Shown: piece after piece, positions 1 to 64,000 of the stretch
How the letters are laid out: each line of letters opens with the position of its first letter
Position numbering within the stretch: position 1 is the first letter of the stretch
Assembly: GCA_017481115.1 (NCBI GenBank)
Contig: JAFUPP010000039.1
Location: 1-64,000 of the forward strand
Reading direction: 5' to 3'
Length of the DNA: 64,000 nucleotides
From: Clostridia bacterium
GTDB lineage: Bacteria > Bacillota > Clostridia > Oscillospirales > Acutalibacteraceae
Translations under genes and position numbers: made by a program
Notes under the pieces: generated by a model
Told to the model about the DNA's origin: nothing
What the model saw: only the letters and a program-made list of their open reading frames with translations
The model's database searches: none

Positions 1-1259
1 AATGCCTTCGATAGCCGATACGTCTACCTTGCGGTCAAGACCCTGCTGTTTGCAGTATTCGACGGGATCTGCACCATCCTCGATAACGGCAATGAGTATC
101 TTCTTACCTGCGTTACGGTTGATGTCACCCTTTTCGACCATCTTGATAATGGCGGCAAGGTCCTTTGCGGTGATCTGCAGCTCGTTAAGGGTATCTCCCT
201 TCTTACGAAGCACGCCCGCACAGTCGGTGAGTATCCAGACCGATGTTTCCTTTGCGTTACAGCCGAGAGCAACGGTTTCATCAAGAAGTGATGAAAGCTT
301 GTGGTTTGAAAGAAGCATCTCTATCTCGACGTCGGGAATGCCTGCAGCGGCATACTCCTCTGCCTTTTCGTCCACCGCAACCGGCTTTTGTTGCTTGATT
401 TTTTCAAGCCATTCGTCATCAATGATGATGGGCATAAGGTTTGCATCGGGGAAGTAGCGGTAATCCGCCTCGGTCTCCTTATTACGCATAGCAAAGGTCT
501 TGCCCGAAACATCATCAAAACGTCTTGTTTCCTGAACAAGCTCTTCGGTCTCAAACTCAAGAGCATCCATGTGACGCTGTGACTCGTAACGGATGGCACG
601 TTCTATGGCTTCAAAGGAGCTCATATTCTTGATTTCGGTTCTTACGCCGAACTCCTCGCTTCCTTCGGGACGAACCGAGATGTTTACGTCGCAACGCATT
701 GCACCCTCTTCGCACTCGGAGATACCGCCCGATCGGAACATTGATTTAAGCTTGTTAAGGTAGGTAACTACCTCTTCAGCACTTCTAAAATCGGGCTGAG
801 TAACTATCTCGATAAGAGGAACACTTGTACGGTTGAAGTCAACAAAGGATGATCTTCCGCCGTGAACCAGCTTTCCTGCATCCTCCTCCATATGAATCTG
901 CTTAATGCGGATATCACGGTTGCCCTGCGAGGTCTTGAGGGTAACGCATCCATCGGTGCAGATGGGGTGGTTAAGCTGGGTTATCTGATATGCACAGGGC
1001 AGATCGGGATAATAGTAATTCTTTTTATCAAATGTAGTGTAGCGATTGATGTTACAGTTGAGCATAAGACCCGCTGTAACCGCAAGCTCTACGACCCTTT
1101 TGTTCATTACGGGAAGCATTCCGGGCATACCGGAACAGGCGGGACAAACGCAGTCGTTAGGCTCGTTTGCGGCAGAATGACCACCGCAAGAGCAAAATAT
1201 TTTTGATTTTGTATCAAGTTCTACGTGGGTCTCAAGACCGATGACAAGCTCGTATTTCA
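1..1259 (-). CDS. gatB: Asp-tRNA(Asn)/Glu-tRNA(Gln) amidotransferase subunit B, C-terminally truncated by the window edge
   Basis: A manual reverse-complement translation from 1259 downward gives MKYELVIGLETHVELDTKSKIFCSCGGHSAANEPNDCVCPACSGMPGMLPVMNKRVVE...QIHMEEDAGKLVHGG...YRYFPDANLMPIII with no stop through position 1. This is the canonical GatB N-terminus. It is absent from the ORF track because its stop lies outside the window. Confidence 0.9.
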
Positions 1260-1262
1260 TAA

Positions 1263-2447
1263 TCATTCACCCATCCTTTCAACACTTGATGCAATACTTA
1301 AAAGTGTGGATTCATCAAAGCTCTTGCCCAAAAGCTGAACCTTACCGCTTACAAGTGCAGGGGTTCCTATAAGGTTAGCAAGTGCTGTGAACACACCCTC
1401 TTCAAACACCTTGCCAAAGGCATCGGAAATATCGTAGGCTTCATACTCGGTCTTACTGCAGACGGGGGTAAGAAGTGCATCGTAGTTTTTCATTATTTCG
1501 GCAAAACGCTCACTGATGACCCTACGTACTCTGAGGGATTTATCATAGCAGTCTTTGTAGCGGTTTTTGGAAAGAACATCCGAGCCGTAAAGAATTACCG
1601 ACTTTGTAAGGAAGTTAAAGCCCTCTGTTCTTGAATTTACGTAAAGCTCGTCTATATTTCTGTATTCGGCGGCACGGTGACCGTACTTAACGCCGTCATA
1701 GCGGGATACGTTGTTGCAGGTCTCGGCAGTCATAAGTATCTGCCAGGCAACATTTGCGGTATCAAAGATGTCAAAGGATATCTCCTCCACCTTAACACCC
1801 TGCTTTTTAAGGCTTTCGGCATATTCTTTAACTATGCCCTGTGTTTTACCATCGGCCTTTTCAAGAAGCTCCTTTATAATTGCGACACGTTTGCCCGAAA
1901 CATCGGCATTTACGGTATAATCATAGCTCTCATTTTTAAGACTTGTACCGTCCTTTTCATCGTGACCTGCAATTATATCCATTATTTCCTTTACACCCTC
2001 AACATCTGATGCATATACACCAGGCTGTTCGCCGGATGCGGCACAGGAGATGACTCCGTAACGTGAAACGGTACCGTAGGTGGGCTTTAAGAAGTCTACA
2101 CCCGAAAGTGCAGCGGCACGACGTGTAGCACCGTTCATATCAACGCCGAGTGCTGCCTTTACGCTGCCCTCTTTGACAAGCTCTGCAGCGGCACCGACCA
2201 ATTTTTCACTTTTTTCGCCTGTGTAGGAAAACTCACCTACTAAATCAAGACCAAATTCACCGACGTTTGTTTTGCCCGATACGGTATAGCCCTTGTTTTC
2301 AAGGCGAACCACCGCTTCGGCACTAAAAAGAGGTTTAAAGCCCTCGAGTATTCTGGATCCTGCATAGGCGGGAACACCCTTTACAAGAAGGGTATCGTCT
2401 ACTGCAATATTTCCTTTAGTATTTATCTCGGTTGCGTAGTATTTCAT
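1263..2447 (-). CDS. Amidase-signature (GatA-like) protein of about 395 aa. Two of the three catalytic-triad residues appear to be replaced.
   Basis: The protein aligns to GatA (LKPTYGxVSRYG, IAGHD). The GGSSGG cis-Ser motif is replaced by TGEKSEK and the nucleophile motif GSDTGGSIR by GVDMNGATR. It is short (395 aa versus about 485 aa). The ATG at 2447 is preceded by AGTGAGGTG. The GTG at 2456 is an alternative start. Confidence 0.75.
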   Translation of the reverse strand: MKYYATEINTKGNIAVDDTLLVKGVPAYAGSRILEGFKPLFSAEAVVRLENKGYTVSGKTNVGEFGLDLVGEFSYTGEKSEKLVGAAAELVKEGSVKAALGVDMNGATRRAAALSGVDFLKPTYGTVSRYGVISCAASGEQPGVYASDVEGVKEIMDIIAGHDEKDGTSLKNESYDYTVNADVSGKRVAIIKELLEKADGKTQGIVKEYAESLKKQGVKVEEISFDIFDTANVAWQILMTAETCNNVSRYDGVKYGHRAAEYRNIDELYVNSRTEGFNFLTKSVILYGSDVLSKNRYKDCYDKSLRVRRVISERFAEIMKNYDALLTPVCSKTEYEAYDISDAFGKVFEEGVFTALANLIGTPALVSGKVQLLGKSFDESTLLSIASSVERMGE

Positions 2448-2457
2448 TTTCTGCACC

Positions 2458-4533
2458 TCACTTTACAAGTCTGGGTACCTGCCAGCTGTCCTCGCTTCTC
2501 TCGGGAGCACCCGAAAGAAGTTCTTCTCTTGTGAAGGGCTGTTTACGCTCATCCTCACGAAGAACATTGGTCATAGGCATTACGTGTACCATTTCTTCAA
2601 CATTTTCGGTGTCTATTGTGTTTAAAATCTCCTCGTTTTTGCTCATCATCTTAAAGATATCCTGCATTACGTTTTCTTCCTCATCGGTAAGGGATATCTG
2701 ATTGAGCTGCTGGGCATTTGAGAAGGTGGAACGCTTTTGTCCTGCACCTCGGCCGCCCGAACCCGCTGTCATACGTGATGCAAGTGCGTTGCCGTTTCCG
2801 AGAAGGTGTACGTCCTCAAGCTGCTGATTGGTGACCTCACTAGGTGCACCGAGCAACAGATCCTGTGCATTACCGTTAAGCGGGAATGCAATAACGTCAA
2901 GTATCTTTTCTTCATCGGTAAGAAGCATTACCATACGGTCAACACCGGGAGCCATACCTGCGTGGGGAGGTGCGCCGTACTGGAACGCGTTGTAAAGCGC
3001 GTTGAATCTTGCTTTAAGCTCATCCTCGCTGTATCCTGCGATATCAAAAGCCTTTTTCATTATGTCTACATCGTGGTTACGAACCGCGCCCGATGCAAGC
3101 TCTATACCGTTACATACAAGGTCGTACTGATATGCAAGTATCTCGGTAGGCTCCTTGTTTAAAAGAGCATCCATTCCGCCCTGCGGCATAGAGAAGGGGT
3201 TGTGTGTGAATATGGTGTCGCCCGTTTCCTCATCGTTTTCGTACATGGGGAAGTCTACAACAAAGCAGAATTCGAATGCATCGTCTTTAATAAGGTCAAG
3301 CTGTTCCTTTTTAGCAAGCCAGGTACGGATGTGTCCTGCCTTCTTTTCGGTGTCATTTTTCTTGTCGTCACAGATAAAGAAGAGTGTTTCGCCCTCCTTA
3401 ACACCTGTGATATCTATAATTTCCTTCTTCTTTGCATCGCTTAAGAACTTTGCGATAGGTCCTGCAAACACGCCCTCTTTAAGGGTGATGTAACCAAGTC
3501 CGCCAAGACCTACCTCGGCACTTGTAGCAAACTTTAAGGAATCCTCAAAGAATTTGTTTGACTTACCTTTGCAGTCGGCAACGATACCGCGAACGGGTCT
3601 GCCCTTAAATGCAGGGAAATCAACATCCGAGAAAAACTCGGTAAGGTCGCATATCAAAAGGGGGTTACGAAGGTCGGGTTTATCCGAGCCGTAGAGCATC
3701 ATCGACTCTGCATAAGGGATACGTCTGAAGGGCTTTTCGGTAATTCTTTTATCCGAGAAGGTCTTGAAGGTGTCGTAAATGACATCCTCGCATATATCAA
3801 GTACCTCTTCTTGTGTTGCAAATGCCATTTCAAAGTCGAGCTGGTAAAATTCACCGGGTGAACGGTCGGCTCTGGCATCCTCATCTCTGAAGCAGGGTGC
3901 TATCTGGAAGTATTTATCAAAGCCCGATACCATAAGCAGCTGCTTGAACTGCTGGGGAGCCTGCGGAAGTGCATAAAACTTGCCCGGATGCTTACGGCTG
4001 GGTACAAGGAAGTCTCTTGCGCCCTCGGGCGAGGATGCGGTAAGAATAGGTGTCTGCATCTCAAGAAAATCCTTCTGCTCCATTTTTTGACGCAAATGAC
4101 GGATGATCTTTGAACGCATTACGAGATTATTGTGGTTTTTGGGGTTACGAAGATCAAGAAAACGGTATTTAAGACGAAGCTCGTCCTTGCTCATTCTTGA
4201 TGCTCTGACCTCAAAGGGAAGCATATTCTTGCTCTTGCCCAAAACGGTAAGAGAATCGACAATAAGCTCAACATAACCGGTGTCGATCTTTTCGTTTACG
4301 GTGTCGGGATCCCTCTTTTCAACCCTACCGCTTACCGAAATGACCGTCTCGCGATTTACGTTTTTAAGAAGCTCCTCATTATGAATGACCACCTGGGTCA
4401 CACCCGTGTAGTCACGAAGATCAAGAAATATAACGCCGCCGTGATCTCGAATAACATCCACCCAGCCGGCAAGCTCAACCGTCTGACCGATATGCTCATC
4501 ACGGATATCGTTACAATGCAGCGTTCTGTACAT
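2458..4533 (-). CDS. aspS: Aspartyl-tRNA synthetase fused in frame to a C-terminal GatC domain (691 aa)
   Basis: The N-terminal roughly 590 aa are bacterial AspRS (MYRTLHCNDIRDEHIGQTVELAGWVDVIRDHGGVIFLDLRD...FRDEDARADR...PPHAGMAPGVDR...LGAPSEVTNQQLEDVHL). The frame then continues without a stop through a Gly/Ser-rich linker into a GatC-like segment. That segment reads LTDEEENVMQDIFKMMSKNEEILNTIDTENVEEMVHVMPMTNVLREDE...SWQVPRLVK and is followed by TGA at 2458-2460. The ATG at 4533 has GGAGG 8 nt upstream. Confidence 0.85.
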   Translation of the reverse strand: MYRTLHCNDIRDEHIGQTVELAGWVDVIRDHGGVIFLDLRDYTGVTQVVIHNEELLKNVNRETVISVSGRVEKRDPDTVNEKIDTGYVELIVDSLTVLGKSKNMLPFEVRASRMSKDELRLKYRFLDLRNPKNHNNLVMRSKIIRHLRQKMEQKDFLEMQTPILTASSPEGARDFLVPSRKHPGKFYALPQAPQQFKQLLMVSGFDKYFQIAPCFRDEDARADRSPGEFYQLDFEMAFATQEEVLDICEDVIYDTFKTFSDKRITEKPFRRIPYAESMMLYGSDKPDLRNPLLICDLTEFFSDVDFPAFKGRPVRGIVADCKGKSNKFFEDSLKFATSAEVGLGGLGYITLKEGVFAGPIAKFLSDAKKKEIIDITGVKEGETLFFICDDKKNDTEKKAGHIRTWLAKKEQLDLIKDDAFEFCFVVDFPMYENDEETGDTIFTHNPFSMPQGGMDALLNKEPTEILAYQYDLVCNGIELASGAVRNHDVDIMKKAFDIAGYSEDELKARFNALYNAFQYGAPPHAGMAPGVDRMVMLLTDEEKILDVIAFPLNGNAQDLLLGAPSEVTNQQLEDVHLLGNGNALASRMTAGSGGRGAGQKRSTFSNAQQLNQISLTDEEENVMQDIFKMMSKNEEILNTIDTENVEEMVHVMPMTNVLREDERKQPFTREELLSGAPERSEDSWQVPRLVK

Positions 4534-4770
4534 AGTATTACCTCCCAAAATTGCAAAAATAAAAGCCCCGAGAATATTTTCATATTCTCGGGACGAGTAA
4601 ACAAAATTCACCCGCGGTGCCACCCGCATTGATGCAAAAAAGCATCCTCTTTTAATATAAGATTGTGTAAAAACGGAGCGTTCCCAAACCTACTACTCAT
4701 CCCAAACGCGCTTTCAGTCGCCGACGCGTTCTCCCTGACGGACTTTCCATAAAGGCCGAGTTTCCATTAG
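4534..4770 (-). promoter_or_regulatory. T-box riboswitch leader of the aspS-gatC-gatA'-gatB operon, including an intrinsic terminator at 4563-4597
   Basis: The minus-strand sequence AATGCGGGTGGCACCGCGGGTG (4605-4626) matches the T-box consensus GGGUGGNACCGCG. It is followed by the hairpin CCCGAGAATAT-gaaa-ATATTCTCGGG and the run GCTTTTATTTTT immediately upstream of the aspS RBS. A stem-I-like GGAG...GGGAACG-CTCC segment suggests an AAC (Asn) specifier, but that call is tentative. Confidence 0.8.
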
Positions 4771-4771
4771 T

Positions 4772-4799
4772 ATTATAGCAAAAATTACGGCTTTGTCAA
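4772..4799 (-). promoter_or_regulatory. Sigma-A type promoter for the T-box leader and aspS
   Basis: On the minus strand, TTGACA (4799-4794), a 16-nt spacer and TATAAT (4777-4772). Confidence 0.7.
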
Positions 4800-4855
4800 C
4801 AAATTTTTTTGCCGCTAAAACTATCTTATGAAGATTTTTCGTCTTTATTCCGGGT

Positions 4856-5101
4856 CTAATATTTTTTATCAAACGAGAGCTCAATACCGTATGCTCTCTC
4901 GGGTATCTCAAGTTCTGTCTGATTTTCCTCACAGTTTTTTCCGCAGGAGGATAATTCCGTATAGAAACGCAATCCGGCTTTGCGCTGAAAATGCTCACAT
5001 ACATTATCGAGTGCGGCAACGGTTTTGTTTTTCAGATCACACATTCCAAAGTTTACGTTCAGATAAGGATAATGCTCACAACACCAGCAGCGTACTTCCA
5101 T
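4856..5101 (-). CDS. Small cysteine-rich hypothetical protein (81 aa)
   Basis: The ATG at 5101 has AGGGGG 8 nt upstream. The sequence is MEVRCWCCEHYPYLNVNFGMCDLKNKTVAALDNVCEHFQRKAG..., with protein-like composition and several Cys pairs. I recognise no homolog. Confidence 0.35.
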   Translation of the reverse strand: MEVRCWCCEHYPYLNVNFGMCDLKNKTVAALDNVCEHFQRKAGLRFYTELSSCGKNCEENQTELEIPERAYGIELSFDKKY

Positions 5102-5412
5102 ATAATAACCCCCTAAATAAAAAAGCGTACCCCGAAGAGTACGCCGAAAAAGTGCTCCTCGGTAGATTACCACATCACACCGACTATCTGCATAAGCACA
5201 AAGTTCAAAGAACACCTTTTACCAGGTTATTCTTTGTGCTTATTTTCACGATAGTCGCAAGTTATTAAAATATGTGATGTGGTATGGCTTTATTTTATCA
5301 TAACATCTGTAATTTTACAATACAAAATTTATAAGCATTCTCTGTGTCCCGTATTTATATAGTATTACGGACGGTCAGGGATACCTGTCTCTACAAATTG
5401 CCCGTTTGCGAC

Positions 5413-5585
5413 TGTCAATGAGGTGCACTTCATATTTTTATTTTTTTGTCAATGATGTGTACCTCAGGTTTTCAAAAAATAACAACTTTCTGTCAATGAG
5501 GTACACCTCATATTCTGTAATAATTTTGTCAATGTAGTGTACCTCATATTTTTTAAAAAATCTGTCAATGAGGTGTGCTTCATAT
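5413..5585. repeat. Five tandem copies of a 23-bp motif TGTCAATGAGGTGYACYTCATAT, each containing a 16-bp imperfect palindrome, spaced 34-44 bp apart
   Basis: The copies lie at 5413-5435, 5447-5469, 5491-5513, 5527-5549 and 5563-5585. Copy 3 contains the perfect palindrome ATGAGGTACACCTCAT. The motif produces the spurious repetitive ORFs 5438..5623 and 5464..5661. Confidence 0.85.
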
Positions 5586-5680
5586 TTAAAATTTGATAGC
5601 AGAATGTGAAAGCGGGCGAACACAGTTCGCCCCTACTTGCTACCAACAACCACGAAGCCAAGGACTTTCCCGTCTACACG

Positions 5681-5729
5681 GCAATATATCAAAAAAACAC
5701 CGAGCGGATCACTCCGTTCGGTGCTTTGT
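5681..5729. terminator. Bidirectional intrinsic terminator downstream of rny
   Basis: A run of seven A, then the hairpin CACCGAGCGG-atcact-CCGTTCGGTG, then CTTTGTTTTTTATTTT. Confidence 0.7.
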
Positions 5730-5732
5730 TTT

Positions 5733-7280
5733 TTATTTTGCAAAGTCAATGGCACGGGATTCACGGATAAGGTTTACCTTGACCTGACCGGGATATTCCA
5801 GCTCATCTTCTATCTTTTTGACTATGTCGCGGGCGACGATAACCATCTGGTCATCCGAAATAACCTCGGGCTTGACCATAATACGGATCTCTCTACCTGC
5901 CTGAATAGCAAAGGATGAATCGATTCCGTTGAAGGAATTGGCAATTTCCTCCAGCTTTTCAAGACGCTTGATATAGTTTTCGATATTCTCACGTCTTGCA
6001 CCGGGACGTGCTGCCGAAACAGCATCCGCCGCCTGAACGATAAATGCGACAACGCTCTTTGCCTCAACATCGCCGTGGTGAGCGTGGATGGCGTGAACCA
6101 CCGCTTCGCTTTCCTTATACTTCTTGGCAACATCAACACCAAGCTGTATATGGCTTCCCTCCATCTCGTGATCGAGTGCCTTACCGATATCATGTAAAAG
6201 ACCTGCACGTCTTGCAAGGTTGATATCTGCACCGATCTCACCTGCGATAAGACCGGAAATATAGGAAACCTCCATTGAATGATTAAGAACGTTCTGGCCG
6301 TAGCTTGTACGGTAATGAAGCTTACCGAGAAGCTTAACAAGCTCGGGATGGAGACCTCTGACCGATGCATCGAGCATAGCCTTTTCGCCCTCGCTCTTGA
6401 TGACCGACTCGACATCTCTCTTTGCCTTTTCGTACATTTCCTCGATCTTTGCGGGATGAATTCGTCCGTCGGCAATTAACTTCTCAAGGGTTACACGGGC
6501 GATCTCTCTGCGAACGGGATCAAAGGATGATACGGTAATGGCTTCGGGTGTATCGTCGATAATAAGGTCAACACCCGTAATGGTTTCAAGGGTACGGATG
6601 TTTCTGCCCTCTCTACCGATTATTCTACCCTTCATTTCGTCATTAGGAAGGGCAACTGTTGAAATGGTACATTCTGAAGAATGGTCTGCGGCACAACGCT
6701 GTATTGCCTGAGAAAGAACCTCTCTTGCCTTCTCGTCGCACTCGTCACGAAGCTTTGCCTCAAAATCCATGATTTTGCCGGCCTTTTCGTGTGAAAGCTC
6801 TTCATCAAGAGCACGAAGAAGCTGCTCCTTAGCCTGCTCCTTGGTAAGACCCGAGATTTTTTCGAGCATATCAAGCTGACTTTTCTTGATAGTTTCTGCC
6901 TCTTGGAGCATTTCCTCTGCTTCCTTCTGGCGTTTGGCTATCTTTTCTTCCTTAATTTCAATGTTCTCTGTCTTTCTGTCGATAGACTCTTCTTTTTGCT
7001 GGATTCTTCTTTCCTGACGCTGAATTTCGCTGCGTCTTTCTCTAAGATCCTTTTCTGTTTCATTTCTCATCTGGAAGACTTCATCCTTGGCTTCCATAAT
7101 GATCTCTTTCTTTCTTGCTTCTGCTTCTTTGATGGCTTCATTCAGACGCTGAGTAGCCTGTTTCTCGGCAGAACCGAGTATTCCTTCAGCCTTGCGTTTA
7201 CGGAAAATTACGCCGAGCGCAAACCCGACTATGCCGAATACGACAGCTCCGATGGCGCCACCAATCAAATACTGTGTCAT
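5733..7280 (-). CDS. rny: Ribonuclease Y
   Basis: An N-terminal transmembrane helix, then a coiled-coil region, a KH domain and an HD domain ([21 protein letters not shown]). The ATG at 7280 is preceded by AAAGGAGGTG. Confidence 0.95.
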
Positions 7281-7655
7281 AGGTGAATGGCACCTCCTTT
7301 ATATTAATCCGCCTTTTGTGGCTAATTTATTTAGGCTGGTTTTAGCCTTAATGATTTAGCCATCTTGAAGAACGGCAAAGCGACCGTTCAAAGATAAACG
7401 GGCCGCGGAATTTAAGCCCGTGAGATAAGGTTAGTACAAAAGTGCCCGAAGGCTATATGTACAAAGTAGAATCATCCGGCATTTGCCACTGCCAAACAAT
7501 TATCCACAGTAAATATTTTACTGCATTAAAGCAATTTTGTCAAGAAATATGCCGTTTTATTGCACAAAAATTACAGATATTTTTTGTATTTTTTATCAAT
7601 AGACATAAAAATACTAGTTTGATATAATTTAATTAATAAGGAAAGGGGTGTTTTT

Positions 7656-8078
7656 ATGTTCAAAAAAGGTTTAGGAATTTTATTAGCATTTCTGCTTGTT
7701 TTTTGCGGATGCTCATCCCAAAACACCGTATCTTATGTTAATTCCGATGCGGTTTCGGGAGATGAAGTGGTGGCTTTGTCAATAGACACGTCAACCCTTA
7801 CCTCTGACGGAGTGAAGATCGAGATCAAAAATCTTACCGATAAGGAAATGACCTACGAAACAAGCTTTGTTCTGGAGCAGCAGACGGACGACGGATGGAT
7901 ATGGATAAATACGGAGCAGGAATTTACCGCACTTGGATGTATTCTTGCACCGAACGACACAAACACACAGTCCCTTAAGTTTATAAAAACTCTTGATGAC
8001 GGTAATTACCGCATAACCAAGAATTTCTACGCAGACGGCACAAAATACGAGTGCTTTGTAGAATTTGAGTTAATATAG
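7656..8078 (+). CDS. Small secreted/lipoprotein of unknown function
   Basis: Signal peptide with a Cys-containing end (LLVFCGCSS). Strong RBS AAGGAAAGGGG. An extended -10 TGATATAAT lies upstream. Confidence 0.7.
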   Translation: MFKKGLGILLAFLLVFCGCSSQNTVSYVNSDAVSGDEVVALSIDTSTLTSDGVKIEIKNLTDKEMTYETSFVLEQQTDDGWIWINTEQEFTALGCILAPNDTNTQSLKFIKTLDDGNYRITKNFYADGTKYECFVEFELI

Positions 8079-8110
8079 ATCATACTATTTATTTAAAAGG
8101 AGGCGTTAAT

Positions 8111-9358
8111 ATGCGCAAAAGAAGAATAATATCCGCTGTTTCATTCATTTTATCCCTCACCCTGATGCTGACCTTTTGGGGTTGCGGTACCACCGTAAAG
8201 GCGGAGGATCTTATGGAGGGTATTACCGCCTCAAAGGTGGACGGAAAAAATAGTGACGAAAAATTTTTAGATTCACAGTTAAACTTCGCAATACAGCTTC
8301 TTCGTCAAAACGGCGGTGCGACCGACAACACCGTTATGTCCCCTGCATCTATCGCACAGGCTCTTGCAATGGTGGCAAACGGCACCGACGGCGAGACCCT
8401 AAAGCAGATAGAAACGGTGCTTGGCAAGGGTATTTCGATCGACGACCTTAACCGATACTACTATTCATTTTTGCAAAATTTAAGATCTGACAATACGCTT
8501 ACCTCGGTAAACTCTGTTTGGTTTAATGAAACCATTGCTGTAAAAAGGGATTTTCTGCAAAAGAATGCCGATTATTACGGTGCAGATGCATATGCCACTC
8601 CCTTTGACGCAGATACAGCAGAGGACATCAACAACTGGGTAAGCAACAAGACCAACGGACTTATACCCGAAATAGTTGACAGTGTTGATTCGTCAATGGT
8701 AAGTATTATTCTCAACGCGATGTACTTTAATGCCGAATGGGAAGAAAAATATGAGGATACCGACCTTAAGGATTACCAATTCACTTCGGTTACGGGTGAA
8801 AAGCAGAGGGCTACCTATATGATAAGCTACGAGAATTATATCAGCGACAACAAAACATTCGAAGGTATAATGAAGCATTACAAGGGCAAAAAATACGCCT
8901 TTGTAGCGGTAAAAAGTATGGACAAGAGAATAGGTGCAGAACCCGACTACACAAAATTTATAACCGAGGATCTTAATTCCGAGGCTTTAATGAAGGCAAT
9001 GAAGAATATCAACGAAGGCGCCAGAACCTATATTCCAAAATTTAAAATTGAATATGCAGATTCTCAAATAGAAGCTTTGAAAAAAATGGGAATAACAGAC
9101 GTATTCGACCCTGAAAAAGCAAATTTATCTGGCATTTCAAACAACTCTTCCTATATTTCATCTGCTGTACACAAGGCTGTTATTGATGTAAACGAGCACG
9201 GTACCGAGGCGGCAGCGGCAACGCAGATGACCGATGTCATTTCCTCGTCAAGCGGCAAAACCAAAACCGTCGCCTTTGACTGTCCGTTTATCTATATGAT
9301 AATAGATGCCGAGACCTTACTTCCCGTATTTATCGGAAGTGTAACAAGCATGAACTAA
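8111..9358 (+). CDS. Secreted serpin-family protease inhibitor
   Basis: Signal peptide followed by serpin motifs: NTVMSPASIAQALAMV, the FNAEW shutter region, the hinge GTEAAAAT and then a reactive-centre loop, and a C-terminal FDCPFIYMIID. Confidence 0.85.
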   Translation: MRKRRIISAVSFILSLTLMLTFWGCGTTVKAEDLMEGITASKVDGKNSDEKFLDSQLNFAIQLLRQNGGATDNTVMSPASIAQALAMVANGTDGETLKQIETVLGKGISIDDLNRYYYSFLQNLRSDNTLTSVNSVWFNETIAVKRDFLQKNADYYGADAYATPFDADTAEDINNWVSNKTNGLIPEIVDSVDSSMVSIILNAMYFNAEWEEKYEDTDLKDYQFTSVTGEKQRATYMISYENYISDNKTFEGIMKHYKGKKYAFVAVKSMDKRIGAEPDYTKFITEDLNSEALMKAMKNINEGARTYIPKFKIEYADSQIEALKKMGITDVFDPEKANLSGISNNSSYISSAVHKAVIDVNEHGTEAAAATQMTDVISSSSGKTKTVAFDCPFIYMIIDAETLLPVFIGSVTSMN

Positions 9359-9365
9359 AATATAA

Positions 9366-9407
9366 ATAAAACCCCGTTTGGAATTTCCAAACGGGGTTAT
9401 TTTTTAT
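9366..9407. terminator. Bidirectional terminator between the serpin and flotillin genes
   Basis: CCCCGTTTGGAA-ttt-CCAAACGGGG followed by TTATTTTTTAT. Confidence 0.75.
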
Positions 9408-9433
9408 GCTGTACTTCTACAATTCAGCTATGT

Positions 9434-10873
9434 TTATTCCTCGACAGCGGTTTCGGGTTCGGGCTGTGACTCGACGAGCGGTTGCTCTGCTGTTTCACCC
9501 GCTTCAACCGTTTCGGGAAGTTTTTTGCCTAAAAATTCAGGAAGCTGCATTCCTGCCATAGCGAATACCTCTTCAAGAGGAGGTACCGACTTCATCATAC
9601 CTGAGATAAAACCTGCTGTTGCGCTTTTACCGTTGGTATTTTGACCGTTATCCCAAACCGTGATCTTGTCGATCTTAATATTCTTGATAGCCTCGACCTG
9701 TACGCGCATAAGATCCTCGAGCTTATCGGCAATAAGCAGCTTTAATGCTGCCTCTGCATCGCCGCCTGCAGATTTTACGATCTCTGCAAAACCGGCTGCC
9801 TGCTTTTTAAGGATCTCTTCCACGCCTCGTGCTTCGGCTTCCATCTTGGCATAGATAGCATCAGCTTCACCCTTTGCTTTTCTGCGTATCTGCTCTGCCT
9901 GTGCTTCTGCTTCAAGCTCGAGCTGACGCTTCTGGGCTTCGGTCTTTACGATAATATCTGCTTCAAGTGTTGCCTGCTCCTTATGACGTCTTGCTTCTTC
10001 TGCCGCTTTTTCAGCTGCATATGATTCCTCAAGGGCACGTGCCGCCTGTATTTTTTCGGCGGTGGTGGCAATTTTTAGAGCCTCTGCCTGCTTCTCCTTA
10101 AGAGCCGCTTCACTCATTGCGATCTTCATCTTGGCCTCGTTTTCACCCTGAATGGCTATTGAGTCTGCCTCTGAGACCTTGATACGCTGATCCATATTTG
10201 CGTTTGCTTCACCGATCGAACCGTCTCTTTCCTGCTCGGCAACGCTCCTTTTAGCATCGTTTATCGCCTTTGCGGCCGCCTCTTTACCGAGTGCGGCAAT
10301 GTATCCCGATTCATCCGAAATATCGGTAACGTTAACGTTGATAAGACGAAGACCTATCTTTTTAAGTTCGGTCTCAACGTTTGAGCTGACGGCTGCCAAG
10401 AATTTATCACGGTCGGTATTGATCTCTTCGATATCCATTGTTGCAATGATAAGACGAAGCTGACCGAAAATAATATCCTTTGAAAGCTCCTGAATTTCAG
10501 AAAGCTGAAGTCCGAGAAGTCTTTCTGCGGCATTCTGCATAACGCCGGGCTCGGTTGAGATACCTACGGTAAATCTTGAGGGAACATCAATACGAATATT
10601 CTGTCTTGAAAGAGCGTTCTTAAGATCTACCTGAATTGAAATAGGTGTAAGGTCCAAAAATGAATAGGACTGAAACACCGGTACTACAAACTCTGCACCG
10701 CCGTGTATACACTTAGCACTGCGGTTTGTGCCATCCTTGTTTTTACCGATCGAACCGTAAACTACCATTATCTTATCTGACGGGCATTTTTTATATCTTG
10801 AACACACCCATACGATAAAAGACACGACGATCAGAACGATCGCACAAATTAATAATACTGTTCCTGCTTCCAT
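9434..10873 (-). CDS. floT: Flotillin/SPFH (band 7) family protein
   Basis: An N-terminal transmembrane helix, an SPFH domain, and a long Ala/Glu-rich coiled coil (EAQKRQLELEAEAQAEQIRRKAKGEADA). An NfeD gene is the upstream partner. RBS GGAGG. Confidence 0.85.
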   Translation of the reverse strand: MEAGTVLLICAIVLIVVSFIVWVCSRYKKCPSDKIMVVYGSIGKNKDGTNRSAKCIHGGAEFVVPVFQSYSFLDLTPISIQVDLKNALSRQNIRIDVPSRFTVGISTEPGVMQNAAERLLGLQLSEIQELSKDIIFGQLRLIIATMDIEEINTDRDKFLAAVSSNVETELKKIGLRLINVNVTDISDESGYIAALGKEAAAKAINDAKRSVAEQERDGSIGEANANMDQRIKVSEADSIAIQGENEAKMKIAMSEAALKEKQAEALKIATTAEKIQAARALEESYAAEKAAEEARRHKEQATLEADIIVKTEAQKRQLELEAEAQAEQIRRKAKGEADAIYAKMEAEARGVEEILKKQAAGFAEIVKSAGGDAEAALKLLIADKLEDLMRVQVEAIKNIKIDKITVWDNGQNTNGKSATAGFISGMMKSVPPLEEVFAMAGMQLPEFLGKKLPETVEAGETAEQPLVESQPEPETAVEE

Positions 10874-10890
10874 AATTACCTCCGTTAATA

Positions 10891-11529
10891 TTATTTACGC
10901 TTTACAACAAGCGTTGTTTGTCCACTGATTCCGATAACCACGATTTCCATACCCGTGGGGATGGGCTGAGATTCATCGGTGACTGCATCTCGCTCTACAT
11001 AGGAGCCTTGAATAAGTACATTAACCTTTCCTGCTCCGCTTCTTGCGGCAGGAACGGTAAGATACACCGTTCCGGATGTTCCCAATGCGTTGCGGTTATC
11101 GATATTTCCGTCGTTTCTAAGACTCATTACCCAACGCATAAGCAGTGCCAGTATAAGCATCATTACAAATCCCGAGGCTACAGCAGCCGGCAGTGATATC
11201 CAAAGTTTGACCCCTGCTCTGTCAAGCACAAGTCCTACCCATCCGAACACCACCATAAAGGCGACTATTCCTCTGACCGTAAATATGCGTAGACCGTCAA
11301 GTCCGCTGACATCTGTATCTACCTCGACGATATCCTCTCCGAATACACCGTCGCCGTCGGCAATACTGCCTTCAGACAGTATTTCTACCGAATCAAGTCC
11401 GTCCGCTGCGTCATCACCTATACCGATGAACATCATCACCGTCTGAATTAACAGAACAAGTGTTGCGGGAGCGGCTATACAGACAAAAATTTGAGAAACT
11501 ATACTGAGTGATTCCCACCAAGTAAACAT
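10891..11529 (-). CDS. NfeD-family membrane protein (YuaF-like flotillin partner)
   Basis: Multiple transmembrane helices plus a C-terminal OB-fold (GTVYLTVPAARSGAGKVNVLIQGSYVERDA). RBS GGGGGGAG. Confidence 0.8.
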   Translation of the reverse strand: MFTWWESLSIVSQIFVCIAAPATLVLLIQTVMMFIGIGDDAADGLDSVEILSEGSIADGDGVFGEDIVEVDTDVSGLDGLRIFTVRGIVAFMVVFGWVGLVLDRAGVKLWISLPAAVASGFVMMLILALLMRWVMSLRNDGNIDNRNALGTSGTVYLTVPAARSGAGKVNVLIQGSYVERDAVTDESQPIPTGMEIVVIGISGQTTLVVKRK

Positions 11530-11550
11530 TTTTTCTCCCCCCTTCTTAAA

Positions 11551-12102
11551 TTACTGCAGTGTTGATAAAAGCTCTTCTGCTTGTTTACGATAGAGCGAAG
11601 CATAGTGTGCATATGTCATTACCTGCAGTATCTTTATAAGTCGCGATTTTGCACCGGGTATGGGCTCATTATACCCGCTGACAGCATCCTCTGCCGCCGC
11701 GATAACGGTCTGCTCATTTCCCGAAACTCCCTTTGAAGCGATCATATCGGTATACATATGATACAATTCGCTGTCGTCTATAAGATCGTCGCTTTCGTCG
11801 TAGAGTTTTCCGTTAATATAACCCAACAGTCCGCAGATCCGATCTATCTGCAGTGTTTCGCGAAGCATATTAATAATAACTATGCGTGCAAATTGATTTT
11901 TTGAATATTGGCGTTTCTGCGGCGGTGAAACATACCCTCGCTTTACCCAGTTTTGAATATGATAGGGTTCAAGTCCTGTCATTACCGAAACCTGCGAAAG
12001 CGTTATTCCCCCCGCAGCAAATATTCCGTCGAACATCTGCCTTGAACTGCCGTTTTTTAGTTGGGCGACCTCGATCGTGGTCCCCGGAAGGATTGTTGCC
12101 AT
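11551..12102 (-). CDS. DUF1836-family protein (putative HTH regulator commonly found next to NfeD-flotillin operons)
   Basis: The segment GITLSQVSVMTGLEPYHIQNWVKRGYVSPP resembles an HTH. RBS AAGGAGG. Confidence 0.65.
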   Translation of the reverse strand: MATILPGTTIEVAQLKNGSSRQMFDGIFAAGGITLSQVSVMTGLEPYHIQNWVKRGYVSPPQKRQYSKNQFARIVIINMLRETLQIDRICGLLGYINGKLYDESDDLIDDSELYHMYTDMIASKGVSGNEQTVIAAAEDAVSGYNEPIPGAKSRLIKILQVMTYAHYASLYRKQAEELLSTLQ

Positions 12103-12190
12103 GGCTTTCCTCCTTAACTAAGGTTGTATTGATTGTATCATACGGTCACGTGATTGTCAATAGCGATTTTATGATTTTTTATAAAATTTA

Positions 12191-12236
12191 TAAAAAATCA
12201 CCCTGTTTTTTAAAAACAGGGTGATTTTTGTTTTCT
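12191..12236. terminator. Bidirectional terminator downstream of mtlD
   Basis: AATCACCCTGTTTTTT/AAAAACAGGGTGATT followed by TTTTGTTTT. Confidence 0.75.
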
Positions 12237-13411
12237 TAGTGCTCCTGGATGATGTCCATAAGCTCCTTTGCGGTCTTGCCCTCTTTGATGAGGTTGTAGT
12301 AGTTAAGAATAATATCGTATGCTTCATTTGTGTTATCGAGCTGAGCGATATTCTTTAATATCTCCTCTGCGGGAGCAGCTGCATTTTCATCGAAGGGGAA
12401 GCACATTGCGGCGGCAATACCAAGGCAGATGTACTTGGGTGTTGTGCCGTGCTTCTGACAGTTGAGAAGTGCACCGACAAGACGGTCGTTGGGATCAAGC
12501 TTTCTCTTGATGTCGTTACCGACACGCTTTACGGTGTCGCCGAGCTGACGGTTTTTGAATCTGTAAAGAAGGTCCTCTACGTGCTCGTCGAGTTCGCGGT
12601 ATGCTACGTTATGCTCCTCTGCGAGTGCGATTGCCGACTCCTTCATTGCTCTGCCGACAAGTATCTCAACGTAAGGATCATCCATGCTCTGCCAGATGTA
12701 ATCTACGCCCTTTACTGCACCGAGATATGCGCTGATTGCGTGTCCCATATTGTGAATGAAGAGCTTTCTTTGAATAAAGAACTCAAAGGGGGTAAAGGGA
12801 ACCATATTTTTGATGTTGGGGATCTCACCCTTGAATGCTGCCTTATCAACGGGAAGGATACCAAAGCTCTCTACACAGACACGAAGGGGGTTGTCTCCCT
12901 GCATTTCGGGGGTCTGAACGGGTACCATTCTGCCTATTGATGCTTCAACAAAGCCGACCTTCTCGTCAAGAAGCTTCTTTTCCTCGTCGTTAAGAAGCTT
13001 TGCGACGTTTTCCTTAATATAGCTGTCTGCACCGATAAGGTTTTCGCAGATGATGATGTTAAGGGGCTTTGCATCGGGATTTTCCCATCTCTTTTTAAGA
13101 CCTGCGGCAATATTGCCGAAGATAAACTTAAGTACATTTACGCCGATAGCGGTGCACATAACGTCTGCGGTTGCGATTGCTTCTGCAATATCCTCAACCT
13201 TGGTACCGTCAACGCAGGAAACATTCTTTACCATTGTTTCCTCATAGGTATCCTTATAGAGTATTCTTACGGGATACTCGTGCTGTGTGTTAAGCTGTTC
13301 AATAACCTCAGGCTTTACATCGATAAAATAAACCTCATAGCCGCTCTCTGATAAAAGCTGACCGATAAAGCCTCTGCCGATATTACCGGCACCGTACATT
13401 ACTGCTTTCAT
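12236..13411 (-). CDS. mtlD: Mannitol-1-phosphate 5-dehydrogenase family oxidoreductase
   Basis: The N-terminus [20 protein letters not shown] matches MtlD ([20 protein letters not shown]). Downstream motifs [19 protein letters not shown] and [16 protein letters not shown] also match. The ATG at 13411 is preceded by AAAGGA. Confidence 0.85.
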   Translation of the reverse strand: [391 protein letters not shown]

Positions 13412-13449
13412 ATTTTTATATCCTTTCATAAAAGAAATTTATATTTATT

Positions 13450-14427
13450 TTAGAACATCAAAGAAACAACCTCTTGCTTTGTGATGCCCGAAAAATAGTC
13501 GTCTGTATTAATGTTATCAAAAACCTTTTGTATCTCCTTTGGATTAAACGGCAGATCTTTAAGTAAAGCTTCTATCTCGCCTGTGTCCTTCTTTGAAAAA
13601 TAGTCACCAAAGAATTTGATATCCGAAATCCTGCCATCGCGAAGGGAGAGACGGCACTCTAAAATTCCGCCGTCAAATTTTTTGCGGTTTATGATAGAAA
13701 AGTCTTGTTTAAAGCCAAAATTATACTCCCACCTATCGTACTTTTCACGCTGTATCTCCCTGATTTTTTGCATATCGCTTTGAGAAAGCGTATACATTTC
13801 GGCGTTTTTGTGGGTGTTAAGCACACTTTCACAAAGACCTTTTATAAAATCTTCGGGAGAAACAGGATTTTTCAGGTGGTCGTTTATATTTGTAACCCTG
13901 CTTTTAACACTTTTTATACCCTTTGACTGCACCTTTAAAGGATCGGGATTGAGTACACCCGTCATTTGTGATACATCGGCTCCAAGCATTACGGTGCCGT
14001 GATGCAAAACGCGGTCTTTATATATGCACTCGGCATTTCCCGAAAACTTTTTACCCATTATCAGCAGATCGTTCCTGCCCGAAAGTGTGGCGGTGATGCC
14101 AAGGGATTTAAGGTATTTAATTATGGTATCGGAGAAAAAGGAGTAGTCGGAAAAACGCTCCTCACCCCGCAATATGTAGGTAAAGTTTACATTACCAAGG
14201 TCATGAAAGACGGCTCCGCCGCCCGTCATTCTGCGAACAACCGAAATACCCTTCTCTTCAGCAAATTCACGGTCTATTTCGGCATATGCGTTTTGATTTT
14301 TACCAATTATTACGCTTTTTTCATTGCGCCAGAGCATAAAAAACTCATCATCGGTATGCTTTAAAAGATATTCTTCTGTTGCAAGGTTCACCCTTACATC
14401 GGTAGTTTCTAAAATTAAAACCTTCAT
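13450..14427 (-). CDS. lplA: Lipoate-protein ligase A
   Basis: EEYLLKH...VIIGKNQNAYAEID...GISVVRRMTGGGAVFHDLGNVNFTYI. It is 20 nt upstream of mtlD on the same strand. Confidence 0.85.
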   Translation of the reverse strand: MKVLILETTDVRVNLATEEYLLKHTDDEFFMLWRNEKSVIIGKNQNAYAEIDREFAEEKGISVVRRMTGGGAVFHDLGNVNFTYILRGEERFSDYSFFSDTIIKYLKSLGITATLSGRNDLLIMGKKFSGNAECIYKDRVLHHGTVMLGADVSQMTGVLNPDPLKVQSKGIKSVKSRVTNINDHLKNPVSPEDFIKGLCESVLNTHKNAEMYTLSQSDMQKIREIQREKYDRWEYNFGFKQDFSIINRKKFDGGILECRLSLRDGRISDIKFFGDYFSKKDTGEIEALLKDLPFNPKEIQKVFDNINTDDYFSGITKQEVVSLMF

Positions 14428-14438
14428 ATTATTTTAAG

Positions 14439-14468
14439 GTGCAACCGAGAGAAATCTCTCGGTTGCAC
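14439..14468. other. Perfect 13-bp stem / 4-nt loop hairpin between the E1 gene and lplA, with no adjacent U-tract
   Basis: GTGCAACCGAGAG-aaat-CTCTCGGTTGCAC. It is followed by about 200 nt rich in TTGAA/TTCAA half-palindromes. Confidence 0.6.
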
Positions 14469-14695
14469 TAAAATTTGTCTGTGGCTTTCCACCCCGAAAA
14501 ACCTGAATATACCATTCAAATCACAAAACTTTTGAACATTGAAATTCAAACGAATCGATTTGAGACTGAATTATTTTGTGGCGGATTTGAATGTTGAAAA
14601 AGCAGGAAGGCTTTGTGCCTTTCAATTTTGAAACATTTGAATACGACCAAAAGAAACTGTCTCAGGCGGTTCGGGTGGGTTGAAATGTTCCTATA

Positions 14696-17161
14696 TTAGA
14701 CGCCCATCTTGCTCTTTCTGAGGAGCTCGGTTGATGAGAAGTCAACACCTGCATTGTAGCCGGGAATGGGCATGATCTTTGCATGGATAGCATCGAGGAT
14801 CCACTCGGGCTGCGGGAAGAACTCGTTATCATACTCGAACGGAGGTGTGATCCAGTTCTTTGCACCGACAACAACGGGAGGTGCATCGAGGTAATCGAAT
14901 GCGAGCTGAGTGATGTTCTGTGCCATATCGTTGAGGATGTTACCTCTGGTTACAGCATCGGAAGCAAGAATGATCTTACCGGTCTTCTTAACGCTCTCGA
15001 TAACCTTGTCATAGTTGAAGGGAACGACTGAACGTGCGTCGATAACCTCTGCGGAGATACCCTTTTCCTCAAGAAGCTTTGCAGCATCCATTGCACGATA
15101 AAGGGTTGCACCGATGGTAAGGATGGTAACGTCTGTACCCTCTTTTCTTACTGCGGGCTCGCCGAAGGGGATCTCGTAGTAATCTGTGGGAACGCCTTCC
15201 TTAACGAACTGCTCACCCATATCGTAGATTCTCTGGCTCTCGAAGAAGATTACGGGGTCGGTTCCTGCGAGGGCTGTGTTCATAAGACCCTTAGCATCGT
15301 AAGGAGTTACGGGGAATACGACCTTAAGTCCGGGAACGTGAGCACAAAGTGCACACCAGTCCTGGCTATGCTGTGCGCCGTACTTAGCACCAACGGATAC
15401 ACGGAGAACTACGGGCATCTTGAGTCCGCCGCAGCTCATTGCCTGCCATTTTGCCATCTGGTTGAATACTTCGTCACCGCAGCATACGATGAAGTCACAG
15501 TACATAAGCTCTGCGATTACGCGGCCGCCTGCCATACCGTAGCCAACTGCTGAACCGACGATAGCTGACTCTGAAATGGGAGCGTTGAAGAGTCTGTGAT
15601 AAGGAAGTGCTTCGGTAAGTCCACGATAAACTGCGAATGCACCGTTCCAGTCACGAACGTCTTCACCGTAGGAGATGAGGGTGGGATCCTCATAGTACTT
15701 GTCAATAATTGCCTCGAAGATTGCATCACGGATGTTGTAGAGCTTGAGCTTGGGAACTGCCTTGCCCTTATCGTCAAATGCATATCTTGCCTTTGTTGCG
15801 TTCTTCTTAACAACCTCGTTGTCTTCCTTCTTCATACGAACAACAGGCTCACGGTCATCCATCTTTGCAACGTGCTGATTTGAGAACATAACGTTTTCGA
15901 TGTGTGCGGGGTTCTTCTCGTAATCTGTGTAGGGAGAAACCTCGTGATCTGAAGCGATCATAAACATTCTGTGGTTACGGTCGATGACCTTTTCCTTAAC
16001 AGCCTCGATCTCCTTCTTGGTTGCAACCTTTGCGTCGATGATCTGCTGGGGGAATACGGTGAGAGGATCAAGCTGTGCCCACTCTTCAACCTCTTCCTTG
16101 GTTCTGTAGGAGGAAACGTCTGAGGTGGAGTGACCGCTGAGACGGTAGGTGATAACGTCGAGAAGGACGGGTCCCTTACCTTCCTTAATGGTCTTGATCT
16201 TTCTCTTATAGCAATCAATTACTGCGAGGGGGTTCCAGCCGTTGATTCTCTCAACGTTGAACTGGTTGGGAGCAATTGCACCAAGTCTTGCAAGGTCGTC
16301 ATAGCACATGGTCTCGCCCTTTGTCTGACCGCCCATGCCGTAGTGGTTGTTGTTGAAGTTGAAGATGATGGGAAGGCCGCCCTTATAGCCATCCTCCCAA
16401 AGCTCTCTGAACTGGTCCATATTAGCAAAGTTCATTGCTTCGTAAACAGGACCTCTTGCTGCAGCACCGTCACCTGCGTTTGCAACTACGATACCGCCCT
16501 TCTGGTTGCACTTCTTATAAAGAGCAACACCTGTTGCGATGGGGCCTGAACCACCAACGATTGCGTTGTTGGGGAATATACCGAAGGGAAGGAAGAAAGC
16601 GTGCATACTTCCGCCAAGTCCGCGGTTAAAGCCTGCGTCCTTTGCAAAAAGCTCACACATAAGACCGTACATAAAGAAGTCACGTGCAAGATCCTTTACG
16701 TTGTCTGCGGTTGAGTACTTCTTAACGATCTCATAGTTCTTACCGCCGTTGAACTCTTCCATGATCTTGGTAAGCTCTTCGTCGGAAAGCTTCTTAATGG
16801 CTGAAAGTGCCTTTGCAATAACCTCGTGATGTGAACGGTGGGTACCGAAGATGAAGTCATTTGCATCAAGGTTATAGGCCTGACCTACTGCGGTTGCTTC
16901 CTCACCGATTGCAAGGTGTGAGGGGCCGGGATAGGTGAATTCCTTGTTGTTGTAGTTACCCTGAAGCTTGATTGACTGAAGCATTGTTTCAAACTCGCGG
17001 ATTGCTACCATATCTGCATACATACCGAGAAAATCTTCCTTTGAGAAGTTATCCTTTTCATCGGCAACTGTTTTGTTGTATGAGCAGACCTCAATGTCCT
17101 TAAACTTAATTTTTCTTTTTTCGAACTTGGGGCCGGGCTCAATGTACATTGACTTAGGCAT
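14696..17161 (-). CDS. 2-oxoacid dehydrogenase E1 component with alpha and beta subunits fused (821 aa)
   Basis: The N-terminal half is a TPP-binding E1-alpha (GGSMHAFF...ANAGDGAAARGPVYEAMNFA). The C-terminal half is E1-beta (ISYGEDVRDWNGAFAVYRGL...MYCDFIVCCGDEVFNQMAKW). RBS AAGGAGAG. Confidence 0.85.
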   Translation of the reverse strand: MPKSMYIEPGPKFEKRKIKFKDIEVCSYNKTVADEKDNFSKEDFLGMYADMVAIREFETMLQSIKLQGNYNNKEFTYPGPSHLAIGEEATAVGQAYNLDANDFIFGTHRSHHEVIAKALSAIKKLSDEELTKIMEEFNGGKNYEIVKKYSTADNVKDLARDFFMYGLMCELFAKDAGFNRGLGGSMHAFFLPFGIFPNNAIVGGSGPIATGVALYKKCNQKGGIVVANAGDGAAARGPVYEAMNFANMDQFRELWEDGYKGGLPIIFNFNNNHYGMGGQTKGETMCYDDLARLGAIAPNQFNVERINGWNPLAVIDCYKRKIKTIKEGKGPVLLDVITYRLSGHSTSDVSSYRTKEEVEEWAQLDPLTVFPQQIIDAKVATKKEIEAVKEKVIDRNHRMFMIASDHEVSPYTDYEKNPAHIENVMFSNQHVAKMDDREPVVRMKKEDNEVVKKNATKARYAFDDKGKAVPKLKLYNIRDAIFEAIIDKYYEDPTLISYGEDVRDWNGAFAVYRGLTEALPYHRLFNAPISESAIVGSAVGYGMAGGRVIAELMYCDFIVCCGDEVFNQMAKWQAMSCGGLKMPVVLRVSVGAKYGAQHSQDWCALCAHVPGLKVVFPVTPYDAKGLMNTALAGTDPVIFFESQRIYDMGEQFVKEGVPTDYYEIPFGEPAVRKEGTDVTILTIGATLYRAMDAAKLLEEKGISAEVIDARSVVPFNYDKVIESVKKTGKIILASDAVTRGNILNDMAQNITQLAFDYLDAPPVVVGAKNWITPPFEYDNEFFPQPEWILDAIHAKIMPIPGYNAGVDFSSTELLRKSKMGV

Positions 17162-17185
17162 TTTATTCTCTCCTTTTAGGTTAAA

Positions 17186-18556
17186 TTATTTAATATCGTA
17201 CAGTGCTTCACGAATTACTTCGCAGACTGTGGGATGCGGGAATACGATCTCCTTGATGTTCTGGATCTGCATTTCGGTCTCGACCATAAGGGCTGCACCG
17301 TAGATTATCTCTGAAGCGTAGCTTCCGATAAGATGAACACCAAGTAAACGGTTGTACTTTTTATCAACAATGAGCTTGCAGATACCGTCTCCGCCCTCGT
17401 TTTCGGCAAGATATCTGCCTGAGAACATCATAGAGACCTTTGCTACCTCTACATCGTAGCCTGCAGCCTTTGCCTGTGCTTCGGTAAGACCGACAGCGGC
17501 AACCTCGGGGTTGGTGTAGATGACCGAAGGAATTGCGTTATAACGCATAATGTCCTTCTTACCGAGCATTGTGTTTACTGCAACCTCACCCTCGCGGTAT
17601 GCGGTGTGGGCGAGCATAACCTTGCCGTTTATATCACCTGCGGCAAAGAGTCCGGGAACGTTGGTACGCATCTGATCGTCGGTAACAACTGCTCCGCGCT
17701 CCATATATACGTTAAGGTTTTCAAGGCCGTAGCCTGTGGTGACTGCACGTCTGCCGATTGCACAAAGAACCTTGTCTGCTGCAACCTCGTTTGCCTTGCC
17801 GTTTTCTTCAAAGCAAACCTTACCGTCGCCAACCTTGGTTACCTTGCAACCGAGCTTAAACTCGATTCCTGCCTTTGCATAGTTCTTTTCAAGGATCTTT
17901 GCAATTTCGATATCTGTGGGTCCGCCGATATGATCAAGCATCTCAACAACGGTGACCTTTGAGCCTACCATTGAGTAGTAGGATGCCATTTCCATACCGA
18001 TTACGCCGCCGCCGATAACAACAAGCTTTTCGGGGATAGCTTCAAGATCAAGGATCTCGCGGTTGGTAAGAACAAATCCGCTCTCTACACCCTCACGAAG
18101 ACCGGGGATGGGGGGAACGACTGCCTCACTACCTGCGCAAAGAAGCATATACTTTGCAACGTACTTTTCGCCGTTTGCCTCAACCTCAAAGCCCTCCTCG
18201 GTCTTACCGAGAATGGTACCGAAGGCATTAACGACCTTTACGCCGTGCTTCTTCATTGCCATACCGATTCCGCCGACAAGGGTGGAAACGACCTTATTCT
18301 TTCTGGCAACTACCTTTTTCTGATCAATCTTTACGTTTTCTGCGGTTACACCGTAAACGTCAGAATGAAGTGCATGTTCGTAGAGCTTACCCGAATGGAT
18401 AAGAGTCTTTGAGGGGATACAGCCTTCGTTAAGGCAGACACCGCCAAGTGCTCTCTTTTCGATAACTACGGTCTTAAGACCGCCTTCGGATGCTCTTTCG
18501 GCAGCGTTATAGCCTGCAGGGCCGCCACCGAGTACGATAAGATCAAATTTTTCCAT
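17186..18556 (-). CDS. lpd: Dihydrolipoyl dehydrogenase (E3)
   Basis: GGGPAGY FAD-binding motif, the redox disulfide GGVCLNEGCIPSK, and an NAD-binding fold. RBS AGAGGTG. Confidence 0.9.
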   Translation of the reverse strand: MEKFDLIVLGGGPAGYNAAERASEGGLKTVVIEKRALGGVCLNEGCIPSKTLIHSGKLYEHALHSDVYGVTAENVKIDQKKVVARKNKVVSTLVGGIGMAMKKHGVKVVNAFGTILGKTEEGFEVEANGEKYVAKYMLLCAGSEAVVPPIPGLREGVESGFVLTNREILDLEAIPEKLVVIGGGVIGMEMASYYSMVGSKVTVVEMLDHIGGPTDIEIAKILEKNYAKAGIEFKLGCKVTKVGDGKVCFEENGKANEVAADKVLCAIGRRAVTTGYGLENLNVYMERGAVVTDDQMRTNVPGLFAAGDINGKVMLAHTAYREGEVAVNTMLGKKDIMRYNAIPSVIYTNPEVAAVGLTEAQAKAAGYDVEVAKVSMMFSGRYLAENEGGDGICKLIVDKKYNRLLGVHLIGSYASEIIYGAALMVETEMQIQNIKEIVFPHPTVCEVIREALYDIK

Positions 18557-18567
18557 ATCTACACCTC

Positions 18568-19893
18568 TTATTTAGCAAGAAGAACCGAGAAGTTCTCGAG
18601 TGCCTTCTTCATCTCAACAAGGAACTTGGAGGCGGGAGTGCCGTCTACAACCCTGTGATCGTAGGTGAGTGAAAGTCCCATTGCGGGATATGTCTTGATC
18701 TCGCCGTTTACCTCCTTGACTCTGGTCATAATGGTGTCTACACCAAGGATGCCTGTCTGGGGAGGATTGATAACCGGAGTAAAGGACTCAATACCCATTG
18801 AGCCGAGGTTGGAAACGGTGAAGGTTGCACCCTGAAGATCGTCGGGTGAAATGCTTCCGTCCTGAGCTGCCTTTGCAAGACGCTTAACCTCTGCTGAAAT
18901 CTCGTTAAGGCTCTTCTTATCAGCGTTCTTTACGGTGATAACGAGGAGTCCTCTGGGAGTATCTACTGCAACACCGAGGTTTACGGCGTTAAAGTAACGG
19001 ATGGTCTCACCGTTATCTATGCAGTGAGCGTTAAGGCCCTTGAGTGCCTCGTTTTTAAGTACTCTTGATACTGCGAAAAGGATGATATCGTTGAGTGTGA
19101 TGTTAGCAAGACCCATATCCTCACCTGCTGCCTTGACCTTCTTACGGAATGCCATGACCTCGGTAGCATCGAAGCTTGAGTTGTGGGTAAGCTGGGGAAT
19201 GGTGGAAAGCGAAAGTGCCATATTCTTGGCTATAGCCTTTCTGACGCCCTTCATCTTCTCATCAACATACTCTGCTGCGGGCTCTGCTGCTACTGCTGCG
19301 GGAGCGGCTGCACCGATATCGCCAACTGCAAACTTACCGCCGATACCTGTTCCTGCTGCACCTGTGAAGTCACCTGCTGCTGCGTATGTTGCGGTGGGTC
19401 CGTTTGCGATGAGAGTACGGATGTCTCTTTCAATAATTCTTCCCTCTGCGCCGGTGGGAACTGCAAAGCGGTAGTCAACGCCGCTCTTTCTTGCAAACTC
19501 CTTTGCTCTGGGGGAGATCTTAACAAAGCCTTCTGCTGCCTCTGTCTTGATTACGACGGGTGCTGCAGCGACCTCTGCCTTTACTTCTTCCTTAACCTCG
19601 GCAGGAGCTTCCTCCTCTGCCTCGCCTGCGGGTGCAAACTCGGCTACCGATTCACCTTCGTTTCCGATAACGCAAACGTTGGTCATACAGGGGATGTCGT
19701 CCCCTTCTTCTGCAAACAGTTCAAGTACGATTCCGTCAACGGGAGCTTCCTCGTCGGCGGTGGACTTATCGGTTTCGTATGAGAACAAAACTTCGCCAGC
19801 CTTGACTGCATCGCCCTTTTTCTTGTGCCATTCGGTAAGAATACAGCTTTCGACCGAAATACCGACCTTAGGCATCATTACGGGTGTTGCCAT
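18568..19893 (-). CDS. Dihydrolipoamide acyltransferase (E2)
   Basis: Lipoyl domain (SYETDKSTADEEAPVDG), an Ala/Pro-rich linker, and a catalytic domain ending ...LSLTYDHRVVDG. RBS AAAGGAGG. Confidence 0.9.
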   Translation of the reverse strand: MATPVMMPKVGISVESCILTEWHKKKGDAVKAGEVLFSYETDKSTADEEAPVDGIVLELFAEEGDDIPCMTNVCVIGNEGESVAEFAPAGEAEEEAPAEVKEEVKAEVAAAPVVIKTEAAEGFVKISPRAKEFARKSGVDYRFAVPTGAEGRIIERDIRTLIANGPTATYAAAGDFTGAAGTGIGGKFAVGDIGAAAPAAVAAEPAAEYVDEKMKGVRKAIAKNMALSLSTIPQLTHNSSFDATEVMAFRKKVKAAGEDMGLANITLNDIILFAVSRVLKNEALKGLNAHCIDNGETIRYFNAVNLGVAVDTPRGLLVITVKNADKKSLNEISAEVKRLAKAAQDGSISPDDLQGATFTVSNLGSMGIESFTPVINPPQTGILGVDTIMTRVKEVNGEIKTYPAMGLSLTYDHRVVDGTPASKFLVEMKKALENFSVLLAK

Positions 19894-19955
19894 TTATTTT
19901 TCCTCCTTTAAGGGCTGTGCCCAATTTTTCCATTATTAATAACCCAAACGGGAAA

Positions 19956-20711
19956 TTACCAAAGTACCTTTATACCGTATATGTTGGTATTAAAGAGAAA
20001 CTCATCACTCGGCTTTTTATCGGTGATGATTATGTCTATATCCGAAAAGGATGCAAACGAGAAGGGCATCGTTTTATTGAACTTGCCCGAATCCACAAGC
20101 ATTATTCTTTTGGTGGCTCTGCGAAGCACCGTGTTTTTAAGCTCGGATTCACTGTGATTGCCAAGGGTCGCGCCCTGCTCACTTATTGCCGAAGCCGACA
20201 TAAATGCAACATCTATCTTGAGCTTTTTGACAAACTCGATACTCTGCGCACCCGACACCGACTGGCTGTCCTTATTAAAGCTGCCGCCAAGCAGCGTTAC
20301 ACTTACTCCCGGATTCTTGGCAACCTCCACCGCAATGTGAGGGCCGCTCGTTACCACCGAAAGATTGCCCGACAGCTTTTTGGCAAACGCTAAAAGTGTG
20401 GAGCCTGAGTCAAGATACAGGCTTCTGCCGCTTTCCGCAAAGGGAAGTGCCAAGGATGCAATTCTTTCCTTCGCTGCGGAGTTTAGGGAAAGCCGCTTTG
20501 CAAAGATCTCCTCTACCCTTGAAGCATTAAAATCAAAGCAACGCGCACCGCCCTTAATTCTTACCGCCTCGCCTGTTCTTTCAAAGTATTCAATATCACG
20601 ACGAAGCGTCATTTCACTGACCTCGGGGAAAAGCTTTTTGAGGTCCTTTAAGTACACCTGTCCGTTTGTGCGGAGCAGATCAAGGATCTTCGTTTTTCTC
20701 TCGAAATTCAT
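19956..20711 (-). CDS. DeoR-family transcriptional regulator
   Basis: N-terminal HTH (KILDLLRTNGQVYLKDLKKLFPEVSEMTLRRDIEYFE) and a DeoR C-terminal sugar-phosphate-binding domain. It lies 62 nt upstream of E2 with no terminator between. Confidence 0.85.
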   Translation of the reverse strand: MNFERKTKILDLLRTNGQVYLKDLKKLFPEVSEMTLRRDIEYFERTGEAVRIKGGARCFDFNASRVEEIFAKRLSLNSAAKERIASLALPFAESGRSLYLDSGSTLLAFAKKLSGNLSVVTSGPHIAVEVAKNPGVSVTLLGGSFNKDSQSVSGAQSIEFVKKLKIDVAFMSASAISEQGATLGNHSESELKNTVLRRATKRIMLVDSGKFNKTMPFSFASFSDIDIIITDKKPSDEFLFNTNIYGIKVLW

Positions 20712-20765
20712 TACCTGTTACCCTTTCGTAGCATTATTTTGCTTGAAACTCGCCAGACACATCTC

Positions 20766-20794
20766 ATTTTACTTTATATATAAAGTAATGTCAA
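20766..20794 (-). promoter_or_regulatory. Promoter of the DeoR gene with an 18-bp perfect palindrome (candidate operator) in the spacer
   Basis: On the minus strand, TTGACA (20794-20789), a 17-nt spacer containing the palindrome TACTTTATATATAAAGTA (20770-20787), and TAAAAT (20771-20766). Confidence 0.55.
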
Positions 20795-20800
20795 CAATGC

Positions 20801-20850
20801 AAAAACAGAAAAACTCACAAGAAATGTTAGAAATTAACACTTTTTGTGAG
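20801..20850 (-). terminator. Terminator of the DUF1015 gene
   Basis: On the minus strand, CTCACAA...TTGTGAG stem with a long loop, followed by TTTTTCTGTTTTT. Confidence 0.5.
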
Positions 20851-20884
20851 TTTATTTGTCTAACCACGTCTAATAAGAGGGTTA

Positions 20885-22147
20885 TTATTTGATTTTATTC
20901 ATTACAAGGCCGGTGATGAGCTTGGGCCAGAAGTATGTTGATTTCTGGGGCATTTTACCGCCCTCGGCGGCGACATCCCTTATCTCGCTTACCCTTGTGG
21001 GATTGATGATAAAGGAGCAGTCGGCATCGGTATTTGCGGCATCTATTGCCTCATCCTTTACCTTTGTATATATAAGGTTCTTACCGTTTGCCATATTTTC
21101 TTTATCTATACCGAGTATTCTTTCAAGAAGAAGTGAGTGAAGCACCGTAACGTCAAGGCTCTTTACCGACTCAAGCTCGTCGCCCAAAAGCGAAGCGGCG
21201 GCGGTCATATCCCTTAAGGTCAAAAGGTAGTAGTCGCCCTTTGCACAAAGTGTAAAGCACTTTTCGTTTGCATCGTAGCCTGCGCGCATTAAGGGGTCGA
21301 TATCGCACTCGGCTATCCTTTTAACATCAAAGAGGTCCTTTGCCTTATCAAGAAAATCCTCACAGTCAAATGCATCAAGATTTTTAACTATTCTGTGGGT
21401 GGGGAATACTACGAGTCCGTCGCTTTCCATTGCGACAAGCATCATCATACAGTAGTCCTCTGCACCGTCTTCGGTGCCGCCCTGCTCCTTTGTATACTTT
21501 TTATAACGGAGTGCGGTTTCATAGCGGTGATGACCGTCGGCAATAAACAGCTTTCTGTCCTCAAACTGTGCGGTAAGGGTGTTTATTACTTGCTCATCGG
21601 TTACACACCAAAGACGCTGAATTACACCCTCCATATCGGGAAACTCGCAAACGGGCTCACCCGCTGTTATTTCGTCAAGTGTCTTTTCAGTAGATCCATC
21701 ATCGTTATAAAGGGAATATATCTGCGAGAAGTTGCAGCCGGTTGCCTTCATAAGATTAAAGCGGTCTTCCTTGGCTTTTGAAAGGGTGTTTTCGTGGGGA
21801 AGGATGATTCCCTCCGAAAACTCGTGTACCTTTACTCTGCAGACGATACCGGTGATCTTTTTCTTTTGTCCCTCGTATTCAAACTCTTCCTCATATACAT
21901 AAAGGGTGTTTTTGTCATCGCAGGCAAGTGTTCCCTTCTCTAACCAATCATTAAGAATTGCACCTGCGTTTGAATAGGGGTCATCCCCTTCGGGAAGCTC
22001 AAGACGGATAACATTATTTGCGTTTTTTGCAATAAAGTCCGCCTTCTGCTGTGCGCTTATAATATCGTAAGGGGGACACACAAGCTCCTTTATATCCCCT
22101 GCGTTTTTAGTAAATCTAAGTCCTTTAAAGGCTGAAATTGTTGCCAT
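20885..22147 (-). CDS. DUF1015 family protein
   Basis: The N-terminus MATISAFKGLRFTKN... and the length (420 aa) match DUF1015. RBS AAAGGAGAAAG. Confidence 0.75.
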   Translation of the reverse strand: MATISAFKGLRFTKNAGDIKELVCPPYDIISAQQKADFIAKNANNVIRLELPEGDDPYSNAGAILNDWLEKGTLACDDKNTLYVYEEEFEYEGQKKKITGIVCRVKVHEFSEGIILPHENTLSKAKEDRFNLMKATGCNFSQIYSLYNDDGSTEKTLDEITAGEPVCEFPDMEGVIQRLWCVTDEQVINTLTAQFEDRKLFIADGHHRYETALRYKKYTKEQGGTEDGAEDYCMMMLVAMESDGLVVFPTHRIVKNLDAFDCEDFLDKAKDLFDVKRIAECDIDPLMRAGYDANEKCFTLCAKGDYYLLTLRDMTAAASLLGDELESVKSLDVTVLHSLLLERILGIDKENMANGKNLIYTKVKDEAIDAANTDADCSFIINPTRVSEIRDVAAEGGKMPQKSTYFWPKLITGLVMNKIK

Positions 22148-22202
22148 TTGTCTTTCTCCTTTTAATAAATCTAAGGAATATTATATTCCAAAGTAAGATA
22201 GT

Positions 22203-22243
22203 CTGTCAAGGTGCTTGACAGTGTTTTTTTAATCTGTTAAAAT
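22203..22243 (+). promoter_or_regulatory. mntP promoter overlapping a perfect 8-3-8 palindrome
   Basis: CTGTCAAG-gtg-CTTGACAG (22203-22221) contains the -35 TTGACA. A 17-nt spacer precedes TAAAAT (22238-22243). The ATG is only 9 nt further on. Confidence 0.5.
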
Positions 22244-22252
22244 GTCCTCATT

Positions 22253-22834
22253 ATGAAATACGATTTAATATTTTTTATCACAAATATTTCGCTGGGATTT
22301 GGTCTTGCTATGGATGCCTTTTCGGTATCCCTTGCAAACGGGCTCAACGAACCCTGTATGAAGAAGCGCCGTATGACATATATTGCATCGGTCTTTACCT
22401 TCTTTCAGGCATTTATGCCGCTTGTGGGTTGGGTCTGCATACATACGGTAGTGGAGCATTTCAAGGCTTTTGAAGAGTTTATACCCTGGATTGCACTTAT
22501 CCTTCTCGGCTTTATAGGCGGTAAGATGCTGTATGAGGGCATCACCTGTAAAGATGAGGTCGAATGTAAGGGCGTAGGCTTTTGGGGGCTGATACTTCAG
22601 GGTATCGCCACCTCGATAGATGCCTTGAGTGTTGGCTTTACGATTGCCGATTACGACTTTTTCTCGGCATTTTTAAGCTCAACGGTAATTGCAACCGTCA
22701 CCTTTGCGGTCTGCTTTGCAGGTATTATAATAGGTAAGAAGGTAGGTACCCGTCTTGCAGGCAAAGCAAACATATTCGGCGGTATCGTGCTTATTGTAAT
22801 AGGTCTTGAAATTTTTATAACAAACATAGTTTAA
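22253..22834 (+). CDS. mntP: Manganese efflux pump MntP (DUF204)
   Basis: Two GLAMDAFSVS-type repeats and six transmembrane helices. Confidence 0.85.
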   Translation: MKYDLIFFITNISLGFGLAMDAFSVSLANGLNEPCMKKRRMTYIASVFTFFQAFMPLVGWVCIHTVVEHFKAFEEFIPWIALILLGFIGGKMLYEGITCKDEVECKGVGFWGLILQGIATSIDALSVGFTIADYDFFSAFLSSTVIATVTFAVCFAGIIIGKKVGTRLAGKANIFGGIVLIVIGLEIFITNIV

Positions 22835-22864
22835 AACGGTCAGAGCATCTGACCGTTTTTTTAT
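22832..22864. terminator. Bidirectional terminator between mntP and the hemolysin-III gene
   Basis: AACGGTCAGA-gcat-CTGACCGTT followed by TTTTTT. Confidence 0.75.
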
Positions 22865-23532
22865 AATACAAAACCTATTATACTGATGTACTGTAAAATG
22901 CTTCCCAAAACCGTGAAGATGTGAAATACCGAATGCATAAATTTTTTCTTTTTACCGATTCCGTACATTACGGCTCCGACAGTATAGAAAATTCCGCCCG
23001 AAAGCAAAAACCAAAAACCGATTTGTCCCATTGCCTTGTAGCAGGTGTCTATGTCTATCAGAATACACCAGCCCATCGCGATATAGCATATCATCGAAAA
23101 GACCTTGTATTTTTTCAGGTCTATAGCGGTAAGGGTGGCGGCAAGTGCGGCACATCCCCAAACTATTCCGAATATCACCCAGCACATTACGGGGGATATT
23201 TTTCTTATGCTGCAAAAAAGAATTGGTGTATAGGTACCGGCTATCAGAAGATATATGGTACAGTGGTCGATTACCTGCATTACCTTTTTGGGCATCTCCC
23301 TTTTAAGTCCGTGGTAAATACTTGACATTGTATACAGCACCACCATAGAGCCGCCGTAAATGGCACTCGACACTACTCCCCATACATTACCCGTAAATGC
23401 GGACAAAAGCACACAGGACACAAGTGCCACTATACCGAATGCACCGCCTACTATGTGGGTGACCATATTCATTATTTCTTCCGCCCTTGTGTATGTGGGC
23501 AGTATTCGTTGTCTTAACGCCGTGCGTTTCAT
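22861..23532 (-). CDS. Hemolysin III / PAQR family membrane protein
   Basis: Seven transmembrane helices, with an N-terminus RAEEIMNMVTHIVGGAFGIVAL typical of the YqfA/HlyIII family. RBS AAGGTGA. Confidence 0.8.
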   Translation of the reverse strand: MKRTALRQRILPTYTRAEEIMNMVTHIVGGAFGIVALVSCVLLSAFTGNVWGVVSSAIYGGSMVVLYTMSSIYHGLKREMPKKVMQVIDHCTIYLLIAGTYTPILFCSIRKISPVMCWVIFGIVWGCAALAATLTAIDLKKYKVFSMICYIAMGWCILIDIDTCYKAMGQIGFWFLLSGGIFYTVGAVMYGIGKKKKFMHSVFHIFTVLGSILQYISIIGFVL

Positions 23533-23629
23533 TTCATCACCTTCTGCCTTGTATAATACGATAAAAGAATTAAAAAAATCAATCTACCCGTAAAAATATG
23601 GATATCCAAAATTTTTCTTTTCGGTAGAA

Positions 23630-23672
23630 AAACAAAAACGCCTCTCTACCTATCGTAGAGAGGCGTTTTTTT
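23630..23672. terminator. Bidirectional terminator downstream of thrS
   Basis: CGCCTCTCTAC-ctatc-GTAGAGAGGCG flanked by A and T runs. Confidence 0.8.
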
Positions 23673-25473
23673 ACTTTTTGAGCTTATTGTTTACAACATC
23701 TGCGAGTGTTGCTTCAAAGGCTTCAACACTCAATGCTCCAAGATCCTCGCCCGAACGGTGTCTTACCGAAACGGTGCGGTTTTCGACATCCTTGTCACCA
23801 AGGATTATCATATAGGGGATCTTTTCCATCTGTGCGTTTCTGATCTTGTATTTGAGGGTGTTCTGTGTGCTGTCAACCGTTACACGATATCCCTGCTTTT
23901 TAAGTCTGTCCTCTACCTCGTTTGCAAAATCAAGTGCTCTGTCGGTAATGGTGAGTATTCTGACCTGCTCGGGAGCCATCCAGGTGGGAAGTGCACCTGC
24001 ATACTTTTCGATAAGGAATGCAAGGGTTCTCTCATAGCAACCGAGACTTGTTCTGTGAATGATGTAGGGAAGCTTCTTTTGTCCGTCGGTGTCGGTGTAG
24101 TACATACCGAACTTTTCTGCAAGAAGCATATCTATCTGAATGGTGACGATGGTGTCCTCTTTACCGAATACGTTTTTGTACTGAATGTCGAGCTTGGGTC
24201 CGTAGAATGCCGCCTCGTCAATACCTATTTCATACTCAACGTCGAGGTCATCGAGAATCTTCTTCATTGTGGCCTGTGCAGCCTCCCACTGTTCGGGTGT
24301 GCCCTCATACTTTGCGGTATTTGCGGGATCCCACTGTGAGAAACGGAAGGTGCAGTCCTCCAAAAGACCGACTGTGCCGAGGAAGTATTTGCAAAGGCTT
24401 AAGCAGTCCTCAAATTCTGCCTCCAACTGCTCGGGAGTAAGAACCAGATGTCCCTCTGAAATGGTGAACTGTCTTACTCTGATGAGTCCGTGCATTTCAC
24501 CCGAATCCTCATTTCTGAAAAGGGTTGAGGTTTCGCCCAGTCTCATAGGAAGATCGCGGTAGCTTCTGCCCTCATTTAAAAATACCTGATACTGGAACGG
24601 GCAGGTCATAGGACGGAGTGCAAGACACTCTGCCTCTTCATCATCGGGGTCGCCCATAATGAACATACCGTCACGATAGTGATCCCAGTGACCCGAGATC
24701 TTATAAAGATCCCTCTTTGCCATAAGGGGTGTTTTGGTAAGAAGGTAGCCGTGCTGCTGCTCGACATCCTCGACCCATCTTTGTAAAAGCTGAATTACCC
24801 TTGAGCCCTTGGGCATAATGATGGGAAGTCCCTGACCGATGCACTCAACGGTGGTAAAGAAGCCTAGTTCTCTGCCCAGCTTATTGTGGTCACGTTTTTC
24901 GGCTTCCTCGACCATCTTTACATACTCGTCAAGCTCTGCTTGGGTTGCAAATGCAATACCGTTTATACGGGTAAGCATCTTGTTGTTTTTATCGTTCTTC
25001 CAATAAGCACCCGAAATCTTGGTAAGCTTGAATGCTTTGAGTGCCTTTGTATAGGTAAGGTGAGGGCCAACGCACATATCAACATACTCGCCCTGCTTGT
25101 AAAAGCTGATAACGGCATCCTCACTAAGATCTCCGATATGCTCCTCCTTGTATACCTCTTTATTTTCCTGCATAAGCTTTACAGCCTCTTCGCGTGATAA
25201 AACAAAGGGCTTTATGGGGAGATTTTCCTTTATTATTTTCTTCATCTCTGCTTCAATGGCAGGAAGATCCTCGTCGGTAAGCTTGGTATCGCCAAGGTCT
25301 ACGTCATAATAAAATCCCTTTTCGGTTGCGGGGCCGTATGCAAAATCAGCATGAGGGTAAAGTCTTTTTATTGCCTGTGCCATAATGTGCGCGGCGGTGT
25401 GTCTGATGACCTGCAGCTCTTCAGCCTTGTTTTCAAGCTCTGCTACATGTCCGTCATTGTAAATAGCCTTCAT
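23671..25473 (-). CDS. thrS: Threonyl-tRNA synthetase lacking the N-terminal TGS domain
   Basis: Editing domain (HTAAHIMAQAIKRLYP), class II catalytic core and an anticodon-binding domain. The ATG at 25473 has GGAGG 5 nt upstream. Only about 20 aa precede the IRH(T/S)xAH motif, compared with about 60 aa in E. coli and B. subtilis ThrS. Confidence 0.9.
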   Translation of the reverse strand: MKAIYNDGHVAELENKAEELQVIRHTAAHIMAQAIKRLYPHADFAYGPATEKGFYYDVDLGDTKLTDEDLPAIEAEMKKIIKENLPIKPFVLSREEAVKLMQENKEVYKEEHIGDLSEDAVISFYKQGEYVDMCVGPHLTYTKALKAFKLTKISGAYWKNDKNNKMLTRINGIAFATQAELDEYVKMVEEAEKRDHNKLGRELGFFTTVECIGQGLPIIMPKGSRVIQLLQRWVEDVEQQHGYLLTKTPLMAKRDLYKISGHWDHYRDGMFIMGDPDDEEAECLALRPMTCPFQYQVFLNEGRSYRDLPMRLGETSTLFRNEDSGEMHGLIRVRQFTISEGHLVLTPEQLEAEFEDCLSLCKYFLGTVGLLEDCTFRFSQWDPANTAKYEGTPEQWEAAQATMKKILDDLDVEYEIGIDEAAFYGPKLDIQYKNVFGKEDTIVTIQIDMLLAEKFGMYYTDTDGQKKLPYIIHRTSLGCYERTLAFLIEKYAGALPTWMAPEQVRILTITDRALDFANEVEDRLKKQGYRVTVDSTQNTLKYKIRNAQMEKIPYMIILGDKDVENRTVSVRHRSGEDLGALSVEAFEATLADVVNNKLKK

Positions 25474-25483
25474 AATTTCCTCC

Positions 25484-25712
25484 AAAAACAAAAAACTTCA
25501 TCCCAAAATCTGGGATGAAGTAAAATTTACTCCACGGTTCCACCCGTATTGCACCAAAGGTGCCACTCAAAAGCCTTAACGCAGCCATACGGCAGGGTTT
25601 ACCTGCTCTCAGGGGTGGTAAAGGGGTACGCCTTTGCGTTTTTACACCTGCCAAACGCTCTCTTTAAAAGGGTGAATACCGCTTCTTGTTCCCGTCAACG
25701 ATTTATAGGTTT
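25484..25712 (-). promoter_or_regulatory. T-box riboswitch leader of thrS
   Basis: On the minus strand, GGGTGGAACCGTGG (25555-25542) is the T-box motif. The terminator CTTCATCCCAGATTTTGGGATGAAG with a T-run lies at 25521-25484, immediately before the thrS RBS. Confidence 0.8.
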
Positions 25713-25741
25713 AATTTATCACCTTTTTTTCGGTTTGTCAA
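25713..25741 (-). promoter_or_regulatory. Promoter for the thrS leader
   Basis: On the minus strand, TTGACA (25741-25736), a 17-nt spacer and TAAATT. Confidence 0.5.
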
Positions 25742-25869
25742 GAAGGTTTATAAATATGAACATCAAAATATTTCATTAAAAAAACAGTTTTAGTGGTGAC
25801 AAAGGGTAAAAAAGGTGTTATAATTAGTATGTATTTGTTTATAACAAGTGATAAAAAGAGGGAAATGTA

Positions 25870-27351
25870 ATGCGAATCGGATTTGATAACGACAAATATC
25901 TTGCTTTGCAGTCAAAGCACATTAAGGACAGAATAAAGCAGTTTGGAGGAAAGCTGTATCTTGAATTCGGCGGTAAGCTGTTTGATGACTTTCACGCATC
26001 GCGTGTTTTACCCGGATTTTGTCCTGACAGTAAGGTCAAGATGCTTTACGAGCTTCGTGACGAGACCGAAATGGTCATCGTTCTTTCTGCCGACGCTATC
26101 GAAAAGAACAAGCGCAGAGGAGATCTCGGTATTACATATGATATAGACTGCTTAAGGCTTATCGACGCATTCCGTTCTATCGGCCTTTTCGTTGGCAGTG
26201 TATGTATCACACAGTTTTCGGAGCAGCCCGCAGCGGTACAGTTCATATCCCGTCTTCAAAAGCTTGGTATGAAGGTTTATAAGCATTATAAGATTCCCGA
26301 TTATCCCAACAATGTTCCCCTTATAGTAAGTGACGAGGGCTACGGTAAGAATGAATTTATCGAGACCGAAAGAAGCCTTGTTGTGGTCACCGCACCGGGT
26401 CCGGGCAGCGGAAAGATGGCAACCTGTCTTTCACAGCTTTATCACGAGTATAAAAGAGGTAAAAAGGCGGGTTATGCAAAGTTTGAGACCTTCCCTATCT
26501 GGAATTTACCCTTAAAGCATCCCGTAAACATTGCGTATGAGGCGGCAACCGCCGATCTTAACGACGTTAATATGATAGATCCCTTCCATCTTGACGCATA
26601 CGGTGAGACCACCGTCAACTACAACCGTGATGTTGAGATATTCCCCGTACTTAATGCAATACTCACCAAAATTTCGGGCGAGTCGGTATATAAGTCACCC
26701 ACAGATATGGGTGTAAATATGGCAGGTTTTTGCATTACCGATGACGACGCAGTAAACGATGCTTCAAAGCAGGAGGTCATCCGCCGTTACTACGAATGTG
26801 CCTGTTTAGTCCGTCAGGGTCTTGAGGAATCGGCAACACTCGGCAGAATCGAAAGACATATGACCACACTTGGTATCACCATTGAGGACAGAAAGGCGGT
26901 CGCTCCCTGTCTTATCAAGGCAGAGCTTACGGGTGCTCCCGCAGCGGCTATCGAGCTTGAAAACGGACAGGTGGTTACAGGTAAGACCACCGAGCTTTTG
27001 GGCGCAGCATCTGCAATGCTTATGAACACCTTAAAGGTTCTCGGCGGCATTTCGGACGAGGTACTTCTTCTCTCCCCCACCGTTATTGAGCCTATTCAAA
27101 AGCTAAAGACCGAGCATATGGGAAGTCATAACCCCCGACTTCACACCGACGAGGTGCTTATTGCTCTGTCCATCTGTGCGGCGACCGATCCCGTAGCAAA
27201 GAAGGCTATGGAGCAGTTACCAAAGCTTAAAGGACTTGATATGCATTCATCGGTTATGCTTTCAAGCGTAGATATACACACCTTTAAGCATCTTGGTGTC
27301 AGGGTTACCTGTGAACCAAAGAGCCAGACCAAAAAATTATACTACAAATAA
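25870..27351 (+). CDS. DUF1846 (UPF0371) family protein
   Basis: MRIGFDNDKYLALQSKHIKDRIKQFGGKLYLEFGGKLFDDFHASRVLPGF is the signature N-terminus of UPF0371. RBS AAAGAGGGAAA. A TTGACA(N16)TATAAT-like promoter lies at 25796-25824. Confidence 0.8.
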   Translation: MRIGFDNDKYLALQSKHIKDRIKQFGGKLYLEFGGKLFDDFHASRVLPGFCPDSKVKMLYELRDETEMVIVLSADAIEKNKRRGDLGITYDIDCLRLIDAFRSIGLFVGSVCITQFSEQPAAVQFISRLQKLGMKVYKHYKIPDYPNNVPLIVSDEGYGKNEFIETERSLVVVTAPGPGSGKMATCLSQLYHEYKRGKKAGYAKFETFPIWNLPLKHPVNIAYEAATADLNDVNMIDPFHLDAYGETTVNYNRDVEIFPVLNAILTKISGESVYKSPTDMGVNMAGFCITDDDAVNDASKQEVIRRYYECACLVRQGLEESATLGRIERHMTTLGITIEDRKAVAPCLIKAELTGAPAAAIELENGQVVTGKTTELLGAASAMLMNTLKVLGGISDEVLLLSPTVIEPIQKLKTEHMGSHNPRLHTDEVLIALSICAATDPVAKKAMEQLPKLKGLDMHSSVMLSSVDIHTFKHLGVRVTCEPKSQTKKLYYK

Positions 27352-27354
27352 AAT

Positions 27355-27385
27355 TAAACCCGTCTTTCAGACGGGTTTTGGTATT
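27355..27385 (+). terminator. Weak terminator or attenuator between the DUF1846 and MATE genes
   Basis: AAACCCGTCT-ttcag-ACGGGTTT followed by TGGTATT. The U-tract is short. Confidence 0.45.
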
Positions 27386-27390
27386 AAAAA

Positions 27391-28770
27391 ATGAACTTAT
27401 TAGCTAAAGAACAGGGATTTTTCAAAAAAATACTTCTTATTGCTCTGCCTATTGCTTTGCAGGGTCTTATTACCACGGGTGTAAACGCTATGGACACCGT
27501 TATGGTGGGCTCCCTTGGTGAGACCGAGCTTTCGGCGGTAGGTCTTGCAAACCAGTTTATCAATATTTTCCATATTTTTTGTATGGGTATCGGTATGGGT
27601 GCCTCGGTGCTTGTGGCAAGATATTTCGGTATGAAGGATGATTCCTCCTTAAAAAAGACAATAACCATTATGCTTCGTCTGGTGCTTATTATGTCGGCTC
27701 TGTTTTGCATAGTTACCATCTGTATTCCGCGATACATAATGATGATTTACACAAACCAGACGGATTTTATAGATTTAGGTGTGGAGTATCTTAACTACTC
27801 GGTAATAACCTACTTTTTACTCGGTCTTTCCACCACCTGCACCATACTTCTTCGAAACGTAGACCAAATAAGGATACCTCTTTACACCTCTATCGGTGCA
27901 TTTTTTGTAAATATCGGAGCAAACTACCTCTTTATTTTCGGACCCTGGATATTCCCTGAAATGCGTGTTGCGGGTGCAGCTGTAGGTACGCTTATTGCCC
28001 GTATATTTGAGGTTTTGGTAATCTGCGGATATCTCTTTTTTAAGGAAAAGAAGATATGCTACCGTTTAAAAGAATTCTTTAAGCCGGTGGGTGTTTTGTG
28101 GAAGGAGTATGTGAGGATCAGTATTCCCGTACTCATAAGCGACGGCATTTTAGCGCTGGGTAACAGCTCGGTCACATCGGTAATCGGACATCTTGATGAA
28201 GGTTTTGTGGCGGCAAACTCCGTCACTACCGTAACACAGCAGTTAAGCTCGGTTATGATACAGGGCTTCTCTCAAGCGGGAAGCATCGTTACGGGTCAGA
28301 CCTTGGGACAGGGCGAGCGTGAAAAGGCACGAAAGCAGGGTTACATATTTTTAGCACTTGGATTTTTGTTCGGTCTTGTTGCGGCGGGTATCGTAACGCT
28401 TATCAGTGGCCCGATGATATCGGCTTATAATCTCACCCCCGAAACCGCAAAAATAGCCGAACAGTTAATGCTGTCCATAAGTATAATAATCGTGTTCCAG
28501 GCAACAAACTCCATTATGACAAAGGGAGTTCTTCGTGGCGGCGGTGACACCAAAATGCTGATGCTTGCCGACAACATCTTTTTGTGGATATTTGCTCTGC
28601 CGTTAGGAGTATACGCCGGATTTTTTACAAGTGCCTCACCCTTTTGGATATACCTTTTATTAAAGAGCGACCAGATATTAAAGGCGTTTTGGTGCGTAAT
28701 AAGGCTTAAGGGCGGCAAATGGATAAAACGAATCCTCACCGACGACGAACTTGAAAAGCAAAAAAAATAA
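27391..28770 (+). CDS. MATE family efflux transporter
   Basis: Twelve transmembrane helices and the N-terminal motif ILLIALPIALQGLITTGVNAMDTVMVGSLG. Confidence 0.85.
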   Translation: MNLLAKEQGFFKKILLIALPIALQGLITTGVNAMDTVMVGSLGETELSAVGLANQFINIFHIFCMGIGMGASVLVARYFGMKDDSSLKKTITIMLRLVLIMSALFCIVTICIPRYIMMIYTNQTDFIDLGVEYLNYSVITYFLLGLSTTCTILLRNVDQIRIPLYTSIGAFFVNIGANYLFIFGPWIFPEMRVAGAAVGTLIARIFEVLVICGYLFFKEKKICYRLKEFFKPVGVLWKEYVRISIPVLISDGILALGNSSVTSVIGHLDEGFVAANSVTTVTQQLSSVMIQGFSQAGSIVTGQTLGQGEREKARKQGYIFLALGFLFGLVAAGIVTLISGPMISAYNLTPETAKIAEQLMLSISIIIVFQATNSIMTKGVLRGGGDTKMLMLADNIFLWIFALPLGVYAGFFTSASPFWIYLLLKSDQILKAFWCVIRLKGGKWIKRILTDDELEKQKK

Positions 28771-28795
28771 TTAATTATATTTGTAGGAGTAAAAA

Positions 28796-29056
28796 ATGAA
28801 AAAATGTAACTGTTGTAAATCGTTAATATCCGACAACGACAAGATTTGTCCAACCTGCAGTTCACCGATTGAGACCCTGTACTGTCCTAAATGCAGGTCA
28901 ACCGATATTGACTTTACCATCAAATCTCCCGGCAAGTTTCGGCTTTTTTGGGCACGCATAAATTATTCATATTACCGTGCCGAAATATATGAGCAAAAAC
29001 ACCAAAAATTTTACTATGTTTGCAAAAACTGCGGAAAGCATTTTAAACGTAAGTAG
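28796..29056 (+). CDS. Small zinc-ribbon protein (86 aa)
   Basis: Two CxxC pairs (CPTCSS...CPKCRS) plus a C-terminal CKNCGKHF. RBS AGGAG. Confidence 0.6.
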   Translation: MKKCNCCKSLISDNDKICPTCSSPIETLYCPKCRSTDIDFTIKSPGKFRLFWARINYSYYRAEIYEQKHQKFYYVCKNCGKHFKRK

Positions 29057-29128
29057 GGGCAAACTGTGTTCGCCCGCGGGCGTTCGCAGAACGCCCCTAC
29101 ATCCCTTTCAGATGGGGTCAAGTATTAC

Positions 29129-29160
29129 GGACAGTCGGGCATGACTGTCCCTGCGTTTTC
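29129..29160 (+). terminator. Hairpin terminator after the zinc-ribbon gene
   Basis: GGACAGTC-gggcat-GACTGTCC followed by CTGCGTTTTCTC. Confidence 0.55.
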
Positions 29161-29265
29161 TCTTACATCTTCGCTACCACCTTACTTAAAAAGCAGTGAA
29201 CATTTCGGACGTTTACCAGAGATAATTTATCTAAAACAATGCTTTTCCCAATCGAATGTGTTAAA

Positions 29266-29305
29266 AACCACGGTAACGCTATCGCGTACCGTGGTTTTTT
29301 GCTTT
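29266..29305 (+). terminator. Second intrinsic terminator in the same intergenic region
   Basis: CCACGGTAACGC-tatc-GCGTACCGTGG followed by TTTTTTGCTTTTT. Confidence 0.7.
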
Positions 29306-29410
29306 TTATACCACTAAAATTTCATCTGTTTTAGATGCCTAGCAGTTTCATAACTCCAAATAAACTTGGGTGAGAAACCAATTTCTCACTATATGAACGC
29401 TTCGGTTGGT

Positions 29411-32400
29411 TTATTTTGTATAGTAGTCTTTAAGATTGTTGATTTCGGCTGAGGTCAACGTGCCGTTAAAGATAAGAAGATCATCAATGTACGCGTTGGT
29501 GGGACATGCCTTTTTGCCGTCTGCGCCTACAACGAAGGGTAGGTCGGTGTCAAAGGATATGCCCTTAAAGCCTTCATCAAGCTCGATAGAATAAACCTTT
29601 GAGAAATTATAATAGAAATTCATTAGGTTTTTCTCACGGTCGAATTCTAAAATTGTATGCACCCAGCCTGTCGGCACGTCATCGGGATAAAATACGATAT
29701 CTCCTCTTATTGTGCCGTTATAACCAACGTTAGCCTTAAAGTGATTACTGCGAAGCGACAGTACGATTCCGGAATTTAAGCCCTTAGTCCAGTCACTGTT
29801 TGCATAAATAACCGTATCGGATGTTATTTTGTTCGGCTTTATCCAGGTGGCAATAGCAAAGGAATCAGTGCCGAAGGTTACGTCGTCAAGCTGAAGCAAT
29901 GAGTTGGAATTAACACTTGCAGACTGTCCGTAATATCCTGCAATGTACTCTACGGTGCCGATTTCGGTTGCATTTGTGCCCTTAAGCGCATTTGCATTAC
30001 CGTCAAAGGTGTATGCCGCGGTCAGCTTGTTGTTATTTACGTAGCTTGTTAATTCCTTATCGGTGGTGGCTCCGAAATAATAGTTATTGTAGTAGTTTTT
30101 AAGATTTGTTATATCGGTTGCATCGGGAGCTACGTTCAGGATCATAAGATCGTCAACCGTTACCGTAATACCTGTTGGGAAGGACCAGTTGCCATTTCCG
30201 TCTGCACCTACGGTAAAGGGAAGGCCCGTATCAAAGCTCTTGCCGTCCAATGCTTCAACAAGGTCTACCGATATGATCTCTTCAAAGTTAAAGTACATCT
30301 TCATCTTACGGTTTTCGCGGTCAATGACAAATAACGAATGCGACCATCCGCCGTAAGGAATGTTTTTGTTCTTATAGTCGGCGCGGTTGGTACCGTCAGC
30401 AGCGTTAAGAGCATAGCCAAGCTTTCTGAGTGATACAAGGTAGCCGGGGTTTTTACCGCTTGCCCAGTCCTTATTTCCAAACAAGATACCCTCATTAGTG
30501 GTGCTGAAGGTTCCGTCAAGCTTATGCCACATTGAAACCGCAAAGGAATTCGAACCTACGGATATATTGGGAATGGTGATGTAATTGCCGTTTGAAACAA
30601 CCGCACCATTGCCGTAGATACCGCTGTTATAGGTTACACTGCCTACCGCCGTTCCTGTATCGGCGTTGTTTGCGGCAGTAAGATCTCCGTCAAAGTTGTA
30701 CATTGCAACTATCTTGTCGCTTGATACGAAGTTGTTAATATAACCTGCACTTCCCTGTGTAGGAGTAGCAAAGGAATCAACGTTTGATGCAGGACGTGCG
30801 GGAGGAGTAAGATTATCGGTAAAGAAATTTTGAGGAATGTATGAGTCCCAATTATCTCTGCCCTCGATGCCCAATGCATTGCAAACGGTTGCGGGGATAT
30901 CGCGAATGTAAAGTGAAAGCTCGTTGGTCTTGTTTATCGTCTTACCGGTTGCACCAAAGAAGATATACTTTTCATCATCAGTCCAACCGCCGTGTCCCTT
31001 ACCCGTACCGCCGTGATCGGTGGTTACGATAAAGAGGGTATCGTCAAGTATTCCCGCCTCTACGACCGCGTCGTATATGCGTCCTATACGTGCGTCGGTC
31101 TGCTCAATGGCATCAAGATGCGCCTGGGTGCCGTAGCCATAGGAATGACCCGCACTATCGGGAGCGTTAAACTGAACGAACATAAGCTCGGGAGAAGCGT
31201 TTTTAATGGCGTTGATTGCGCTTTGGGTAACGCCGTCCTCATCGCCCGTTCCCTTAACGACATTAATACCGTTCTCAACAATACCGATGTTGATATTATT
31301 CCAAGCCGTATATGAATGAAGCACAGCCGAAGGCATTGCCTCTCTTACAATACGGAAAATGGTAGGATATTCATCCGACATTGCATAAGGAGTATTTGCT
31401 GTTATTTCGTTTGTGAGTCCGTGAAGCGACGGAATAACACCCGTCATAAGTGAACCCCAAGACTGTGCGGAAATAGACGGATTTGCACAAATACCTGTAT
31501 AGGTTGTTGCACCGTTTGCAAAAATAGCATCAGTTTCGGGGGTATTTGCCTCCTCAAACCATGCACCTGCGCCGTCTGCTCCTAAGATTATAACGTGCTT
31601 ATAATTAAACTCCTTGTTAATAAAAATATTATCAACATAAACTTTACCCGTTGCAGAAATATCAACGGTATGCTCTCCATACTCCAAATCACTTGAGGTA
31701 TAAACTATCTGGTCAAAGTTTACGTCAATGCTGTCGTCGTAAAGATTTACCTCAACAGGCTCACCGCCATCTACCGACACGGTCATTTTTCCCTGAGATT
31801 TACTTGTATATGAGCCTATTTTAAAACCTTTGCCCGTGTATTTGAATTGCATTGTGCTGCCTCCCGTGTTTGTAAAAAGTGCCTTACGGGTCGAAAGTAA
31901 AAAGGTATTTTTTGTATTCCATTCACCTGTTAAAGTCGGTTCAAGCTCATCCGCCTCAAAGGACTCGTAGGTGACGTCGGCCTCTTCGATACTGCCAAAA
32001 CTGCCGTTGATCTTAACTGCGTCTAAGCAAGCCTTTCCGAAAACACGAATGGATGCGGTATGCTCACCGCTTTCAAGCGACTTACTGAAAATAACCGTTT
32101 TAAAATCATTATCCATTGAATCAGAATAAAGACTTACAATTTCTTCAGCCGCACCATCGATGGAAATGAACATTTTGCCCTGAGTTCTGCTCTTGTAGGA
32201 TACAAGCTCAATAATACTACCGTCAAATGCAAAATCTATCGTTCCACCGCTAACGGTAGTCATTCCGTAGCCGCCGCTTAAAAAGTAGCTCTTGCGCTCG
32301 GACCAATTATCCGAAAAAACCACCTCTTCAAGCTCTTCTGCTTCATAGGTAACGGCGGCAGTTGATGCAACCGCCGTAACCGAAAATAAAACAGAGGTTA

Positions 32401-32455
32401 GAGCAACCAAAACGACTAAAACTAATGAGACTATGGGTTTAAATCTTTTTTTCAT
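29411..32455 (-). CDS. Secreted multidomain type I phosphodiesterase / nucleotide pyrophosphatase (AlkP superfamily) with two N-terminal beta-sandwich modules and two C-terminal LamG-like domains
   Basis: Signal peptide. Two repeats (SYKSRTQGKMFISIDG and SYTSKSQGKMTVSVDG). NPP-like core (VIILGADGAGAW, SWGSLMTGVIPSLHGL, FNAPDSAGHSYGYG, VTTDHGG). Two concanavalin/LamG-like repeats (FAVSMWHK..., FAIATWIKP...). RBS GGAAGGTG. Confidence 0.8.
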   Translation of the reverse strand: MKKRFKPIVSLVLVVLVALTSVLFSVTAVASTAAVTYEAEELEEVVFSDNWSERKSYFLSGGYGMTTVSGGTIDFAFDGSIIELVSYKSRTQGKMFISIDGAAEEIVSLYSDSMDNDFKTVIFSKSLESGEHTASIRVFGKACLDAVKINGSFGSIEEADVTYESFEADELEPTLTGEWNTKNTFLLSTRKALFTNTGGSTMQFKYTGKGFKIGSYTSKSQGKMTVSVDGGEPVEVNLYDDSIDVNFDQIVYTSSDLEYGEHTVDISATGKVYVDNIFINKEFNYKHVIILGADGAGAWFEEANTPETDAIFANGATTYTGICANPSISAQSWGSLMTGVIPSLHGLTNEITANTPYAMSDEYPTIFRIVREAMPSAVLHSYTAWNNINIGIVENGINVVKGTGDEDGVTQSAINAIKNASPELMFVQFNAPDSAGHSYGYGTQAHLDAIEQTDARIGRIYDAVVEAGILDDTLFIVTTDHGGTGKGHGGWTDDEKYIFFGATGKTINKTNELSLYIRDIPATVCNALGIEGRDNWDSYIPQNFFTDNLTPPARPASNVDSFATPTQGSAGYINNFVSSDKIVAMYNFDGDLTAANNADTGTAVGSVTYNSGIYGNGAVVSNGNYITIPNISVGSNSFAVSMWHKLDGTFSTTNEGILFGNKDWASGKNPGYLVSLRKLGYALNAADGTNRADYKNKNIPYGGWSHSLFVIDRENRKMKMYFNFEEIISVDLVEALDGKSFDTGLPFTVGADGNGNWSFPTGITVTVDDLMILNVAPDATDITNLKNYYNNYYFGATTDKELTSYVNNNKLTAAYTFDGNANALKGTNATEIGTVEYIAGYYGQSASVNSNSLLQLDDVTFGTDSFAIATWIKPNKITSDTVIYANSDWTKGLNSGIVLSLRSNHFKANVGYNGTIRGDIVFYPDDVPTGWVHTILEFDREKNLMNFYYNFSKVYSIELDEGFKGISFDTDLPFVVGADGKKACPTNAYIDDLLIFNGTLTSAEINNLKDYYTK

Positions 32456-32614
32456 AATTTCACCTTCCGTTTTTACAGATAAAACATCTGCTGGTTTTAC
32501 ATCATTTTATCATATAAGTTACTTTTAAAATTACACTGTATTAGAAAAATTACTGTAGTATTTTTACATTAATGTGTATTTTTTTGCCATTTTGTAAAAA
32601 ATAACACATACAGA

Positions 32615-32642
32615 TTGACAACGAGCTTTTAAGCTATATAAT
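32615..32642 (+). promoter_or_regulatory. Promoter of the AraC-family gene
   Basis: TTGACA (32615-32620), a 16-nt spacer, and TATAAT (32637-32642). Confidence 0.6.
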
Positions 32643-32659
32643 GAGCTTGAGGTGAGATT

Positions 32660-33517
32660 ATGCAAAAATTATATCATTTTCATTTTAAGGATGAGGTTTT
32701 TTTCGGGTGTCATAAAAGCTTTAACTATGCGCTTACGGATAAGACATTGGGTCTTTACGTTCGGTTACACGACCACGATTATTATGAGATAGCGCTTTTA
32801 TCTAAGGGAAGGTGTATCCATTACGTAAACGGAACCGAATTCACTCTTTCACCCGGTACTCTTATTTTTATGCGCGACACAGATACTCACTGCTTTATGC
32901 CGATTGATAACAAAAACTACGTGCTGCATAACATTTCCTTTAACAAATCGGTTTTTGAAAAACTGCTTATATTTTTGGACGACTCGTACGAGCTTTCCCA
33001 TCTGTTCAACTCAAAGTATCCGTATAGCGTAACGCTCACGCCGATCGAAAATGAACATCTGACAAAACGAATAGAGCTGTTCTCCTGCATACCGCCGACA
33101 GAGATAAACTCCGAGGGAAAAAAGCTTTTGTTTAAGATGATAACCGATTATTTTTTGCTTAAGACAGATACTGAATTCAACTTTCAAAAGCCGCCTCCAC
33201 AGTGGTTTATAGATATGTGTACGACAATGACGCTAAAGGAAAATTATCAAAGGGGTATTTCGATTATGCCCGAAATTTCCAATAAGTCTCCAAGCTATAT
33301 TGCAAAAGCGTTTCAAACCTATATGAATACAACGCCGACCGAGTTTGTAAATCAACTGCGATTAAATTATGCCGAGCGATTATTACTTCACACCAATACC
33401 TCTATAATCGATATTTGCTATTCTGTGGGCTTTAACAACGAAAGCTGGTTTTACAAAAAATTTAAAGAGCGTCATAATATGACGCCCTTTCATTACCGTA
33501 AGCTGCACAAGGGATGA
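32660..33517 (+). CDS. AraC-family transcriptional regulator (cupin sensor plus HTH)
   Basis: C-terminal AraC HTH (NTSIIDICYSVGFNNESWFYKKFKERHNMTPFHYRK) and an N-terminal cupin-like domain. RBS GAGGTGAG. Confidence 0.85.
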   Translation: MQKLYHFHFKDEVFFGCHKSFNYALTDKTLGLYVRLHDHDYYEIALLSKGRCIHYVNGTEFTLSPGTLIFMRDTDTHCFMPIDNKNYVLHNISFNKSVFEKLLIFLDDSYELSHLFNSKYPYSVTLTPIENEHLTKRIELFSCIPPTEINSEGKKLLFKMITDYFLLKTDTEFNFQKPPPQWFIDMCTTMTLKENYQRGISIMPEISNKSPSYIAKAFQTYMNTTPTEFVNQLRLNYAERLLLHTNTSIIDICYSVGFNNESWFYKKFKERHNMTPFHYRKLHKG

Positions 33518-33555
33518 TCGGCAGGGATTATACGGGCAGCAGTACAGGTACAATA

Positions 33556-33600
33556 AAAGCGTGATGTCGAAATTCTTTCGACATCACGCTTGATTTTTAT
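33556..33600 (+). terminator. Terminator of the AraC gene
   Basis: AAGCGTGATGTCGAAA-ttc-TTTCGACATCACGCTT followed by GATTTTTAT. Confidence 0.8.
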
Positions 33601-33685
33601 GCTTTAATTGTCCGTCTCGAGTTAGTTCTCGGTCATTATGCGTTTTATCCACTTGCCGCCCTTAAGCCTTGTTCACTGCTTTTTG

Positions 33686-34615
33686 TTATTTTATTTCAAA
33701 CTGGGCGTAGATCATAAAGTGGTCGGAGTGCTGATTTGTGTCTACCGCACTTGAAACAAGCTTAAAGCCCTTATCGTACATAATGTTATCAATACACTTT
33801 GTGGGCCAACCGTCGTTGGGAATCCAGCTTGCAAGCTGATTGTTCTGATTGTTTACCTTGGAGAGTGATTTTACCTGGTCAAATTCGCTGATTGCCTCAA
33901 CATTAAAGTCGCCTGTAAGCAAACAGTTCTTTTTGCCCTTCATAAACTCCTCTACCTCTGCAAACTGCGAGGTTCTTGCCTCTGCGGTATTGTAGGTGAA
34001 GTGGGTATTGAAAAGATTTACCTTTTTACCCTGAACGGTGATCTCTACCATCTGTACCACCCTCTGCTCATAGCCGAAGGAGTTTATCTGCTTTGATGCC
34101 TCATTTGTAATGGGATACTTTGAGAGAATACCGATTCCGTATTCACCACCGATACTTGCGGGAAGATCTATTGCCTTTACAAAGGTGTAGTATTTATAGC
34201 CCGTAAGCTCCGACAGCACCTTCATAGTATCAAGATTTTGTGAGCGACCCGAAAGACGGTCTATCTCCTGAAAACCTACAATGTCAATATCCTTACTTGT
34301 GATATCGTTTGCAATAAGCTGCATATTGTGTCCGCATTTCGAACCGTTTGCGATGTTATAAGATGCGACCTTCAACATTATTCCCTCCTCTTGAGTGGGT
34401 TTACTTTCAGTTTCGGTTTCGGCGCTTACCACCGGTGTGCTTTCTACCGACGAAACGCTTTGCTCGGATGATTCCTCTGCGCTGCTCGACACGGTCTCCG
34501 TCTTGCTTGACACGGCAGATATGGTGCTTGTAACCGAAGAAACCTCCTCATCACCGCAGGCAGAAAAGCTGAACATCAGCATAAACATTAAAACTAATGC
34601 AATTGCTCTTTTCAT
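33686..34615 (-). CDS. Secreted lipoprotein of the endonuclease/exonuclease/phosphatase (EEP) family
   Basis: Signal peptide with lipobox (FSFSAC|G), a Ser/Glu/Thr-rich linker, and an EEP domain (ASYNIANG...VGFQE...TGDFN...SDH). RBS AGGAGGG. Confidence 0.8.
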   Translation of the reverse strand: MKRAIALVLMFMLMFSFSACGDEEVSSVTSTISAVSSKTETVSSSAEESSEQSVSSVESTPVVSAETETESKPTQEEGIMLKVASYNIANGSKCGHNMQLIANDITSKDIDIVGFQEIDRLSGRSQNLDTMKVLSELTGYKYYTFVKAIDLPASIGGEYGIGILSKYPITNEASKQINSFGYEQRVVQMVEITVQGKKVNLFNTHFTYNTAEARTSQFAEVEEFMKGKKNCLLTGDFNVEAISEFDQVKSLSKVNNQNNQLASWIPNDGWPTKCIDNIMYDKGFKLVSSAVDTNQHSDHFMIYAQFEIK

Positions 34616-34689
34616 AATATACCCTCCTGATTTATCTACACTAATTTTACCATTATAATAAAAAAAGTCAATCCACTATTTACCTAATA

Positions 34690-34723
34690 TTAAGAAAAGC
34701 CCTACGGAAAATTCCGTAGGGCT
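34690..34723 (-). terminator. Terminator of the 1417-aa gene
   Basis: GCCCTACGGAA-aatt-CCGTAGGGC followed by TTTTCTT on the minus strand. Confidence 0.7.
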
Positions 34724-34753
34724 TGAATTGATTCAGATTGATTTAATTAAGAT

Positions 34754-37700
34754 TTAATTAAATGCAAACTCTGCATAGAGCATATAGTGGTCTGAATGCT
34801 GAGGATTGGGAGCATACATACCGTCGCTGATAAGCTCAAGGTCATCTGTATAAAGAATGTGGTCGATATAGTCGGTGGCCCAGTTATCAGTGTTGATGTA
34901 TGAATGATACTTGCTATCGTTTACGAGATTAAGACCTACTGCCTTGATTTCGCTTACTGCCTCGATGTTTGTATCACCGGTAACAATAACATTTGAAAGA
35001 CCGCTAACATAGTTCTTGATCTCATTGATCTGGGTTGTTCTGATATTAACATTCTCCCATGAAAGATGTGTATTAAGGAAGTTGACTGTTGTTCCCTCAA
35101 CATCGATCTTTACGTGCTGGAGAGCTCTCTGCTCAACGCCTGTTGAGGTGAGAAGCTGATATGTGGTTTCGGTAATGGGATACTTTGAAAGGATACCGAT
35201 ACCATATTCACCGCTGTTGCCGCTTGAGCCTGGGATGTTTATGGTCTTGGTATAGTATGCATACTTATAACCTGTGAACTCCTTAAGCTTTGCCATTGTA
35301 TCCTGAAGCTGTGAACGGGTTGCGTTTTTATCGACCTCCTGGAGACCTACGATGTCGATGTTGTGGTTAACGATATCGTTTGCGATGGTCTGGAAGTTGT
35401 GTGAAACGTCTCTGCCGTTTGCAATGTTGTAGGTTGCTACACGAATGTTGGGTCTGTTGGGCTTAAGAACGATGGCGTCGATATTTGCCTTTGCATTTGC
35501 AACAAGGCGAACGGTGTGCTTACCGTTACTAAGATCGGATACGCTGAATACTGTCTTCTGGTAGTCCTGATCGATAGTATTGGAACGGAGGTTAAATACG
35601 TTAATCTCAACATTGTCAACATAAACGACTACACGGCCGTATGTGGTTGACTTGTAAGCGATAACATCAAAACCTGCACCCTCGAATGAGAACTCAACCG
35701 ACTCACCGCGGTCAAGCATAACTGCTTCGTGGCCCGAAAGCTTCCAAGCGTATCTTACATCGTTATCTACAACATTGTTGTTAATATCCTTGGAGATACA
35801 AAGGTTTTCTGCCTCAAGAGCTACGCCGTAATCAACTGTGATGTTGATTATACCCTTGATGCCGTTCATATTGTAGGTGATAACGTCGGCAAGTGCGCCT
35901 GCCTCGTACTTAATTACGTTGCCTTCTACGGTAACCTTTCCGTTCTCTGCAGAAGCGGTAAGACCTGTCTTATCAAGTCCGTTAATGAATGTGTTTTCAA
36001 TCTTGAAGGAAGCGGTGTTCTTGGTGAGGGTCTTGTCGATAGGATCAAAACCTGCCCCTCTTTCTGCGATGTCAAATATCTCACCTGCTAACTCAATGCC
36101 GTCGAGAGCATTGTAGAAGAGGGTGGGACGTGCAGCATTTGCGTTCTTGGTTTTTGCAGTAACGATATCAACAGAATGGAATCCGTCTTCAAGAACTGCA
36201 CCGAAGATGTGCTTCTGGTATGCGGGTTCAGCGCTGTAAAGGTCGATGATACCATATGACTTTCCGTCGATGATAACCTCGATCTGACCGTAGGTGTTTG
36301 AGGTGTATGCATTGATAGCAAAAGCTGTTCCGTCGAATGCAAATGCATAGCTGTCACCGGCGTCGGTGGATCTCATTGCAGTGCCGTTTACGGGACCCTT
36401 GACGTTCTGAAGGCTCTGCCAGTTACCCTTGTAGATAACACATGCATCGTCTGCATCGACATAGGTCATTTCGCCAATGCCTGCCTTATAGCTTTCGTTG
36501 AAGGGGAATACTGCATTACCTGCAATCTTTACGGTTCCATCGGTAACGGTCTGAGTCCAGGTACCCTCAAGGTATGCGGTCTCTGAGCCTGTACCGGTGA
36601 ATAATACTGCATCGTCAGCTGCAACAAATACACCCTTGTTTGCGGGATAAATATTTGCACCTGAAATTGAGAAATTGTATCTTGTGTTGGTGTCAACAAC
36701 CTTAATGTTTGCACCGTTAAGGGTTACAACGCTCTTTGCGGGGGTGGTTACCTTCTGACCGTTGAGGTCGATGGTGATGTCTTTTGTAATGTTGATGCTC
36801 TTATCAACCGATGTTGCCCAGTTAACCTTAACTGTTGCACCTGCGGGAGCAAACTCAATAGCCTTGAGAAGATCGTTGCCGCCGTGCTCACCGTTGATGT
36901 AGGTATCCATACCGTAACCAACTGCGTTTACGAGAACAACGGAGCCTGTAAACTTACCAAAACGGATTCTGAAATCTCTTACGTTTTCATAATCCATAAA
37001 CATATTGCCTGCACCTGAGGTCTGGCTATCGTGTGACCAGTTGGTAGCAATACCGTTTACTACTAAGGAGTTTGCACCTGCACCTGTAGTACCGGGATCG
37101 AGAGGAATGAATATCTTGTTCCATCCGGCTTTAACGCCCTGATCAATAAAGAACTGATCGTAGAAGATCATTCTGATACCGTTCTTACCGGTTGAACCAA
37201 CGCTTGATGTGAACTCTACAAAGAACTCAACAACATTTGTTGCTGCATCTGCCTTCATATTGGTGATGCAGTTTGCCTCGAAGTAGATATACATTTCAAG
37301 GAACTCTTCACCGTAAAGGTTAAGAGGAGTGCTTGCTACGTGGTAGGAAACTGCGGTACCTGCTGCGGTGTGCTGTACGGAGGATGCACCGATAACTGCG
37401 TTGTCGCCGTTACGGTTACCTGCGATAACTGCCGACTCACCTGAATAGGTGGTGTGATATGCAGACTGACCGAGGGTCTCCTTGTAGTAAACCTCATACT
37501 TATAGTTATTTGAGTTGTAAGTGATGGTGACAAACTGTCTGCCCGGAAGGGTTGTATCGATAGCCGAAACTGTGTAGTTTGCGGGATCAACAACTGCACC
37601 CTTATCGGTTACGATAAAGTCTGCTGCTGCGGTCTGCTCGCCGCGCTTATAAACAGTCTTCTTGCCCTCGATGTTTACATCCCAATTCGACTCGCCTGCT

Positions 37701-39007
37701 ACTGTTGAAAGCTCAACTGCTGCTACTGCGATGTCGCAAAGTGATGTGTTGTGGCTGTAGAATGCAATGTAATGGATGGTCTGGTCATTGGCAAAGCCCT
37801 GGAATGCCTGACCGTTGTAAGCATTTGATGTGCCCTTGATGCTTGCAGTGAAGTTTACACTAATGTAGTTCCAGCCTGCAGTAAGGGTGCCTACGCCCTT
37901 GTTACAAAGGTGATACTCGATATAGTTATCACAGGGAGTAGTTGTTGATGATGTATTGTCTCGTCTTTCGAACATACGGAATATGATGGATGCATCGGAG
38001 GGATCGTCGACCCAAAGCCATGCGTTAACATAAAGCTCTCCGCCCATGAAATCATCATAAAGATTTGACATCTTAATACCGTCTTCGCCGCCGACCTTGA
38101 TCATAGCACCGGTCTTTGCGACTGCGGAAATCTGATCAACATAGTATGCCTTGGTTGCGGGAACACCTTCGGTGCCGCCGGTGAGGGTAGCGGTATCAAC
38201 AACGCTGAAATCCTCTGCAGCAGAGGTACCGATCTGGTACATCTCGTCTGTGGTCTTGTCTGATGCGGGATCAACAAGAAGGATCTTCTCCTCGGGTTCG
38301 GGCTCGGGAATGGGAAGGTCTGCAACCATTGCTGCGCCTACCGAACCTACACGGGTGTTACCGGTGTGGCAGTTTACGATATCGCTTGATGCCTTTGTCT
38401 TGGCAGGATCGATAACATTATAGGTGTTTGTTCCGTCGGTAATGGTGAAGGAGGAAATACCGATGTTGACCGAGCCATATACTGCGGTACCTGCGGTTGA
38501 GTTCTCGTGAACTGTCATAGCAGAAAGTGTGCCGTTCTCTACGAGTGCTGCGTGTGCGGGCTGGTTGTAGTTTGCGTTACCTGCTGAACCCTGTGTGAAG
38601 GCTGAAAGCTTTAATGAAACCTTGTTCCATCCTTCGTTAAGGTTGCCTGTTTTATACTCCTTACGGATTGCCCACTTTTCTGAATAGTTGCTTGCTACGG
38701 TTGCATCAAAATGTCCTGCGGGGAAAAGTGATACAAGGAAGTCATACTGAGGCTCTACATTTGCCTTTACTCTGCCGATGTAGATCCAGATCTCTGCGGT
38801 GTACTTTGAAAGATCCGATCCGTCAATGGTAAAATCGGTAAAGTCATATGCAAAACCGCTCTTTCTTACGTCTGATGCATCTGAATAGTATACATATGCA
38901 TCATCGGAAGGATTAACATCCTCTGCGGATGATGCGACAATACCGCTGATCGCTACTGTTGAGACGATCATAAGAACTGCTAAAAGAATACTTAATACTT
39001 TTTTCAT
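34754..39007 (-). CDS. Giant secreted or surface protein (1417 aa) with a C-terminal EEP domain
   Basis: Signal peptide. The N-terminal roughly 1180 aa are paralogous to the product of 39288..42833. Internal YKS..G..V.IDG-type modules are shared with the NPP protein. The C-terminal 235 aa form an EEP domain (VATYNIANG...VGLQEVD...GDTN...SDH) that resembles the product of 33686..34615. RBS AAAGGA. Confidence 0.85.
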   Translation of the reverse strand: MKKVLSILLAVLMIVSTVAISGIVASSAEDVNPSDDAYVYYSDASDVRKSGFAYDFTDFTIDGSDLSKYTAEIWIYIGRVKANVEPQYDFLVSLFPAGHFDATVASNYSEKWAIRKEYKTGNLNEGWNKVSLKLSAFTQGSAGNANYNQPAHAALVENGTLSAMTVHENSTAGTAVYGSVNIGISSFTITDGTNTYNVIDPAKTKASSDIVNCHTGNTRVGSVGAAMVADLPIPEPEPEEKILLVDPASDKTTDEMYQIGTSAAEDFSVVDTATLTGGTEGVPATKAYYVDQISAVAKTGAMIKVGGEDGIKMSNLYDDFMGGELYVNAWLWVDDPSDASIIFRMFERRDNTSSTTTPCDNYIEYHLCNKGVGTLTAGWNYISVNFTASIKGTSNAYNGQAFQGFANDQTIHYIAFYSHNTSLCDIAVAAVELSTVAGESNWDVNIEGKKTVYKRGEQTAAADFIVTDKGAVVDPANYTVSAIDTTLPGRQFVTITYNSNNYKYEVYYKETLGQSAYHTTYSGESAVIAGNRNGDNAVIGASSVQHTAAGTAVSYHVASTPLNLYGEEFLEMYIYFEANCITNMKADAATNVVEFFVEFTSSVGSTGKNGIRMIFYDQFFIDQGVKAGWNKIFIPLDPGTTGAGANSLVVNGIATNWSHDSQTSGAGNMFMDYENVRDFRIRFGKFTGSVVLVNAVGYGMDTYINGEHGGNDLLKAIEFAPAGATVKVNWATSVDKSINITKDITIDLNGQKVTTPAKSVVTLNGANIKVVDTNTRYNFSISGANIYPANKGVFVAADDAVLFTGTGSETAYLEGTWTQTVTDGTVKIAGNAVFPFNESYKAGIGEMTYVDADDACVIYKGNWQSLQNVKGPVNGTAMRSTDAGDSYAFAFDGTAFAINAYTSNTYGQIEVIIDGKSYGIIDLYSAEPAYQKHIFGAVLEDGFHSVDIVTAKTKNANAARPTLFYNALDGIELAGEIFDIAERGAGFDPIDKTLTKNTASFKIENTFINGLDKTGLTASAENGKVTVEGNVIKYEAGALADVITYNMNGIKGIINITVDYGVALEAENLCISKDINNNVVDNDVRYAWKLSGHEAVMLDRGESVEFSFEGAGFDVIAYKSTTYGRVVVYVDNVEINVFNLRSNTIDQDYQKTVFSVSDLSNGKHTVRLVANAKANIDAIVLKPNRPNIRVATYNIANGRDVSHNFQTIANDIVNHNIDIVGLQEVDKNATRSQLQDTMAKLKEFTGYKYAYYTKTINIPGSSGNSGEYGIGILSKYPITETTYQLLTSTGVEQRALQHVKIDVEGTTVNFLNTHLSWENVNIRTTQINEIKNYVSGLSNVIVTGDTNIEAVSEIKAVGLNLVNDSKYHSYINTDNWATDYIDHILYTDDLELISDGMYAPNPQHSDHYMLYAEFAFN

Positions 39008-39229
39008 AATTCTTGTCCTTTCAATTTTTTGTCATCACATTTTGTCTTGCCTTCAAACATAGGTGTTCTGCCCCACCTATATGCGTTTAACGGTAAAACA
39101 TTTTAGACATAATTATCATAACATATCGCATCTCTTTTGTATAGCGTTTTGAAAAGTTTTTCGTTTTGGTAAAGTCTACTTTTAGTTCCCTTTAAAGCCT
39201 TATGCTAACTTAAAATTCTATCAGGATAA

Positions 39230-39263
39230 CAAAAAAGACCCTACGGTAGAAACCGTAGGGTCT
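39230..39263 (-). terminator. Terminator of the 1181-aa gene
   Basis: GACCCTACGGT-agaa-ACCGTAGGGTC followed by TTTTTT on the minus strand. It shares the CCCTACGG core with the terminator at 34690-34723. Confidence 0.75.
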
Positions 39264-39287
39264 AAATTAAACCGTTATAAGCTTAAA

Positions 39288-42200
39288 TTACTTAAGAACG
39301 ATAGCGTCAACGTTACCCTTGCCGATAGCAACGATCTGAACGAGATGCTCTTTATCCTCAAGTGTATCACTTGTGAATACGCTCTTCTGGAAGTCTTCAT
39401 CGATGGTGGAAGAAGTAAGGTTGAATACGCCTACCTCTGTGCCGTCAATGTAAACTGCCATACGCTTATAGCTGGATGACTTATAGGAGATAACCTCGAA
39501 GCCTGTGCCCTCGAAGGTGAACTCAACATACTCGCCGGGATCGAGAACGATTGCTTCGTGGCCCGAAAGTTTCCAAGCATATCTTACATCGTTAGCGATG
39601 GGGTTGTTGTTGATGTCCTTAGAGATACAAATGTTCTCTGCCTCAAGCTTAACGCCATCTGCAAGAGTGATGTTGATAACACCCTTGATACCGTTCATAT
39701 AGTAGGTGATGACGTCGGTCTGAGCGCCTGCCTCATACTTAATTACGTTGCCGCTGACAGTAACTTCACCGTTTACTGCAGAAGCGGTAAGACCGGTAAG
39801 CTCTGCTCCTTCAATGAATGCATTTTCGATTACGAAGCTAGCGGTGTTCTTTGTAAGGGTCTTGTTCATATCAATGAAGTTGTAATCACTAAGATCCTTA
39901 AGCTCACCGACAACCGAAACGGTATCGATTGCGTTGTAGAAGAGAGTGGGACGCTGTGCAGCGGAGTTCTTTGTGCCAAGAGTCTTAACCTGTACAGTGT
40001 GATATCCGTCCTTAACAACGGCACCGAAGATGTGCTGCTGATAGGTCTGCTCTGCGCTGTAAAGATCAAGAGTGCCGTAGCTTATGCCGTCAACAAATAC
40101 CTCTACCTGACCGTAGGTGGGTGAAGTATATGCGTTGAGTGCGAATGCAGTACCGCTGAATGCGAATACATAGCTGTCGCCTGCATCGGTTGATCTCATA
40201 GCATCGTTGTTTACGGGACCCTTTACATTCTTGATGGTCTGCCAGTTGCCTGTGTAGAGAACTGATGCATCAAATATGTCGGTGTCGGTCATTTCGTCAA
40301 TGCCTGCCTTATAGCTGTCATTGAAGGGGAATGATGCGTTACCTGCGATCTTTGCAGTACCGTCGGTAACTGTCTGAGTCCAGCTGCCCTCAATGTAAGC
40401 GGTCTCTGAACCTGTACCCGAGAATACAACTGCACTGCTCTTTGCTGAGAAGTAGCCCTTGTTTGCGGGATAAAAATTTGCACCTGAGAGTGAGTAGTTG
40501 TATCTTACGTTAGTGTCGATAACGGTGATATCGCCGCCGTTAAGCTCAACTATCTTACCTGCAGTAGTGGTAATCTTCTGACCGTTGAGGTCAAGAGTAA
40601 TATTCTTTGTAACCTTGATGCTGTCTGCGATGGACTGCTTCCAGTTAACCTTAACTGTTGCGCCTTCGGGAGCAAGCTCAACTGCCTTGATAAGGTCGTT
40701 ACCGCCGTGTTCGCCGTTGATATAGGTATCCATACCGTAACCAACTGCATTGATGAGTGCGACTGAGCCTGAGAACTTATCAAAACGGATTCTGAAGTTT
40801 CTTACGTTCTCGTAATCCATATACATTTTGCCGCCTGAGGTCTGGCTGTCGTGCTGCCAGTTGGTCTGAACGCCGCCGATTGCGGGTGAATCAGCCTGGT
40901 TACCGTAGGTGCCGGGATTAAGAGGAATGTATATCTTGTTCCAACCTGCAACACAGCCCTGGTTGATGAAGAAGGTATCGGTAAGAAGGATTCTTACACC
41001 GTTATAGCCTGCACCTGAAGCGTTTGAGGTAGGCTCAACAAGAAGTCTGATGACATCTGTTGCTGCATCTGCCTTCATATTGGTGATACAGTTTGCCTCG
41101 AAGTAGATATACATTTCAAGGAACTCTTCGCCGTAAAGGTTAAGAGGAGTGCTTGCTACGTGGTAGGATACTGCAGTACCTGTTGCGGTATGCTGTACGG
41201 AGGATGCACCGATAACTGCGTTGTCGCCGTTACGGTTACCTGCGATAACACTTGACTCACCTGAATAGGTGGTGTGGTATACAGACTGACCAAGGGTATC
41301 CTTGTAGTAGATCTCATACTTATACTCTTTTGAGTCGTAGGTGATGGTGACAAACTGTCTGCCTGCCTTTTCGGTGTTGATAGCAGATACAGTGTAGTTT
41401 GCGGGATCAACAACTGCGCCCTTATCGGTTACGATAAAGTCTGCTGCTGCGGTCTGCTCGCCGCGTCTGTAAACCATCTTCTTGCCTTCGATGTTTACAT
41501 CCCAATCTGACTCGCCGTCAACTGTTGAAAGCTCAACTGCTGCTACTGCGATATCTGAAAGTGATGTGTTGTGGCTGTAGAATGAAATGTAACGAATTAC
41601 GTTCTCAGCTGCAAAGCCCTGGAATGCCTGGCCGTGATAACCGTTAGCGCCGCCCTTGACAACTGCAGTGATGTTCTGTGAAATGTAGTTCCAACCTGCA
41701 GTAAGAGTACCTACGCCGTTGTTGTTAAGGCAGGTTTCAATGTAGTTGTCTGCACTGGAAGTTGCTGAATTTCTGTTGTCGTATCTTTCGAACATACGGA
41801 AGATAATGTTTGCGGTATCGGGATCGTCGATCCAAACCCAAGCATTAACATAGATCTCGCCGCCCATAAAGTCGTCATAGAGGTTTGCGATCTTAATACC
41901 GTCATCTCCGCCAACCTTGATCATAGCCCCTGACTTTGCAACTGCATTTAACTGATCAATATAGTAGGCTGTGGATGAAGGAACTCCCTCGGTGCCGCCT
42001 GTAAGGGTAGCGGTATCAACAACGCTGAAATCCTCTGAGGTGTTAACATTGATCTGAAGCATATCGTCAACACTCTTGTCTGCTGCGGGGTCGATAAGGG
42101 TGATTCTCTCGTCGTAGCTCTCTACGGGAACGGGAATGGGAAGGTCTGCAACCATTGCTGCGCCTACTGCACCTGCACGTGTGTTACCGGTGTGGCTGTT

Positions 42201-42833
42201 TACGATATCGCTTGATGCCTTTGTCTTGGCAGGATCGATAACATTATAGGTATTTGTTCCGTCGGTAATGGTGAAGGATGAAATACCGATGTTGACCGAG
42301 CCGTATACTGCGGTACCTGCGGTTGAGTTCTCGTGAACTGTCATAGCGGTAAGTGTACCGTCTGCTACAAGTGCTGCGTGTGCGGGCTGGTTGTATGCTG
42401 TGTTACCGCCTGAACCCTGTATGAAGTCAGAAAGCTTTACTACCTGCTTATTCCAACCAACATTAAGTTCGCCTGTTTTATACTCCTTACGGATTGCCCA
42501 CTTTTCTGTATAGTTGCTTCCTACGGTTGCATCAAAATGTCCTGCGGGATAAAGTGATACGAGGAAGTCATACTGCGGGTTTACTGCAGCATTGGGCTGA
42601 CCGATGTAGATCCACATCTCTGCGGTGTACTTTGAGAGATCTGATCCGTCAATGGTGAAATCGGTAAAGTCATATGCAAAACCGCTCTTTCTTGCGTCTG
42701 ATGCATCTGAATAGTATACATATGCATCATCGGAAGGATTGGTATCTGCTGCTGATGATGTGACAATACCGCTGATCGCTACTGTTGAAACGATCATAAG
42801 AACTGCTAAAAGAATGCTTAAATACTTTTTCAT
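39288..42833 (-). CDS. Giant secreted or surface protein (1181 aa), a tandem paralog of 34754..39007 that lacks the EEP domain
   Basis: Signal peptide. Long stretches of nucleotide identity with the downstream copy, for example 41078-41340 versus 37238-37500 with roughly 25 mismatches in 263 nt. It ends (...AIVLK*) exactly where the EEP domain starts in the paralog. RBS AAAGGAAAAG. Confidence 0.85.
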   Translation of the reverse strand: MKKYLSILLAVLMIVSTVAISGIVTSSAADTNPSDDAYVYYSDASDARKSGFAYDFTDFTIDGSDLSKYTAEMWIYIGQPNAAVNPQYDFLVSLYPAGHFDATVGSNYTEKWAIRKEYKTGELNVGWNKQVVKLSDFIQGSGGNTAYNQPAHAALVADGTLTAMTVHENSTAGTAVYGSVNIGISSFTITDGTNTYNVIDPAKTKASSDIVNSHTGNTRAGAVGAAMVADLPIPVPVESYDERITLIDPAADKSVDDMLQINVNTSEDFSVVDTATLTGGTEGVPSSTAYYIDQLNAVAKSGAMIKVGGDDGIKIANLYDDFMGGEIYVNAWVWIDDPDTANIIFRMFERYDNRNSATSSADNYIETCLNNNGVGTLTAGWNYISQNITAVVKGGANGYHGQAFQGFAAENVIRYISFYSHNTSLSDIAVAAVELSTVDGESDWDVNIEGKKMVYRRGEQTAAADFIVTDKGAVVDPANYTVSAINTEKAGRQFVTITYDSKEYKYEIYYKDTLGQSVYHTTYSGESSVIAGNRNGDNAVIGASSVQHTATGTAVSYHVASTPLNLYGEEFLEMYIYFEANCITNMKADAATDVIRLLVEPTSNASGAGYNGVRILLTDTFFINQGCVAGWNKIYIPLNPGTYGNQADSPAIGGVQTNWQHDSQTSGGKMYMDYENVRNFRIRFDKFSGSVALINAVGYGMDTYINGEHGGNDLIKAVELAPEGATVKVNWKQSIADSIKVTKNITLDLNGQKITTTAGKIVELNGGDITVIDTNVRYNYSLSGANFYPANKGYFSAKSSAVVFSGTGSETAYIEGSWTQTVTDGTAKIAGNASFPFNDSYKAGIDEMTDTDIFDASVLYTGNWQTIKNVKGPVNNDAMRSTDAGDSYVFAFSGTAFALNAYTSPTYGQVEVFVDGISYGTLDLYSAEQTYQQHIFGAVVKDGYHTVQVKTLGTKNSAAQRPTLFYNAIDTVSVVGELKDLSDYNFIDMNKTLTKNTASFVIENAFIEGAELTGLTASAVNGEVTVSGNVIKYEAGAQTDVITYYMNGIKGVINITLADGVKLEAENICISKDINNNPIANDVRYAWKLSGHEAIVLDPGEYVEFTFEGTGFEVISYKSSSYKRMAVYIDGTEVGVFNLTSSTIDEDFQKSVFTSDTLEDKEHLVQIVAIGKGNVDAIVLK

Positions 42834-43233
42834 TGTTCTTTTCCTTTCGTTGATTATATTTATGACTTAGCCGCTTCCTCCCACCGCTTTCTTACGCTGT
42901 GTGCTCTGCCCCACACAGAAAGGTCAATAACCTGAAATACCCGCAACCTGAATTACGTGCATTTCAGGCTGCTGACCAAATGTAAGAAAGCGAAGAAAGT
43001 TTGCTGCTTAGCCTTCAAAAGGGTAGAATACCCCTTTGTACTTATAATAAATTATAACAATAATTTATATCTGTGTCAATTGATTTTTTTCGGTTAGTTT
43101 TGAACAGAAGTCTACATTTTCTTCCAGTTTTAAAACAAGCTATAAATTGCTACAACATATTGATATTTACAGATTGAATTTTTTTATTTTTGCAGTTATA
43201 ATTGCATCAAACAACACAAAAAAGAGGTGCTTT

Positions 43234-44063
43234 ATGAAGATAAAATATCTTGGAACGGCGGCGGCAGAGGGTATTCCCGCACTGTTTTGCCAATGTGAAA
43301 CCTGTGAAAAGGCGAGAAAAACGGGTATTATCCGTTCAAGAGCACAGGCAATAATTGACGACTGCATTCTGCTTGATTTTGGCCCGGATACCTCTACCAT
43401 ATGGCAGAAAACGGCATCGATCTTGGAAGTATCAGAAGAATTTTCATTACCCACGCCCACGAGGATCACCTAAGTGAGTTTGAGATAGAAAATCTCCGTG
43501 ATTCCTGCTATTCGCATCCAAAAAAGGGAGAACCCTTTAACTTTTACGGCTCAAAGCCGGTACTTGAAAAGCTCGGAAAATATGTAGAACGCTTTACCGA
43601 GCGTGATACCCTTCCCGTACTCAACGAAATGAGTCACGGCAGAACGGTTGAATTTGACGGTTACCGTGTTACCTCGGTACACGCAAAGCATTCGGAGAAT
43701 ACCGGTCCCCTTTTTTACATTATAAATAAGGGTGACAAAACATTGATGTACTGTCACGATACATCCTACTTCCCCGACGACACATGGGAGTATCTCAAAT
43801 CCCATCCCTTCCACGCAGATTTTATATCAATAGACTGTACTGCGGGTAATGACCCCAGAGATTCGGGCAGTCATATGAGCGTAAACCAGAATTTAAAGGT
43901 GCGTGACCGTCTTACAGAGATGGGAATTATGGATGATAGCACCATCTTTTGTCTTAATCACTTCTCGCATAACGGCTATGACGTGCTTCCCGATGAGCTT
44001 GAGCCCATATTAAAGGCAAACGGAATTTATCAGTCAGAGGATAAAAAGGTATTTGAATTTTAG
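43234..44063 (+). pseudogene. MBL-fold metallo-hydrolase with a frameshift near 43395-43440
   Basis: The ATG at 43234 follows AAAGAGGTG. The sequence MKIKYLGTAAAEGIPALFCQCETCEKARKTGIIRSRAQAIIDDCILLDFGPD is in frame 1. The HAHEDH metal-binding motif and the remainder, through the stop at 44063, are in frame 3. This is a disrupted gene, a sequencing error, or a translational frameshift. Confidence 0.65.
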
Positions 44064-44070
44064 TCTAAAT

Positions 44071-44107
44071 ATAAAAAATCAGTATCCGCAGATACTGATT
44101 TTTTTGT
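44071..44107. terminator. Bidirectional terminator
   Basis: AATCAGTATC-cgca-GATACTGATT flanked by A and T runs. Confidence 0.75.
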
Positions 44108-45330
44108 TACTCTGTTTTTCTTCGAAGTATATCCATTGTGGACAGAGGGGTTTTGCAGGGAATATGCAAAAGCTGTTCGGGATGCGGTGCATCCGGCATA
44201 TCCTCACCCTCCAGGGTGGTTATCCTTTCCACCGTAAATGTAACATCTTCCTTTTCAGGGGAAAGAATTTCAAGAGTATCACCGACAGAAAACTTATTCT
44301 TCTGACGGATAAGTGCAACCCCGTCTTCCCAACCCTCAACGGTGGCTATAAGCTCGTGTGTGCGGACATATCCACCCGTAAAGGTGTTAAATCCGTCCGC
44401 CCCCATGGGAGCGTAATAAAAGCCGGTTGAAAAGTCACGGTGGGATGCCTTTTGTGCCTCGGCAAGACAACGGCTGCGGTCATAGTCACCCTTTTCAAAA
44501 TACTCATCTATTGCCATTTTGTACGCCTTGACGGTACAAGCAACATAGTAGGCGGTCTTCATTCTGCCCTCAATTTTGAAGGAATCGACACCCGCTTTTA
44601 TAAGATCGTCGATATGCTCCACCATACACATATCCTTCGAATTGAATATATATGTACCCTTGCCGTCCTGCTCAACGGGGAAAAATTCACCCTCACGCTT
44701 CATTTCGGTAATGGTATACTGCCAACGGCAGGGCTGTGCACAGGCACCACGGTTGGCATCCCTTCCGGTGAGAAACGCCGAAAGATGACATCTTCCCGAC
44801 ACCGACATACACATAGCTCCGTGAACAAAGCACTCTATCTCGGTTTCTCCTACCGCCTTTTTTATGGCACGTATATCCTCAAGTGATACCTCACGTGCAA
44901 GAACTATCCTTTTTGCACCCAGCTTTACATATTCAAGTGCCGTAAGGGCGTTGGTGACGTTTGCCTGGGTAGAAACGTGTATATCTATGTTGGGAGCATA
45001 AATTTTCGCCATAGACATAACACCGATATCGGCAATGATAAAGGCATCGGGCCCGATCCGTGCCATTTCGGTGAAAAAGCCTTGAAGCTGCTCTGTCTCC
45101 TCAACTGTGGGATAGGTATTTACGGTAACGTAAACCTTTACTCCCCTTTTGTGACAAAGCTCCACCGCATAGGAAAGCTCGTCAATATCAAAATTGCCTA
45201 CCGCCGCACGCATACCGAACTGCTTATATGCAAGATAAACCGCATCGGCACCGTATTCTATGGCGTAGTTAAGCCTTGTAATATCTCCGACCGGAGCCAG
45301 AAGCTCCGGTCTTTTTAATGTTTGCTGCAT
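44107..45330 (-). CDS. Peptidase U32 family protein
   Basis: U32 motifs: GADAVYLAYKQFGMRA and EIECFVHGAMCMSVSGRCHLSAFLTGRDANRGACAQPCRW. Confidence 0.85.
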   Translation of the reverse strand: MQQTLKRPELLAPVGDITRLNYAIEYGADAVYLAYKQFGMRAAVGNFDIDELSYAVELCHKRGVKVYVTVNTYPTVEETEQLQGFFTEMARIGPDAFIIADIGVMSMAKIYAPNIDIHVSTQANVTNALTALEYVKLGAKRIVLAREVSLEDIRAIKKAVGETEIECFVHGAMCMSVSGRCHLSAFLTGRDANRGACAQPCRWQYTITEMKREGEFFPVEQDGKGTYIFNSKDMCMVEHIDDLIKAGVDSFKIEGRMKTAYYVACTVKAYKMAIDEYFEKGDYDRSRCLAEAQKASHRDFSTGFYYAPMGADGFNTFTGGYVRTHELIATVEGWEDGVALIRQKNKFSVGDTLEILSPEKEDVTFTVERITTLEGEDMPDAPHPEQLLHIPCKTPLSTMDILRRKTE

Positions 45331-45331
45331 T

Positions 45332-46472
45332 TTATAATACTACCATTTCGGCAAAATCATATTCACCCGTCTCGGCCTTAAACATAGCAAAGCCGTCGGC
45401 ATACCAGCCGTCATAGGTTGCGTTTCTGATGGAGGTTTCTGCATCCTCTTTCCATACCTCTGTGGGTGCGGGGGGTGAAAGTACAAGACATACCTCTATG
45501 GATGCCTGTCCCTCAAATATCTTCATATCTCCTGCCTTTGAAGCGTATGCAAACTCCTGGAATTCAAGCGAATTTGTTTCGTTCAAAGGAACATAGCTGT
45601 TCTCGGAAAGGTACTGTGTAAACTCATCGTCTGCCTTGTAGCCCTTTTCAATGCAAATCTTTTTACCTGCCGCAAGAAGTGTAGCGGCATCGGTGGGCTT
45701 TTGGTCAATAATGAGCTGTGCGATCGCCTTTGCTTCGTCGGCGGTCTTTGCAACAAAGTTTTCACCGTAGTCAATAAAGAAGGATGTATAGTTCATCTCG
45801 TCATATGCAGCCTTGGATTTATTGTACTCCTCGGTAAGCTGTGCATCGGTAAATGTGGGATCGTTGAACTTCTTGTTTGAATATTCGGTTGCAAGTGCCT
45901 TGAGGGTAAGCATTTCACGTACATCGTCTGCATTTACACCTCTTCCGTATACCGATATATCTGCAATGGTCTGAACGGTGGTATCTATCTTTGCAAGCTG
46001 CTCTGTAGTAAGGCTGAAGCCGTTTTTGACCGCTTCATCGGCAAGGAAAAGATACTTCTTTACATTGTCGGTTGCCTGGCTTATGAAAAAGTCCTCCCAG
46101 GTTCTGTTGTCATCATAGTCCTGATCTGCGAACTTCTTGGTTGCATCAAAGCCGTAGTATGAAAGGTCGCCCTCCTTACTCTTGTAGTCTTCGTATGCAT
46201 CGTATACAAAGCAGGAGAAGGTTGCATAGTTTACCTCGTGCGAAGCACTTTTAATTGCAATCTTTTCACGGTAGTAGCTTCCGTTATTCTTTGCCGCATT
46301 AGACATAAGAACGGTGGTAAGAACAATGGCAACAATAAGCAAAAGTGCCGCAAAGAAGCTTATGATCACTATTCTTTCCTTCTTCTTTTGTGCCTTTGCC
46401 TCTGCCTCTTTTTTCTGTTTAATAAGCTGTTTTTGCTCGTTGTATAACTGAGTCTTATTTTTTTGAGCCATT
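45332..46472 (-). CDS. Membrane-anchored hypothetical protein (Lys/Glu-rich N-terminus, one transmembrane helix, extracytoplasmic domain of unknown function)
   Basis: The ATG at 46472 is preceded by AAAGGAAA. MAQKNKTQLYNEQKQ...IVIISFFAALLLIVAIVLTTVLM... I see no recognisable domain. Confidence 0.6.
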
Positions 46473-46484
46473 TTAATTTTCCTT

Positions 46485-49097
46485 TCAGTTTTTATATACA
46501 GCGGTGGCGTTTCCCCAAAGGGATCCGTCATCCGTATTTATGGGACGAAAACTTATCTCTCCCGAAATATGCATATCGGTAAGAATTCCTCTGCCTATTT
46601 CGGCATTTACCGAAACAACGGTGTTCGTTTCGGGTGCATCCGACCAAAGCTGATGCTGTGAACGTGTGTTGACAAAAAAGCTGAATTCATCCTGCTTTTT
46701 ATAGGCTATGACACCGCATCTTGCAGAATCATACACCGCAACAAACCTTGCTCTTGAATGATGGTGTGTATCCTTTTCAGCCCTTACGGTATGCTTGAAT
46801 CTTCCAAGATATCCGTCATCCGTATCACCCTTAAAGGATACGGGGCCAAGGCAGTAATACTCTGCGGTATTGCTTCCTTGCGGCATATACATATCAAAGC
46901 CGACACGTGAAATACCCGCTATCTCGTTATCACGAATGAAGGTATATTTTACGGTTACTTCCCCCGCCTTATTGACGGTGTAGTAAAATTTTGCCTGGAT
47001 GTGATGGGGCTTTCCCCTTTCGGCTATGACGGTAAGGCAGGTTATATAAATCTGTCCCGTCAATTCATCGTATACGGCATCGCTGTCCCTTACAGAGATG
47101 ATCTCATTAGCAAAACCGGTTGAATCCTCCTTCAAGAAGACCGACGGTACCACCTTTGACACCACCTCGGTGCCGCCCTTCATCACCCTTGTAATATAAC
47201 CCTTTGCTCTGTCAAAAACAAGAGAAAAATCCTTGCCCTGTACCGAAAACTCGGCATCGGTAGTATTTAAAGTAAGTTTTTTGTCGGGGAGCAGCTTTTC
47301 GGTGCGTCGGTAGGGACGTTTTATTTCAAAACAGTCAAAACCCATCGTATGTCCCTCGGTAAGAAGGTTGCCGTATATGTTTTTATAATAAAACCTTATT
47401 GCCGAATCGGCATTTTGAGGAAGCTTTAGCTGAAGACAAAACTCGGCGCTCTTTTTGGATGCAAGGGTCATAATACCGAGCGAGGCGGCATCGGTAACCC
47501 TGCCAAACTCCGATATCTCGTAAAATATCTCGTAGTTTGAGATGTACGAAAAGTCAAGCTCGTTTTGTATCTCAAACCTTCCGCCCTCAAGATCAAGCGG
47601 TGTGACGGTGATGGGCTTATAAAGACGCTTTATTTTTTGTGAAAGCTCCTTACTTTTGAATCTGCCGTCAAAATACACAAGCGAATCAAAATCCAAAAGA
47701 TCGGCAGAAAAACCTCCCCTGCCCTGACTTCCGTAGTGAACGCAACGCATTTTATCAAGACGGTTGACACGCTCCGCCGTAAAAAAGATGTTTTTACCCT
47801 CCTTTACCGAGCCGTCAATATTCCAGGCAAGTACCGAGGAATGATTTTTATCCCTCGCGGTGAGAAGATTCAATCGGTTATACACCGCACCCTCCCACTC
47901 GTTTGAGCTGCTTATGGTGTCGGGCAGATACTGCTCGAATTTTTCTGCATAAAGCTCTGCCGTGTTTATTATGTAAAAGCCGTAGCGGTCGCAAAGCTCG
48001 TAAAAGACGGGAAGAAGCGGTGCGGCATCGGTCACTATTGTATTGACCGAATGCTGTTTTAACACCGAAAGCTCGTTTATATAGTCATTCTTTGTCATTA
48101 CCTGACCGTTTGGCTTTACCCTTTTTCCGTAAAGCACCGGCTTTAAGGTTATTCTTTTTTTGTTATATAACAGTCCGTTTTGGTCAAAGACGGTCTCTCT
48201 TATACCCGTCTTTACGGGGATATACTCACCGCCAAAGGAAAGTATGACCGTGTAAAGCTCCGGGTTTTCGGCACTGTAAAAGGCAGGAGAATCAACCTCA
48301 AAGGTGATATGTCCGTCATCACAGGCCTCGGTCTGTAATAAAAACTCGTTTTGCGGAGAATAAAGCAATGCCGTCATCCCCGAATACACAACCGCATCCA
48401 CCGTTACATTTATATAACCCTTGGTGCAGTCATTGGAAAGCTTGGTTGAAACTATAAAATCCCTTATATGTCCCTTGGGACGAAGAAGTATATAGCTGTC
48501 TGCATATATTCCGAAAAGTTCTCCCATTCGCTTTTCGAGATAACTTCCGTCGCAAAACTTCATTACAACTGCGGCGATTCGGTTGCTTCCGTGGTGCAAA
48601 AGGTCGGTTATATCAAACTCCTGCAACGCAGAGGTAACCTCGGCAAAGCCTGCATACTCTCCGTTTACATACAGATAAACACAGCTTGACACGCCCTCGA
48701 ATACCATATACTTTCTGAATAAGTCGGTGTTTTCATTTACCTCAATATCCTTTACAAACACCGCCGCAGGAGTATCGGGCGGGATGTACGGAGGATCAAA
48801 GGGAATATCGGATATATTTTGCCCGGCAGGTATTATGTCGTTTGAATTGAGGTTACAGGGAAGCTCAATTTCGGGCAGACGGGAGAGATCCGTATCGGGA
48901 CGTAACGCCGCTTCGGGCACCCTTAATACAGATGTATAATACCCAAACCGCCATTTCCCGTTTAGTTCTATACGGCGGTCACTCTCCTTACCGTCGAGTG
49001 CCGACGCAAAGGAGGAATAGGGGGTAAAAAGGCTTCTTGCCCCCGCCGTTTTATCACGGAAAACCGTCATATCCTCAAAAAATCCTGCTAACTTCAT
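46485..49097 (-). CDS. Glycoside hydrolase family 2 (LacZ-like) homolog that apparently lacks both catalytic Glu motifs
   Basis: LNGKWRF sugar-binding domain and KFCDGSYLEKRMGELFGIYADSYIL align with LacZ LNGEWRF and [26 protein letters not shown]. At the LacZ WSLGNESG position this protein has AWNIDGS, and I find no EY.HAMGN nucleophile motif. No signal peptide. The ATG at 49097 lies 2 nt beyond the alr stop. Confidence 0.6.
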   Translation of the reverse strand: MKLAGFFEDMTVFRDKTAGARSLFTPYSSFASALDGKESDRRIELNGKWRFGYYTSVLRVPEAALRPDTDLSRLPEIELPCNLNSNDIIPAGQNISDIPFDPPYIPPDTPAAVFVKDIEVNENTDLFRKYMVFEGVSSCVYLYVNGEYAGFAEVTSALQEFDITDLLHHGSNRIAAVVMKFCDGSYLEKRMGELFGIYADSYILLRPKGHIRDFIVSTKLSNDCTKGYINVTVDAVVYSGMTALLYSPQNEFLLQTEACDDGHITFEVDSPAFYSAENPELYTVILSFGGEYIPVKTGIRETVFDQNGLLYNKKRITLKPVLYGKRVKPNGQVMTKNDYINELSVLKQHSVNTIVTDAAPLLPVFYELCDRYGFYIINTAELYAEKFEQYLPDTISSSNEWEGAVYNRLNLLTARDKNHSSVLAWNIDGSVKEGKNIFFTAERVNRLDKMRCVHYGSQGRGGFSADLLDFDSLVYFDGRFKSKELSQKIKRLYKPITVTPLDLEGGRFEIQNELDFSYISNYEIFYEISEFGRVTDAASLGIMTLASKKSAEFCLQLKLPQNADSAIRFYYKNIYGNLLTEGHTMGFDCFEIKRPYRRTEKLLPDKKLTLNTTDAEFSVQGKDFSLVFDRAKGYITRVMKGGTEVVSKVVPSVFLKEDSTGFANEIISVRDSDAVYDELTGQIYITCLTVIAERGKPHHIQAKFYYTVNKAGEVTVKYTFIRDNEIAGISRVGFDMYMPQGSNTAEYYCLGPVSFKGDTDDGYLGRFKHTVRAEKDTHHHSRARFVAVYDSARCGVIAYKKQDEFSFFVNTRSQHQLWSDAPETNTVVSVNAEIGRGILTDMHISGEISFRPINTDDGSLWGNATAVYKN

Positions 49098-49098
49098 A

Positions 49099-50262
49099 CT
49101 AAGCCTCAAGATAGCTTACAAAGTCTATCTCTTTACCGTCCTTATAGTATACACGGGGTACACGGTGGGAAATACCGCATATTACCTCGTAGTTTATTGT
49201 GTTCATCATATCGGCAAGTGCCTCGGCGGAGTTTTCCTCCTCGCCTATCGCCACCGCCTCGTCTCCCCTTTTTACGAAGGGTATATGGCTTACATCTACC
49301 ATAAGCTGATCCATACAAACCCTGCCGACTATCCTTGCGGTATATCCGTTAATGGTGAACACCGCATTTTCTGCAAGGGCTCTGGGATATCCGTCGGCAT
49401 AGCCTATTGCAAGGGTGGCTATCTTCATATCCCTTTCTGCCGTAAAGGTCATACCGTAGCTGACGGTATCCCCTTTATGTATGGTCTTTACCTGTGCAAC
49501 CAACGTTTTAAGACTCATTACGGGCTTTAAGTCAAATGCTCCGTTCAATGCCTTAGAGGGTGCGTGACCGTAAAGGATTATTCCCGCCCTCACCGCATCA
49601 AGATGCGTATACTCCTTTGAAAGTATTGCCGCAGAGTTTGCCGCGTGTTTCATTTCAAAGGTGATTCCTCTGCCTTCAAGCTCGTTTACCGAGGAGATAA
49701 ATTTTTCATACTGCATACGGGTCTTTTCGCCCGATTCATCATTATCAAAGTCCGCAGAGGGAAAATGCGTAAATACTCCCTTTACCTGAAGAGAAGGTAA
49801 CTGACAGGCATTATATGCTTCATCGATTCCCTCTTTTGTGCAGGTAAAGCCTATTCTGCCCATTCCGCAGTCAAGCGCTATATGACAGTCTATTTTACAG
49901 CCCTGCTCTTGTGCCTGCTTTGACAGCGTTTTGGCGTAATCCATTGAATATACCGTTTGAATAATACCGTTTTCCGACAGCACCTTTGCCGCCTTTTCAA
50001 CCGTATAGCCAAGAATAAGTATCGGCGTTGTGCGGTCAAACCTGCGTATCTCCAACGCTTCGGTAAGACTTGATACCGCAAACATATCCGCACCCATTTC
50101 GCTAAGACAGGGGCAGATATGACTTACTCCGTGACCGTAGGCATTTGCCTTTACTACGGCTATTATCTTTTTATGCTCTGCGGCGGCCTTTATCTTGAAA
50201 AAATTATGCTTTAGAGCATCAAGATCTATAACCGCTCTGCATCGAAGTAGACTTGTATCCAT
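49099..50262 (-). CDS. alr: Alanine racemase
   Basis: PLP-lysine motif AVVKANAYGHG and a C-terminal ...TINYEVICGISHRVPRVY. Confidence 0.9.
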   Translation of the reverse strand: MDTSLLRCRAVIDLDALKHNFFKIKAAAEHKKIIAVVKANAYGHGVSHICPCLSEMGADMFAVSSLTEALEIRRFDRTTPILILGYTVEKAAKVLSENGIIQTVYSMDYAKTLSKQAQEQGCKIDCHIALDCGMGRIGFTCTKEGIDEAYNACQLPSLQVKGVFTHFPSADFDNDESGEKTRMQYEKFISSVNELEGRGITFEMKHAANSAAILSKEYTHLDAVRAGIILYGHAPSKALNGAFDLKPVMSLKTLVAQVKTIHKGDTVSYGMTFTAERDMKIATLAIGYADGYPRALAENAVFTINGYTARIVGRVCMDQLMVDVSHIPFVKRGDEAVAIGEEENSAEALADMMNTINYEVICGISHRVPRVYYKDGKEIDFVSYLEA

Positions 50263-50466
50263 AATTCTCCACTCTGAAAAAGTTTTATACTTACATATTA
50301 TATTATGGAATCCCCTTTAAGTCAAATATTTTAACCCTTTAGATGATAAATTAAAAATTTGTTTAAATTTTTTAAAAATAGTTTTTGAGAAAATGCGAGA
50401 AAAACAGAGCAAAAACGAGCATTTGAGAGGTTGAAGAAAATAAATTAAAAAATACAAAATATTGTA

Positions 50467-50495
50467 TTGACTTTACCTTTGGTATGTGGTAATAT
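50467..50495 (+). promoter_or_regulatory. Promoter of rplM-rpsI
   Basis: TTGACT, a 17-nt spacer, TAATAT, and GGAGG before the ATG. Confidence 0.65.
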
Positions 50496-50538
50496 GTCTT
50501 GGCGTTAAAAATTTGATTTTTTATTTGGAGGTAACGAC

Positions 50539-50967
50539 ATGTCAACTTATATGCCCAACGCAGGTCAGATCGACCGCAAATGGTATGTTCTTGACGCAGC
50601 AGGTAAGCCCCTTGGTAAGACCGCTGCAAAGGCCGCAGAACTTCTCCGCGGCAAGCACAAGACTGTTTTCACTCCTCATGTTGACTGTGGCGATTTCGTA
50701 ATCGTCATCAACTGTGACAAAGCAGTTCTTACCGGCAAGAAGCTCGAAAAGAAGTTCTACCGTCATCACACAGGCTACATTGGCCATCTTAAAGAGGTCA
50801 AGTATGCAACCCTTATGAACGAGAAGCCCTGCATGGCAATGGAACTCGCAATCAAGGGAATGATCCCCTCAAACACCCTCGGCCGCAAGGCACTTACAAG
50901 ACTTCGTCTTGTCTGCGGCGCAGAGCACAAGAATCAGGCTCAGAAGCCCGAAGTTCTTGAATTTTAA
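50539..50967 (+). CDS. rplM: 50S ribosomal protein L13
   Basis: MSTYMPNAGQIDRKWYVLDAAGKPLG... Confidence 0.95.
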   Translation: MSTYMPNAGQIDRKWYVLDAAGKPLGKTAAKAAELLRGKHKTVFTPHVDCGDFVIVINCDKAVLTGKKLEKKFYRHHTGYIGHLKEVKYATLMNEKPCMAMELAIKGMIPSNTLGRKALTRLRLVCGAEHKNQAQKPEVLEF

Positions 50968-50985
50968 CGGAAGGAGCGAATTATA

Positions 50986-51384
50986 ATGTACGAAAGCAGT
51001 CCTTATTTTTACGGCACAGGCCGCAGAAAGAGCTCGGTAGCTCGTGTACGTGTATACAACGGCACCGGCAAGATCACCATTAACGACAGAGATATTGATG
51101 ATTACTTTGGTCTTGAGACCTTAAAGCTCATCGTTCGTCAGCCCCTCGCTCTTACCGATACCGCAGAGAAGTTTGACATCGTCTGCAGAGTAGCAGGCGG
51201 CGGTGTAACAGGTCAGGCAGGTGCAATCCGTCACGGCCTCGCACGTGCACTTCTCCAGTATAACGAGGAGCTTCGCCCCGCACTTAAGAAGGCAGGCTTC
51301 TTAACAAGAGATCCCAGAATGAAGGAGAGAAAGAAGTACGGTCTCAAAGCCGCACGTCGCGCTCCCCAGTTCTCAAAGAGATAA
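50986..51384 (+). CDS. rpsI: 30S ribosomal protein S9
   Basis: [15 protein letters not shown]...[21 protein letters not shown]. Confidence 0.95.
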
Positions 51385-51402
51385 TTACTGTATTATCAAA
51401 AA

Positions 51403-51436
51403 CAAAATGCTCTGTTTTACAGAGCATTTTTTATTT
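51403..51436 (+). terminator. Terminator of rplM-rpsI
   Basis: AATGCTCTG-tttta-CAGAGCATT followed by TTTTATTTT. Confidence 0.8.
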
Positions 51437-51509
51437 TAATATTGAAATTTTCAGGGCATATGATATAATTGATGTACCTAAAGGGTAAATATTAAAAGGA
51501 GTATGTATT

Positions 51510-52253
51510 ATGACTAAAAAGATTTTAGCAGTTCTTCTTGCTCTTACAATGCTTTTTGCTTTTGCAGCATGCGGCAGCTCAGACAAAGAAGATATTACAA
51601 ACAAGGACATCATCGGTGATGTAGATTCCGAAAAGGACAACACAAACGATGACAACGACACCAACAGCAGCGAGGACGAAACCGAAAACGACAACAACCT
51701 TGCCGATCAGCAGGCTTCCCTCTCGGTAGGTCTTGGTCAAAGCACCACAAAGCAGTGGCAGAACAAGGCTCTCGGTCTTGGCTACAACATCCCCGCAAGC
51801 TTTACCGTACTTACTCAGGACGAAATTTCAAAGGACTTCTCAAATGCAGTACCTGCAGGTAACGATCTTACCGCTGCTCTTTCGGCTTCCGGCAAGGCAT
51901 ACTACGATTTCGTTATAAAGAGCGAGGACGGTTCTTCAATAGCTGTTGCATTTATGAATGCCGGCACACCGGTTACCGATAGCATAATCGACTCAACTGT
52001 TGATGGTATCGAAGATTCTTTTAAATCCCAGTACAAATCGATGGGTGCAACCATAAAAGAAATTAACAAGGTCACCAAGAAGCTCGGTTCGGGTTCATAC
52101 AAGGGTGTATCCGCTGATGTGACATATATGGGCGTAAAGATGCAGCAGGCACAGTTTTACGCAGGCGTAGGCAAATACTTTGCATTTATCACTATTACTG
52201 CCCTCGGTGACAACACCGTAGACAGTCTGCTTGCAAACTTCTACGATCTTTAA
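51510..52253 (+). CDS. Lipoprotein with an acidic Asp/Asn-rich N-terminal region, unknown function
   Basis: Lipobox LFAFAAC|G. A TTGAAA(N16)TATAAT promoter lies upstream. RBS AAAAGGAG. Confidence 0.7.
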   Translation: MTKKILAVLLALTMLFAFAACGSSDKEDITNKDIIGDVDSEKDNTNDDNDTNSSEDETENDNNLADQQASLSVGLGQSTTKQWQNKALGLGYNIPASFTVLTQDEISKDFSNAVPAGNDLTAALSASGKAYYDFVIKSEDGSSIAVAFMNAGTPVTDSIIDSTVDGIEDSFKSQYKSMGATIKEINKVTKKLGSGSYKGVSADVTYMGVKMQQAQFYAGVGKYFAFITITALGDNTVDSLLANFYDL

Positions 52254-52261
52254 TACTTAAA

Positions 52262-52302
52262 AAAATAAAAACCGTTCGGGTGACCGAACGGTTTTATTTT
52301 TT
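52262..52302. terminator. Bidirectional terminator
   Basis: AAAACCGTTCGG-gtga-CCGAACGGTTTT followed by ATTTTTTATT. Confidence 0.8.
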
Positions 52303-52303
52303 A

Positions 52304-53527
52304 TTAAAATGCCCATTTGCCGTTTTTGAATATCTGATACTCCTTGCCGTCGAAGGAGGTGCCTGTTATTTCAAGGTCGGCGGTGCCTATCATAAAGTCT
52401 TCGTGTATGATGGAATCGTTTACGCCCATCTCGTGAAGCTCCTTAAGGGTGTACTTTTCAAAATCCTTGGTGGTTTCGGGGAATCCTCTGCCGAGTGCCA
52501 GGTGGCAGCAGGCATTTTCATCAAAGAGGGTGTTATAAAAAAGCAATCCGCTTTCATTTATGGGTGAATCAAAGCCAACAAGCGCACATTCACCGAGATA
52601 TGCCGCACCCTCGTCCATATTGATAAGCTCCTTTAAAAGCTCCTCGTTTTGCTTTGCTCCGCATTCTACCGCTTTACCGTCTTTAAATCTGATCCAGAAC
52701 TCATCTATAAGCTCACCGTTATAGGACAGCGGCTTTGTGGAATAAACGATACCCTCTGCCTCTCCCTTTTTGGGTGATACAAAGCACTCTTCGCTGGGAA
52801 TGTTGGGGTTGAATTTAACGCCCTCAAGCGTGGTTTCCTCACCACCCGCAAACTCACCAAGCTCTCTGAGTCCAACCGTAAGATCGGTGCCGTTTGATGC
52901 CTTATAATGAAGCGTCTTAAGCTGCATATTGTTGAGCTTTGTGTAGTGGTCGCGAAGCTCGGCATTATGCTCCTCCCAGTTGTTTATGGGATCGCCGTAG
53001 GCTCTTGAGCAGGAAAGTATTGCATCCCACAGCATCTCCACCGCCTTTGCGGTACGAACACCGGGGAATATTTTTTTAGCCCACATCTCACCCGGAACTG
53101 CGGCAATACACCACTGATAATGGTTATCCATCTTATCGCGGTAGGGCTTTATTACCTTCATTCTCGACTGGATGGCGGCGGAATATTTTTTCTGATCCAT
53201 TCCCTTTAATCCGTCGGGGTCCTCGCTTACAAGATAGATGGTTGCGGGAAGGGTATCAAGGCGATGGGAAAGACGCTCCTCCTCCCACTTTTCGACCCTG
53301 CCGAGTGTTTTAGGCTTTTGGTATTTTACATTTACCTTGGTAAGAGGCTGGTATGAAAACTGCACCGTTACCTTTGAGGCTCCCGCCTTGTAGCACTCCT
53401 CTACGGTGTATTTTACAAACTCGGGACAGTCAAGCTCGGCAGATATTACTACCTCCTGACCCTTTTGAACATTTGCACCCTTTCGGGCAATGAGTTTTGC
53501 GTACTCACGAAGCACTGTTTTTTTCAT
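52304..53527 (-). CDS. Aminopeptidase, M29 (PepS/AmpS) family
   Basis: MKKTVLREYAKLIARKGANVQKGQEVVISAELD... and the length match M29 aminopeptidases. Confidence 0.8.
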   Translation of the reverse strand: MKKTVLREYAKLIARKGANVQKGQEVVISAELDCPEFVKYTVEECYKAGASKVTVQFSYQPLTKVNVKYQKPKTLGRVEKWEEERLSHRLDTLPATIYLVSEDPDGLKGMDQKKYSAAIQSRMKVIKPYRDKMDNHYQWCIAAVPGEMWAKKIFPGVRTAKAVEMLWDAILSCSRAYGDPINNWEEHNAELRDHYTKLNNMQLKTLHYKASNGTDLTVGLRELGEFAGGEETTLEGVKFNPNIPSEECFVSPKKGEAEGIVYSTKPLSYNGELIDEFWIRFKDGKAVECGAKQNEELLKELINMDEGAAYLGECALVGFDSPINESGLLFYNTLFDENACCHLALGRGFPETTKDFEKYTLKELHEMGVNDSIIHEDFMIGTADLEITGTSFDGKEYQIFKNGKWAF

Positions 53528-54413
53528 TATCTTTATCCTTTCGGTTTATATTCATAATTATGATACCCGCTATCATCACCGCAATACCCGACAATACGGT
53601 AAGGTCTGCCCTATCGTTAAAAAAGGCGATACCTATTACACTTGCGACCATCGGCTCGGCGGTGGCAAGTATCGATGCGGTGGAGCTTTCGGTCCTTTCA
53701 AGTCCTTTTGTATAAAAAATATAGGGCAGTACACAGCATATTATTCCCAATCCCAAGGACAAAAACACCGTTTCAAACGAGGTAAACATCATTTTTGCGG
53801 TTTTTATGGGTTGTCCGCTTATCGACGAGCCGATAAGTGCAAACAAAAAGGTATAAAAGCTGATGGTGGAGGAACGGTAGCCTCTGTTTATGGCATATCT
53901 GCCAAATATCGAATAAAGTGCATATCCGATACCCGACCCAAGACCGAAAAGTATTCCAACGGGTGAAAATGGGGTAGAGGTATTGATTATGCCCGATACA
54001 AGAACACATCCAACGCTCATAAGCACAAGTGAGAGAGCCTTTTTAAGGGTAAATTTTTCCTTAAAAAGTATGCAGGACAGTACGGTTACAAAGGCAGGTG
54101 CGGTATATAGCAGCACCGCCGCTACTCCGAGCGAGTCGTTATACTGCATTGAGTAAAAATAACAGATATTAAAAAAGTACAGACTGAAAAGTCCCGTTCC
54201 CAGAAAACACCATATGTGTCGAGGTTTGATTTTAAGTCCCTTTCGGTCGAATATAAGCATAAATATCAGCATACCGACCGCCGCCGTGAGTGTCCTTACA
54301 AAGACCATCTGCGGTCGGGTAAAGCCTTGGTCAAAAAGGCCGTTGACGAATATACCGATACATCCCCAAAGGGTTGCGGCTATCATTATAAATATTGCGG
54401 ATGTTTTTTTCAT
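53505..54413 (-). CDS. EamA/DMT superfamily transporter
   Basis: Ten transmembrane helices and two EamA repeats. The ATG at 54413 follows GGTGA. A GTG at 54422 is an alternative start. It overlaps the pepS start by 23 nt. Confidence 0.75.
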   Translation of the reverse strand: MKKTSAIFIMIAATLWGCIGIFVNGLFDQGFTRPQMVFVRTLTAAVGMLIFMLIFDRKGLKIKPRHIWCFLGTGLFSLYFFNICYFYSMQYNDSLGVAAVLLYTAPAFVTVLSCILFKEKFTLKKALSLVLMSVGCVLVSGIINTSTPFSPVGILFGLGSGIGYALYSIFGRYAINRGYRSSTISFYTFLFALIGSSISGQPIKTAKMMFTSFETVFLSLGLGIICCVLPYIFYTKGLERTESSTASILATAEPMVASVIGIAFFNDRADLTVLSGIAVMIAGIIIMNINRKDKDNEKNSAS

Positions 54414-54518
54414 TTGCTTCACCGATTCAATTATAAACCCAAAAATTGTTTTTTCAATAGTTGAAACGTCTTTTTGAGTGTGATATAATCTTGATATTCA
54501 AAAAAAGAGGTGTATTTT

Positions 54519-55229
54519 ATGCTTACGGCGGTCGTCAATTCCTTAACGGTACTTATGGGCGGCTTTTTGGGTCTGCTTTTGAAAAAGGGAATCCCACAGC
54601 GTTTTGAAAAGGCTATAATGACCTCCCTTGGTCTTTGCGTTATGTATATCGGTATTTCGGGCGCATTAAAGGGTGAAAATCAGATCGTTATTGTAATATC
54701 TATGGTGCTTGGTGTGATTTTGGGCACACTTATTGATATAGATAAGCGTATAGAAGATCTGAGTAACTTTATAGAAACAAAATTCAACAAAAATAAAACC
54801 GCAAAGGTATCGATCGCACAGGGCTTTATGGCGGCAAGTCTGCTCTTTTGCGTCGGTGCAATGACGGTTACCGGCTCGATTGAAGCAGGGCTTGGAATCA
54901 AGGAGGGCTACACCACCGTTTATACAAAATCCGCCATTGACTTTGTAAGTGCTACGGTTCTTGCCTCAAGCCTTGGTGTAGGTGTATGCTTTTCAAGTGT
55001 TTTCGTTCTTGTTTTTCAAGGTTCGCTTTGTCTTTTGGCATCGGTTTTACAGCCGCTCCTTGTAGGTTCGGCATTAAACGAGCTTATTTCGGTGGGTTCG
55101 CTTATGATACTTGCTTTAGGCTTTAATATGGTGGGTATCACCAAAATAAAGGTGGCTAATATGATGCCCGCCTTAATATTTGCTCCTGCGGTCAGTTATC
55201 TTGCAGGTTACATCACTTCGCTGTTTTGA
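54519..55229 (+). CDS. DUF554 family membrane protein
   Basis: MLTAVVNSLTVLMGGFLGLLLKKGIPQRFEKAIMTSLGLCVMYIGISGAL is a DUF554/YqgA-like N-terminus. The ATG at 54519 follows AAGAGGTG. Confidence 0.75.
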   Translation: MLTAVVNSLTVLMGGFLGLLLKKGIPQRFEKAIMTSLGLCVMYIGISGALKGENQIVIVISMVLGVILGTLIDIDKRIEDLSNFIETKFNKNKTAKVSIAQGFMAASLLFCVGAMTVTGSIEAGLGIKEGYTTVYTKSAIDFVSATVLASSLGVGVCFSSVFVLVFQGSLCLLASVLQPLLVGSALNELISVGSLMILALGFNMVGITKIKVANMMPALIFAPAVSYLAGYITSLF

Positions 55230-55237
55230 GGTTAAAT

Positions 55238-55786
55238 ATGGAAAATATTAAAAATCAGGCATTTATTGCCGCAAAGGAAATTATAGAGATTGCCCGTCTT
55301 AAAAGCGGCTCGGTCTTGGTGGTGGGCTGTTCGTCGAGCGAGGCAGCAGGTAAAAAGATAGGCACCTATTCGAGCATTGAGGTTGCCTCTGCCATATTTG
55401 AGGGCATATACTCCGCCTGTAAACAAGCCAATGTGTATATTGCTGCTCAGTGCTGTGAGCATCTTAACCGTGCTATCATTATAGAAAATCAGCTTTTGGA
55501 GAAAAAGGGACTGGACGAGGTAAACGTCATTCCCAAAGAAAAGGCGGGCGGAAGCTTTGCTACCGTTTGCTATCGCAGTTTTTCGGATCCAAGGGCGGTT
55601 GAAGGCATAAAGGCGGATGCAGGTCTTGACATAGGCGATACCCTTATAGGTATGCATTTAAAGGCGGTTGCGGTTCCCGTAAGGCTGAGCATTGATAAAA
55701 TAGGCGAAGCACATCTTACCGCCGCGAGAGTCAGACCAAAATTCATAGGCGGTGAACGTGCCGTTTACGATGATACCAAAATGTAA
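55238..55786 (+). CDS. TIGR01440 (DUF436) family protein
   Basis: GSVLVVGCSSSEAAGKKIG...QCCEHLNRA motifs. The ATG at 55238 follows GAGGT. Confidence 0.7.
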   Translation: MENIKNQAFIAAKEIIEIARLKSGSVLVVGCSSSEAAGKKIGTYSSIEVASAIFEGIYSACKQANVYIAAQCCEHLNRAIIIENQLLEKKGLDEVNVIPKEKAGGSFATVCYRSFSDPRAVEGIKADAGLDIGDTLIGMHLKAVAVPVRLSIDKIGEAHLTAARVRPKFIGGERAVYDDTKM

Positions 55787-55789
55787 TAG

Positions 55790-55830
55790 ATAGAAGGCTT
55801 GAGAAATCAAGCCTTCTTTTTTGTTTTTCC
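55790..55830. terminator. Bidirectional terminator
   Basis: AGAAGGCTTGA-gaaa-TCAAGCCTTCT followed by TTTTTTGTTTTT. Confidence 0.8.
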
Positions 55831-56817
55831 TAATGTAAAGGGTAAATATCTGTTTGTAAAAAGTATTACGGGATACATCAAAAGCATAACACCCACCGCA
55901 CATAAAAACCATACGGTATATGAAAAGTCGGGCTTGAACAGTTTGATTATTTGTATGAACAGTTGGTTGAAGATTAGTATCTGAAGTGAGTTTCGTCCGT
56001 AAAACAAAGGTATTCTTATTATCCTTTCGGGCAGACGGCAAAGATGATACGAAATAAGTATCACCGCAAGGGATAATGTCACCGCCGACAGATAAAAAAG
56101 TATTTGGTTATTAAACTGCATTATGCGAAGATTTACGTAGCCGTTAAAATATGCCGCAGTAATGCCGACTCCAAGCAGTAAGACCAATGTTGCGGGTGAA
56201 AGTGCAGCCGCCTTTAGCCTTTTTGAAAGGCACGGTGCTATGAGGTTTGGTATAAGCCATCCCACCATAAAAAACGCAGAGGAGGAAAGGGCAACATCAA
56301 CTGCCAGCGGCAGTCTTACGGGTAAAACGTAAGGCAGGGCCACTCCGACAATCGCCAATAATACCGTTGATACATAAAGCATAGCTTTACTCTTTTTAAA
56401 GGCGGTTATCACAAAAAATGAAATTACCGCCGCAAAAAACATTGCCGTCAAAAACCATTGCACAGTACAAAAGGGGGAATATTCGGCATTTGAATAAAAG
56501 AGATAATACGCAAATTTATCAAGCGGATACACTCTTGTCTTATCAAAGCACCAAAAGAATATTTGCCACATCAAAAACAGTACCGCCGCCCAGAAAAAAT
56601 AGGGAATGATGAGCGACCTTATCCTCTTTTTGACAAAGGGGACGGCTTTTGTGTTTTTAGCCTGATTAAAGCACCATCCCGACACCATAAAGAATACCGG
56701 CATATGAAAGGCGTGAACGATGCTGTCAAAGGTATGGGGCACACTCGTATGGCAGATAACCATTAAAAAGACCGCCAAAAACTTGGTCATATCCAAAAAA
56801 TCCAATCTTTTTTGCAC
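55807..56817 (-). CDS. Acyltransferase family 3 membrane protein
   Basis: The GTG start at 56817 is preceded by AGAGGTG. KRLDFLDMTKFLAVFLMVICH is the typical acyltransferase_3 N-terminus. Confidence 0.75.
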   Translation of the reverse strand: MQKRLDFLDMTKFLAVFLMVICHTSVPHTFDSIVHAFHMPVFFMVSGWCFNQAKNTKAVPFVKKRIRSLIIPYFFWAAVLFLMWQIFFWCFDKTRVYPLDKFAYYLFYSNAEYSPFCTVQWFLTAMFFAAVISFFVITAFKKSKAMLYVSTVLLAIVGVALPYVLPVRLPLAVDVALSSSAFFMVGWLIPNLIAPCLSKRLKAAALSPATLVLLLGVGITAAYFNGYVNLRIMQFNNQILFYLSAVTLSLAVILISYHLCRLPERIIRIPLFYGRNSLQILIFNQLFIQIIKLFKPDFSYTVWFLCAVGVMLLMYPVILFTNRYLPFTLGKTKKKA

Positions 56818-56960
56818 CCTATCACCTCTTTTTGAAAATTATAGCATAACCTTTCCCTTTCGTAAACGATTTTTTATCCCAAAATCGTTATTCCTCATTG
56901 TAAATGAGAGCTTTTGGTGTTATAATGTAGGTTGATAAATTTTTGCTTTTTGAGGCGGTT

Positions 56961-58298
56961 ATGAAAAAGGGTATAAAGTATAATTATACGTTAAAGATTG
57001 CGCTGAGTTTTATTGCCATAATACTGCTCGGTACGTTGCTTCTTTGTCTGCCCGTATCCTCACAGGACGGCAGCTTTACCTCCCCCATTGACTGTCTTTT
57101 TACCGCCACAAGCTCCACCTGTGTAACCGGTCTTATTACACTTAATACCGCAACACATTGGTCACTCTTTGGCAAGGCGGTCATTTTATGTATGATACAG
57201 CTTGGCGGCCTTTCGTTTATGTCGGTCGCGGCTCTCTTTATTATGTTTTTGAAACGCCGTATCTCCGCCTCCAACCGCAAGATACTTATGCAGTCTGCCG
57301 GTGCGATGGAGCTTTCCTCTCCCCGCACAATGATAAAGCGTATATTTATCGGCACGGCCTTGTTTGAGGGTATAGGCGCCGTGCTTTTATCCATACGTTT
57401 TATTTCACAGTTTGGTGTAATAAAGGGTATCTGGTATTCGGTGTTCCATTCGGTAAGTGCATTTTGTAACGCGGGATTTGACCTTTTGGGGTACGATACA
57501 CCCTTTGTCTCCCTCACCGCATATCAAAACGATTATCTCGTTTTATCGGTCATTGCAATGCTTGTAGTGGTAGGCGGTATAGGATTTATTATCTGGGGAG
57601 ACGTTGCAAAATACCGTTTTAAATTCAAAAAATACTCCCTTCACTCAAAGCTTTGCCTTAGCATAACGGCGGCACTTCTTTTGACGGGCACACTTTTGAC
57701 CCTTTTATTTGAGTATAACGGGGTCTTAAAGGATATGAATATTTTTGAAAAGATATATCATTCCTTCTTTCAGTCGGTAACACTTCGTACCGCCGGATTT
57801 AATGCCATTGATCAGGCATCGCTTACAGAGGCGACCAAGACCTTTTCAAGCGTATTTATGCTTATAGGCGGATGTCCCGGTTCTACGGCGGGCGGAATTA
57901 AGACCACCACCTTTTTTGTGGTGCTTTTAAACATTGTAGCCTCCACCCGAAAAAACACTGACGTTGTGGTTTTCAAACGTCGTATAGATTCCGAAACGGT
58001 GCGACAGGCCTGTGCAGTAGTGTTTGTTTATATATCAATGGTGGTGGTATCCACCGTTACGATATGCGGTATTGAGGGACTCCCCTTAAGCTCGGTGCTT
58101 TACGAGACCGCCTCGGCAATAGGTACGGTAGGTCTTACGGTGGGCATAACACCCCATCTTTCAACCTTGAGCCATCTGCTGCTTACGGTCATGATGTTTG
58201 CGGGAAGAATTGGAGGACTTAGTCTTGTTACCATTCTGGAACGCAAACAACAAAAAGCTGACATTCAACGCCCGACGGCGAAAATTTTAATAGGATAG
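56961..58298 (+). CDS. ktrB: TrkH/KtrB family potassium transporter
   Basis: Repeated M-P-M selectivity segments (LITLNTATHWSLFG, CNAGFDLLGYD). The ATG at 56961 follows GAGG. Confidence 0.85.
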   Translation: MKKGIKYNYTLKIALSFIAIILLGTLLLCLPVSSQDGSFTSPIDCLFTATSSTCVTGLITLNTATHWSLFGKAVILCMIQLGGLSFMSVAALFIMFLKRRISASNRKILMQSAGAMELSSPRTMIKRIFIGTALFEGIGAVLLSIRFISQFGVIKGIWYSVFHSVSAFCNAGFDLLGYDTPFVSLTAYQNDYLVLSVIAMLVVVGGIGFIIWGDVAKYRFKFKKYSLHSKLCLSITAALLLTGTLLTLLFEYNGVLKDMNIFEKIYHSFFQSVTLRTAGFNAIDQASLTEATKTFSSVFMLIGGCPGSTAGGIKTTTFFVVLLNIVASTRKNTDVVVFKRRIDSETVRQACAVVFVYISMVVVSTVTICGIEGLPLSSVLYETASAIGTVGLTVGITPHLSTLSHLLLTVMMFAGRIGGLSLVTILERKQQKADIQRPTAKILIG

Positions 58299-58305
58299 TG
58301 ATAAT

Positions 58306-58959
58306 ATGAAATCTATACTTGTAATAGGAATGGGAAAGTTTGGCATCCACCTTGCGAAAAAGCTGGTAACGCTTGGCAACGATGTTGTTATTATAGACAA
58401 TGATCCCGTAACCATCGGTGCGCTTGAGGGGGATTTTGCCGATGCACAGATCGGCGACTGCACCAACGAAAATGTTATAAAAAGCCTTGGTGTAGACGAG
58501 TTTGATATCTGTATAGTTGCCATCGGCGACGATTTTCAGTCCTCACTCGTTGTTACCTCGCATCTTAAAAAGCACGGAGCAAAGTATATAGTATCAAAGG
58601 CAACTCAAGACATTCAGGCACAGCTTTTAAAGGCCATCGGCGCAAACGAGATAGTCTATCCCGAAAAGGATGTAGCCGAATCCCTTGCGGTGCGCTTTAA
58701 TGCCGAAAACGTCTTTGATTTTGTTCCCCTTACCGACGAATTTGCACTGGTAGAGATACCCATTCTGTCTAATTGGGTGGGTAAGACCATAATCCAAACC
58801 AATGTCAGAAAGCTTTACAACATAAACATCATCGCCATAAAAAAGGGTGCGAACATATTTATGCCCACCCCTTCTTATAAATTCTCAAAGGGTGATCATA
58901 TAGTAGTATTCGGTTATGCCGACGACGCATTTAAACTTTCAAAAGAGGCAAAGAATTAG
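58306..58959 (+). CDS. ktrA: TrkA/KtrA regulatory subunit (RCK_N plus RCK_C)
   Basis: MKSILVIGMGKFGIHLAKKL Rossmann fold plus a C-terminal TrkA_C domain. It lies 8 nt after ktrB. Confidence 0.85.
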   Translation: MKSILVIGMGKFGIHLAKKLVTLGNDVVIIDNDPVTIGALEGDFADAQIGDCTNENVIKSLGVDEFDICIVAIGDDFQSSLVVTSHLKKHGAKYIVSKATQDIQAQLLKAIGANEIVYPEKDVAESLAVRFNAENVFDFVPLTDEFALVEIPILSNWVGKTIIQTNVRKLYNINIIAIKKGANIFMPTPSYKFSKGDHIVVFGYADDAFKLSKEAKN

Positions 58960-58960
58960 T

Positions 58961-59635
58961 ATGGAAGAAAAAATTATTCAGATAACCGAAGAGGAGCTGG
59001 AGCTTGAGGACTATCTTGATATGAGGATAGCCGTAAGAGCCTGGGGCGACTCGCTTATTAAAAACGATAAAATGCTCATTTTCGTTTCGGATTGTGCACT
59101 CGACGAATGGGCGGATAAAAACAGGTTTTTTGACGTATCGGAGCTTCCCATCAGGGTAATGACCTTCGGCAGTGCCGTAAACCACGCATTAAATGCGAAG
59201 GTCAGCGGTATCGAGATACTTGGATTTTATGACGATATGTCATTTTTATCCTCATCCGAGCTAAAAAAGACCTCGGCTCTTGTAAAAAACTATATGGCTT
59301 TGGAGTCGTTGCAGATAAACCCCGATGAGATAAAGAGGGTTGCTCGTCAGATACGTGAGAATGAGGTGTATATTCACGGCACACTTCCCACCGACTACCG
59401 CGAGGGTGACCGTTTCGGCACCGAGACCATGAAGCGTGAGAAGGATGGCACCGAATACACCGCCGTTCCCGTCTTTTTGTCGGAACGTTCGGCAGTAAAG
59501 CAGAATCCCAACGATGCTCCCGTAAACAAGTGTAAGCTTTGCGATGTCGCATTTATGTACCGCACCATGTTTAAGCTGTTTTTAGAGCCCTACAAGCGTT
59601 ATGGCTTTGAAATGGATCCGGAGGATATTTTATAG
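58961..59635 (+). CDS. Hypothetical protein (224 aa)
   Basis: RBS AAAGAGG. Reasonable codon structure. No domain I recognise. Confidence 0.55.
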   Translation: MEEKIIQITEEELELEDYLDMRIAVRAWGDSLIKNDKMLIFVSDCALDEWADKNRFFDVSELPIRVMTFGSAVNHALNAKVSGIEILGFYDDMSFLSSSELKKTSALVKNYMALESLQINPDEIKRVARQIRENEVYIHGTLPTDYREGDRFGTETMKREKDGTEYTAVPVFLSERSAVKQNPNDAPVNKCKLCDVAFMYRTMFKLFLEPYKRYGFEMDPEDIL

Positions 59636-59636
59636 T

Positions 59637-60428
59637 ATGAGCATAAAGGTGAATCTTCACGCACATACCTTTCGTTGCGGTCACGCAAAGGGCAGCGAGG
59701 AGGAGTATATTCAACGGGCAATGCAAAACGGCATAGAGATAATGGGCTTTTCGGATCATATGCCATTTTTATTCCCAAACGGATATCAATCGGGTTATCG
59801 CGTAAAGGTTGAGGATGCAAAAGATTATATCGATTGCCTTCAAAAGCTTAAGAAGAAGTATGAGGGTAAGATAGACATCCGCATCGGCTTTGAAATGGAG
59901 TATTATACCGATCATTTTAAGGATATGTTCAACTACGCAAAAAAGCTTAATGCCGAATATCTGATTTTGGGTGAGCATTTTCCCTCATACGAGGACGGCA
60001 GATTTGAGTATGCAGGTGTTCCCACCAAAAACGAGGAGGCACTGCGTTCATATGTTGACGGCTGCATAGCAGGTATAAATTCGGGTGTTTTCACCTATGT
60101 TGCACATCCCGATGTATTCAACTTCGTAGGCGACAAAGAGCTATACTCATCCGAAATGAAGCGTCTTTGTATTGCAGCTAAAAATGCGGACATCCCGCTT
60201 GAAATAAACTTTTTAGGTATAAGAAGCAACCGCCACTATCCAAATCCGCTTTTCTGGCAGATAGCAGGAGAGGTCGGATGCAATGCGGTGTACGGCTTTG
60301 ATGCACACTCTCCCCTTCCCGCATATGACGGTCAAAGTGAAGAAGCGGCAAAAAGAATAATAGATCAAAACAATTTAACACTTATTGAATATCCCAAAAT
60401 TATTGACATACAAGGAGTAACATTATGA
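59637..60428 (+). CDS. PHP-domain phosphoesterase (HisJ-family histidinol-phosphatase-like)
   Basis: LHAHTFRCGHAKGS...MGFSDHMPF... is a PHP metal-binding pattern. GGAGG upstream. Confidence 0.75.
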   Translation: MSIKVNLHAHTFRCGHAKGSEEEYIQRAMQNGIEIMGFSDHMPFLFPNGYQSGYRVKVEDAKDYIDCLQKLKKKYEGKIDIRIGFEMEYYTDHFKDMFNYAKKLNAEYLILGEHFPSYEDGRFEYAGVPTKNEEALRSYVDGCIAGINSGVFTYVAHPDVFNFVGDKELYSSEMKRLCIAAKNADIPLEINFLGIRSNRHYPNPLFWQIAGEVGCNAVYGFDAHSPLPAYDGQSEEAAKRIIDQNNLTLIEYPKIIDIQGVTL

Positions 60429-60943
60429 AAAATCCTATTGTAACATTTGAACTTTCAACAGGCAAAAAAATCACCGCAGAGCTTTACCCCGATATTGCTC
60501 CCAACACCGTAAAGAACTTTGTTTCACTTGTAAACAAGGGCTTTTATGACGGAATCATTTTTCACCGCTGCATCGCAGGGTTTATGATTCAGGGCGGAGA
60601 TCCCACAGGTACGGGTATGGGCGGTCCCGGATATTCCATTAAGGGCGAGTTTGCCGCAAACGGCTTTGAAAACGACCTTTCACACAAAAGGGGAGTTCTT
60701 TCAATGGCAAGGGCACAGGATCCCAATTCCGCAGGAAGCCAGTTTTTCATTATGCACGAGGATGCATTTTATCTTGACAGACAGTATGCCGCATTTGGTT
60801 GTGTTACCGACGGCATTGAGGCGGTTGACGAGATATGTGAGCTTCCCACCGACTATGCCGACAGACCCTATGAGGATGTTTCAATGGTAAAGGTCACCGT
60901 TGACACCTTCGGTGAGACCTTTGACGAGCCGGAGAAGATGTAA
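60425..60943 (+). CDS. ppiB: Peptidyl-prolyl cis-trans isomerase, cyclophilin type
   Basis: FHRCIAGFMIQGGDPTGTGMGGPGY...SMARAQDPNSAGSQFFI. Confidence 0.9.
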   Translation: MKNPIVTFELSTGKKITAELYPDIAPNTVKNFVSLVNKGFYDGIIFHRCIAGFMIQGGDPTGTGMGGPGYSIKGEFAANGFENDLSHKRGVLSMARAQDPNSAGSQFFIMHEDAFYLDRQYAAFGCVTDGIEAVDEICELPTDYADRPYEDVSMVKVTVDTFGETFDEPEKM

Positions 60944-61488
60944 TGGAGCTTAAGGAAATACAAAAGACAAGACAGCACATATATAAGGGTATGGTGTTTG
61001 ATCTTTATCACGACACCGTGACCCTTCCCGACGGAAATGAGGCGGGTAGAGACTGTGTTTATCATAACGGCGGTGCGGCGGTGGTCGCCCTTACAAATGA
61101 GGATGAGATCCTTTTTGTAAAACAGTTTCGTTATGTCTGCGGTGAGGAGACTCTTGAGCTCCCCGCAGGAAAGCTGGACAGTAAGGATGAGGATCCCACC
61201 AAGGCCGCCATCCGTGAGTTAAAGGAGGAGACGGGAGCCGTTGCAAAGCATTTTGTAAAGATCGGTGAATGCTACTCCACCCCCGGCTTTTGTAATGAAA
61301 GGATACATCTTTACTTTGCAAAGGAGCTTTCCTTCGGTGAACAGCAGCTTGATGAGGAAGAATTTTTAAATGTAGTAAAGATCCCCAAAGACGATGCCGT
61401 AAGAATGGCAAAAGAGGGAAAATTTAAGGATCTTAAAACACTTGCAGGTATTTTGTACTTTGCGGCATTTGAGAATGGAGAACAATAA
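60943..61488 (+). CDS. NUDIX hydrolase (ADP-ribose pyrophosphatase-like)
   Basis: NUDIX box GKLDSKDEDPTKAAIRELKEETG. Confidence 0.85.
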   Translation: MELKEIQKTRQHIYKGMVFDLYHDTVTLPDGNEAGRDCVYHNGGAAVVALTNEDEILFVKQFRYVCGEETLELPAGKLDSKDEDPTKAAIRELKEETGAVAKHFVKIGECYSTPGFCNERIHLYFAKELSFGEQQLDEEEFLNVVKIPKDDAVRMAKEGKFKDLKTLAGILYFAAFENGEQ

Positions 61489-62252
61489 TGCGAATAGTTG
61501 TAAAGGTTGGCACCTCAACACTTGCCTATCAGACAGGACACCTTAATATCAGACATATGGAGGCCCTTTGCAGGGTATTAAGCGACCTTAAAAACTCGGG
61601 ACACGAGGTAATTTTAGTATCATCGGGTGCTATCGGTATGGGCAGAGCAAAGCTTGGTCTTAAAAAGACAGTGGATGATATGCCCGCAAAACAGGCGGCA
61701 GCGGCCGTCGGTCAGTGTGAGCTTATGTATACATATGATAAATACTTTGCAGAGTACGGTCATATCGTGGCACAGATACTTCTTACCAAAAGCGACACCG
61801 ACCATGCCGACCGTTATCAGAACTTCAAGAACACCATAAACCGTCTTTTAGAGATGGAGGTGCTTCCAATAATTAACGAAAACGACACGGTATCCACCGA
61901 AGAGATTGCGGTGGGCGACAACGACACCCTTGCGGCAATAGTTGCAACGGGTGCCGATGCAGATATGCTTATACTTTTGTCGGATATAAAGGGTCTTTAT
62001 ACCGCCGACCCGCATACCGACCCTGACGCCACCCTTATAAAAGAGGTCAATGAGCTTACCGATGAGATAAAGGCTCTCGGCAAGGGTGCAGGAACCCAGC
62101 TTGGTACCGGCGGAATGCATACAAAGCTGCACGCCGCAGAAATTTGTATGCAAAACGGCATTGATATGATAATCGCTTTGGGTGAGGACCCTGAAATTTT
62201 GTACGACGCTATCGAAAAGAAGAACGTCGGAACCTTATTTACATCGAGGTAA
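61488..62252 (+). CDS. proB: Glutamate 5-kinase (short form without a PUA domain)
   Basis: MRIVVKVGTSTLAYQTGHLNIRHMEALCRVLSDLKNSGHEVILVSSGAIGMG. Confidence 0.9.
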   Translation: MRIVVKVGTSTLAYQTGHLNIRHMEALCRVLSDLKNSGHEVILVSSGAIGMGRAKLGLKKTVDDMPAKQAAAAVGQCELMYTYDKYFAEYGHIVAQILLTKSDTDHADRYQNFKNTINRLLEMEVLPIINENDTVSTEEIAVGDNDTLAAIVATGADADMLILLSDIKGLYTADPHTDPDATLIKEVNELTDEIKALGKGAGTQLGTGGMHTKLHAAEICMQNGIDMIIALGEDPEILYDAIEKKNVGTLFTSR

Positions 62253-62254
62253 TT

Positions 62255-63502
62255 ATGACCACTAAAGAAATTCTTGAAAATGCTCTGGCAGCAAAGCCCG
62301 CCGTTTCGGTGCTGTCGACCGAGCAAAAAAACAGGGGTCTTGAATGTATGGCAGATGCACTTTGTGAGCATACAAGCGATATCATCGCCGCCAACAAAAC
62401 AGATCTTGACAACGCAAGTAAAACCGTTTCATCGGTTATGCTTGACCGTCTTATGCTTGATAAAAAGCGAATAACGGCAATGGCCGACGGTATCCGTGCC
62501 ATTAAAATGCTTGACGATCCTGTAGGTGAGGTGCTGGAAGCACGTTCGCTTTATAACGGACTGTCACTCGAAAAGAAGGCGGTGCCGGTGGGTGTTATCG
62601 CCATGATTTACGAAAGCCGTCCGAATGTTACCTCGGATGCCGCCGCACTTTGTCTTAAAAGCGGAAACGTTTGTGTGCTTCGCGGAGGTAAGGAGGCTAT
62701 CAACTCCAACAAAATGATAGTTTCGGCTTTGCGCGGGGGCCTTAAAAGGGCAGGTATTGCAGAAACGGCGGTAAACCTTGTACTCGATACCACCCGTCAA
62801 AGTGCCACCGAGCTTATGGAGGCGGTCGGCTTTGTGGATATGCTTATTCCCAGAGGCGGTGCAGGACTTATCCGTGCCTGTGTGGAAAATTCAAAGGTCC
62901 CCTGTATTCAGACGGGCTCGGGAATATGCCATATTTATGTTGACGATTCTGCCGATTTCGATATGGCACTTAATATAATCGAAAACGCCAAGACATCACG
63001 TCCGTCGGTATGTAATGCCGCAGAGGTTTGTCTTGTTAATGAAAATATTGCTAAAAGCTTTCTTCCGCTTTTGTATAAGCGTCTGGTTTTGGATCGCACC
63101 GAAAACAAGGTAACACTTATCGGAACTAAAGAGGTATGTGACATAATTGATGCCACTCCTTGTGATGAAACCTCCTTTGATACCGAGTTTTTGGACTACA
63201 TCCTTGCCGTAAAAACGGTAAAAAGCGTAAGCGAGGCTACAGAGCATATACGTATTCACTCAACCGGTCACAGTGAGGCAATAATCACACAGTCGGACAG
63301 CAGTATAGAGTATTTTACCGCCAACGTCGATTCCTCATCGGTGTATGTCAATGCATCCACCCGCTTTACCGACGGCGGCGAGTTCGGTCTTGGCTGTGAA
63401 ATGGGCATCTCTACCCAAAAGCTACACGCAAGAGGCCCTATGGGTCTTAAGGAGATGACCTCTTATAAATACATTATCCGTGGTAACGGACAGATTAGAT
63501 AG
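62255..63502 (+). CDS. proA: Glutamate-5-semialdehyde dehydrogenase
   Basis: ALDH-fold with the catalytic Cys in SRPSVCNAAEV. Operon position after proB. Confidence 0.9.
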   Translation: MTTKEILENALAAKPAVSVLSTEQKNRGLECMADALCEHTSDIIAANKTDLDNASKTVSSVMLDRLMLDKKRITAMADGIRAIKMLDDPVGEVLEARSLYNGLSLEKKAVPVGVIAMIYESRPNVTSDAAALCLKSGNVCVLRGGKEAINSNKMIVSALRGGLKRAGIAETAVNLVLDTTRQSATELMEAVGFVDMLIPRGGAGLIRACVENSKVPCIQTGSGICHIYVDDSADFDMALNIIENAKTSRPSVCNAAEVCLVNENIAKSFLPLLYKRLVLDRTENKVTLIGTKEVCDIIDATPCDETSFDTEFLDYILAVKTVKSVSEATEHIRIHSTGHSEAIITQSDSSIEYFTANVDSSSVYVNASTRFTDGGEFGLGCEMGISTQKLHARGPMGLKEMTSYKYIIRGNGQIR

Positions 63503-63510
63503 GTGATAAA

Positions 63511-64000
63511 ATGTTTGATTTCGGTTTTATAGGCTGCGGTCATATGGGAGCCATCCTTGCCGCCGCCATAGTTAAAACGGGCAGATACAGCGTCGGTGTT
63601 TCAAATGCTACCGAGGAGCTTACAAAGTCTGCCGCCCAAAAAACAGGGGCAACACCCTCCGACAACCTTACCCTCGCCAAAAGCAGTCGCTTTTTGGTAC
63701 TTGCGGTAAGACCGCAGGATCTGTCCCCCGTTATAGCAGAGATCTCCCCCTATTTAAAGGATACCGTTATAATATCCGTTCTCGCGGGGGTAACGGTAGA
63801 AAAAATCAAGGATGCCGCAGGGGATGTTCCCGTTATCCGCATTATGCCCAACACTCCTGCAACGGTGGGAGAGGGTGTTATACTCTACTCGGCAAAGGGT
63901 GTTAATAAGGATTGTGTTGACACCTTCCTTGATGCATTTTCGCTTACAGGTTCACTTTTTGCTATGGATGAAAAGGATATTGATGCAGGTTGTGCGGTAT
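63511..64000 (+). CDS. proC: Pyrroline-5-carboxylate reductase, C-terminally truncated by the window edge
   Basis: MFDFGFIGCGHMGAILAAAIV...VRPQDL... with no stop in the window. It is not in the ORF track. Confidence 0.85.
   Translation, partial: MFDFGFIGCGHMGAILAAAIVKTGRYSVGVSNATEELTKSAAQKTGATPSDNLTLAKSSRFLVLAVRPQDLSPVIAEISPYLKDTVIISVLAGVTVEKIKDAAGDVPVIRIMPNTPATVGEGVILYSAKGVNKDCVDTFLDAFSLTGSLFAMDEKDIDAGCAV

Follow-up and report, generated by a model that had tools for sequence, protein, structure and literature searches.

In GatCAB, an enzyme that most bacteria and organelles cannot do without, a glutaminase and a synthetase are coupled by a gated ammonia tunnel, and it serves as the textbook case of such coupling. 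The locus described here raises the question why an operon for such an enzyme would maintain a GatA that appears unable to act as a glutaminase, and where the amide nitrogen would come from. The gene in question, designated gatA*, lies at 1263..2447 on the minus strand of the window (the whole 64-kb stretch of DNA analysed) and encodes a GatA-fold protein of 394 aa. Its open reading frame spans 1263..2456 on the minus strand, beginning with GTG; homologues start at the ATG at 2447, which gives the length of 394 aa.

Active site of GatA*

GatA* matches the Pfam Amidase family (PF01425) with E = 8e-54, and both stretches in which the first-pass annotation had recognized GatA, LKPTYGxVSRYG and IAGHD, were found in it. 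Against the NCBIfam gatA equivalog TIGR00132 it scores 256 bits, below the cutoff of 481 (a canonical control, P0139, reaches 592 bits), and in NCBI MAGs the protein carries the annotation 'hypothetical protein'.

Residues of GatA* were mapped by HMMER alignment to four GatAs of known crystal structure (3h0l_A, 3al0_A, 2gi3_A and 2df4_A), K79, S154 and S178 being numbered as in S. aureus GatA. All four alignments concur on each member of the Ser-cisSer-Lys triad. At the site of the catalytic lysine, IAV-K79-DN has become IAV-D17-DT; the GGSSG segment bearing cis-Ser154 is deleted; and the nucleophile motif GSDTGG-S178-IR reads GVDMNG-A107-TR, just as had been noticed from the sequence at first reading. 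The equivalents of Lys79, Ser154 and Ser178 are D17, a deletion and A107, so that the triad is wholly absent, and neither GGSSGG nor GSDTGGS occurs anywhere in the protein. The first-pass annotation had read TGEKSEK in place of GGSSGG; the loss of the cis-Ser motif stands, but TGEKSEK itself sits immediately upstream of the deletion gap. A triad that is present but shifted, or an artefact of alignment, was rejected, since the same substitutions appear in the four crystal-structure alignments and in a 101-sequence alignment.

The losses exceed the dismantled triad that had originally been claimed. The glutamine-binding Arg and Asp, which we take to be R358 and D425 in S. aureus numbering, align with V284 and G351 of GatA*; among canonical sequences, Arg was present in 47/50 and Asp in 46/50. 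In yeast GatA the glutamine-binding residues are R334 and D418, and a conserved Glu is E330 (PMC4027206). The position of this Glu is occupied by L280 in GatA*. Further, among the candidate residues of the conserved hydrophilic ammonia tunnel that leads from GatA to GatB, T175 of GatA is replaced by Met, and Glu aligns with the conserved Asp of the SSxDQ motif (D211 in our own numbering). The shortness of about 90 aa relative to GatA, also pointed out earlier, is real and is split over about 60 missing N-terminal residues, the GGSSGG loop and a C-terminal loop. With the triad and the glutamine-binding positions gone in four independent crystal alignments, the sequence suggests that GatA* is glutaminase-dead.

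Conservation of gatA* and its operon

Relatives of gatA* occur in 141 GTDB species genomes. The 80 genomes fetched are all MAGs of animal-gut Clostridia, with rumen, caecum, colon and faeces as sources, and more than 120 clusters of GatA*-related proteins, at 76-100% identity, all have a length of about 394 aa (391-395). Internal stops, which the first-pass annotation had named as a sign of a decayed pseudogene, occur in none of 81 orthologues. In this set pN is 0.18 and pS 0.73; synonymous change is saturated (pS about 0.73-0.76), so pN and pS are given in place of a precise dN/dS. The pN of GatA* equals that of the GatC domain (0.18), GatB having 0.10 and the AspRS core 0.08. Purifying selection acts on gatA* in all 81 orthologues. 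Among its residues 113 are invariant, including D18, D68, R109, R110, E140 and W235 of the remodelled pocket. The old nucleophile position varies freely: it is Ala in 51, Ser in 25 and Thr in 5 orthologues, and in the family at large 16 different residues occur there.

The AlphaFold (AF2) model of GatA* has a pLDDT of 95.9, and its top Foldseek matches are the GatA chains 2df4_A and 3h0l_A (TMq 0.93-0.95); as far as the model tells, the GatA fold is kept. A single origin of all triad-less GatAs was considered as well and found unsupported: about 10 state changes are required on a rough NJ tree, in a sample biased to relatives of the query.

The earlier description of an otherwise intact aspS-gatC/gatB operon holds, GatB, GatC and AspRS all scoring above their family cutoffs. 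The start of gatB overlaps the stop of gatA* (ATGA). Counted from its 5' end, about 420 of the 476 codons of gatB fall within the window (1..1266, minus strand), and the rest lies past the edge. The full protein was taken from L001, a locus 100% identical to the window which shows the genes past its edge. It scores 567 bits with NF004012 (cutoff 338), 497 bits with TIGR00133 (cutoff 315) and 420 bits to 3h0l_B; full-length alignment to the latter reveals that E10/H12, the HMEEDAGK, PLIEIV and CDVNIS motifs and the YqeY tail are retained. E124 and E125, further candidate tunnel residues, are retained too.

On the other side of gatA*, aspS and gatC form a single gene (2458..4533, minus strand) encoding 691 aa, a length called in L001 too. 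Its product comprises a bacterial-type AspRS with GAD domain, a linker and, at the C-terminus (about 2461-2727), a GatC domain. Pfam recognizes tRNA-synt_2, tRNA_anti-codon, GAD and GatC (E = 7.7e-12 for GatC), NF001750 gives 741 bits (cutoff 443), and the AspRS-GatC fusion proposed at first reading is borne out by a C-terminal domain that passes TIGR00135 gatC (58.5 bits, cutoff 47.1). The linker is poorly conserved, with pN 0.28 against 0.08 in the core and 0.18 in GatC. A 723-aa aspS ORF from 4629 was discarded as an artefact reading through the leader. An AspRS with C-terminal GatC domain is also found in the bifunctional AspRS/GatC family NF009460 (PRK12820); our protein scores 454 bits against it, with a cutoff of 1379, and so falls outside the family. 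It is probably a fusion independent of NF009460. Every locus read, 80 GTDB loci among them, has the order gatC-gatA*-gatB, over identities ranging from 100% to 35%; gatC is a gene by itself in relatives whose GatA* is 50-57% identical.

GatB is canonical except for one residue. Cys replaces the lysine of PDxP-K-xYQ, K88 of S. aureus GatB, which is reportedly a residue of the ammonia tunnel (Nakamura et al. 2006; Zhao et al. 2012); all members of the window clade have Cys at this position, as do relatives with as little as 50% identity. In 9/9 diverged GatB lineages with triad-less GatA the lysine has given way to Cys, Ala, Thr, Ser or Gly, and it is kept in 7/7 GatBs with canonical GatA, including a second GatB on the same contig (L088). 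With lineages taken as independent, the exact probability of this association is about 1e-4.

A strong sigma-70-type promoter at 4772..4799 on the minus strand (TTGACA, 16 nt, TG-n-TATAAT; 12/12 matches), whose TTGACA is conserved across loci, would drive a leader and the operon. The leader, at 4565..4770 on the minus strand, matches the T-box family of Rfam (RF00230) with 42 bits and E = 1.4e-7, under the gathering threshold of 93; at gathering thresholds Rfam gave no match in the window, and the T-box is seen only under an E-value threshold. On the minus strand the leader shows a Stem I specifier AAC (Asn) at 4682-4680, a T-box sequence with UGGC bulge at 4630-4611 and an intrinsic terminator at 4594-4565; next come a ribosome-binding site, GGGAGG, and the start codon ATG at 4533. 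The T-box sequence, AAUGCGGGUGGCACCGCGGGU, with the 13-bp terminator and U-run that follow, is conserved in about 60 loci, so that competing antiterminator and terminator helices precede the gene. The alifold structure of the leader (about 60 loci) has covarying basal helices, with AAC plus A/G invariant on the 3' side of the internal loop. A homologous leader (L006) matches the full T-box with 124.5 bits, with GAA-A-AAC-A in the Rfam alignment, and its layout is that of the window leader; weaker T-box matches were obtained for L092 (40 bits, AAC read in it) and L109 (39 bits). A tRNA-Asn(GUU) with U1-A72 and G73 adjoins one of the dead-GatA operons. Judged from the leader, the operon is under Asn-specific T-box control. 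The Asn T-box leader, the GatB lysine loss and an asparaginase/GatD-like gene past the window edge were all absent from the first-pass annotation.

With four canonical GatAs as tblastn queries, neither the 64-kb window nor 1.27 Mb of DNA flanking 87 related loci, about 1-3% of each genome, yielded another amidase gene. Among the 32 of 39 window ORFs of at least 200 aa that were annotated by Pfam, there was no AsnRS, GlnRS, AsnA or AsnB. In one distant lineage (L088, L089) a canonical gatCAB stands in tandem with the dead one, and so the dead complex may be an accessory enzyme with a different real role.

Origin of the amide nitrogen

Three mechanisms had been offered for this locus: use of free ammonia, a scaffold pseudoenzyme, and a different reaction. 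The sequence alone separates none of them, and the first two merge into the reading that we favour with moderate confidence. According to it, the product of gatA* is a structural subunit, devoid of catalysis, in a GatC-GatA*-GatB amidotransferase dedicated to conversion of Asp-tRNA(Asn) to Asn-tRNA(Asn). The nitrogen would be ammonia not produced by GatA, because GatA*, as its active site suggests, cannot hydrolyse glutamine.

Under this model, uncharged tRNA(Asn), once it accumulates, would pair with the leader at both the AAC specifier and the UGGC bulge, so that termination is prevented and the operon is switched on. The AspRS moiety of AspRS::GatC would charge tRNA(Asn) with Asp, and the fused GatC would tether GatA*-GatB to the synthetase, making a covalently tied transamidosome. 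GatB would carry out ATP-dependent phosphorylation of the Asp side chain and then its amidation, with ammonia probably coming from the ammonium-rich gut or rumen milieu; the asparaginase/GatD-like enzyme may supplement it in about half of the species, including the source. GatA* would be retained for GatB and GatC, which would need it for folding and assembly. We infer complex formation, a non-discriminating AspRS activity, the scaffold role and the use of ammonia, the last on the sole ground that any other donor site is absent. Trimeric amidotransferases perform transamidation with NH4Cl replacing glutamine (PMC4027206), which makes the ammonia model feasible. The initial idea of a glutaminase-dead but retained GatA in a remodelled unit agrees with the lost active site, the selection in 81/81 orthologues, the kept fold, the coupled change in GatB and the partners GatB, GatC and AspRS that pass their cutoffs. 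Strong conservation of the remodelled pocket, on the other hand, is not obviously needed in a pure scaffold, and the pocket could therefore bind a ligand.

Another source of nitrogen is suggested by the asparaginase-family gene after gatB, whose GatD-like product may be an alternative donor. In a hybrid amidotransferase, comparable to GatD-GatE of archaea, this protein would be the real amide donor, hydrolysing Gln or Asn and feeding ammonia to GatB; its arrival would have made the GatA glutaminase redundant, and decay would have followed. The gene lies near gatB in 31/69 informative loci (about 45% of species), including the source genome just past the window edge, and in 29 of these 31 it is on the strand of gatB, about 45-60 nt after it. 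Among solved structures its profile best matches P. abyssi GatD (1zq1_A, E = 6.5e-23), GGT-I and HGTDT are invariant in the protein, and relatives adjoin aspS/gatCAB genes in three other arrangements. We nevertheless regard this reading as unlikely. In 38/69 species with an equally dead GatA* the gene is absent from the 1.3-8.5 kb downstream of gatB; one locus (L058) has decayed remnants only, two (L011 and L039) pass directly from gatB to the next conserved gene, and two others (L100 and L140) carry the asparaginase-like gene beside a canonical, triad-bearing GatCAB. The protein itself is without the GatD N-terminal domain (the match begins at model position 63), scores 82 bits against a GatD cutoff of 324 (models TIGR02153 and NF003217), and has a near-invariant Gln (Gln171) where the Lys of the Thr-Lys-Asp triad should align. 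Between gatB and this gene there is a conserved hairpin, and the protein evolves fast, with 45-59% identity where GatB has about 85%.

A bolder combination, rather improbable in our estimation, joins a pure scaffold GatA*, an abandoned GatA-to-GatB tunnel and a GatD-like nitrogen supply into a GatCAB/GatDE chimera tethered to AspRS via the fused GatC, which would be a tRNA-dependent amidotransferase of a type not known before; in its strongest form this would be the only Asn-tRNA(Asn) route in a large clade of gut Clostridia. The tunnel is considered abandoned in this combination because the GatB lysine is lost together with the triad.

The GatC-GatA*-GatB particle might also not amidate at all but have a binding or regulatory role, and, for example, sequester or protect Asp-tRNA(Asn) or pass it to a canonical GatCAB. 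The tandem arrangement in L088 and L089 indicates that both kinds of complex can coexist, and loss of the GatB lysine could mark a wider catalytic loss. We consider this highly improbable, however: GatB keeps all alignable Mg/ATP and catalytic motifs, passes the equivalog cutoffs and has the lowest pN after AspRS, and an Asn T-box driving AspRS together with a dead particle would leave mischarged Asp-tRNA(Asn) without repair.

New chemistry would require that the GatA* pocket (D17, D68, R109, R110, E140, W235) takes a different donor, or that GatB transfers a non-ammonia nucleophile to activated Asp-tRNA. The pocket replacements are indeed invariant in 81 species, with only the old nucleophile position drifting, two gains, Arg110 and Asn245, are conserved in the short triad-less family as a whole, and Cys stands for GatB K88 in the whole window clade and in relatives as far as 50% identity. 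In the triad-less family at large, however, the same positions vary (K79 to D/E/A/S/T, K88 to C/A/T/S/G), which favours loss over a shared new catalytic device, and the Asn T-box fits ordinary Asn-tRNA synthesis; we find new chemistry hardly credible. Finally, a decaying pseudogene or an artefact hiding a shifted triad, at which the low TIGR00132 score and the 'hypothetical protein' annotation might hint, has a negligible probability, given 81 orthologues free of internal stops, a length fixed at 391-395 aa, pN well under pS, agreement of the four crystal alignments with the 101-sequence one, and a confident model that superposes on GatA.

Known systems and implications

Canonical bacterial GatCAB (S. 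aureus 2DF4, A. aeolicus 3H0L) shares with the present locus the three products, the gene order, the GatA fold (TM 0.93-0.95) and a GatB and GatC within family cutoffs. Here, in contrast, GatA is without the triad, the glutamine-binding residues and the N-terminal 60 residues, GatB is without K88, GatC is fused to AspRS, and glutamine presumably cannot serve as donor through GatA. According to a secondary account, Clostridium acetobutylicum has an extra AspRS and GatCAB operon under a T-box, for tRNA-dependent synthesis of Asn and of Asn-tRNA(Asn) (Saad et al. 2012, cited in PMC4206432). On that account it resembles our operon in being clostridial and in placing AspRS and an amidotransferase under a T-box, and the differences here are the fusion of GatC to AspRS and the apparently dead GatA. 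The T-box of the C. acetobutylicum operon reportedly responds to tRNA(Asn), and we know of no inactive GatA reported for it.

Carbamoyl phosphate synthetase I is ammonia-dependent and keeps an inactivated, vestigial glutaminase domain as a structural or regulatory part. Like the complex proposed here, it represents a glutamine amidotransferase lineage switched to free ammonia, but it has a class I GATase fold and catalyses an unrelated, tRNA-independent reaction. In archaeal GatDE, a GatB paralogue is fed ammonia by an asparaginase-family subunit, and here about 45% of species have a GatD-like gene after gatB. The bacterial GatD-like protein differs in having no N-terminal domain, a score under the GatD cutoffs and Gln at the catalytic Lys; moreover, it is dispensable in many species, and GatA* and GatC are still present. 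Among the structural matches of GatA* was AtzE-AtzG (PDB 6c62, with the PDB title 'an unexpected vestigial protein complex'). This catabolic amidase complex, which presumably derives from GatA-GatC, illustrates how a GatA/GatC pair may be put to another use. The triad of AtzE is still active, outside the tRNA pathway, whereas GatA* has lost the triad and kept the tRNA context.

Full-text literature searches found no description of a dead or ammonia-dependent GatA, in line with the first impression of a possibly undescribed system. Annotation pipelines label full-length dead forms 'GatA', which wrongly implies glutamine-dependent activity, and others 'hypothetical protein'. For structural studies, AspRS::GatC under an Asn T-box offers a transamidosome that is compact and genetically defined. 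If the favoured model of an ammonia-using complex with a structural GatA* is true, a natural set of tunnel-loss variants exists, in which GatB K88 has been replaced in five ways, always with triad loss. The structural role of GatA would then be separable from its catalysis, and models of metabolism in rumen and gut Clostridia would have to place ammonia, not glutamine, at the Asn-tRNA amidation step. There would be a natural and widespread glutaminase-less GatCAB, and the coupling of glutaminase to synthetase would be dispensable in ammonia-rich habitats.

Loss of the amidase active site from GatA*

The gatA* gene lies in an open reading frame with a GTG start (1263..2456, minus strand); its likely start is the ATG at 2447, a start shared by more than 120 homologous protein clusters with a length of about 394 aa (391-395). 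The stop codon of aspS::gatC, the fused AspRS-GatC gene, is found 2 bases upstream, and gatA* overlaps gatB by ATGA. The product, GatA*, is an amidase-signature protein nearest to GatA (Pfam E = 8e-54), scoring 256 bits against TIGR00132, far below the cutoff of 481, and about 60 residues are absent at its N-terminus.

To read the catalytic triad, GatA* was aligned with HMMER to GatA from four crystal structures, and the four alignments agree residue for residue. The catalytic Lys of IAVKDN is replaced by Asp17, the GGSSG loop bearing the cis-Ser is deleted and the nucleophile Ser of GSDTGGSIR has become Ala107. In a 101-sequence alignment, V284 and G351 align with the Gln-binding Arg and Asp, which we take to be R358 and D425 in S. 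aureus numbering, and L280 stands at the position of a conserved Glu. The yeast GatA residues are R334 and D418 for Gln binding and E330 for the conserved Glu (PMC4027206). The first-pass annotation had claimed a dismantled triad for this gene. Our alignments bear this out and show it to be an understatement, since Lys, cis-Ser loop, nucleophile and Gln-binding positions are all lost. A literature search for triad-less GatA found no description.

The same annotation had considered a decayed pseudogene, betrayed by internal stops in other strains. With each GTDB species represented by a single genome, a scan detected close relatives of gatA* in 141 genomes. All 80 fetched genomes are MAGs that carry the label Clostridia, Acutalibacteraceae or Oscillospiraceae and derive from the rumen, caecum, colon or faeces of animals, ruminants among them, and the aspS::gatC-gatA*-gatB unit is present in every one (80/80), with identities to the window of about 84% for AspRS, 75% for GatA* and 84% for GatB. 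Internal stops occur in none of 81 gatA* orthologues. Non-synonymous divergence of GatA* (0.18) equals that of the GatC domain (0.18); GatB (0.10) and the AspRS core (0.08) lie lower and the linker (0.28) higher. Synonymous sites have reached saturation across the unit (about 0.73-0.76). Among the 81 orthologues 113 GatA* residues are invariant, among them those now filling the former pocket (D18, D68, R109, R110, E140 and W235); the old nucleophile position varies between Ala, Ser and Thr. The AlphaFold model of GatA* (pLDDT 95.9) overlays GatA in GatCAB crystal structures with TM 0.93-0.95. The divergence of gatA* is not decay.

The GatB partner and the wider triad-less family

The partners of GatA* are intact with one telling exception, the GatB lysine of the motif PDxP-K-xYQ. 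The aspS::gatC product (2458..4533, minus strand) is an AspRS with a C-terminal GatC domain (Pfam tRNA-synt_2, anticodon OB, GAD and GatC), in which both AspRS and GatC domain exceed family cutoffs. Downstream of gatA*, gatB (1-1266, minus strand) continues past the window edge; its complete form in L001, a contig identical to the window and extending past its left edge, encodes a GatB that clears three equivalog cutoffs for this subunit and aligns over its whole length with the A. aeolicus protein. The lysine in question, K88 in S. aureus, is present in each of the five crystallized bacterial GatBs. Direct reading of the window translation gives Cys at this position (YYYPDLPCAYQ), as in 78 loci fetched from the window clade. 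Other lineages have Cys (L004, L006, L109), Ala (L088-B1), Thr (L090, L092), Ser (L007) or Gly (L101), so the Lys is lost in every GatB partnering a triad-less GatA. GatBs beside a canonical GatA (L088-B2, L100/L140) retain it; L088-B2 shares its contig with a dead GatA-GatB pair. K88 reportedly lines the ammonia tunnel, and H. pylori K89 is likewise said to be an ammonia-tunnel residue; if this role is right, the tunnel has been given up together with the glutaminase.

A full scan with HMMER, covering 1.8 billion representatives, revealed many relatives of 356-430 aa, which have D/E in place of K79, are devoid of GGSSGG and carry D-x-N-G-x-x-R-R where canonical GatA has GSDTGGSIRQ, together with triad-less forms of full length (450-485 aa). 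In every locus with readable context the triad-less gatA is situated between gatC and gatB, mostly after aspS. A crude NJ tree, with GatA* inside a clade of 17 representatives, suggests that the triad was lost in several separate events. In one Clostridiaceae MAG (L088:9681-16247, and also in L089), gatC-gatA-gatB with a triad-less gatA (484 aa) is followed in tandem by gatC-gatA-gatB with a canonical one (494 aa), showing that a dead and a live complex can occur together. The dead L088 copy is named 'GatA' at NCBI.

T-box leader and neighbouring genes

A T-box leader with its promoter precedes aspS (4565-4808, minus strand). On this strand, a sigma-70 promoter (4799-4772, 12/12 matches) leads into the leader, which has the T-box sequence AAUGCGGGUGGCACCGCGGGU ahead of a terminator (4594-4565); between this and the aspS::gatC start codon (ATG at 4533) lies a ribosome-binding site. 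The 723-aa aspS ORF is too long by 32 codons, an artefact of reading through leader RNA. The leader reaches 42 bits in Rfam (E = 1.4e-7); because this is below the gathering threshold, standard annotation would miss it.

The leader is kept in about 60 loci, where RNAalifold places an invariant AAC plus purine on the 3' side of an internal loop that sits on top of a covarying basal helix, the predicted specifier codon position. AAC is an Asn codon. In L006, a 50%-identity relative whose gatC is separate, the T-box reaches a full score (124.5 bits) and reads GAA-A-AAC-A; weaker matches occur in L092 (40 bits, reading AAC) and upstream of aspS in L109 (39 bits). The UGGC bulge is consistent with a G73 discriminator, and a tRNA-Asn(GUU) with a U1-A72 pair and G73 (L101:3949-4021) has an asparaginase-like gene and a dead-GatA operon about 1 kb away. 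Judged from these leaders, regulation of the operon points to asparagine. The same regulatory logic applies to the additional AspRS and GatCAB operon of C. acetobutylicum, as PMC4206432 reports it in citing Saad 2012.

Between the aspS promoter and rny (RNase Y, 5733-7280), about 0.9 kb (4810-5730) is without a long ORF; one 81-aa gene is called there in L001 and L002, and terminator-like hairpins lie at 5145-5124 (minus strand) and 5698-5723 (plus strand). Farther along, a serpin gene (8111-9358, plus strand; PF00079, E = 2.7e-79) is conserved at the corresponding position in L001 and L002. In this presumed gut anaerobe, a cluster for a 2-oxoacid dehydrogenase complex (13450-19893, minus strand) adjoins a DeoR regulator and encodes lipoate-protein ligase, E1 (821 aa, a fusion of the alpha and beta parts), E3 and E2. 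Three large CE2_N-domain proteins, all on the minus strand, are probably surface or secreted enzymes: one of 1014 aa (29411-32455) with additional phosphodiesterase and laminin-G domains, one of 1417 aa (34754-39007) with an Exo_endo_phos domain and one of 1181 aa (39288-42833) matching CE2_N only.

Directly past the left edge of the window, an asparaginase-family gene (L001:12665-13552) starts 52 nt past gatB. Of 69 informative loci, 31 contain this gene, in 29 cases on the same strand and about 45-60 nt after gatB, and 38 lack it; L058 retains only decayed fragments. Further loci with this gene or its relatives are found among L008-L084 and L094-L109, and in L100, L101 and L104: the L100 relative accompanies a canonical gatCAB-aspS operon, those of L101 and L104 are convergent to other dead-GatA operons. 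Archaeal GatD is the solved structure that the protein profile fits best. The motifs GGT-I and HGTDT do not vary, the catalytic Lys is matched in the alignment by a near-invariant Gln, and the protein scores below both asparaginase and GatD cutoffs. From sequence, it may supply ammonia where present; a dead GatA can clearly be kept without the gene. An AlaX-like gene (tRNA_SAD plus DHHA1, a free-standing editing-domain homologue; L011:12663-13817) downstream of the amidotransferase genes is kept in 18 loci, after the asparaginase-like gene in 15.

Proposed mechanism

In the mechanism that we infer as most likely, the operon would be switched on by uncharged tRNA(Asn). AspRS::GatC, keeping GatA*-GatB alongside, would put Asp on tRNA(Asn), and GatB would activate and then amidate it. 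With no ammonia to be had from GatA*, the gut ammonium pool would be the source of nitrogen. Carbamoyl phosphate synthetase I, an ammonia user that retains a dead glutaminase module, sets a precedent for such an arrangement. GatA* itself would be retained as a scaffold required by GatC and GatB. GatC is required for GatA folding and complex formation (PMC2330236), and trimeric amidotransferases function with NH4Cl (PMC4027206). The aspS::gatC-gatA*-gatB unit encodes a real, conserved and previously unannotated GatCAB variant with a pseudoenzyme A subunit.

Follow-up and report, generated by a model that had tools for sequence, protein, structure and literature searches.

In the window analysed here, a 64,000-nucleotide stretch of a Clostridia contig, an aspartyl-tRNA synthetase (AspRS) and the GatC subunit of a tRNA-dependent amidotransferase are encoded in a single reading frame, followed on the same minus strand by a gatA-like gene (gatA') and gatB. 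Transamidosomes are the textbook case of substrate channelling, in which a mischarged tRNA is kept from the ribosome. Every characterised transamidosome that we know of is non-covalent, and the asparagine version needs tRNA to assemble. The locus raises the question of whether a naturally tethered transamidosome exists and how it would obtain nitrogen for amidation when its GatA' protein has lost the catalytic residues of a glutaminase.

The fusion gene, aspS~gatC (positions 2458..4533, minus strand), runs in an unbroken frame from ATG 4533 to a stop codon at 2460-2458 and encodes 691 aa; GGGAGG lies 7 nt 5' of the ATG. A longer reading of 723 aa from ATG 4629 is unlikely because this start would fall within the antiterminator of the leader RNA described below. 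Residues 1-577 (2803..4533) are a complete, generic bacterial-type AspRS with an anticodon-binding OB fold, a class II catalytic core and a GAD insertion. In Pfam they match tRNA_anti-codon (residues 19-98, 57.9 bits, cut-off 27) and, likewise above the cut-offs, tRNA-synt_2 (residues 117-553, 369 bits) and GAD (residues 322-393, 38.8 bits). The NCBIfam aspS model NF001750 covers residues 1-577 with 741 bits (cut-off 443), and TIGR00459 gives 607.5 bits (cut-off 373.85).

The AspRS module is joined to GatC by a linker of ~25 aa (residues 578-602, ...LLGNGNALASRMTAGSGGRGAGQKRS..., 2728..2802) that matches no family model in Pfam or NCBIfam and is rich in Gly, Ser and Arg, as the initial annotation described it. 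The linker is also the least conserved and fastest-evolving stretch of the fusion. Column conservation over residues 581-600 is 0.43, the lowest in the protein, and both length and sequence differ between clades. All parts of the locus are under purifying selection, which is most relaxed in the linker: its dN (0.37 over residues 578-611) is the highest of the protein parts, compared with a dN of 0.086 against a dS of ~1.9 for the AspRS module.

Residues 603-691 (2461..2727) form the GatC domain, with the C-terminus ...WQVPRLVK. Pfam GatC (PF02686) matches residues 615-685 with 45.8 bits (cut-off 23, E 7e-12), and TIGR00135 matches residues 603-690 with 58.4 bits (cut-off 47.1). The latter match spans profile positions 5-92 of 93, which means that GatC is present in full and stops where GatC proteins normally end. 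The C-terminal 80 aa score as GatC even when taken alone (58.6 bits, above the TIGR00135 cut-off), and this part of the fusion can be aligned to the Aquifex and S. aureus GatC chains and is 50-60% identical to free-standing 93-aa GatCs. With AspRS placed first and GatC last, the fusion leaves the C-terminal hairpin of GatC free. This hairpin pairs with GatB, and in M. smegmatis a fusion of the GatC C-terminus to GatA led to more mistranslation, an effect modelled as the freeing of GatB's paired hairpin (PMC7541841).

The in-frame fusion that was first noticed here is genuine and conserved, with all of its domains above curated cut-offs. An uninterrupted fused ORF of 689-702 aa, 63-88% identical to that of the window, is found in 72 of 80 related genomes, all species-representative MAGs of the Acutalibacteraceae/Oscillospiraceae. 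One error could mimic a fusion where aspS and gatC are neighbours only 11-14 nt apart, as in some relatives, and frameshifted copies do occur in some long-read assemblies (L083, L084), but the reading of the fusion as an assembly or sequencing artefact that lost a stop and a start is effectively refuted: the junction contains no stop or frameshift, its 443 nt (2458-2900) are byte-identical in three independent assemblies (ENA L086, L087 and L088) and the same in the NCBI MAG, the frame is open in the 72 species-level genomes despite junctions unlike in sequence and length, and dN in the linker is below dS.

Some close relatives (L070, L076, L081 and L082) have a stop codon at the end of aspS and a separate gatC. 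Fusion or fission has therefore happened repeatedly at the same gene boundary, a pattern suggesting that selection at least tolerates tethering and probably favours it. Because these unfused relatives manage without it, the fusion is not essential to the pathway. An exhaustive search of representatives with the linker and GatC region returned fragments and free 93-aa GatCs only, and no full-length fusion. P0184, which resembled a different fusion, is a chimeric gene call in which the N-terminus of sdhA is joined to an AspRS C-terminus and GatC. Relatives of P0184 that lie on long contigs and measure 274-282 aa are not truncated proteins, but full-length fusions split by frameshifts.

The initial annotation knew of no described covalent AspRS–GatC fusion, which was overstated. 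The architecture is catalogued as NF009460/PRK12820 ('bifunctional aspartyl-tRNA synthetase/aspartyl/glutamyl-tRNA amidotransferase subunit C'), likewise with AspRS N-terminal and GatC C-terminal. The window fusion aligns to profile positions 25-691 of 723 with 454 bits, far below the cut-off of 1379, and lies outside this narrow equivalog. In the literature searched, we found no paper that characterises a natural AspRS–GatC fusion. A fragment of a divergent fusion recovered by the search of representatives (P0138), 42% identical over the GatC region, reaches NF009460 position 719. A second fusion lineage (L083, L084) has the same order of a T-box-like leader (with GGAACAG), aspS~gatC, gatA and gatB, but its fusion protein is only ~39% identical to that of the window and its linker is unrelated. 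Relatives of this lineage are labelled Aristaeellaceae, Eubacteriales and Deltaproteobacteria in their sources.

Upstream of the fusion gene lies a sigma-70-type promoter (4772..4799, minus strand) with TTGACA, a 16-nt spacer with TG, and TATAAT. It matches the consensus at 12 of 12 positions and is the best site within 1-5800, and both hexamers are conserved in a leader alignment of 76 loci. The RNA that follows (4555..4765) is of the T-box type with a divergent Stem I. The claim that the operon stands under one T-box holds for the single leader, to which an Asn specifier, a UGGC bulge and a mutually exclusive terminator can be added; as a family member it is divergent, with a match to Rfam RF00230 (4586-4808, 42 bits, E 1.4e-7 locally) that falls short of the gathering score of 93. 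A search of the entire window at the Rfam gathering threshold found nothing, and the T-box surfaced only with an E-value threshold. The orthologous leader of the unfused relative L076 does exceed the gathering score (100.4 bits), and the helices of the window leader show compensatory changes when read by eye against the sequence of L081.

The specifier codon is AAC (Asn, 4680..4682). In at least 60 of the 76 leaders it comes after a GAGTAGT motif and precedes an A or G; in L076, the specifier loop reads GAAGAACA. Readings of the specifier as CGC (Arg) or GAA (Glu) were rejected because AAC is the sole conserved triplet of the loop in the alignment, whereas the overlapping GAA and CGC frames vary. 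The T-box sequence with the antiterminator bulge, AAUGCGGGUGGCACCGCGGG (4611..4630), is placed with high posterior probability by the alignment to the Rfam T-box consensus. Its UGGC bulge is present in 69 of 76 leaders and would pair with the tRNA 3' end GCCA. An intrinsic terminator found by the terminator scan (4555..4594) consists of a 13-bp stem (4594-4565) followed by a U-tract, UUUUAUUUUU, and shares sequence with the 3' half of the antiterminator, an arrangement known from T-box attenuators.

The same scan found no terminators between aspS~gatC, gatA' and gatB. This gene order, as originally read, is borne out by Pfam and NCBIfam and is kept in every locus long enough to show it. The gatA' start lies 10 nt past the fusion stop codon and the gatB ATG overlaps the gatA' stop (ATGA), so that the genes are probably translationally coupled. 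Only the 5' part of gatB, 420-422 codons (1260-1266 nt), lies in the window (1..1266, minus strand), and the gene continues beyond the window start. The full-length protein, taken from assembly L086 of the same organism, scores 566 bits on NF004012 (cut-off 338) and 497 bits on TIGR00133 (cut-off 315), and matches Aquifex GatB over its whole length (419 bits, residues 4-471 of the Aquifex protein). It has the canonical motifs GLETHVEL, HMEEDAGK, RCDVNIS and DYRYFPD and keeps the cradle domain and the YqeY tail domain, and GatB is, by its sequence, intact.

The likeness to the C. acetobutylicum aspS2-gatCAB2 operon that was pointed out at the outset holds for the gene order, the single T-box-type leader and the Asn specifier. 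Saad et al. (JBC 2012, PNAS 2013) reportedly described a T-box sensing tRNA(Asn) upstream of aspS2 and the gat genes. The specifier region of this NT-box reportedly has overlapping GAA/AAC triplets, as in the window leader, and gatC there is reportedly a separate gene and GatA canonical, whereas in the window gatC is fused and GatA' is catalytically dead. Both papers by Saad et al. are cited in PMC4206432.

The initial annotation called the synthetase non-discriminating (ND), which the sequence class does not show; one of two reported ND-associated residues of the anticodon domain is present and the other is not. The best PDB matches of the anticodon domain are mycobacterial Asp/Asn ligases, and its RDHGG motif carries the His shared with the aligned mycobacterial Asp/Asn (ND) enzymes, where E. 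coli has Leu. At the second ND-associated position it has Asp, neither the Gly of ND enzymes nor the Lys of E. coli. Bernard et al. (2006) reportedly identified the ND-associated residues as His31 and Gly83 of P. aeruginosa AspRS, an enzyme that shares the His of RDHGG. It is from an operon shared with gatB under an Asn T-box that we infer ND activity.

The second gene of the operon departs further from known systems than the fusion does. Initially, the gene was written as gatA' with no consequence drawn from its sequence, yet the loss of its catalytic triad is the more unusual feature of the locus. GatA' (394 aa, 1263..2447, minus strand) is clearly GatA-derived: it has the amidase fold homology expected of the family (Pfam Amidase PF01425, 183.7 bits, cut-off 27), and its six best PDB matches, at 152-188 bits, are all GatA chains. 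It is shortened at the N-terminus by about 60 residues, and its match to TIGR00132 begins at profile position 62 and remains below the cut-off (256.2 against 481.1 bits). When aligned to the GatAs of Aquifex and T. maritima, IAVKDNI is replaced by IAVDDTL, GGSS is deleted from GGSSGGS, and DTGGSIRQ has become DMNGATRR. The Lys and cis-Ser of the triad are K79 and S154 in S. aureus GatA. The nucleophile of GatA is Ser178 (PMC2330236). As judged from these alignments, GatA' lacks the entire Ser-cisSer-Lys triad of GatA and other amidase-signature enzymes. None of 74 GatA' sequences has the GGSS motif; all have Asp or Glu in place of the Lys, and A, S, T or F where the nucleophile would be.

GatA' is not a decaying pseudogene: its length of ~394 aa and its intact ORF are kept in 73 of 73 relatives with a complete copy, and its dN (0.20) is far below its dS (~2). 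Unfused relatives also have the dead GatA'. The residues that replace the triad (VDD, DMNG and RR) are themselves conserved, and this pattern might mean that GatA' has a new ligand or activity beyond that of a mere scaffold. An AlphaFold2 model of GatA' made with 26 close homologues had a pLDDT of 46.8 and was discarded. GatA of the second fusion lineage, unlike GatA', is full length (488-491 aa) and keeps the triad, and in L083 it retains KDN, GGSSGGS and GGSIR and scores 615.6 bits on TIGR00132. No precedent for an inactive GatA or a glutaminase-less amidotransferase was found in the literature searched. Because the triad is missing, the earlier proposal of hard-wired channelling from synthetase to amidotransferase cannot work as it does in canonical GatCAB.

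The best explanation, and the one that we consider probable, is that the operon senses tRNA(Asn) and serves the tRNA-dependent formation of Asn-tRNA(Asn) by a hard-wired transamidosome whose nitrogen does not come from GatA'. Uncharged tRNA(Asn) would pair with the AAC specifier and the UGGC bulge, stabilising the antiterminator and allowing transcription from the consensus promoter through aspS~gatC, gatA' and gatB. In the first product, the AspRS C-terminus would be tethered through ~25 flexible residues to the N-terminus of a complete GatC. GatC is required for the folding of GatA and for complex formation with GatB (PMC2330236). Because GatC lets GatA fold and holds it to GatB, one GatA'-GatB pair would be nucleated on the GatC of every protomer in the AspRS dimer, and the outcome would be an obligate 1:1 transamidosome whose assembly is independent of tRNA. 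AspRS would charge tRNA(Asn) with Asp, and the intact GatB would phosphorylate and amidate the Asp, so that Asp-tRNA(Asn) is not released to the ribosome. Lacking the Ser-cisSer-Lys residues, GatA' would be a scaffold with no glutaminase activity and the nitrogen would come from elsewhere. GatCAB can use ammonium in vitro. The most likely source of the amide nitrogen would be free ammonium, an abundant compound in the gut environments that yielded these genomes.

A more specific version, in which AspRS~GatC nucleates GatA'-GatB as a glutaminase-free amidotransferase with GatA' as a conserved scaffold, supplied by free ammonium or by a donor of the asparaginase superfamily that is co-transcribed in some species, is put forward tentatively. 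The Asp, Asp and Asp-Asn replacements in GatA' might then create a site where ammonium enters the former tunnel at its mouth.

The donor of the asparaginase superfamily has a candidate. In the window's organism, an asparaginase-family gene begins 52 nt past gatB, just beyond the window (L086, 12665-13552). It matches the Pfam Asparaginase N-terminal domain (83 bits) and its best PDB match is GatD (2d6f_A, E 3e-11). Archaeal GatDE is a tRNA-dependent amidotransferase in which the ammonia donor is an asparaginase-type subunit and no amidase-type GatA is present (PMC2330236), and it has been reported only in archaea (PMC8762117). A separate hydrolase of this kind could dock on or beside GatA'-GatB and deliver nitrogen, a bacterial analogue of GatD in an operon whose kinase subunit is GatB rather than the GatE of GatDE. 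Among the 67 related loci that extend at least 1 kb past gatB, 22 have a homologue of the gene no more than 10 kb from the operon. It lies downstream, on either the same or the opposite strand, or upstream in divergent orientation. In the same-strand cases the gap of 44-86 nt is too short to fit a promoter and contains a hairpin whose U-tract is weak, whereas gatB is followed by canonical terminators where the gene is missing. This suggests read-through from an operon induced by Asn starvation, in which an asparaginase that truly degrades Asn would be paradoxical. The GGTIC and HGTDTLA motifs of the protein are invariant. However, about 40 loci have no copy of the gene within about 7.5 kb, and among them are unfused relatives with a dead GatA'. 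The protein has no counterpart of the GatD N-terminal domain, its profile match beginning at position 76 of 420, and is equally close to ordinary type I asparaginases and to GatD, scoring below the cut-off for both (89.6 bits, cut-off 260, and 88.8 bits on PRK04183, cut-off 310). The Thr and Thr-Asp motifs are present, but not the full Thr-Lys-Asp triad; an invariant Gln aligns to the GatD catalytic Lys K254, and so the protein may not be a competent hydrolase. We regard this donor as unlikely. If it were true, it would be the first GatD-like donor in bacteria.

It seems similarly doubtful that a canonical GatA or GatCAB encoded elsewhere supplies the glutaminase, or that AsnRS does the real work, with the operon reduced to an accessory, low-activity or regulatory paralogue. 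Within the 64-kb window, tblastn with three proteins and Pfam scans of 30 further ORFs gave no sign of asnS, of asnA/asnB, or of another copy of aspS or gatCAB. Canonical gatCAB, asnS, asnA/asnB or a second aspS may be present elsewhere in these genomes and would alter the physiological reading. A parallel is the redundancy in C. acetobutylicum, which according to Saad et al. (2012) reportedly has redundant gatCAB copies and AsnRS beside the T-box-controlled aspS2-gatCAB2. A swapped-in GatA would, however, leave the conservation of GatA' without explanation, with its intact ORF of constant length in 73 relatives and its low dN. That gatA' sits between gatC and gatB and is probably coupled to them in translation also points to GatA' itself as the partner in the complex.

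Less likely still is that the complex has drifted away from making Asn-tRNA(Asn), and instead, for example, sequesters or proofreads Asp-tRNA(Asn) or uses the activated aspartyl-tRNA for another product. The loss of the glutaminase is otherwise hard to square with an amidotransferase, the conserved residues at the old active site hint at a new ligand, and fusions of AspRS with new chemistry do exist, such as the fungal ErdS (PMC9437257). Against this, GatB retains all of the canonical motifs and the tail domain, a tRNA(Asn)-sensing leader follows the logic of a pathway that yields charged tRNA(Asn), and the second fusion lineage has an ordinary GatA.

The preferred reading, a tethered Asn-tRNA(Asn)-forming complex, can be set beside known structures. 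GatA', GatB, GatC and AspRS match chains of the non-covalent Asn-transamidosomes of T. thermophilus (3KFU) and P. aeruginosa (4WJ3). In known Asn-transamidosomes, it is tRNA(Asn) that keeps AspRS and GatCAB together (PMC9499178) and GatA is an active glutaminase, whereas the covalent tether of the window would free assembly from tRNA. That a covalent link between GatC and a non-discriminating synthetase is compatible with an assembled complex is indicated by PDB 3AL0 chain C, a GatC-linker-GluRS fusion engineered for crystals of the T. maritima glutamine transamidosome. This fusion differs in being artificial, in having GluRS as the partner and in placing GatC at the N-terminus, whereas the window fusion is natural, with AspRS and a C-terminal GatC.

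A natural candidate for a covalent transamidosome, with more than one origin at the same gene boundary, makes it possible to ask directly whether a tether raises fidelity or efficiency. More unexpected is that more than 70 species have lost the GatA triad while keeping GatB and the Asn-sensing leader intact. An active complex would mean that enzymes of this family can transfer the amide without a glutaminase subunit, which bears on a long-standing question, the coupling of ammonia delivery to tRNA amidation. The dead GatA' may also reflect adaptation to ammonium-rich gut habitats.

In NCBI records, fusion proteins of the window type are named plainly 'aspartate--tRNA ligase' and GatA' is named 'hypothetical protein'. 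With these labels, automated metabolic reconstructions will miss or misread the Asn-tRNA route of these abundant ruminant-gut bacteria.

The reading frame of the fusion gene is open on the minus strand from an ATG at 4533, with a GGGAGG Shine–Dalgarno sequence 7 nt to its 5' side, to a stop codon at 2460-2458, and encodes 691 aa. Pfam places tRNA_anti-codon at residues 19-98, tRNA-synt_2 at 117-553, GAD at 322-393 and GatC at 615-685 (45.8 bits, cut-off 23). With the NCBIfam models, residues 1-577 are recognized as bacterial aspS (NF001750, 741 bits, cut-off 443) and residues 603-690 as gatC (TIGR00135, 58.4 bits, cut-off 47.1, profile positions 5-92 of 93). The last 80 residues pass the gatC cut-off by themselves, and the crystallized Aquifex and S. 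aureus GatC proteins align with them. The in-frame AspRS–GatC fusion proposed in the initial annotation is therefore confirmed by an unbroken frame, by domains above cut-off and by a C-terminal segment that scores as GatC; its interpretation is partly supported. The AspRS module is of the generic bacterial type, with the His of the RDHGG motif present and the second residue reported for non-discriminating enzymes absent, and we infer non-discriminating activity from context.

The junction does not appear to be an assembly artefact. A 443-nt segment spanning it is identical across three independent ENA assemblies, and an NCBI MAG encodes an identical (100%) copy of the organism's GatA' (P0390), which makes it a fourth data set with the locus. 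A scan of relatives, limited to one genome per species, gave about 600 related stretches, and a fused frame of 689-702 aa with 63-88% identity is open in 72 of the best 80. The other eight comprise five that end at a contig edge, two that are truly unfused and one, L028, with an internal stop. As far as assemblies can show, no stop codon or frameshift separates the AspRS and GatC segments of the window protein. The L028 stop lies in frame at fusion codon 456, within the AspRS core (L028 5650-7725), and reflects either an error in the assembly or a pseudogene.

The fusion gene is followed after 10 nt by gatA', whose stop is overlapped by the ATG of gatB. GatB is canonical: NF004012 gives 566 bits to the full-length copy of the same organism, which matches Aquifex GatB along its entire length and has all the cradle-domain motifs and the tail domain. 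GatA' is 394 aa long versus about 480 for a normal GatA and scores 256 bits against the gatA equivalog cut-off of 481, and its best structural relatives by far are GatA chains. In an alignment with the GatA proteins of Aquifex and T. maritima, Asp stands in place of the catalytic Lys and Ala in place of the nucleophile Ser, and the GGSSGGS loop has lost its GGSS. We surveyed these positions in 74 sequences (73 orthologues and the window protein). The Lys position is Asp or Glu in every one, the GGSS stretch is missing from all 74, and the nucleophile position is occupied by A, S, T or F; the substitutes for the triad residues do not vary among close homologues. GatA' is consequently predicted to be unable to hydrolyse glutamine by the amidase-signature mechanism. 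Decay of the gene is ruled out by its constant length and intact frame among relatives and by a dN of 0.20 at a dS of about 2 (GatB 0.11, AspRS module 0.09), although dN/dS ratios are approximate with dS this near saturation. In NCBI MAG records GatA' is a 'hypothetical protein' (e.g. IJ462_02960) and the fusion is labeled only 'aspartate--tRNA ligase'; automated annotation thus hides both.

The operon has a perfect promoter (TTGACA-16-TATAAT, 4799-4772, minus strand) and a leader whose 3' end is a terminator with a 13-bp stem and U-tract (4594-4555, minus strand). The initial annotation placed the operon under one T-box. No Rfam family matches in the window at gathering level; at an E-value threshold the leader scores 42 bits against the T-box model. 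Its unusual Stem I confines the match to the 3' half. L076, the most distant relative, has an orthologous leader that scores 100.4 bits, above the Rfam threshold. Across 76 leaders, AAC followed by a purine is the sole conserved triplet in the specifier region and the antiterminator bulge is UGGC, so the leader is predicted to sense tRNA(Asn). The T-box is supported in a divergent form. From the leader terminator to the window end, no terminator-like site is predicted at any gene boundary, and the minus-strand matches within coding regions are weak 5-6-bp stems. The proposed order aspS~gatC, gatA', gatB holds in the window and in all related loci that extend far enough to reveal it.

In four relatives that share the dead GatA', aspS and gatC are separate genes: L081 (200-nt spacer with a terminator-like hairpin), L082 (14-nt spacer), L070 (11-nt spacer, gatC in a different frame) and L076 (in-frame TAA). 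Because these unfused relatives share it, the dead GatA' predates the fusion. When AspRS modules are compared by neighbour joining, unfused L081 and L070 group as sister to the fused clade of the window, and another fused clade (the L057 group) branches outside them. The unfused proteins end at ...EANISIR(E/S)*, the L057 clade continues without a break (...EANVSIRGKGG...) and the window clade has ...EDVHLLGNG.... Taken together, tree and junctions need two events: fusion twice, or a fusion and a fission. The fusion also occurs in a third, distant lineage (L083 and L084, about 39% identity), which has a canonical GatA with an intact triad; read by eye, the leader there has a T-box sequence and a GGAACAG motif, and it falls under the Rfam gathering score. 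The entry point to this lineage was P0184 (363 aa), a chimeric gene call in which the N-terminus of a succinate dehydrogenase flavoprotein runs into the C-terminus of an AspRS plus GatC; it is probably a misassembly. P0356 (336 aa, on an NCBI contig of 72,859 bp) has tRNA-synt_2 and Amidase Pfam domains in one protein, and could be another AspRS-(GatC)-GatA fusion, or else a gene call from the L083/L084 lineage that is frameshifted. On the 3' side of gatB in L081 (9002-10024) is a gene for a protein of 340 aa that contains a long poly-His tract and is hydrophobic near its C-terminus, for which we found no family match.

The suggestion that a covalent AspRS–GatC fusion was undescribed is overstated, since NCBI curates a 'bifunctional AspRS/GatC' equivalog (NF009460/PRK12820) and the distant L083/L084 lineage is also fused. 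The NF009460 proteins have the architecture of the window protein, but the latter scores far under the cut-off. A literature search, with several key papers beyond its reach, found no description or test of such a fusion. The AspRS–GatC fusion is a recurrent architecture already in databases, and the window protein is a new lineage of this catalogued, unstudied architecture. What appears, from sequence, to be a new form of transamidosome is the pairing of a tethered GatC and a conserved, putatively glutaminase-dead GatA' under an Asn T-box, which raises a clear, testable question of nitrogen source.

GatC enables GatA to fold and ties it to GatB, which is both the kinase and the amidase acting on tRNA-bound Asp; GatA delivers ammonia through a 30 Å tunnel, and tRNA(Asn) is what normally keeps the Asn-transamidosome assembled (PMC2330236, PMC9499178). 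In an M. smegmatis GatC–GatA fusion that blocks the GatC C-terminus, mistranslation rose, an effect that the authors modelled as a loss of hairpin pairing (PMC7541841). The tether described here joins the GatC N-terminus and leaves free the GatB-pairing hairpin at the C-terminus. Given this free hairpin and the precedent of 3AL0, an engineered GatC–linker–GluRS fusion compatible with a crystallized transamidosome, each AspRS protomer would bear its own GatA'–GatB unit and Asp-tRNA(Asn) would be handed over inside one particle. If GatA' lacks amidase-signature glutamine hydrolysis, nitrogen must enter otherwise. The simplest reading is that the amide nitrogen would come from free ammonium. In the early literature GatCAB accepts NH4Cl in vitro, and the related genomes come from ruminant and other guts.

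A rival candidate donor is a GatD-like neighbour acting on GatA'–GatB. In the same organism (L086), a gene of the asparaginase/GatD superfamily lies just beyond the window start, 52 nt to the 3' side of gatB (12665-13552). Of the 67 related loci that extend 1 kb or more beyond gatB, 22 have a homologue (about 335-385 aa) no further than 10 kb from the operon. Three arrangements occur: downstream on the same strand (L001, L007-L009, L014, L016, L019, L020, L033, L037, L040, L041), on the opposite strand (L002, L046, L049, L051), and upstream and divergent (L060-L062, L065, L074). At same-strand loci, the short gap after gatB has a hairpin with a poor U-tract and is too small to fit a promoter; where the gene is missing, canonical terminators follow gatB. 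This suggests possible co-transcription with the operon when Asn is scarce, an unexpected setting for a catabolic asparaginase. The closest solved relative of the protein is archaeal GatD. However, the gene is missing near the operon in most relatives, the protein is equidistant from ordinary type I asparaginases and, although the GGTIC and HGTDTLA motifs are invariant in the family, the catalytic Lys of GatD aligns with an invariant Gln. A role as donor is therefore unlikely.

Elsewhere within the 64-kb window we found no asnS, asnA/asnB, second aspS or canonical gatCAB. Between rny and the operon promoter (5380-5500, minus strand), reading the sequence revealed a ~9-nt motif, TCATTGACA with flanks, in roughly three direct copies at intervals of about 40-50 nt; this intergenic stretch is AT-rich. 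A 2-oxoacid dehydrogenase cluster (14696-17161, minus strand, with 17186-19893 and 13450-14427) encodes E1 as a single 821-aa polypeptide with E1_dh, Transket_pyr and Transketolase_C domains (fused alpha-beta), followed by E3, E2 and lipoate-protein ligase. A serpin of 415 aa (8111-9358, plus strand), whose signal sequence resembles that of a lipoprotein, adjoins a small Big_14-domain lipoprotein (7656-8078), and the pair is kept in the organism's other assemblies.

Follow-up and report, generated by a model that had tools for sequence, protein, structure and literature searches.

The 64,000-nucleotide stretch of DNA analyzed here (hereafter the window) carries, between rny and aspS, five direct copies of a 23-bp unit, TGTCAATGAGGTGYACYTCATAT, all on the + strand at positions 5413-5585. 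Judging from its sequence and from comparison with other replicons, we tentatively propose, with somewhat less than even confidence, that this array is an orphan iteron- or centromere-like cluster of putative protein-binding sites of plasmid origin, and that the species probably obtained it from a plasmid in its recent past. The array has an ordered repeat anatomy and selectively conserved cores, its motif recurs on plasmids, and it is absent from relatives of the species. The kind of object is a familiar one, an iteron-, operator- or centromere-like repeat array, and what speaks for a function is indirect. The array and its units are as follows.

5413-5585, + strand: whole array, five direct 23-bp units with spacers of 11-21 bp that are 93% A+T
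5413-5435, + strand: unit 1, A-type, TGTCAATGAGGTGCACTTCATAT; dyad intact with one G.T position, preceded by C
5447-5469, + strand: unit 2, B-type, degenerate, TGTCAATGATGTGTACCTCAGGT; left arm broken, preceded by TTTT, no hairpin
5491-5513, + strand: unit 3, A-type, TGTCAATGAGGTACACCTCATAT; 7-bp arms perfect, preceded by C
5527-5549, + strand: unit 4, B-type, degenerate, TGTCAATGTAGTGTACCTCATAT; left arm broken, preceded by TTTT, no hairpin
5563-5585, + strand: unit 5, A-type, TGTCAATGAGGTGTGCTTCATAT; two G.T positions, preceded by C

The start-to-start spacings are 34, 44, 36 and 36 bp. When up to three mismatches are allowed, the 64 kb hold five matches, all of them array units, against 0.00 expected from 100 shuffles, which confirms the original prediction of five 23-bp copies at a 34-44 bp period in the rny/aspS intergenic region. 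Neither a 6-mismatch scan nor a weight matrix built from 14 sites found a further copy in the window, and ~6 kb of the same genome past its right end hold none, the motif scan of this genome thus covering ~70 kb. The 16-bp inverted repeat that had been ascribed to every copy is present in units 1, 3 and 5 as an intact 7-2-7 dyad, ATGAGGT-NN-ACYTCAT, and is not intact in units 2 and 4, where the left arm is broken to ATGATG and ATGTAG, respectively. The A/T-rich tracts noted between the units were also found (93% A+T). Every unit starts with TGT and, by inspection, can alternatively be parsed as 11-6-11, with one arm well conserved and a variable centre. The spacing corresponds to 3.2-4.2 helical turns, so that successive sites lie on different faces of the helix and are unphased.

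A-type units (1, 3 and 5) and B-type units (2 and 4) alternate along the array. Tandem Repeats Finder reported a 36-bp period and also an 80-bp two-unit block in 1.9 copies, indicating that the array grew at least partly via two-unit block duplication. Conservation is concentrated in the cores: the 23-bp cores have a mean pairwise identity of 0.83, compared with 0.47 over the first 11 spacer nucleotides, where chance alone would give 0.44 at their composition of 93% A+T. All 11 core substitutions fall at positions 9-22, leaving the first eight bases, TGTCAATG, invariant in the five units (P ~0.009 under random placement of 11 substitutions), and A-type and B-type cores are 78-83% identical. 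These figures bear on one alternative, that a single plasmid-derived site was duplicated in tandem by neutral processes and has no present function. Growth by block duplication, as implied by the 80-bp higher-order repeat, would be expected under this scenario, as would the two degenerate units, the lack of a partner gene and the absence of the region from relatives. Neutral drift, however, would hardly leave TGTCAATG invariant while 11 substitutions accumulate elsewhere in the unit, nor keep A- and B-type cores at 78-83% identity although the spacers are at chance level across the array. Moreover, the 23-mer is maintained on several unrelated replicons (see below). Overall, we consider neutral duplication quite unlikely.

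The surroundings of the array are listed below; the promoter-like site and the terminator are given as context only.

7280-5733, - strand: rny, flanking the array
5698-5723, both strands: bidirectional intrinsic terminator ending rny, ~110 bp from unit 5
~5612-5632: G+C-rich hairpin between the rny terminator and the array
5320-5292, - strand: promoter-like site, TTGTAA-17-TGATAAAAT, 93 bp from unit 1
~5285-5165, - strand: structured RNA leader, very stable (z = -7.1), no Rfam match
5145-5124, - strand: terminator between the structured leader and the Cys-rich ORF
5101-4856, - strand: Cys-rich ORF of 81 aa, starting 312 nt from unit 1
4629-2458, - strand: aspS, flanking the array, preceded by a consensus promoter and a T-box leader

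Read along the - strand, the order is therefore rny, terminator, hairpin, array, promoter-like site, structured RNA, terminator, Cys-rich ORF, T-box leader and aspS, which agrees with the earlier placement of the array downstream of the rny terminator and about 300 nt from a small Cys-rich ORF. The 81-aa product of this ORF has no homologue among 5.8 billion proteins, no Pfam or NCBIfam match and no counterpart on plasmids. The neighbouring genes are housekeeping genes. The host is an Acutalibacteraceae-like member of the Clostridia, its best named RNase Y match being 89% identical, and SpoIIE, encoded just past the window, identifies it as a spore-former.

The structured leader and the orphan Cys-rich ORF would be the targets of the promoter-like site at 5320-5292, which raises the possibility that the array is an upstream multi-operator for this - strand promoter, with sites ~95 to 295 bp upstream of it. 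A regulator recruited to the array would then control the leader and the ORF, and a single acquisition would have brought in array, promoter, leader and ORF as one cassette. In agreement with this idea, these four elements, among them the very stable leader (z = -7.1), are contiguous, and both the array and the ORF, itself without homologue in 5.8 billion proteins, are missing from the relatives examined. A parallel is also offered by a plasmid-like contig, L026, in which a single site lies 30 nt before another small Cys-rich ORF. This parallel is nonetheless imperfect, as the L026 site points the opposite way with respect to its ORF from the sites in the window, the small proteins of the two loci are dissimilar, and the remaining plasmid sites are not beside such ORFs. 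Within the window, 93 bp separate the -35 from the nearest site, the spacing is unphased, and no regulator is encoded nearby. We thus regard the operator hypothesis as rather unlikely.

We searched the surroundings for a protein that could act on the array. No rep, parAB or other candidate binder was found in the 64-kb window, and tblastn of all ORFs from the motif-bearing plasmids against the window gave no match. Neither parA/parB nor parM/parR was found among the genes within 10 kb on either side or in a Pfam scan of 20 further window ORFs. The Cys-rich ORF was considered as the cognate binder and rejected, being an orphan with no similarity to the small ORF of L026. On the DNA side, there is no DnaA box (up to one mismatch) in 4630-5740, where the spacers are 93% A+T, no TGTCGAA box beside the array and no parS-like site in the window. 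Proximity to a replication origin or terminus was likewise discarded: the GC-skew change at ~54 kb tracks gene orientation, and no dnaA or parB was seen.

We then compared the locus among strains and relatives. Six metagenome contigs from five assemblies that carry the same rny or small ORF are >99.7% identical to the window, and the array is identical, without copy-number variation, in all five contigs that span it, a comparison confined to one species and, in effect, to one strain. The nearest relatives found, whose RNase Y is 89% and 77-78% identical, have ymdB directly after rny; the array and the small ORF are absent, and the neighbours differ on both sides. Synteny thus breaks directly after rny in the array-bearing species. 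Given that the relatives have rny-ymdB without the array or the small ORF, the rny-aspS array region is species-specific, which argues against a conserved regulatory element. The conservation of the intergenic region in close relatives, by which the original prediction was to be judged, was accordingly not observed. On present evidence, the array is a modest lineage-restricted curiosity rather than a conserved rny/aspS regulatory element.

Searches beyond the species point to plasmids. An exact-pattern scan of reference genomes (185,579 species, one genome each; 596 Gb) returned three loci, only one of which is genuine, the other two being chance matches inside genes. A metagenome scan returned eight loci, four of them again chance matches inside genes; the loci discarded for this reason in the two collections are L016/L023, L017, L025 and L028. 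A high-copy dispersed repeat, the outcome that would have refuted the original prediction, is thus not what we find. Viral contigs gave 15 single matches to the degenerate motif, all inside long ORFs and about the number that chance predicts, and two-unit and variant patterns matched only coding sequence in these contigs, again by chance. Phage and plasmid collections gave no BLAST match to the intergenic region. All genuine, that is intergenic, matches outside the species are on plasmids, on plasmid-like contigs or on a possibly mobile segment, and the motif-bearing plasmids carry one or two sites each, never an array. Rfam and the searchable literature hold no description of the motif or of its distribution, the literature matches being unrelated primers only.

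The best defined carrier is pRGI01272 (HG796447), a 1839-bp circular plasmid that was also recovered as L024 and as a concatemer, L027. It is a pMV158-type rolling-circle plasmid with a Rep_OBD protein and has two inverted sites ~100 bp apart. Its site 2, TGTCAAGGAGGTGTACTTCCTAT, keeps the dyad through a both-sided change from T-A to G-C. The double-strand origin (dso) of the plasmid, with its CACTACGAC nick hairpin and CCATACC Rep-binding repeats, lies away from the motif sites. In a relative, L022, the two sites are direct and the same G+C-rich hairpin is fused to both; compared with L022, one pRGI01272 site amounts to a clean 34-nt indel. Rolling-circle plasmids with a 55-70% identical Rep lack the motif and have nothing but rep and the dso in common with pRGI01272, indicating that the site is accessory on these plasmids; none of the viral contigs that encode relatives of the pRGI01272 Rep has it.

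Two further contigs link the motif to other replication genes. L021, which is mobilisable (Mob_Pre relaxase, 8e-59), encodes a Rep of an uncharacterised family that is 30-34% identical to plasmid entries named "RepA" or "putative replication protein," and its single site lies 4 nt past the rep stop codon; the site is followed by three TGTCGAA-type boxes at 10-bp spacing and an A/T tract, giving the region an origin-like look. In L026, the one site falls within the promoter region of an operon composed of the small Cys-rich ORF and rep; the start codon of this ORF follows 30 nt downstream, and the dyad forms the spacer of a promoter-like TTGTCA-17-TAGACT. The L026 Rep, likewise uncharacterised, shares an SG.G.H.Y motif with the L021 Rep. 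The array is tied to these carriers by sequence identity, unit 3 matching the L021 site over 24 nt and the pRGI01272 and L022 sites over 22 nt. Unit 5 is identical to site c of L018, a 2.8-kb contig from a Clostridiales metagenome-assembled genome in which three sites surround an arsR-cadA cadmium-resistance operon: one flank has a direct pair, 34 bp apart, and the opposite flank a single inverted site, TGTCA being outermost. The same operon in relatives (CadA 77% identical) is in a chromosomal context and has no sites. An apparent likeness to CadC/ArsR operators was dismissed, since the common ATATGAGGTRCA is made up of the operator edge and the arsR Shine-Dalgarno sequence. Neither pCD-METRO nor plasmids with related Reps carry a comparable repeat.

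The arrangement in L018 and pRGI01272 raised the question of mobile elements. According to this explanation, the array would be the relic of a mobile element or of a recombination site, a solitary end left at a rearrangement breakpoint, either as a multi-site end of the Tn7/Mu/IS21 kind, which starts with 5'-TG, or as Xer/pdif-like or resolvase-like core sites. TGT opens every unit and the sites are repeated, as at Tn7/Mu/IS21-type ends; no inverted partner end was found in the 64 kb, even at six mismatches, and no transposase or recombinase in the window or on the small plasmids. A breakpoint would fit the break in synteny right after rny, and mobility would fit the sites that bracket arsR-cadA in L018, with TGTCA outermost and no sites around the relatives' operon, as well as the ~100 bp bracketed by inverted sites in pRGI01272 and the clean gain or loss of one 34-nt site between pRGI01272 and L022. 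By inspection, however, the L018 and pRGI01272 boundaries lack a target-site duplication; an active element should yield many matches and the motif is extremely rare; and transposon-end sites are normally without dyad symmetry. As for recombination sites of the pdif, Xer, res or hix kind, the likeness lies in inverted sites that bracket a metal-resistance operon (L018) or a 100-bp segment (pRGI01272), in a dyad with a variable centre and one better arm, compatible with the 11-6-11 parsing, and in the fact that small plasmids without the enzyme carry it as an accessory cis-site. They differ in that no recombinase is associated with the array. To our knowledge, the motif is unlike the dif, res and hix consensus sequences, and five direct copies 34-44 bp apart match no known recombination-site layout. 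The motif also recalls REP, BIME and MITE sequences, being short, extragenic and imperfectly palindromic, with conservation in its 5' flank; it occurs singly, in tandem and in inverted pairs, and individual units are gained or lost. Unlike them, it has a tiny copy number (one genuine locus in 185,579 reference genomes), no identified RAYT or transposase, and no target-site duplication in L018 and pRGI01272. Taken together, we judge the mobile-element explanation unlikely.

The next question was whether the units act as nucleic acid structures rather than as duplex sites. A string of small hairpins with U-tracts had been suggested should the array be transcribed, a suggestion that fared poorly: three of the five isolated units fold on the + strand (unit 1, -4.3; unit 3, -7.0; unit 5, -4.3 kcal/mol), units 2 and 4 do not, unit 3 alone folds on the - strand, and no promoter feeds the array. 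A version of this idea that extends to the plasmids is that TGTCA plus the stem-loop, read on the + strand, works as a strand-specific hairpin of RNA or single-stranded DNA; it could serve in priming, be the target of a nuclease or relaxase, or be bound as RNA by a protein. Among the carriers are several rolling-circle or mobilisable replicons, which pass through single-stranded stages, and pRGI01272 site 2 keeps its stem by a both-sided change. Over the 14 real sites, which may share ancestry and in which the search pattern fixed part of the sequence, stem pairing is 92/98 on the TGTCA strand and 84/98 on the opposite strand, a difference that arises because most deviations are C-to-T or A-to-G and make G.T wobbles on the TGTCA strand. 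This hint of a strand-specific structure is not significant: 53 of 500 shuffles pair equally well, and with a single both-sided pair change (n = 1) covariation does not exceed that of the shuffles. In addition, two units are unfoldable and the others reach only -4.3 to -7 kcal/mol, no convincing + strand promoter for the array was found, and Rfam gave no meaningful match at E<=1. The site is also dispensable for rolling-circle replication, since close relatives of the plasmids are without it, and the dso of pRGI01272 lies elsewhere; as for single-strand origins, the RSB and CS-6 elements of ssoA differ in sequence from the motif and show no resemblance to it (PMC4598088). We thus consider strand-specific hairpins very unlikely and prefer a model in which a dimer recognizes the site as double-stranded DNA and makes an additional asymmetric contact at TGTCA.

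Other structural or transcriptional readings fared no better. Although array and CRISPR have in common regularly spaced, partly palindromic repeats, and T-rich tracts follow some units on the + strand as they would in a run of terminators, a degenerate CRISPR array or terminator series is extremely improbable. The spacers are 11-21 nt long, 93% A+T and non-unique, compared with unique spacers of ~26-72 nt in CRISPR; no CRISPR repeat family of Rfam was matched (CRISPR-DR), no cas gene is present among the neighbours examined, and the earlier judgment that the array is not CRISPR-like thus holds. A terminator scan called none of the units, their hairpins range from 0 to -7 kcal/mol, and the array has no + strand gene upstream of it. 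A series of promoters was rejected as well: the units end in a perfect TTGACA on the - strand but have no usable -10 at 16-18 bp on either strand, a plausible -10 accompanying only the L026 site and possibly L018 site c. A sigma-54 promoter was rejected by inspection.

Among known systems, the closest parallels to the array are found in plasmid replication and partition. One is the iteron arrays of theta-replicating plasmids, for which the C. difficile plasmid pCD6 served as the one clostridial origin compared: at a distance of 200 bp downstream of its repA it carries 7.0 perfect iterons of 35 bp. Like the array, these repeats are direct and uniformly oriented, recur every ~35 bp, the same period as three of the four array spacings, and lie in A/T-rich non-coding DNA; the L021 site is likewise immediately downstream of rep. 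The pCD6 iterons differ in being contiguous, identical and without dyad, whereas the array consists of 23-bp cores with unrelated spacers and no rep nearby, and pCD6 RepA has only the short SG.G.H.Y motif in common with the L021 Rep. At least three direct repeats of ~17-35 bp in one orientation at a regular period, a feature of iteron origins, are thus present in the array, while the adjacent rep gene is missing from the 64-kb window. In the F plasmid, the partition centromere sopC consists of direct repeats of 43 bp, and SopB binds the 16-bp 7-2-7 dyad that each of them holds. The array recalls this layout, with spaced direct repeats in which such a 7-2-7 16-bp dyad is intact in three of the five units and broken in the other two; it differs from sopC in that no parA/parB is encoded in the window and its sequence is unrelated to sopC or to canonical parS.

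Based on these parallels, we propose how an orphan cluster of plasmid-type sites could work. One protein dimer would bind each unit on the 7-2-7 dyad ATGAGGT-NN-ACCTCAT, and the 8-bp TGTCAATG, which runs into the dyad, would provide an extra asymmetric contact on the TGTCA side. The alternation of strong (A-type) and weak (B-type) units, together with easily bent A/T spacers, may allow dimers to load side by side and to form a single nucleoprotein complex. The binder would act in trans, supplied by the host or by a helper plasmid, given that none is encoded within 64 kb and that the smallest carriers encode only their own Rep. We infer protein binding, a plasmid origin and, for the present day, either titration or bridging of the binder, in a manner akin to incompatibility, control of the adjacent promoter, or no effect. 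The earlier description of the array as a multi-site target for a dimeric binder is supported in part and remains the best reading: conserved cores, the 7-2-7 dyad and recurrence on plasmids speak for it, while the search for a binder or a regulon found none. The plasmid reading is further supported by the position of the motif next to rep or to origin-like sequence on small plasmids. Against it count the lack of rep or parAB in the window, the housekeeping neighbours, the lack of an adjoining DnaA or TGTCGAA box, the single or paired sites on the plasmids, the unphased spacing and the dyads broken in two of five units.

A related model, which we consider distinctly unlikely, is that the array is functional through an interplay between host and plasmids. 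In one version, the array would comprise the native docking sites of a lineage-specific host protein, and small plasmids of spore-forming gut Clostridia would copy single sites in order to hitch-hike, thereby gaining segregation or forespore capture. Phage phi29, which exploits host Spo0J/parS and Spo0A boxes, provides an analogy. In the other version, the array would serve as an anti-plasmid decoy on the chromosome: by titrating an initiator or regulator encoded by plasmids, it would keep out those that bear the motif.

If the plasmid-type reading is true, the 23-mer is a previously undescribed cis-site common to unrelated gut Clostridia plasmids and at least one chromosome, and its presence suggests that an uncultured, little-studied Acutalibacteraceae-like lineage has a DNA-binding protein that acts on it in trans. 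Such a binder would reveal how Rep-only plasmids of 1.8 kb use host or helper functions and would also show whether chromosomes can hold iteron-like decoys. If the array is instead a decaying plasmid relic, it represents an ordinary footprint of horizontal transfer.

We also asked whether TGTCGAA-type boxes, such as those that follow the L021 site, accompany the motif universally. This idea was rejected, since enrichment is limited to L021, L022 and pRGI01272 and does not extend to L018, L026 or the window. On the three plasmids where they accompany the site, these boxes resemble Spo0A boxes.

In the rny loci of three relatives (L029, L030 and L031), compared with window positions 5733-7280, rny is followed by ymdB, an order also found in Bacillus. 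Here rny is on its own, with the Big_14 and serpin genes on one side and the aspS-gatCAB cluster on the other, and the array of five 23-bp units is therefore located at a synteny breakpoint. The features that surround the array in the window are the following:

5612-5632: strong G+C-rich hairpin, GGGCGAACACAGTTCGCCC, with the terminator of rny on one side and the array on the other
5320..5292, minus strand: promoter-like site preceding the structured leader
5165-5285, minus strand: structured leader, a long hairpin-type RNA of about 120 nt
5124-5145, minus strand: intrinsic terminator between the structured leader and the ORF
4856-5101, minus strand: orphan Cys-rich ORF of 81 aa
4586-4808, minus strand: T-box leader of aspS, from an Rfam model match
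2458-4629, minus strand: aspS, encoding an AspRS with a C-terminally fused GatC domain (PF02686)

On the aspS side, the minus strand thus reads promoter-like site, structured leader, terminator, strong ribosome-binding site and 81-aa ORF, in that order. The leader region (191 nt) is very stable, with a minimum free energy of -67 kcal/mol (z = -7.1), and the structured leader gave no Rfam match. It may act in cis as a regulatory leader not yet described, or as a small RNA. For the Cys-rich ORF, no homologue was found among 5.8 billion proteins searched. The sequence TTGCGACTGTC (5406-5416, plus strand), at the junction with unit 1 of the array, forms an inverted repeat with GATAGTCGCAA (5250-5260, plus strand), within the structured leader, over 10 of 11 bases, a match that may be due to chance. 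On the rny side, the hairpin at 5612-5632 is followed by a U-run on neither strand, and the region 5590-5740 has a more stable fold on each strand than its shuffled controls (z = -4.4 and -3.6).

Further along the minus strand, gatA and gatB come after aspS. The T-box leader of aspS reaches only 42 bits, against a gathering score of 93 in Rfam: alignment is good over the conserved 3′ T-box/antiterminator part (model positions ~149-219), only ~7 positions align across model positions 15-148, and Stem I is cut down to 8 nt, with ~117 nt of inserted sequence in its stead.

On three plasmids or plasmid-like contigs, the 23-bp site is adjoined by clusters of (A/T)TGTCG(A/G)A boxes, spaced 10-11 bp where adjacent:

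L021, a plasmid-like contig with Rep: 1046-1072
L022, a relative of pRGI01272: 1095-1137, minus strand
pRGI01272 (HG796447), a 1839-bp rolling-circle plasmid: ~880-900, minus strand

These boxes fit the Spo0A-box consensus TGTCGAA, but they could equally well be Rep iterons; none was found at the window array. The same three molecules have in common an element of 105 bp that contains a long G+C-rich hairpin:

L021: 2866-2963
L022: 1742-1845
pRGI01272: 1187-1290

The L021 copy, just upstream of a Mob_Pre relaxase gene, is 79-82% identical to those of the two tiny rolling-circle plasmids. These carry no mob gene, and on them the element is probably an orphan oriT permitting mobilisation in trans. 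In L018, a 2.8-kb contig of a Clostridiales MAG, the cadmium-resistance operon arsR-cadA lies between inverted motif copies (60-116, plus strand; 2654-2676, minus strand), beyond which 59 and 96 bp remain to the two ends of the contig. The layout is similar to that of a pdif module or a mobile insertion cassette.

Plasmid pCD6 (NC_005326) carries the following repeats:

3915-4158: seven perfect iterons of 35 bp each, located 200 bp downstream of repA

The same iterons were reportedly part of the original description of pCD6, with which the sequence here agrees. The C-terminal HTH match of pCD6 RepA is weak, under Pfam's cut-off, and an SG.G.H.Y motif is common to this protein and to the Rep proteins of L021 and of L026, another plasmid-like contig.
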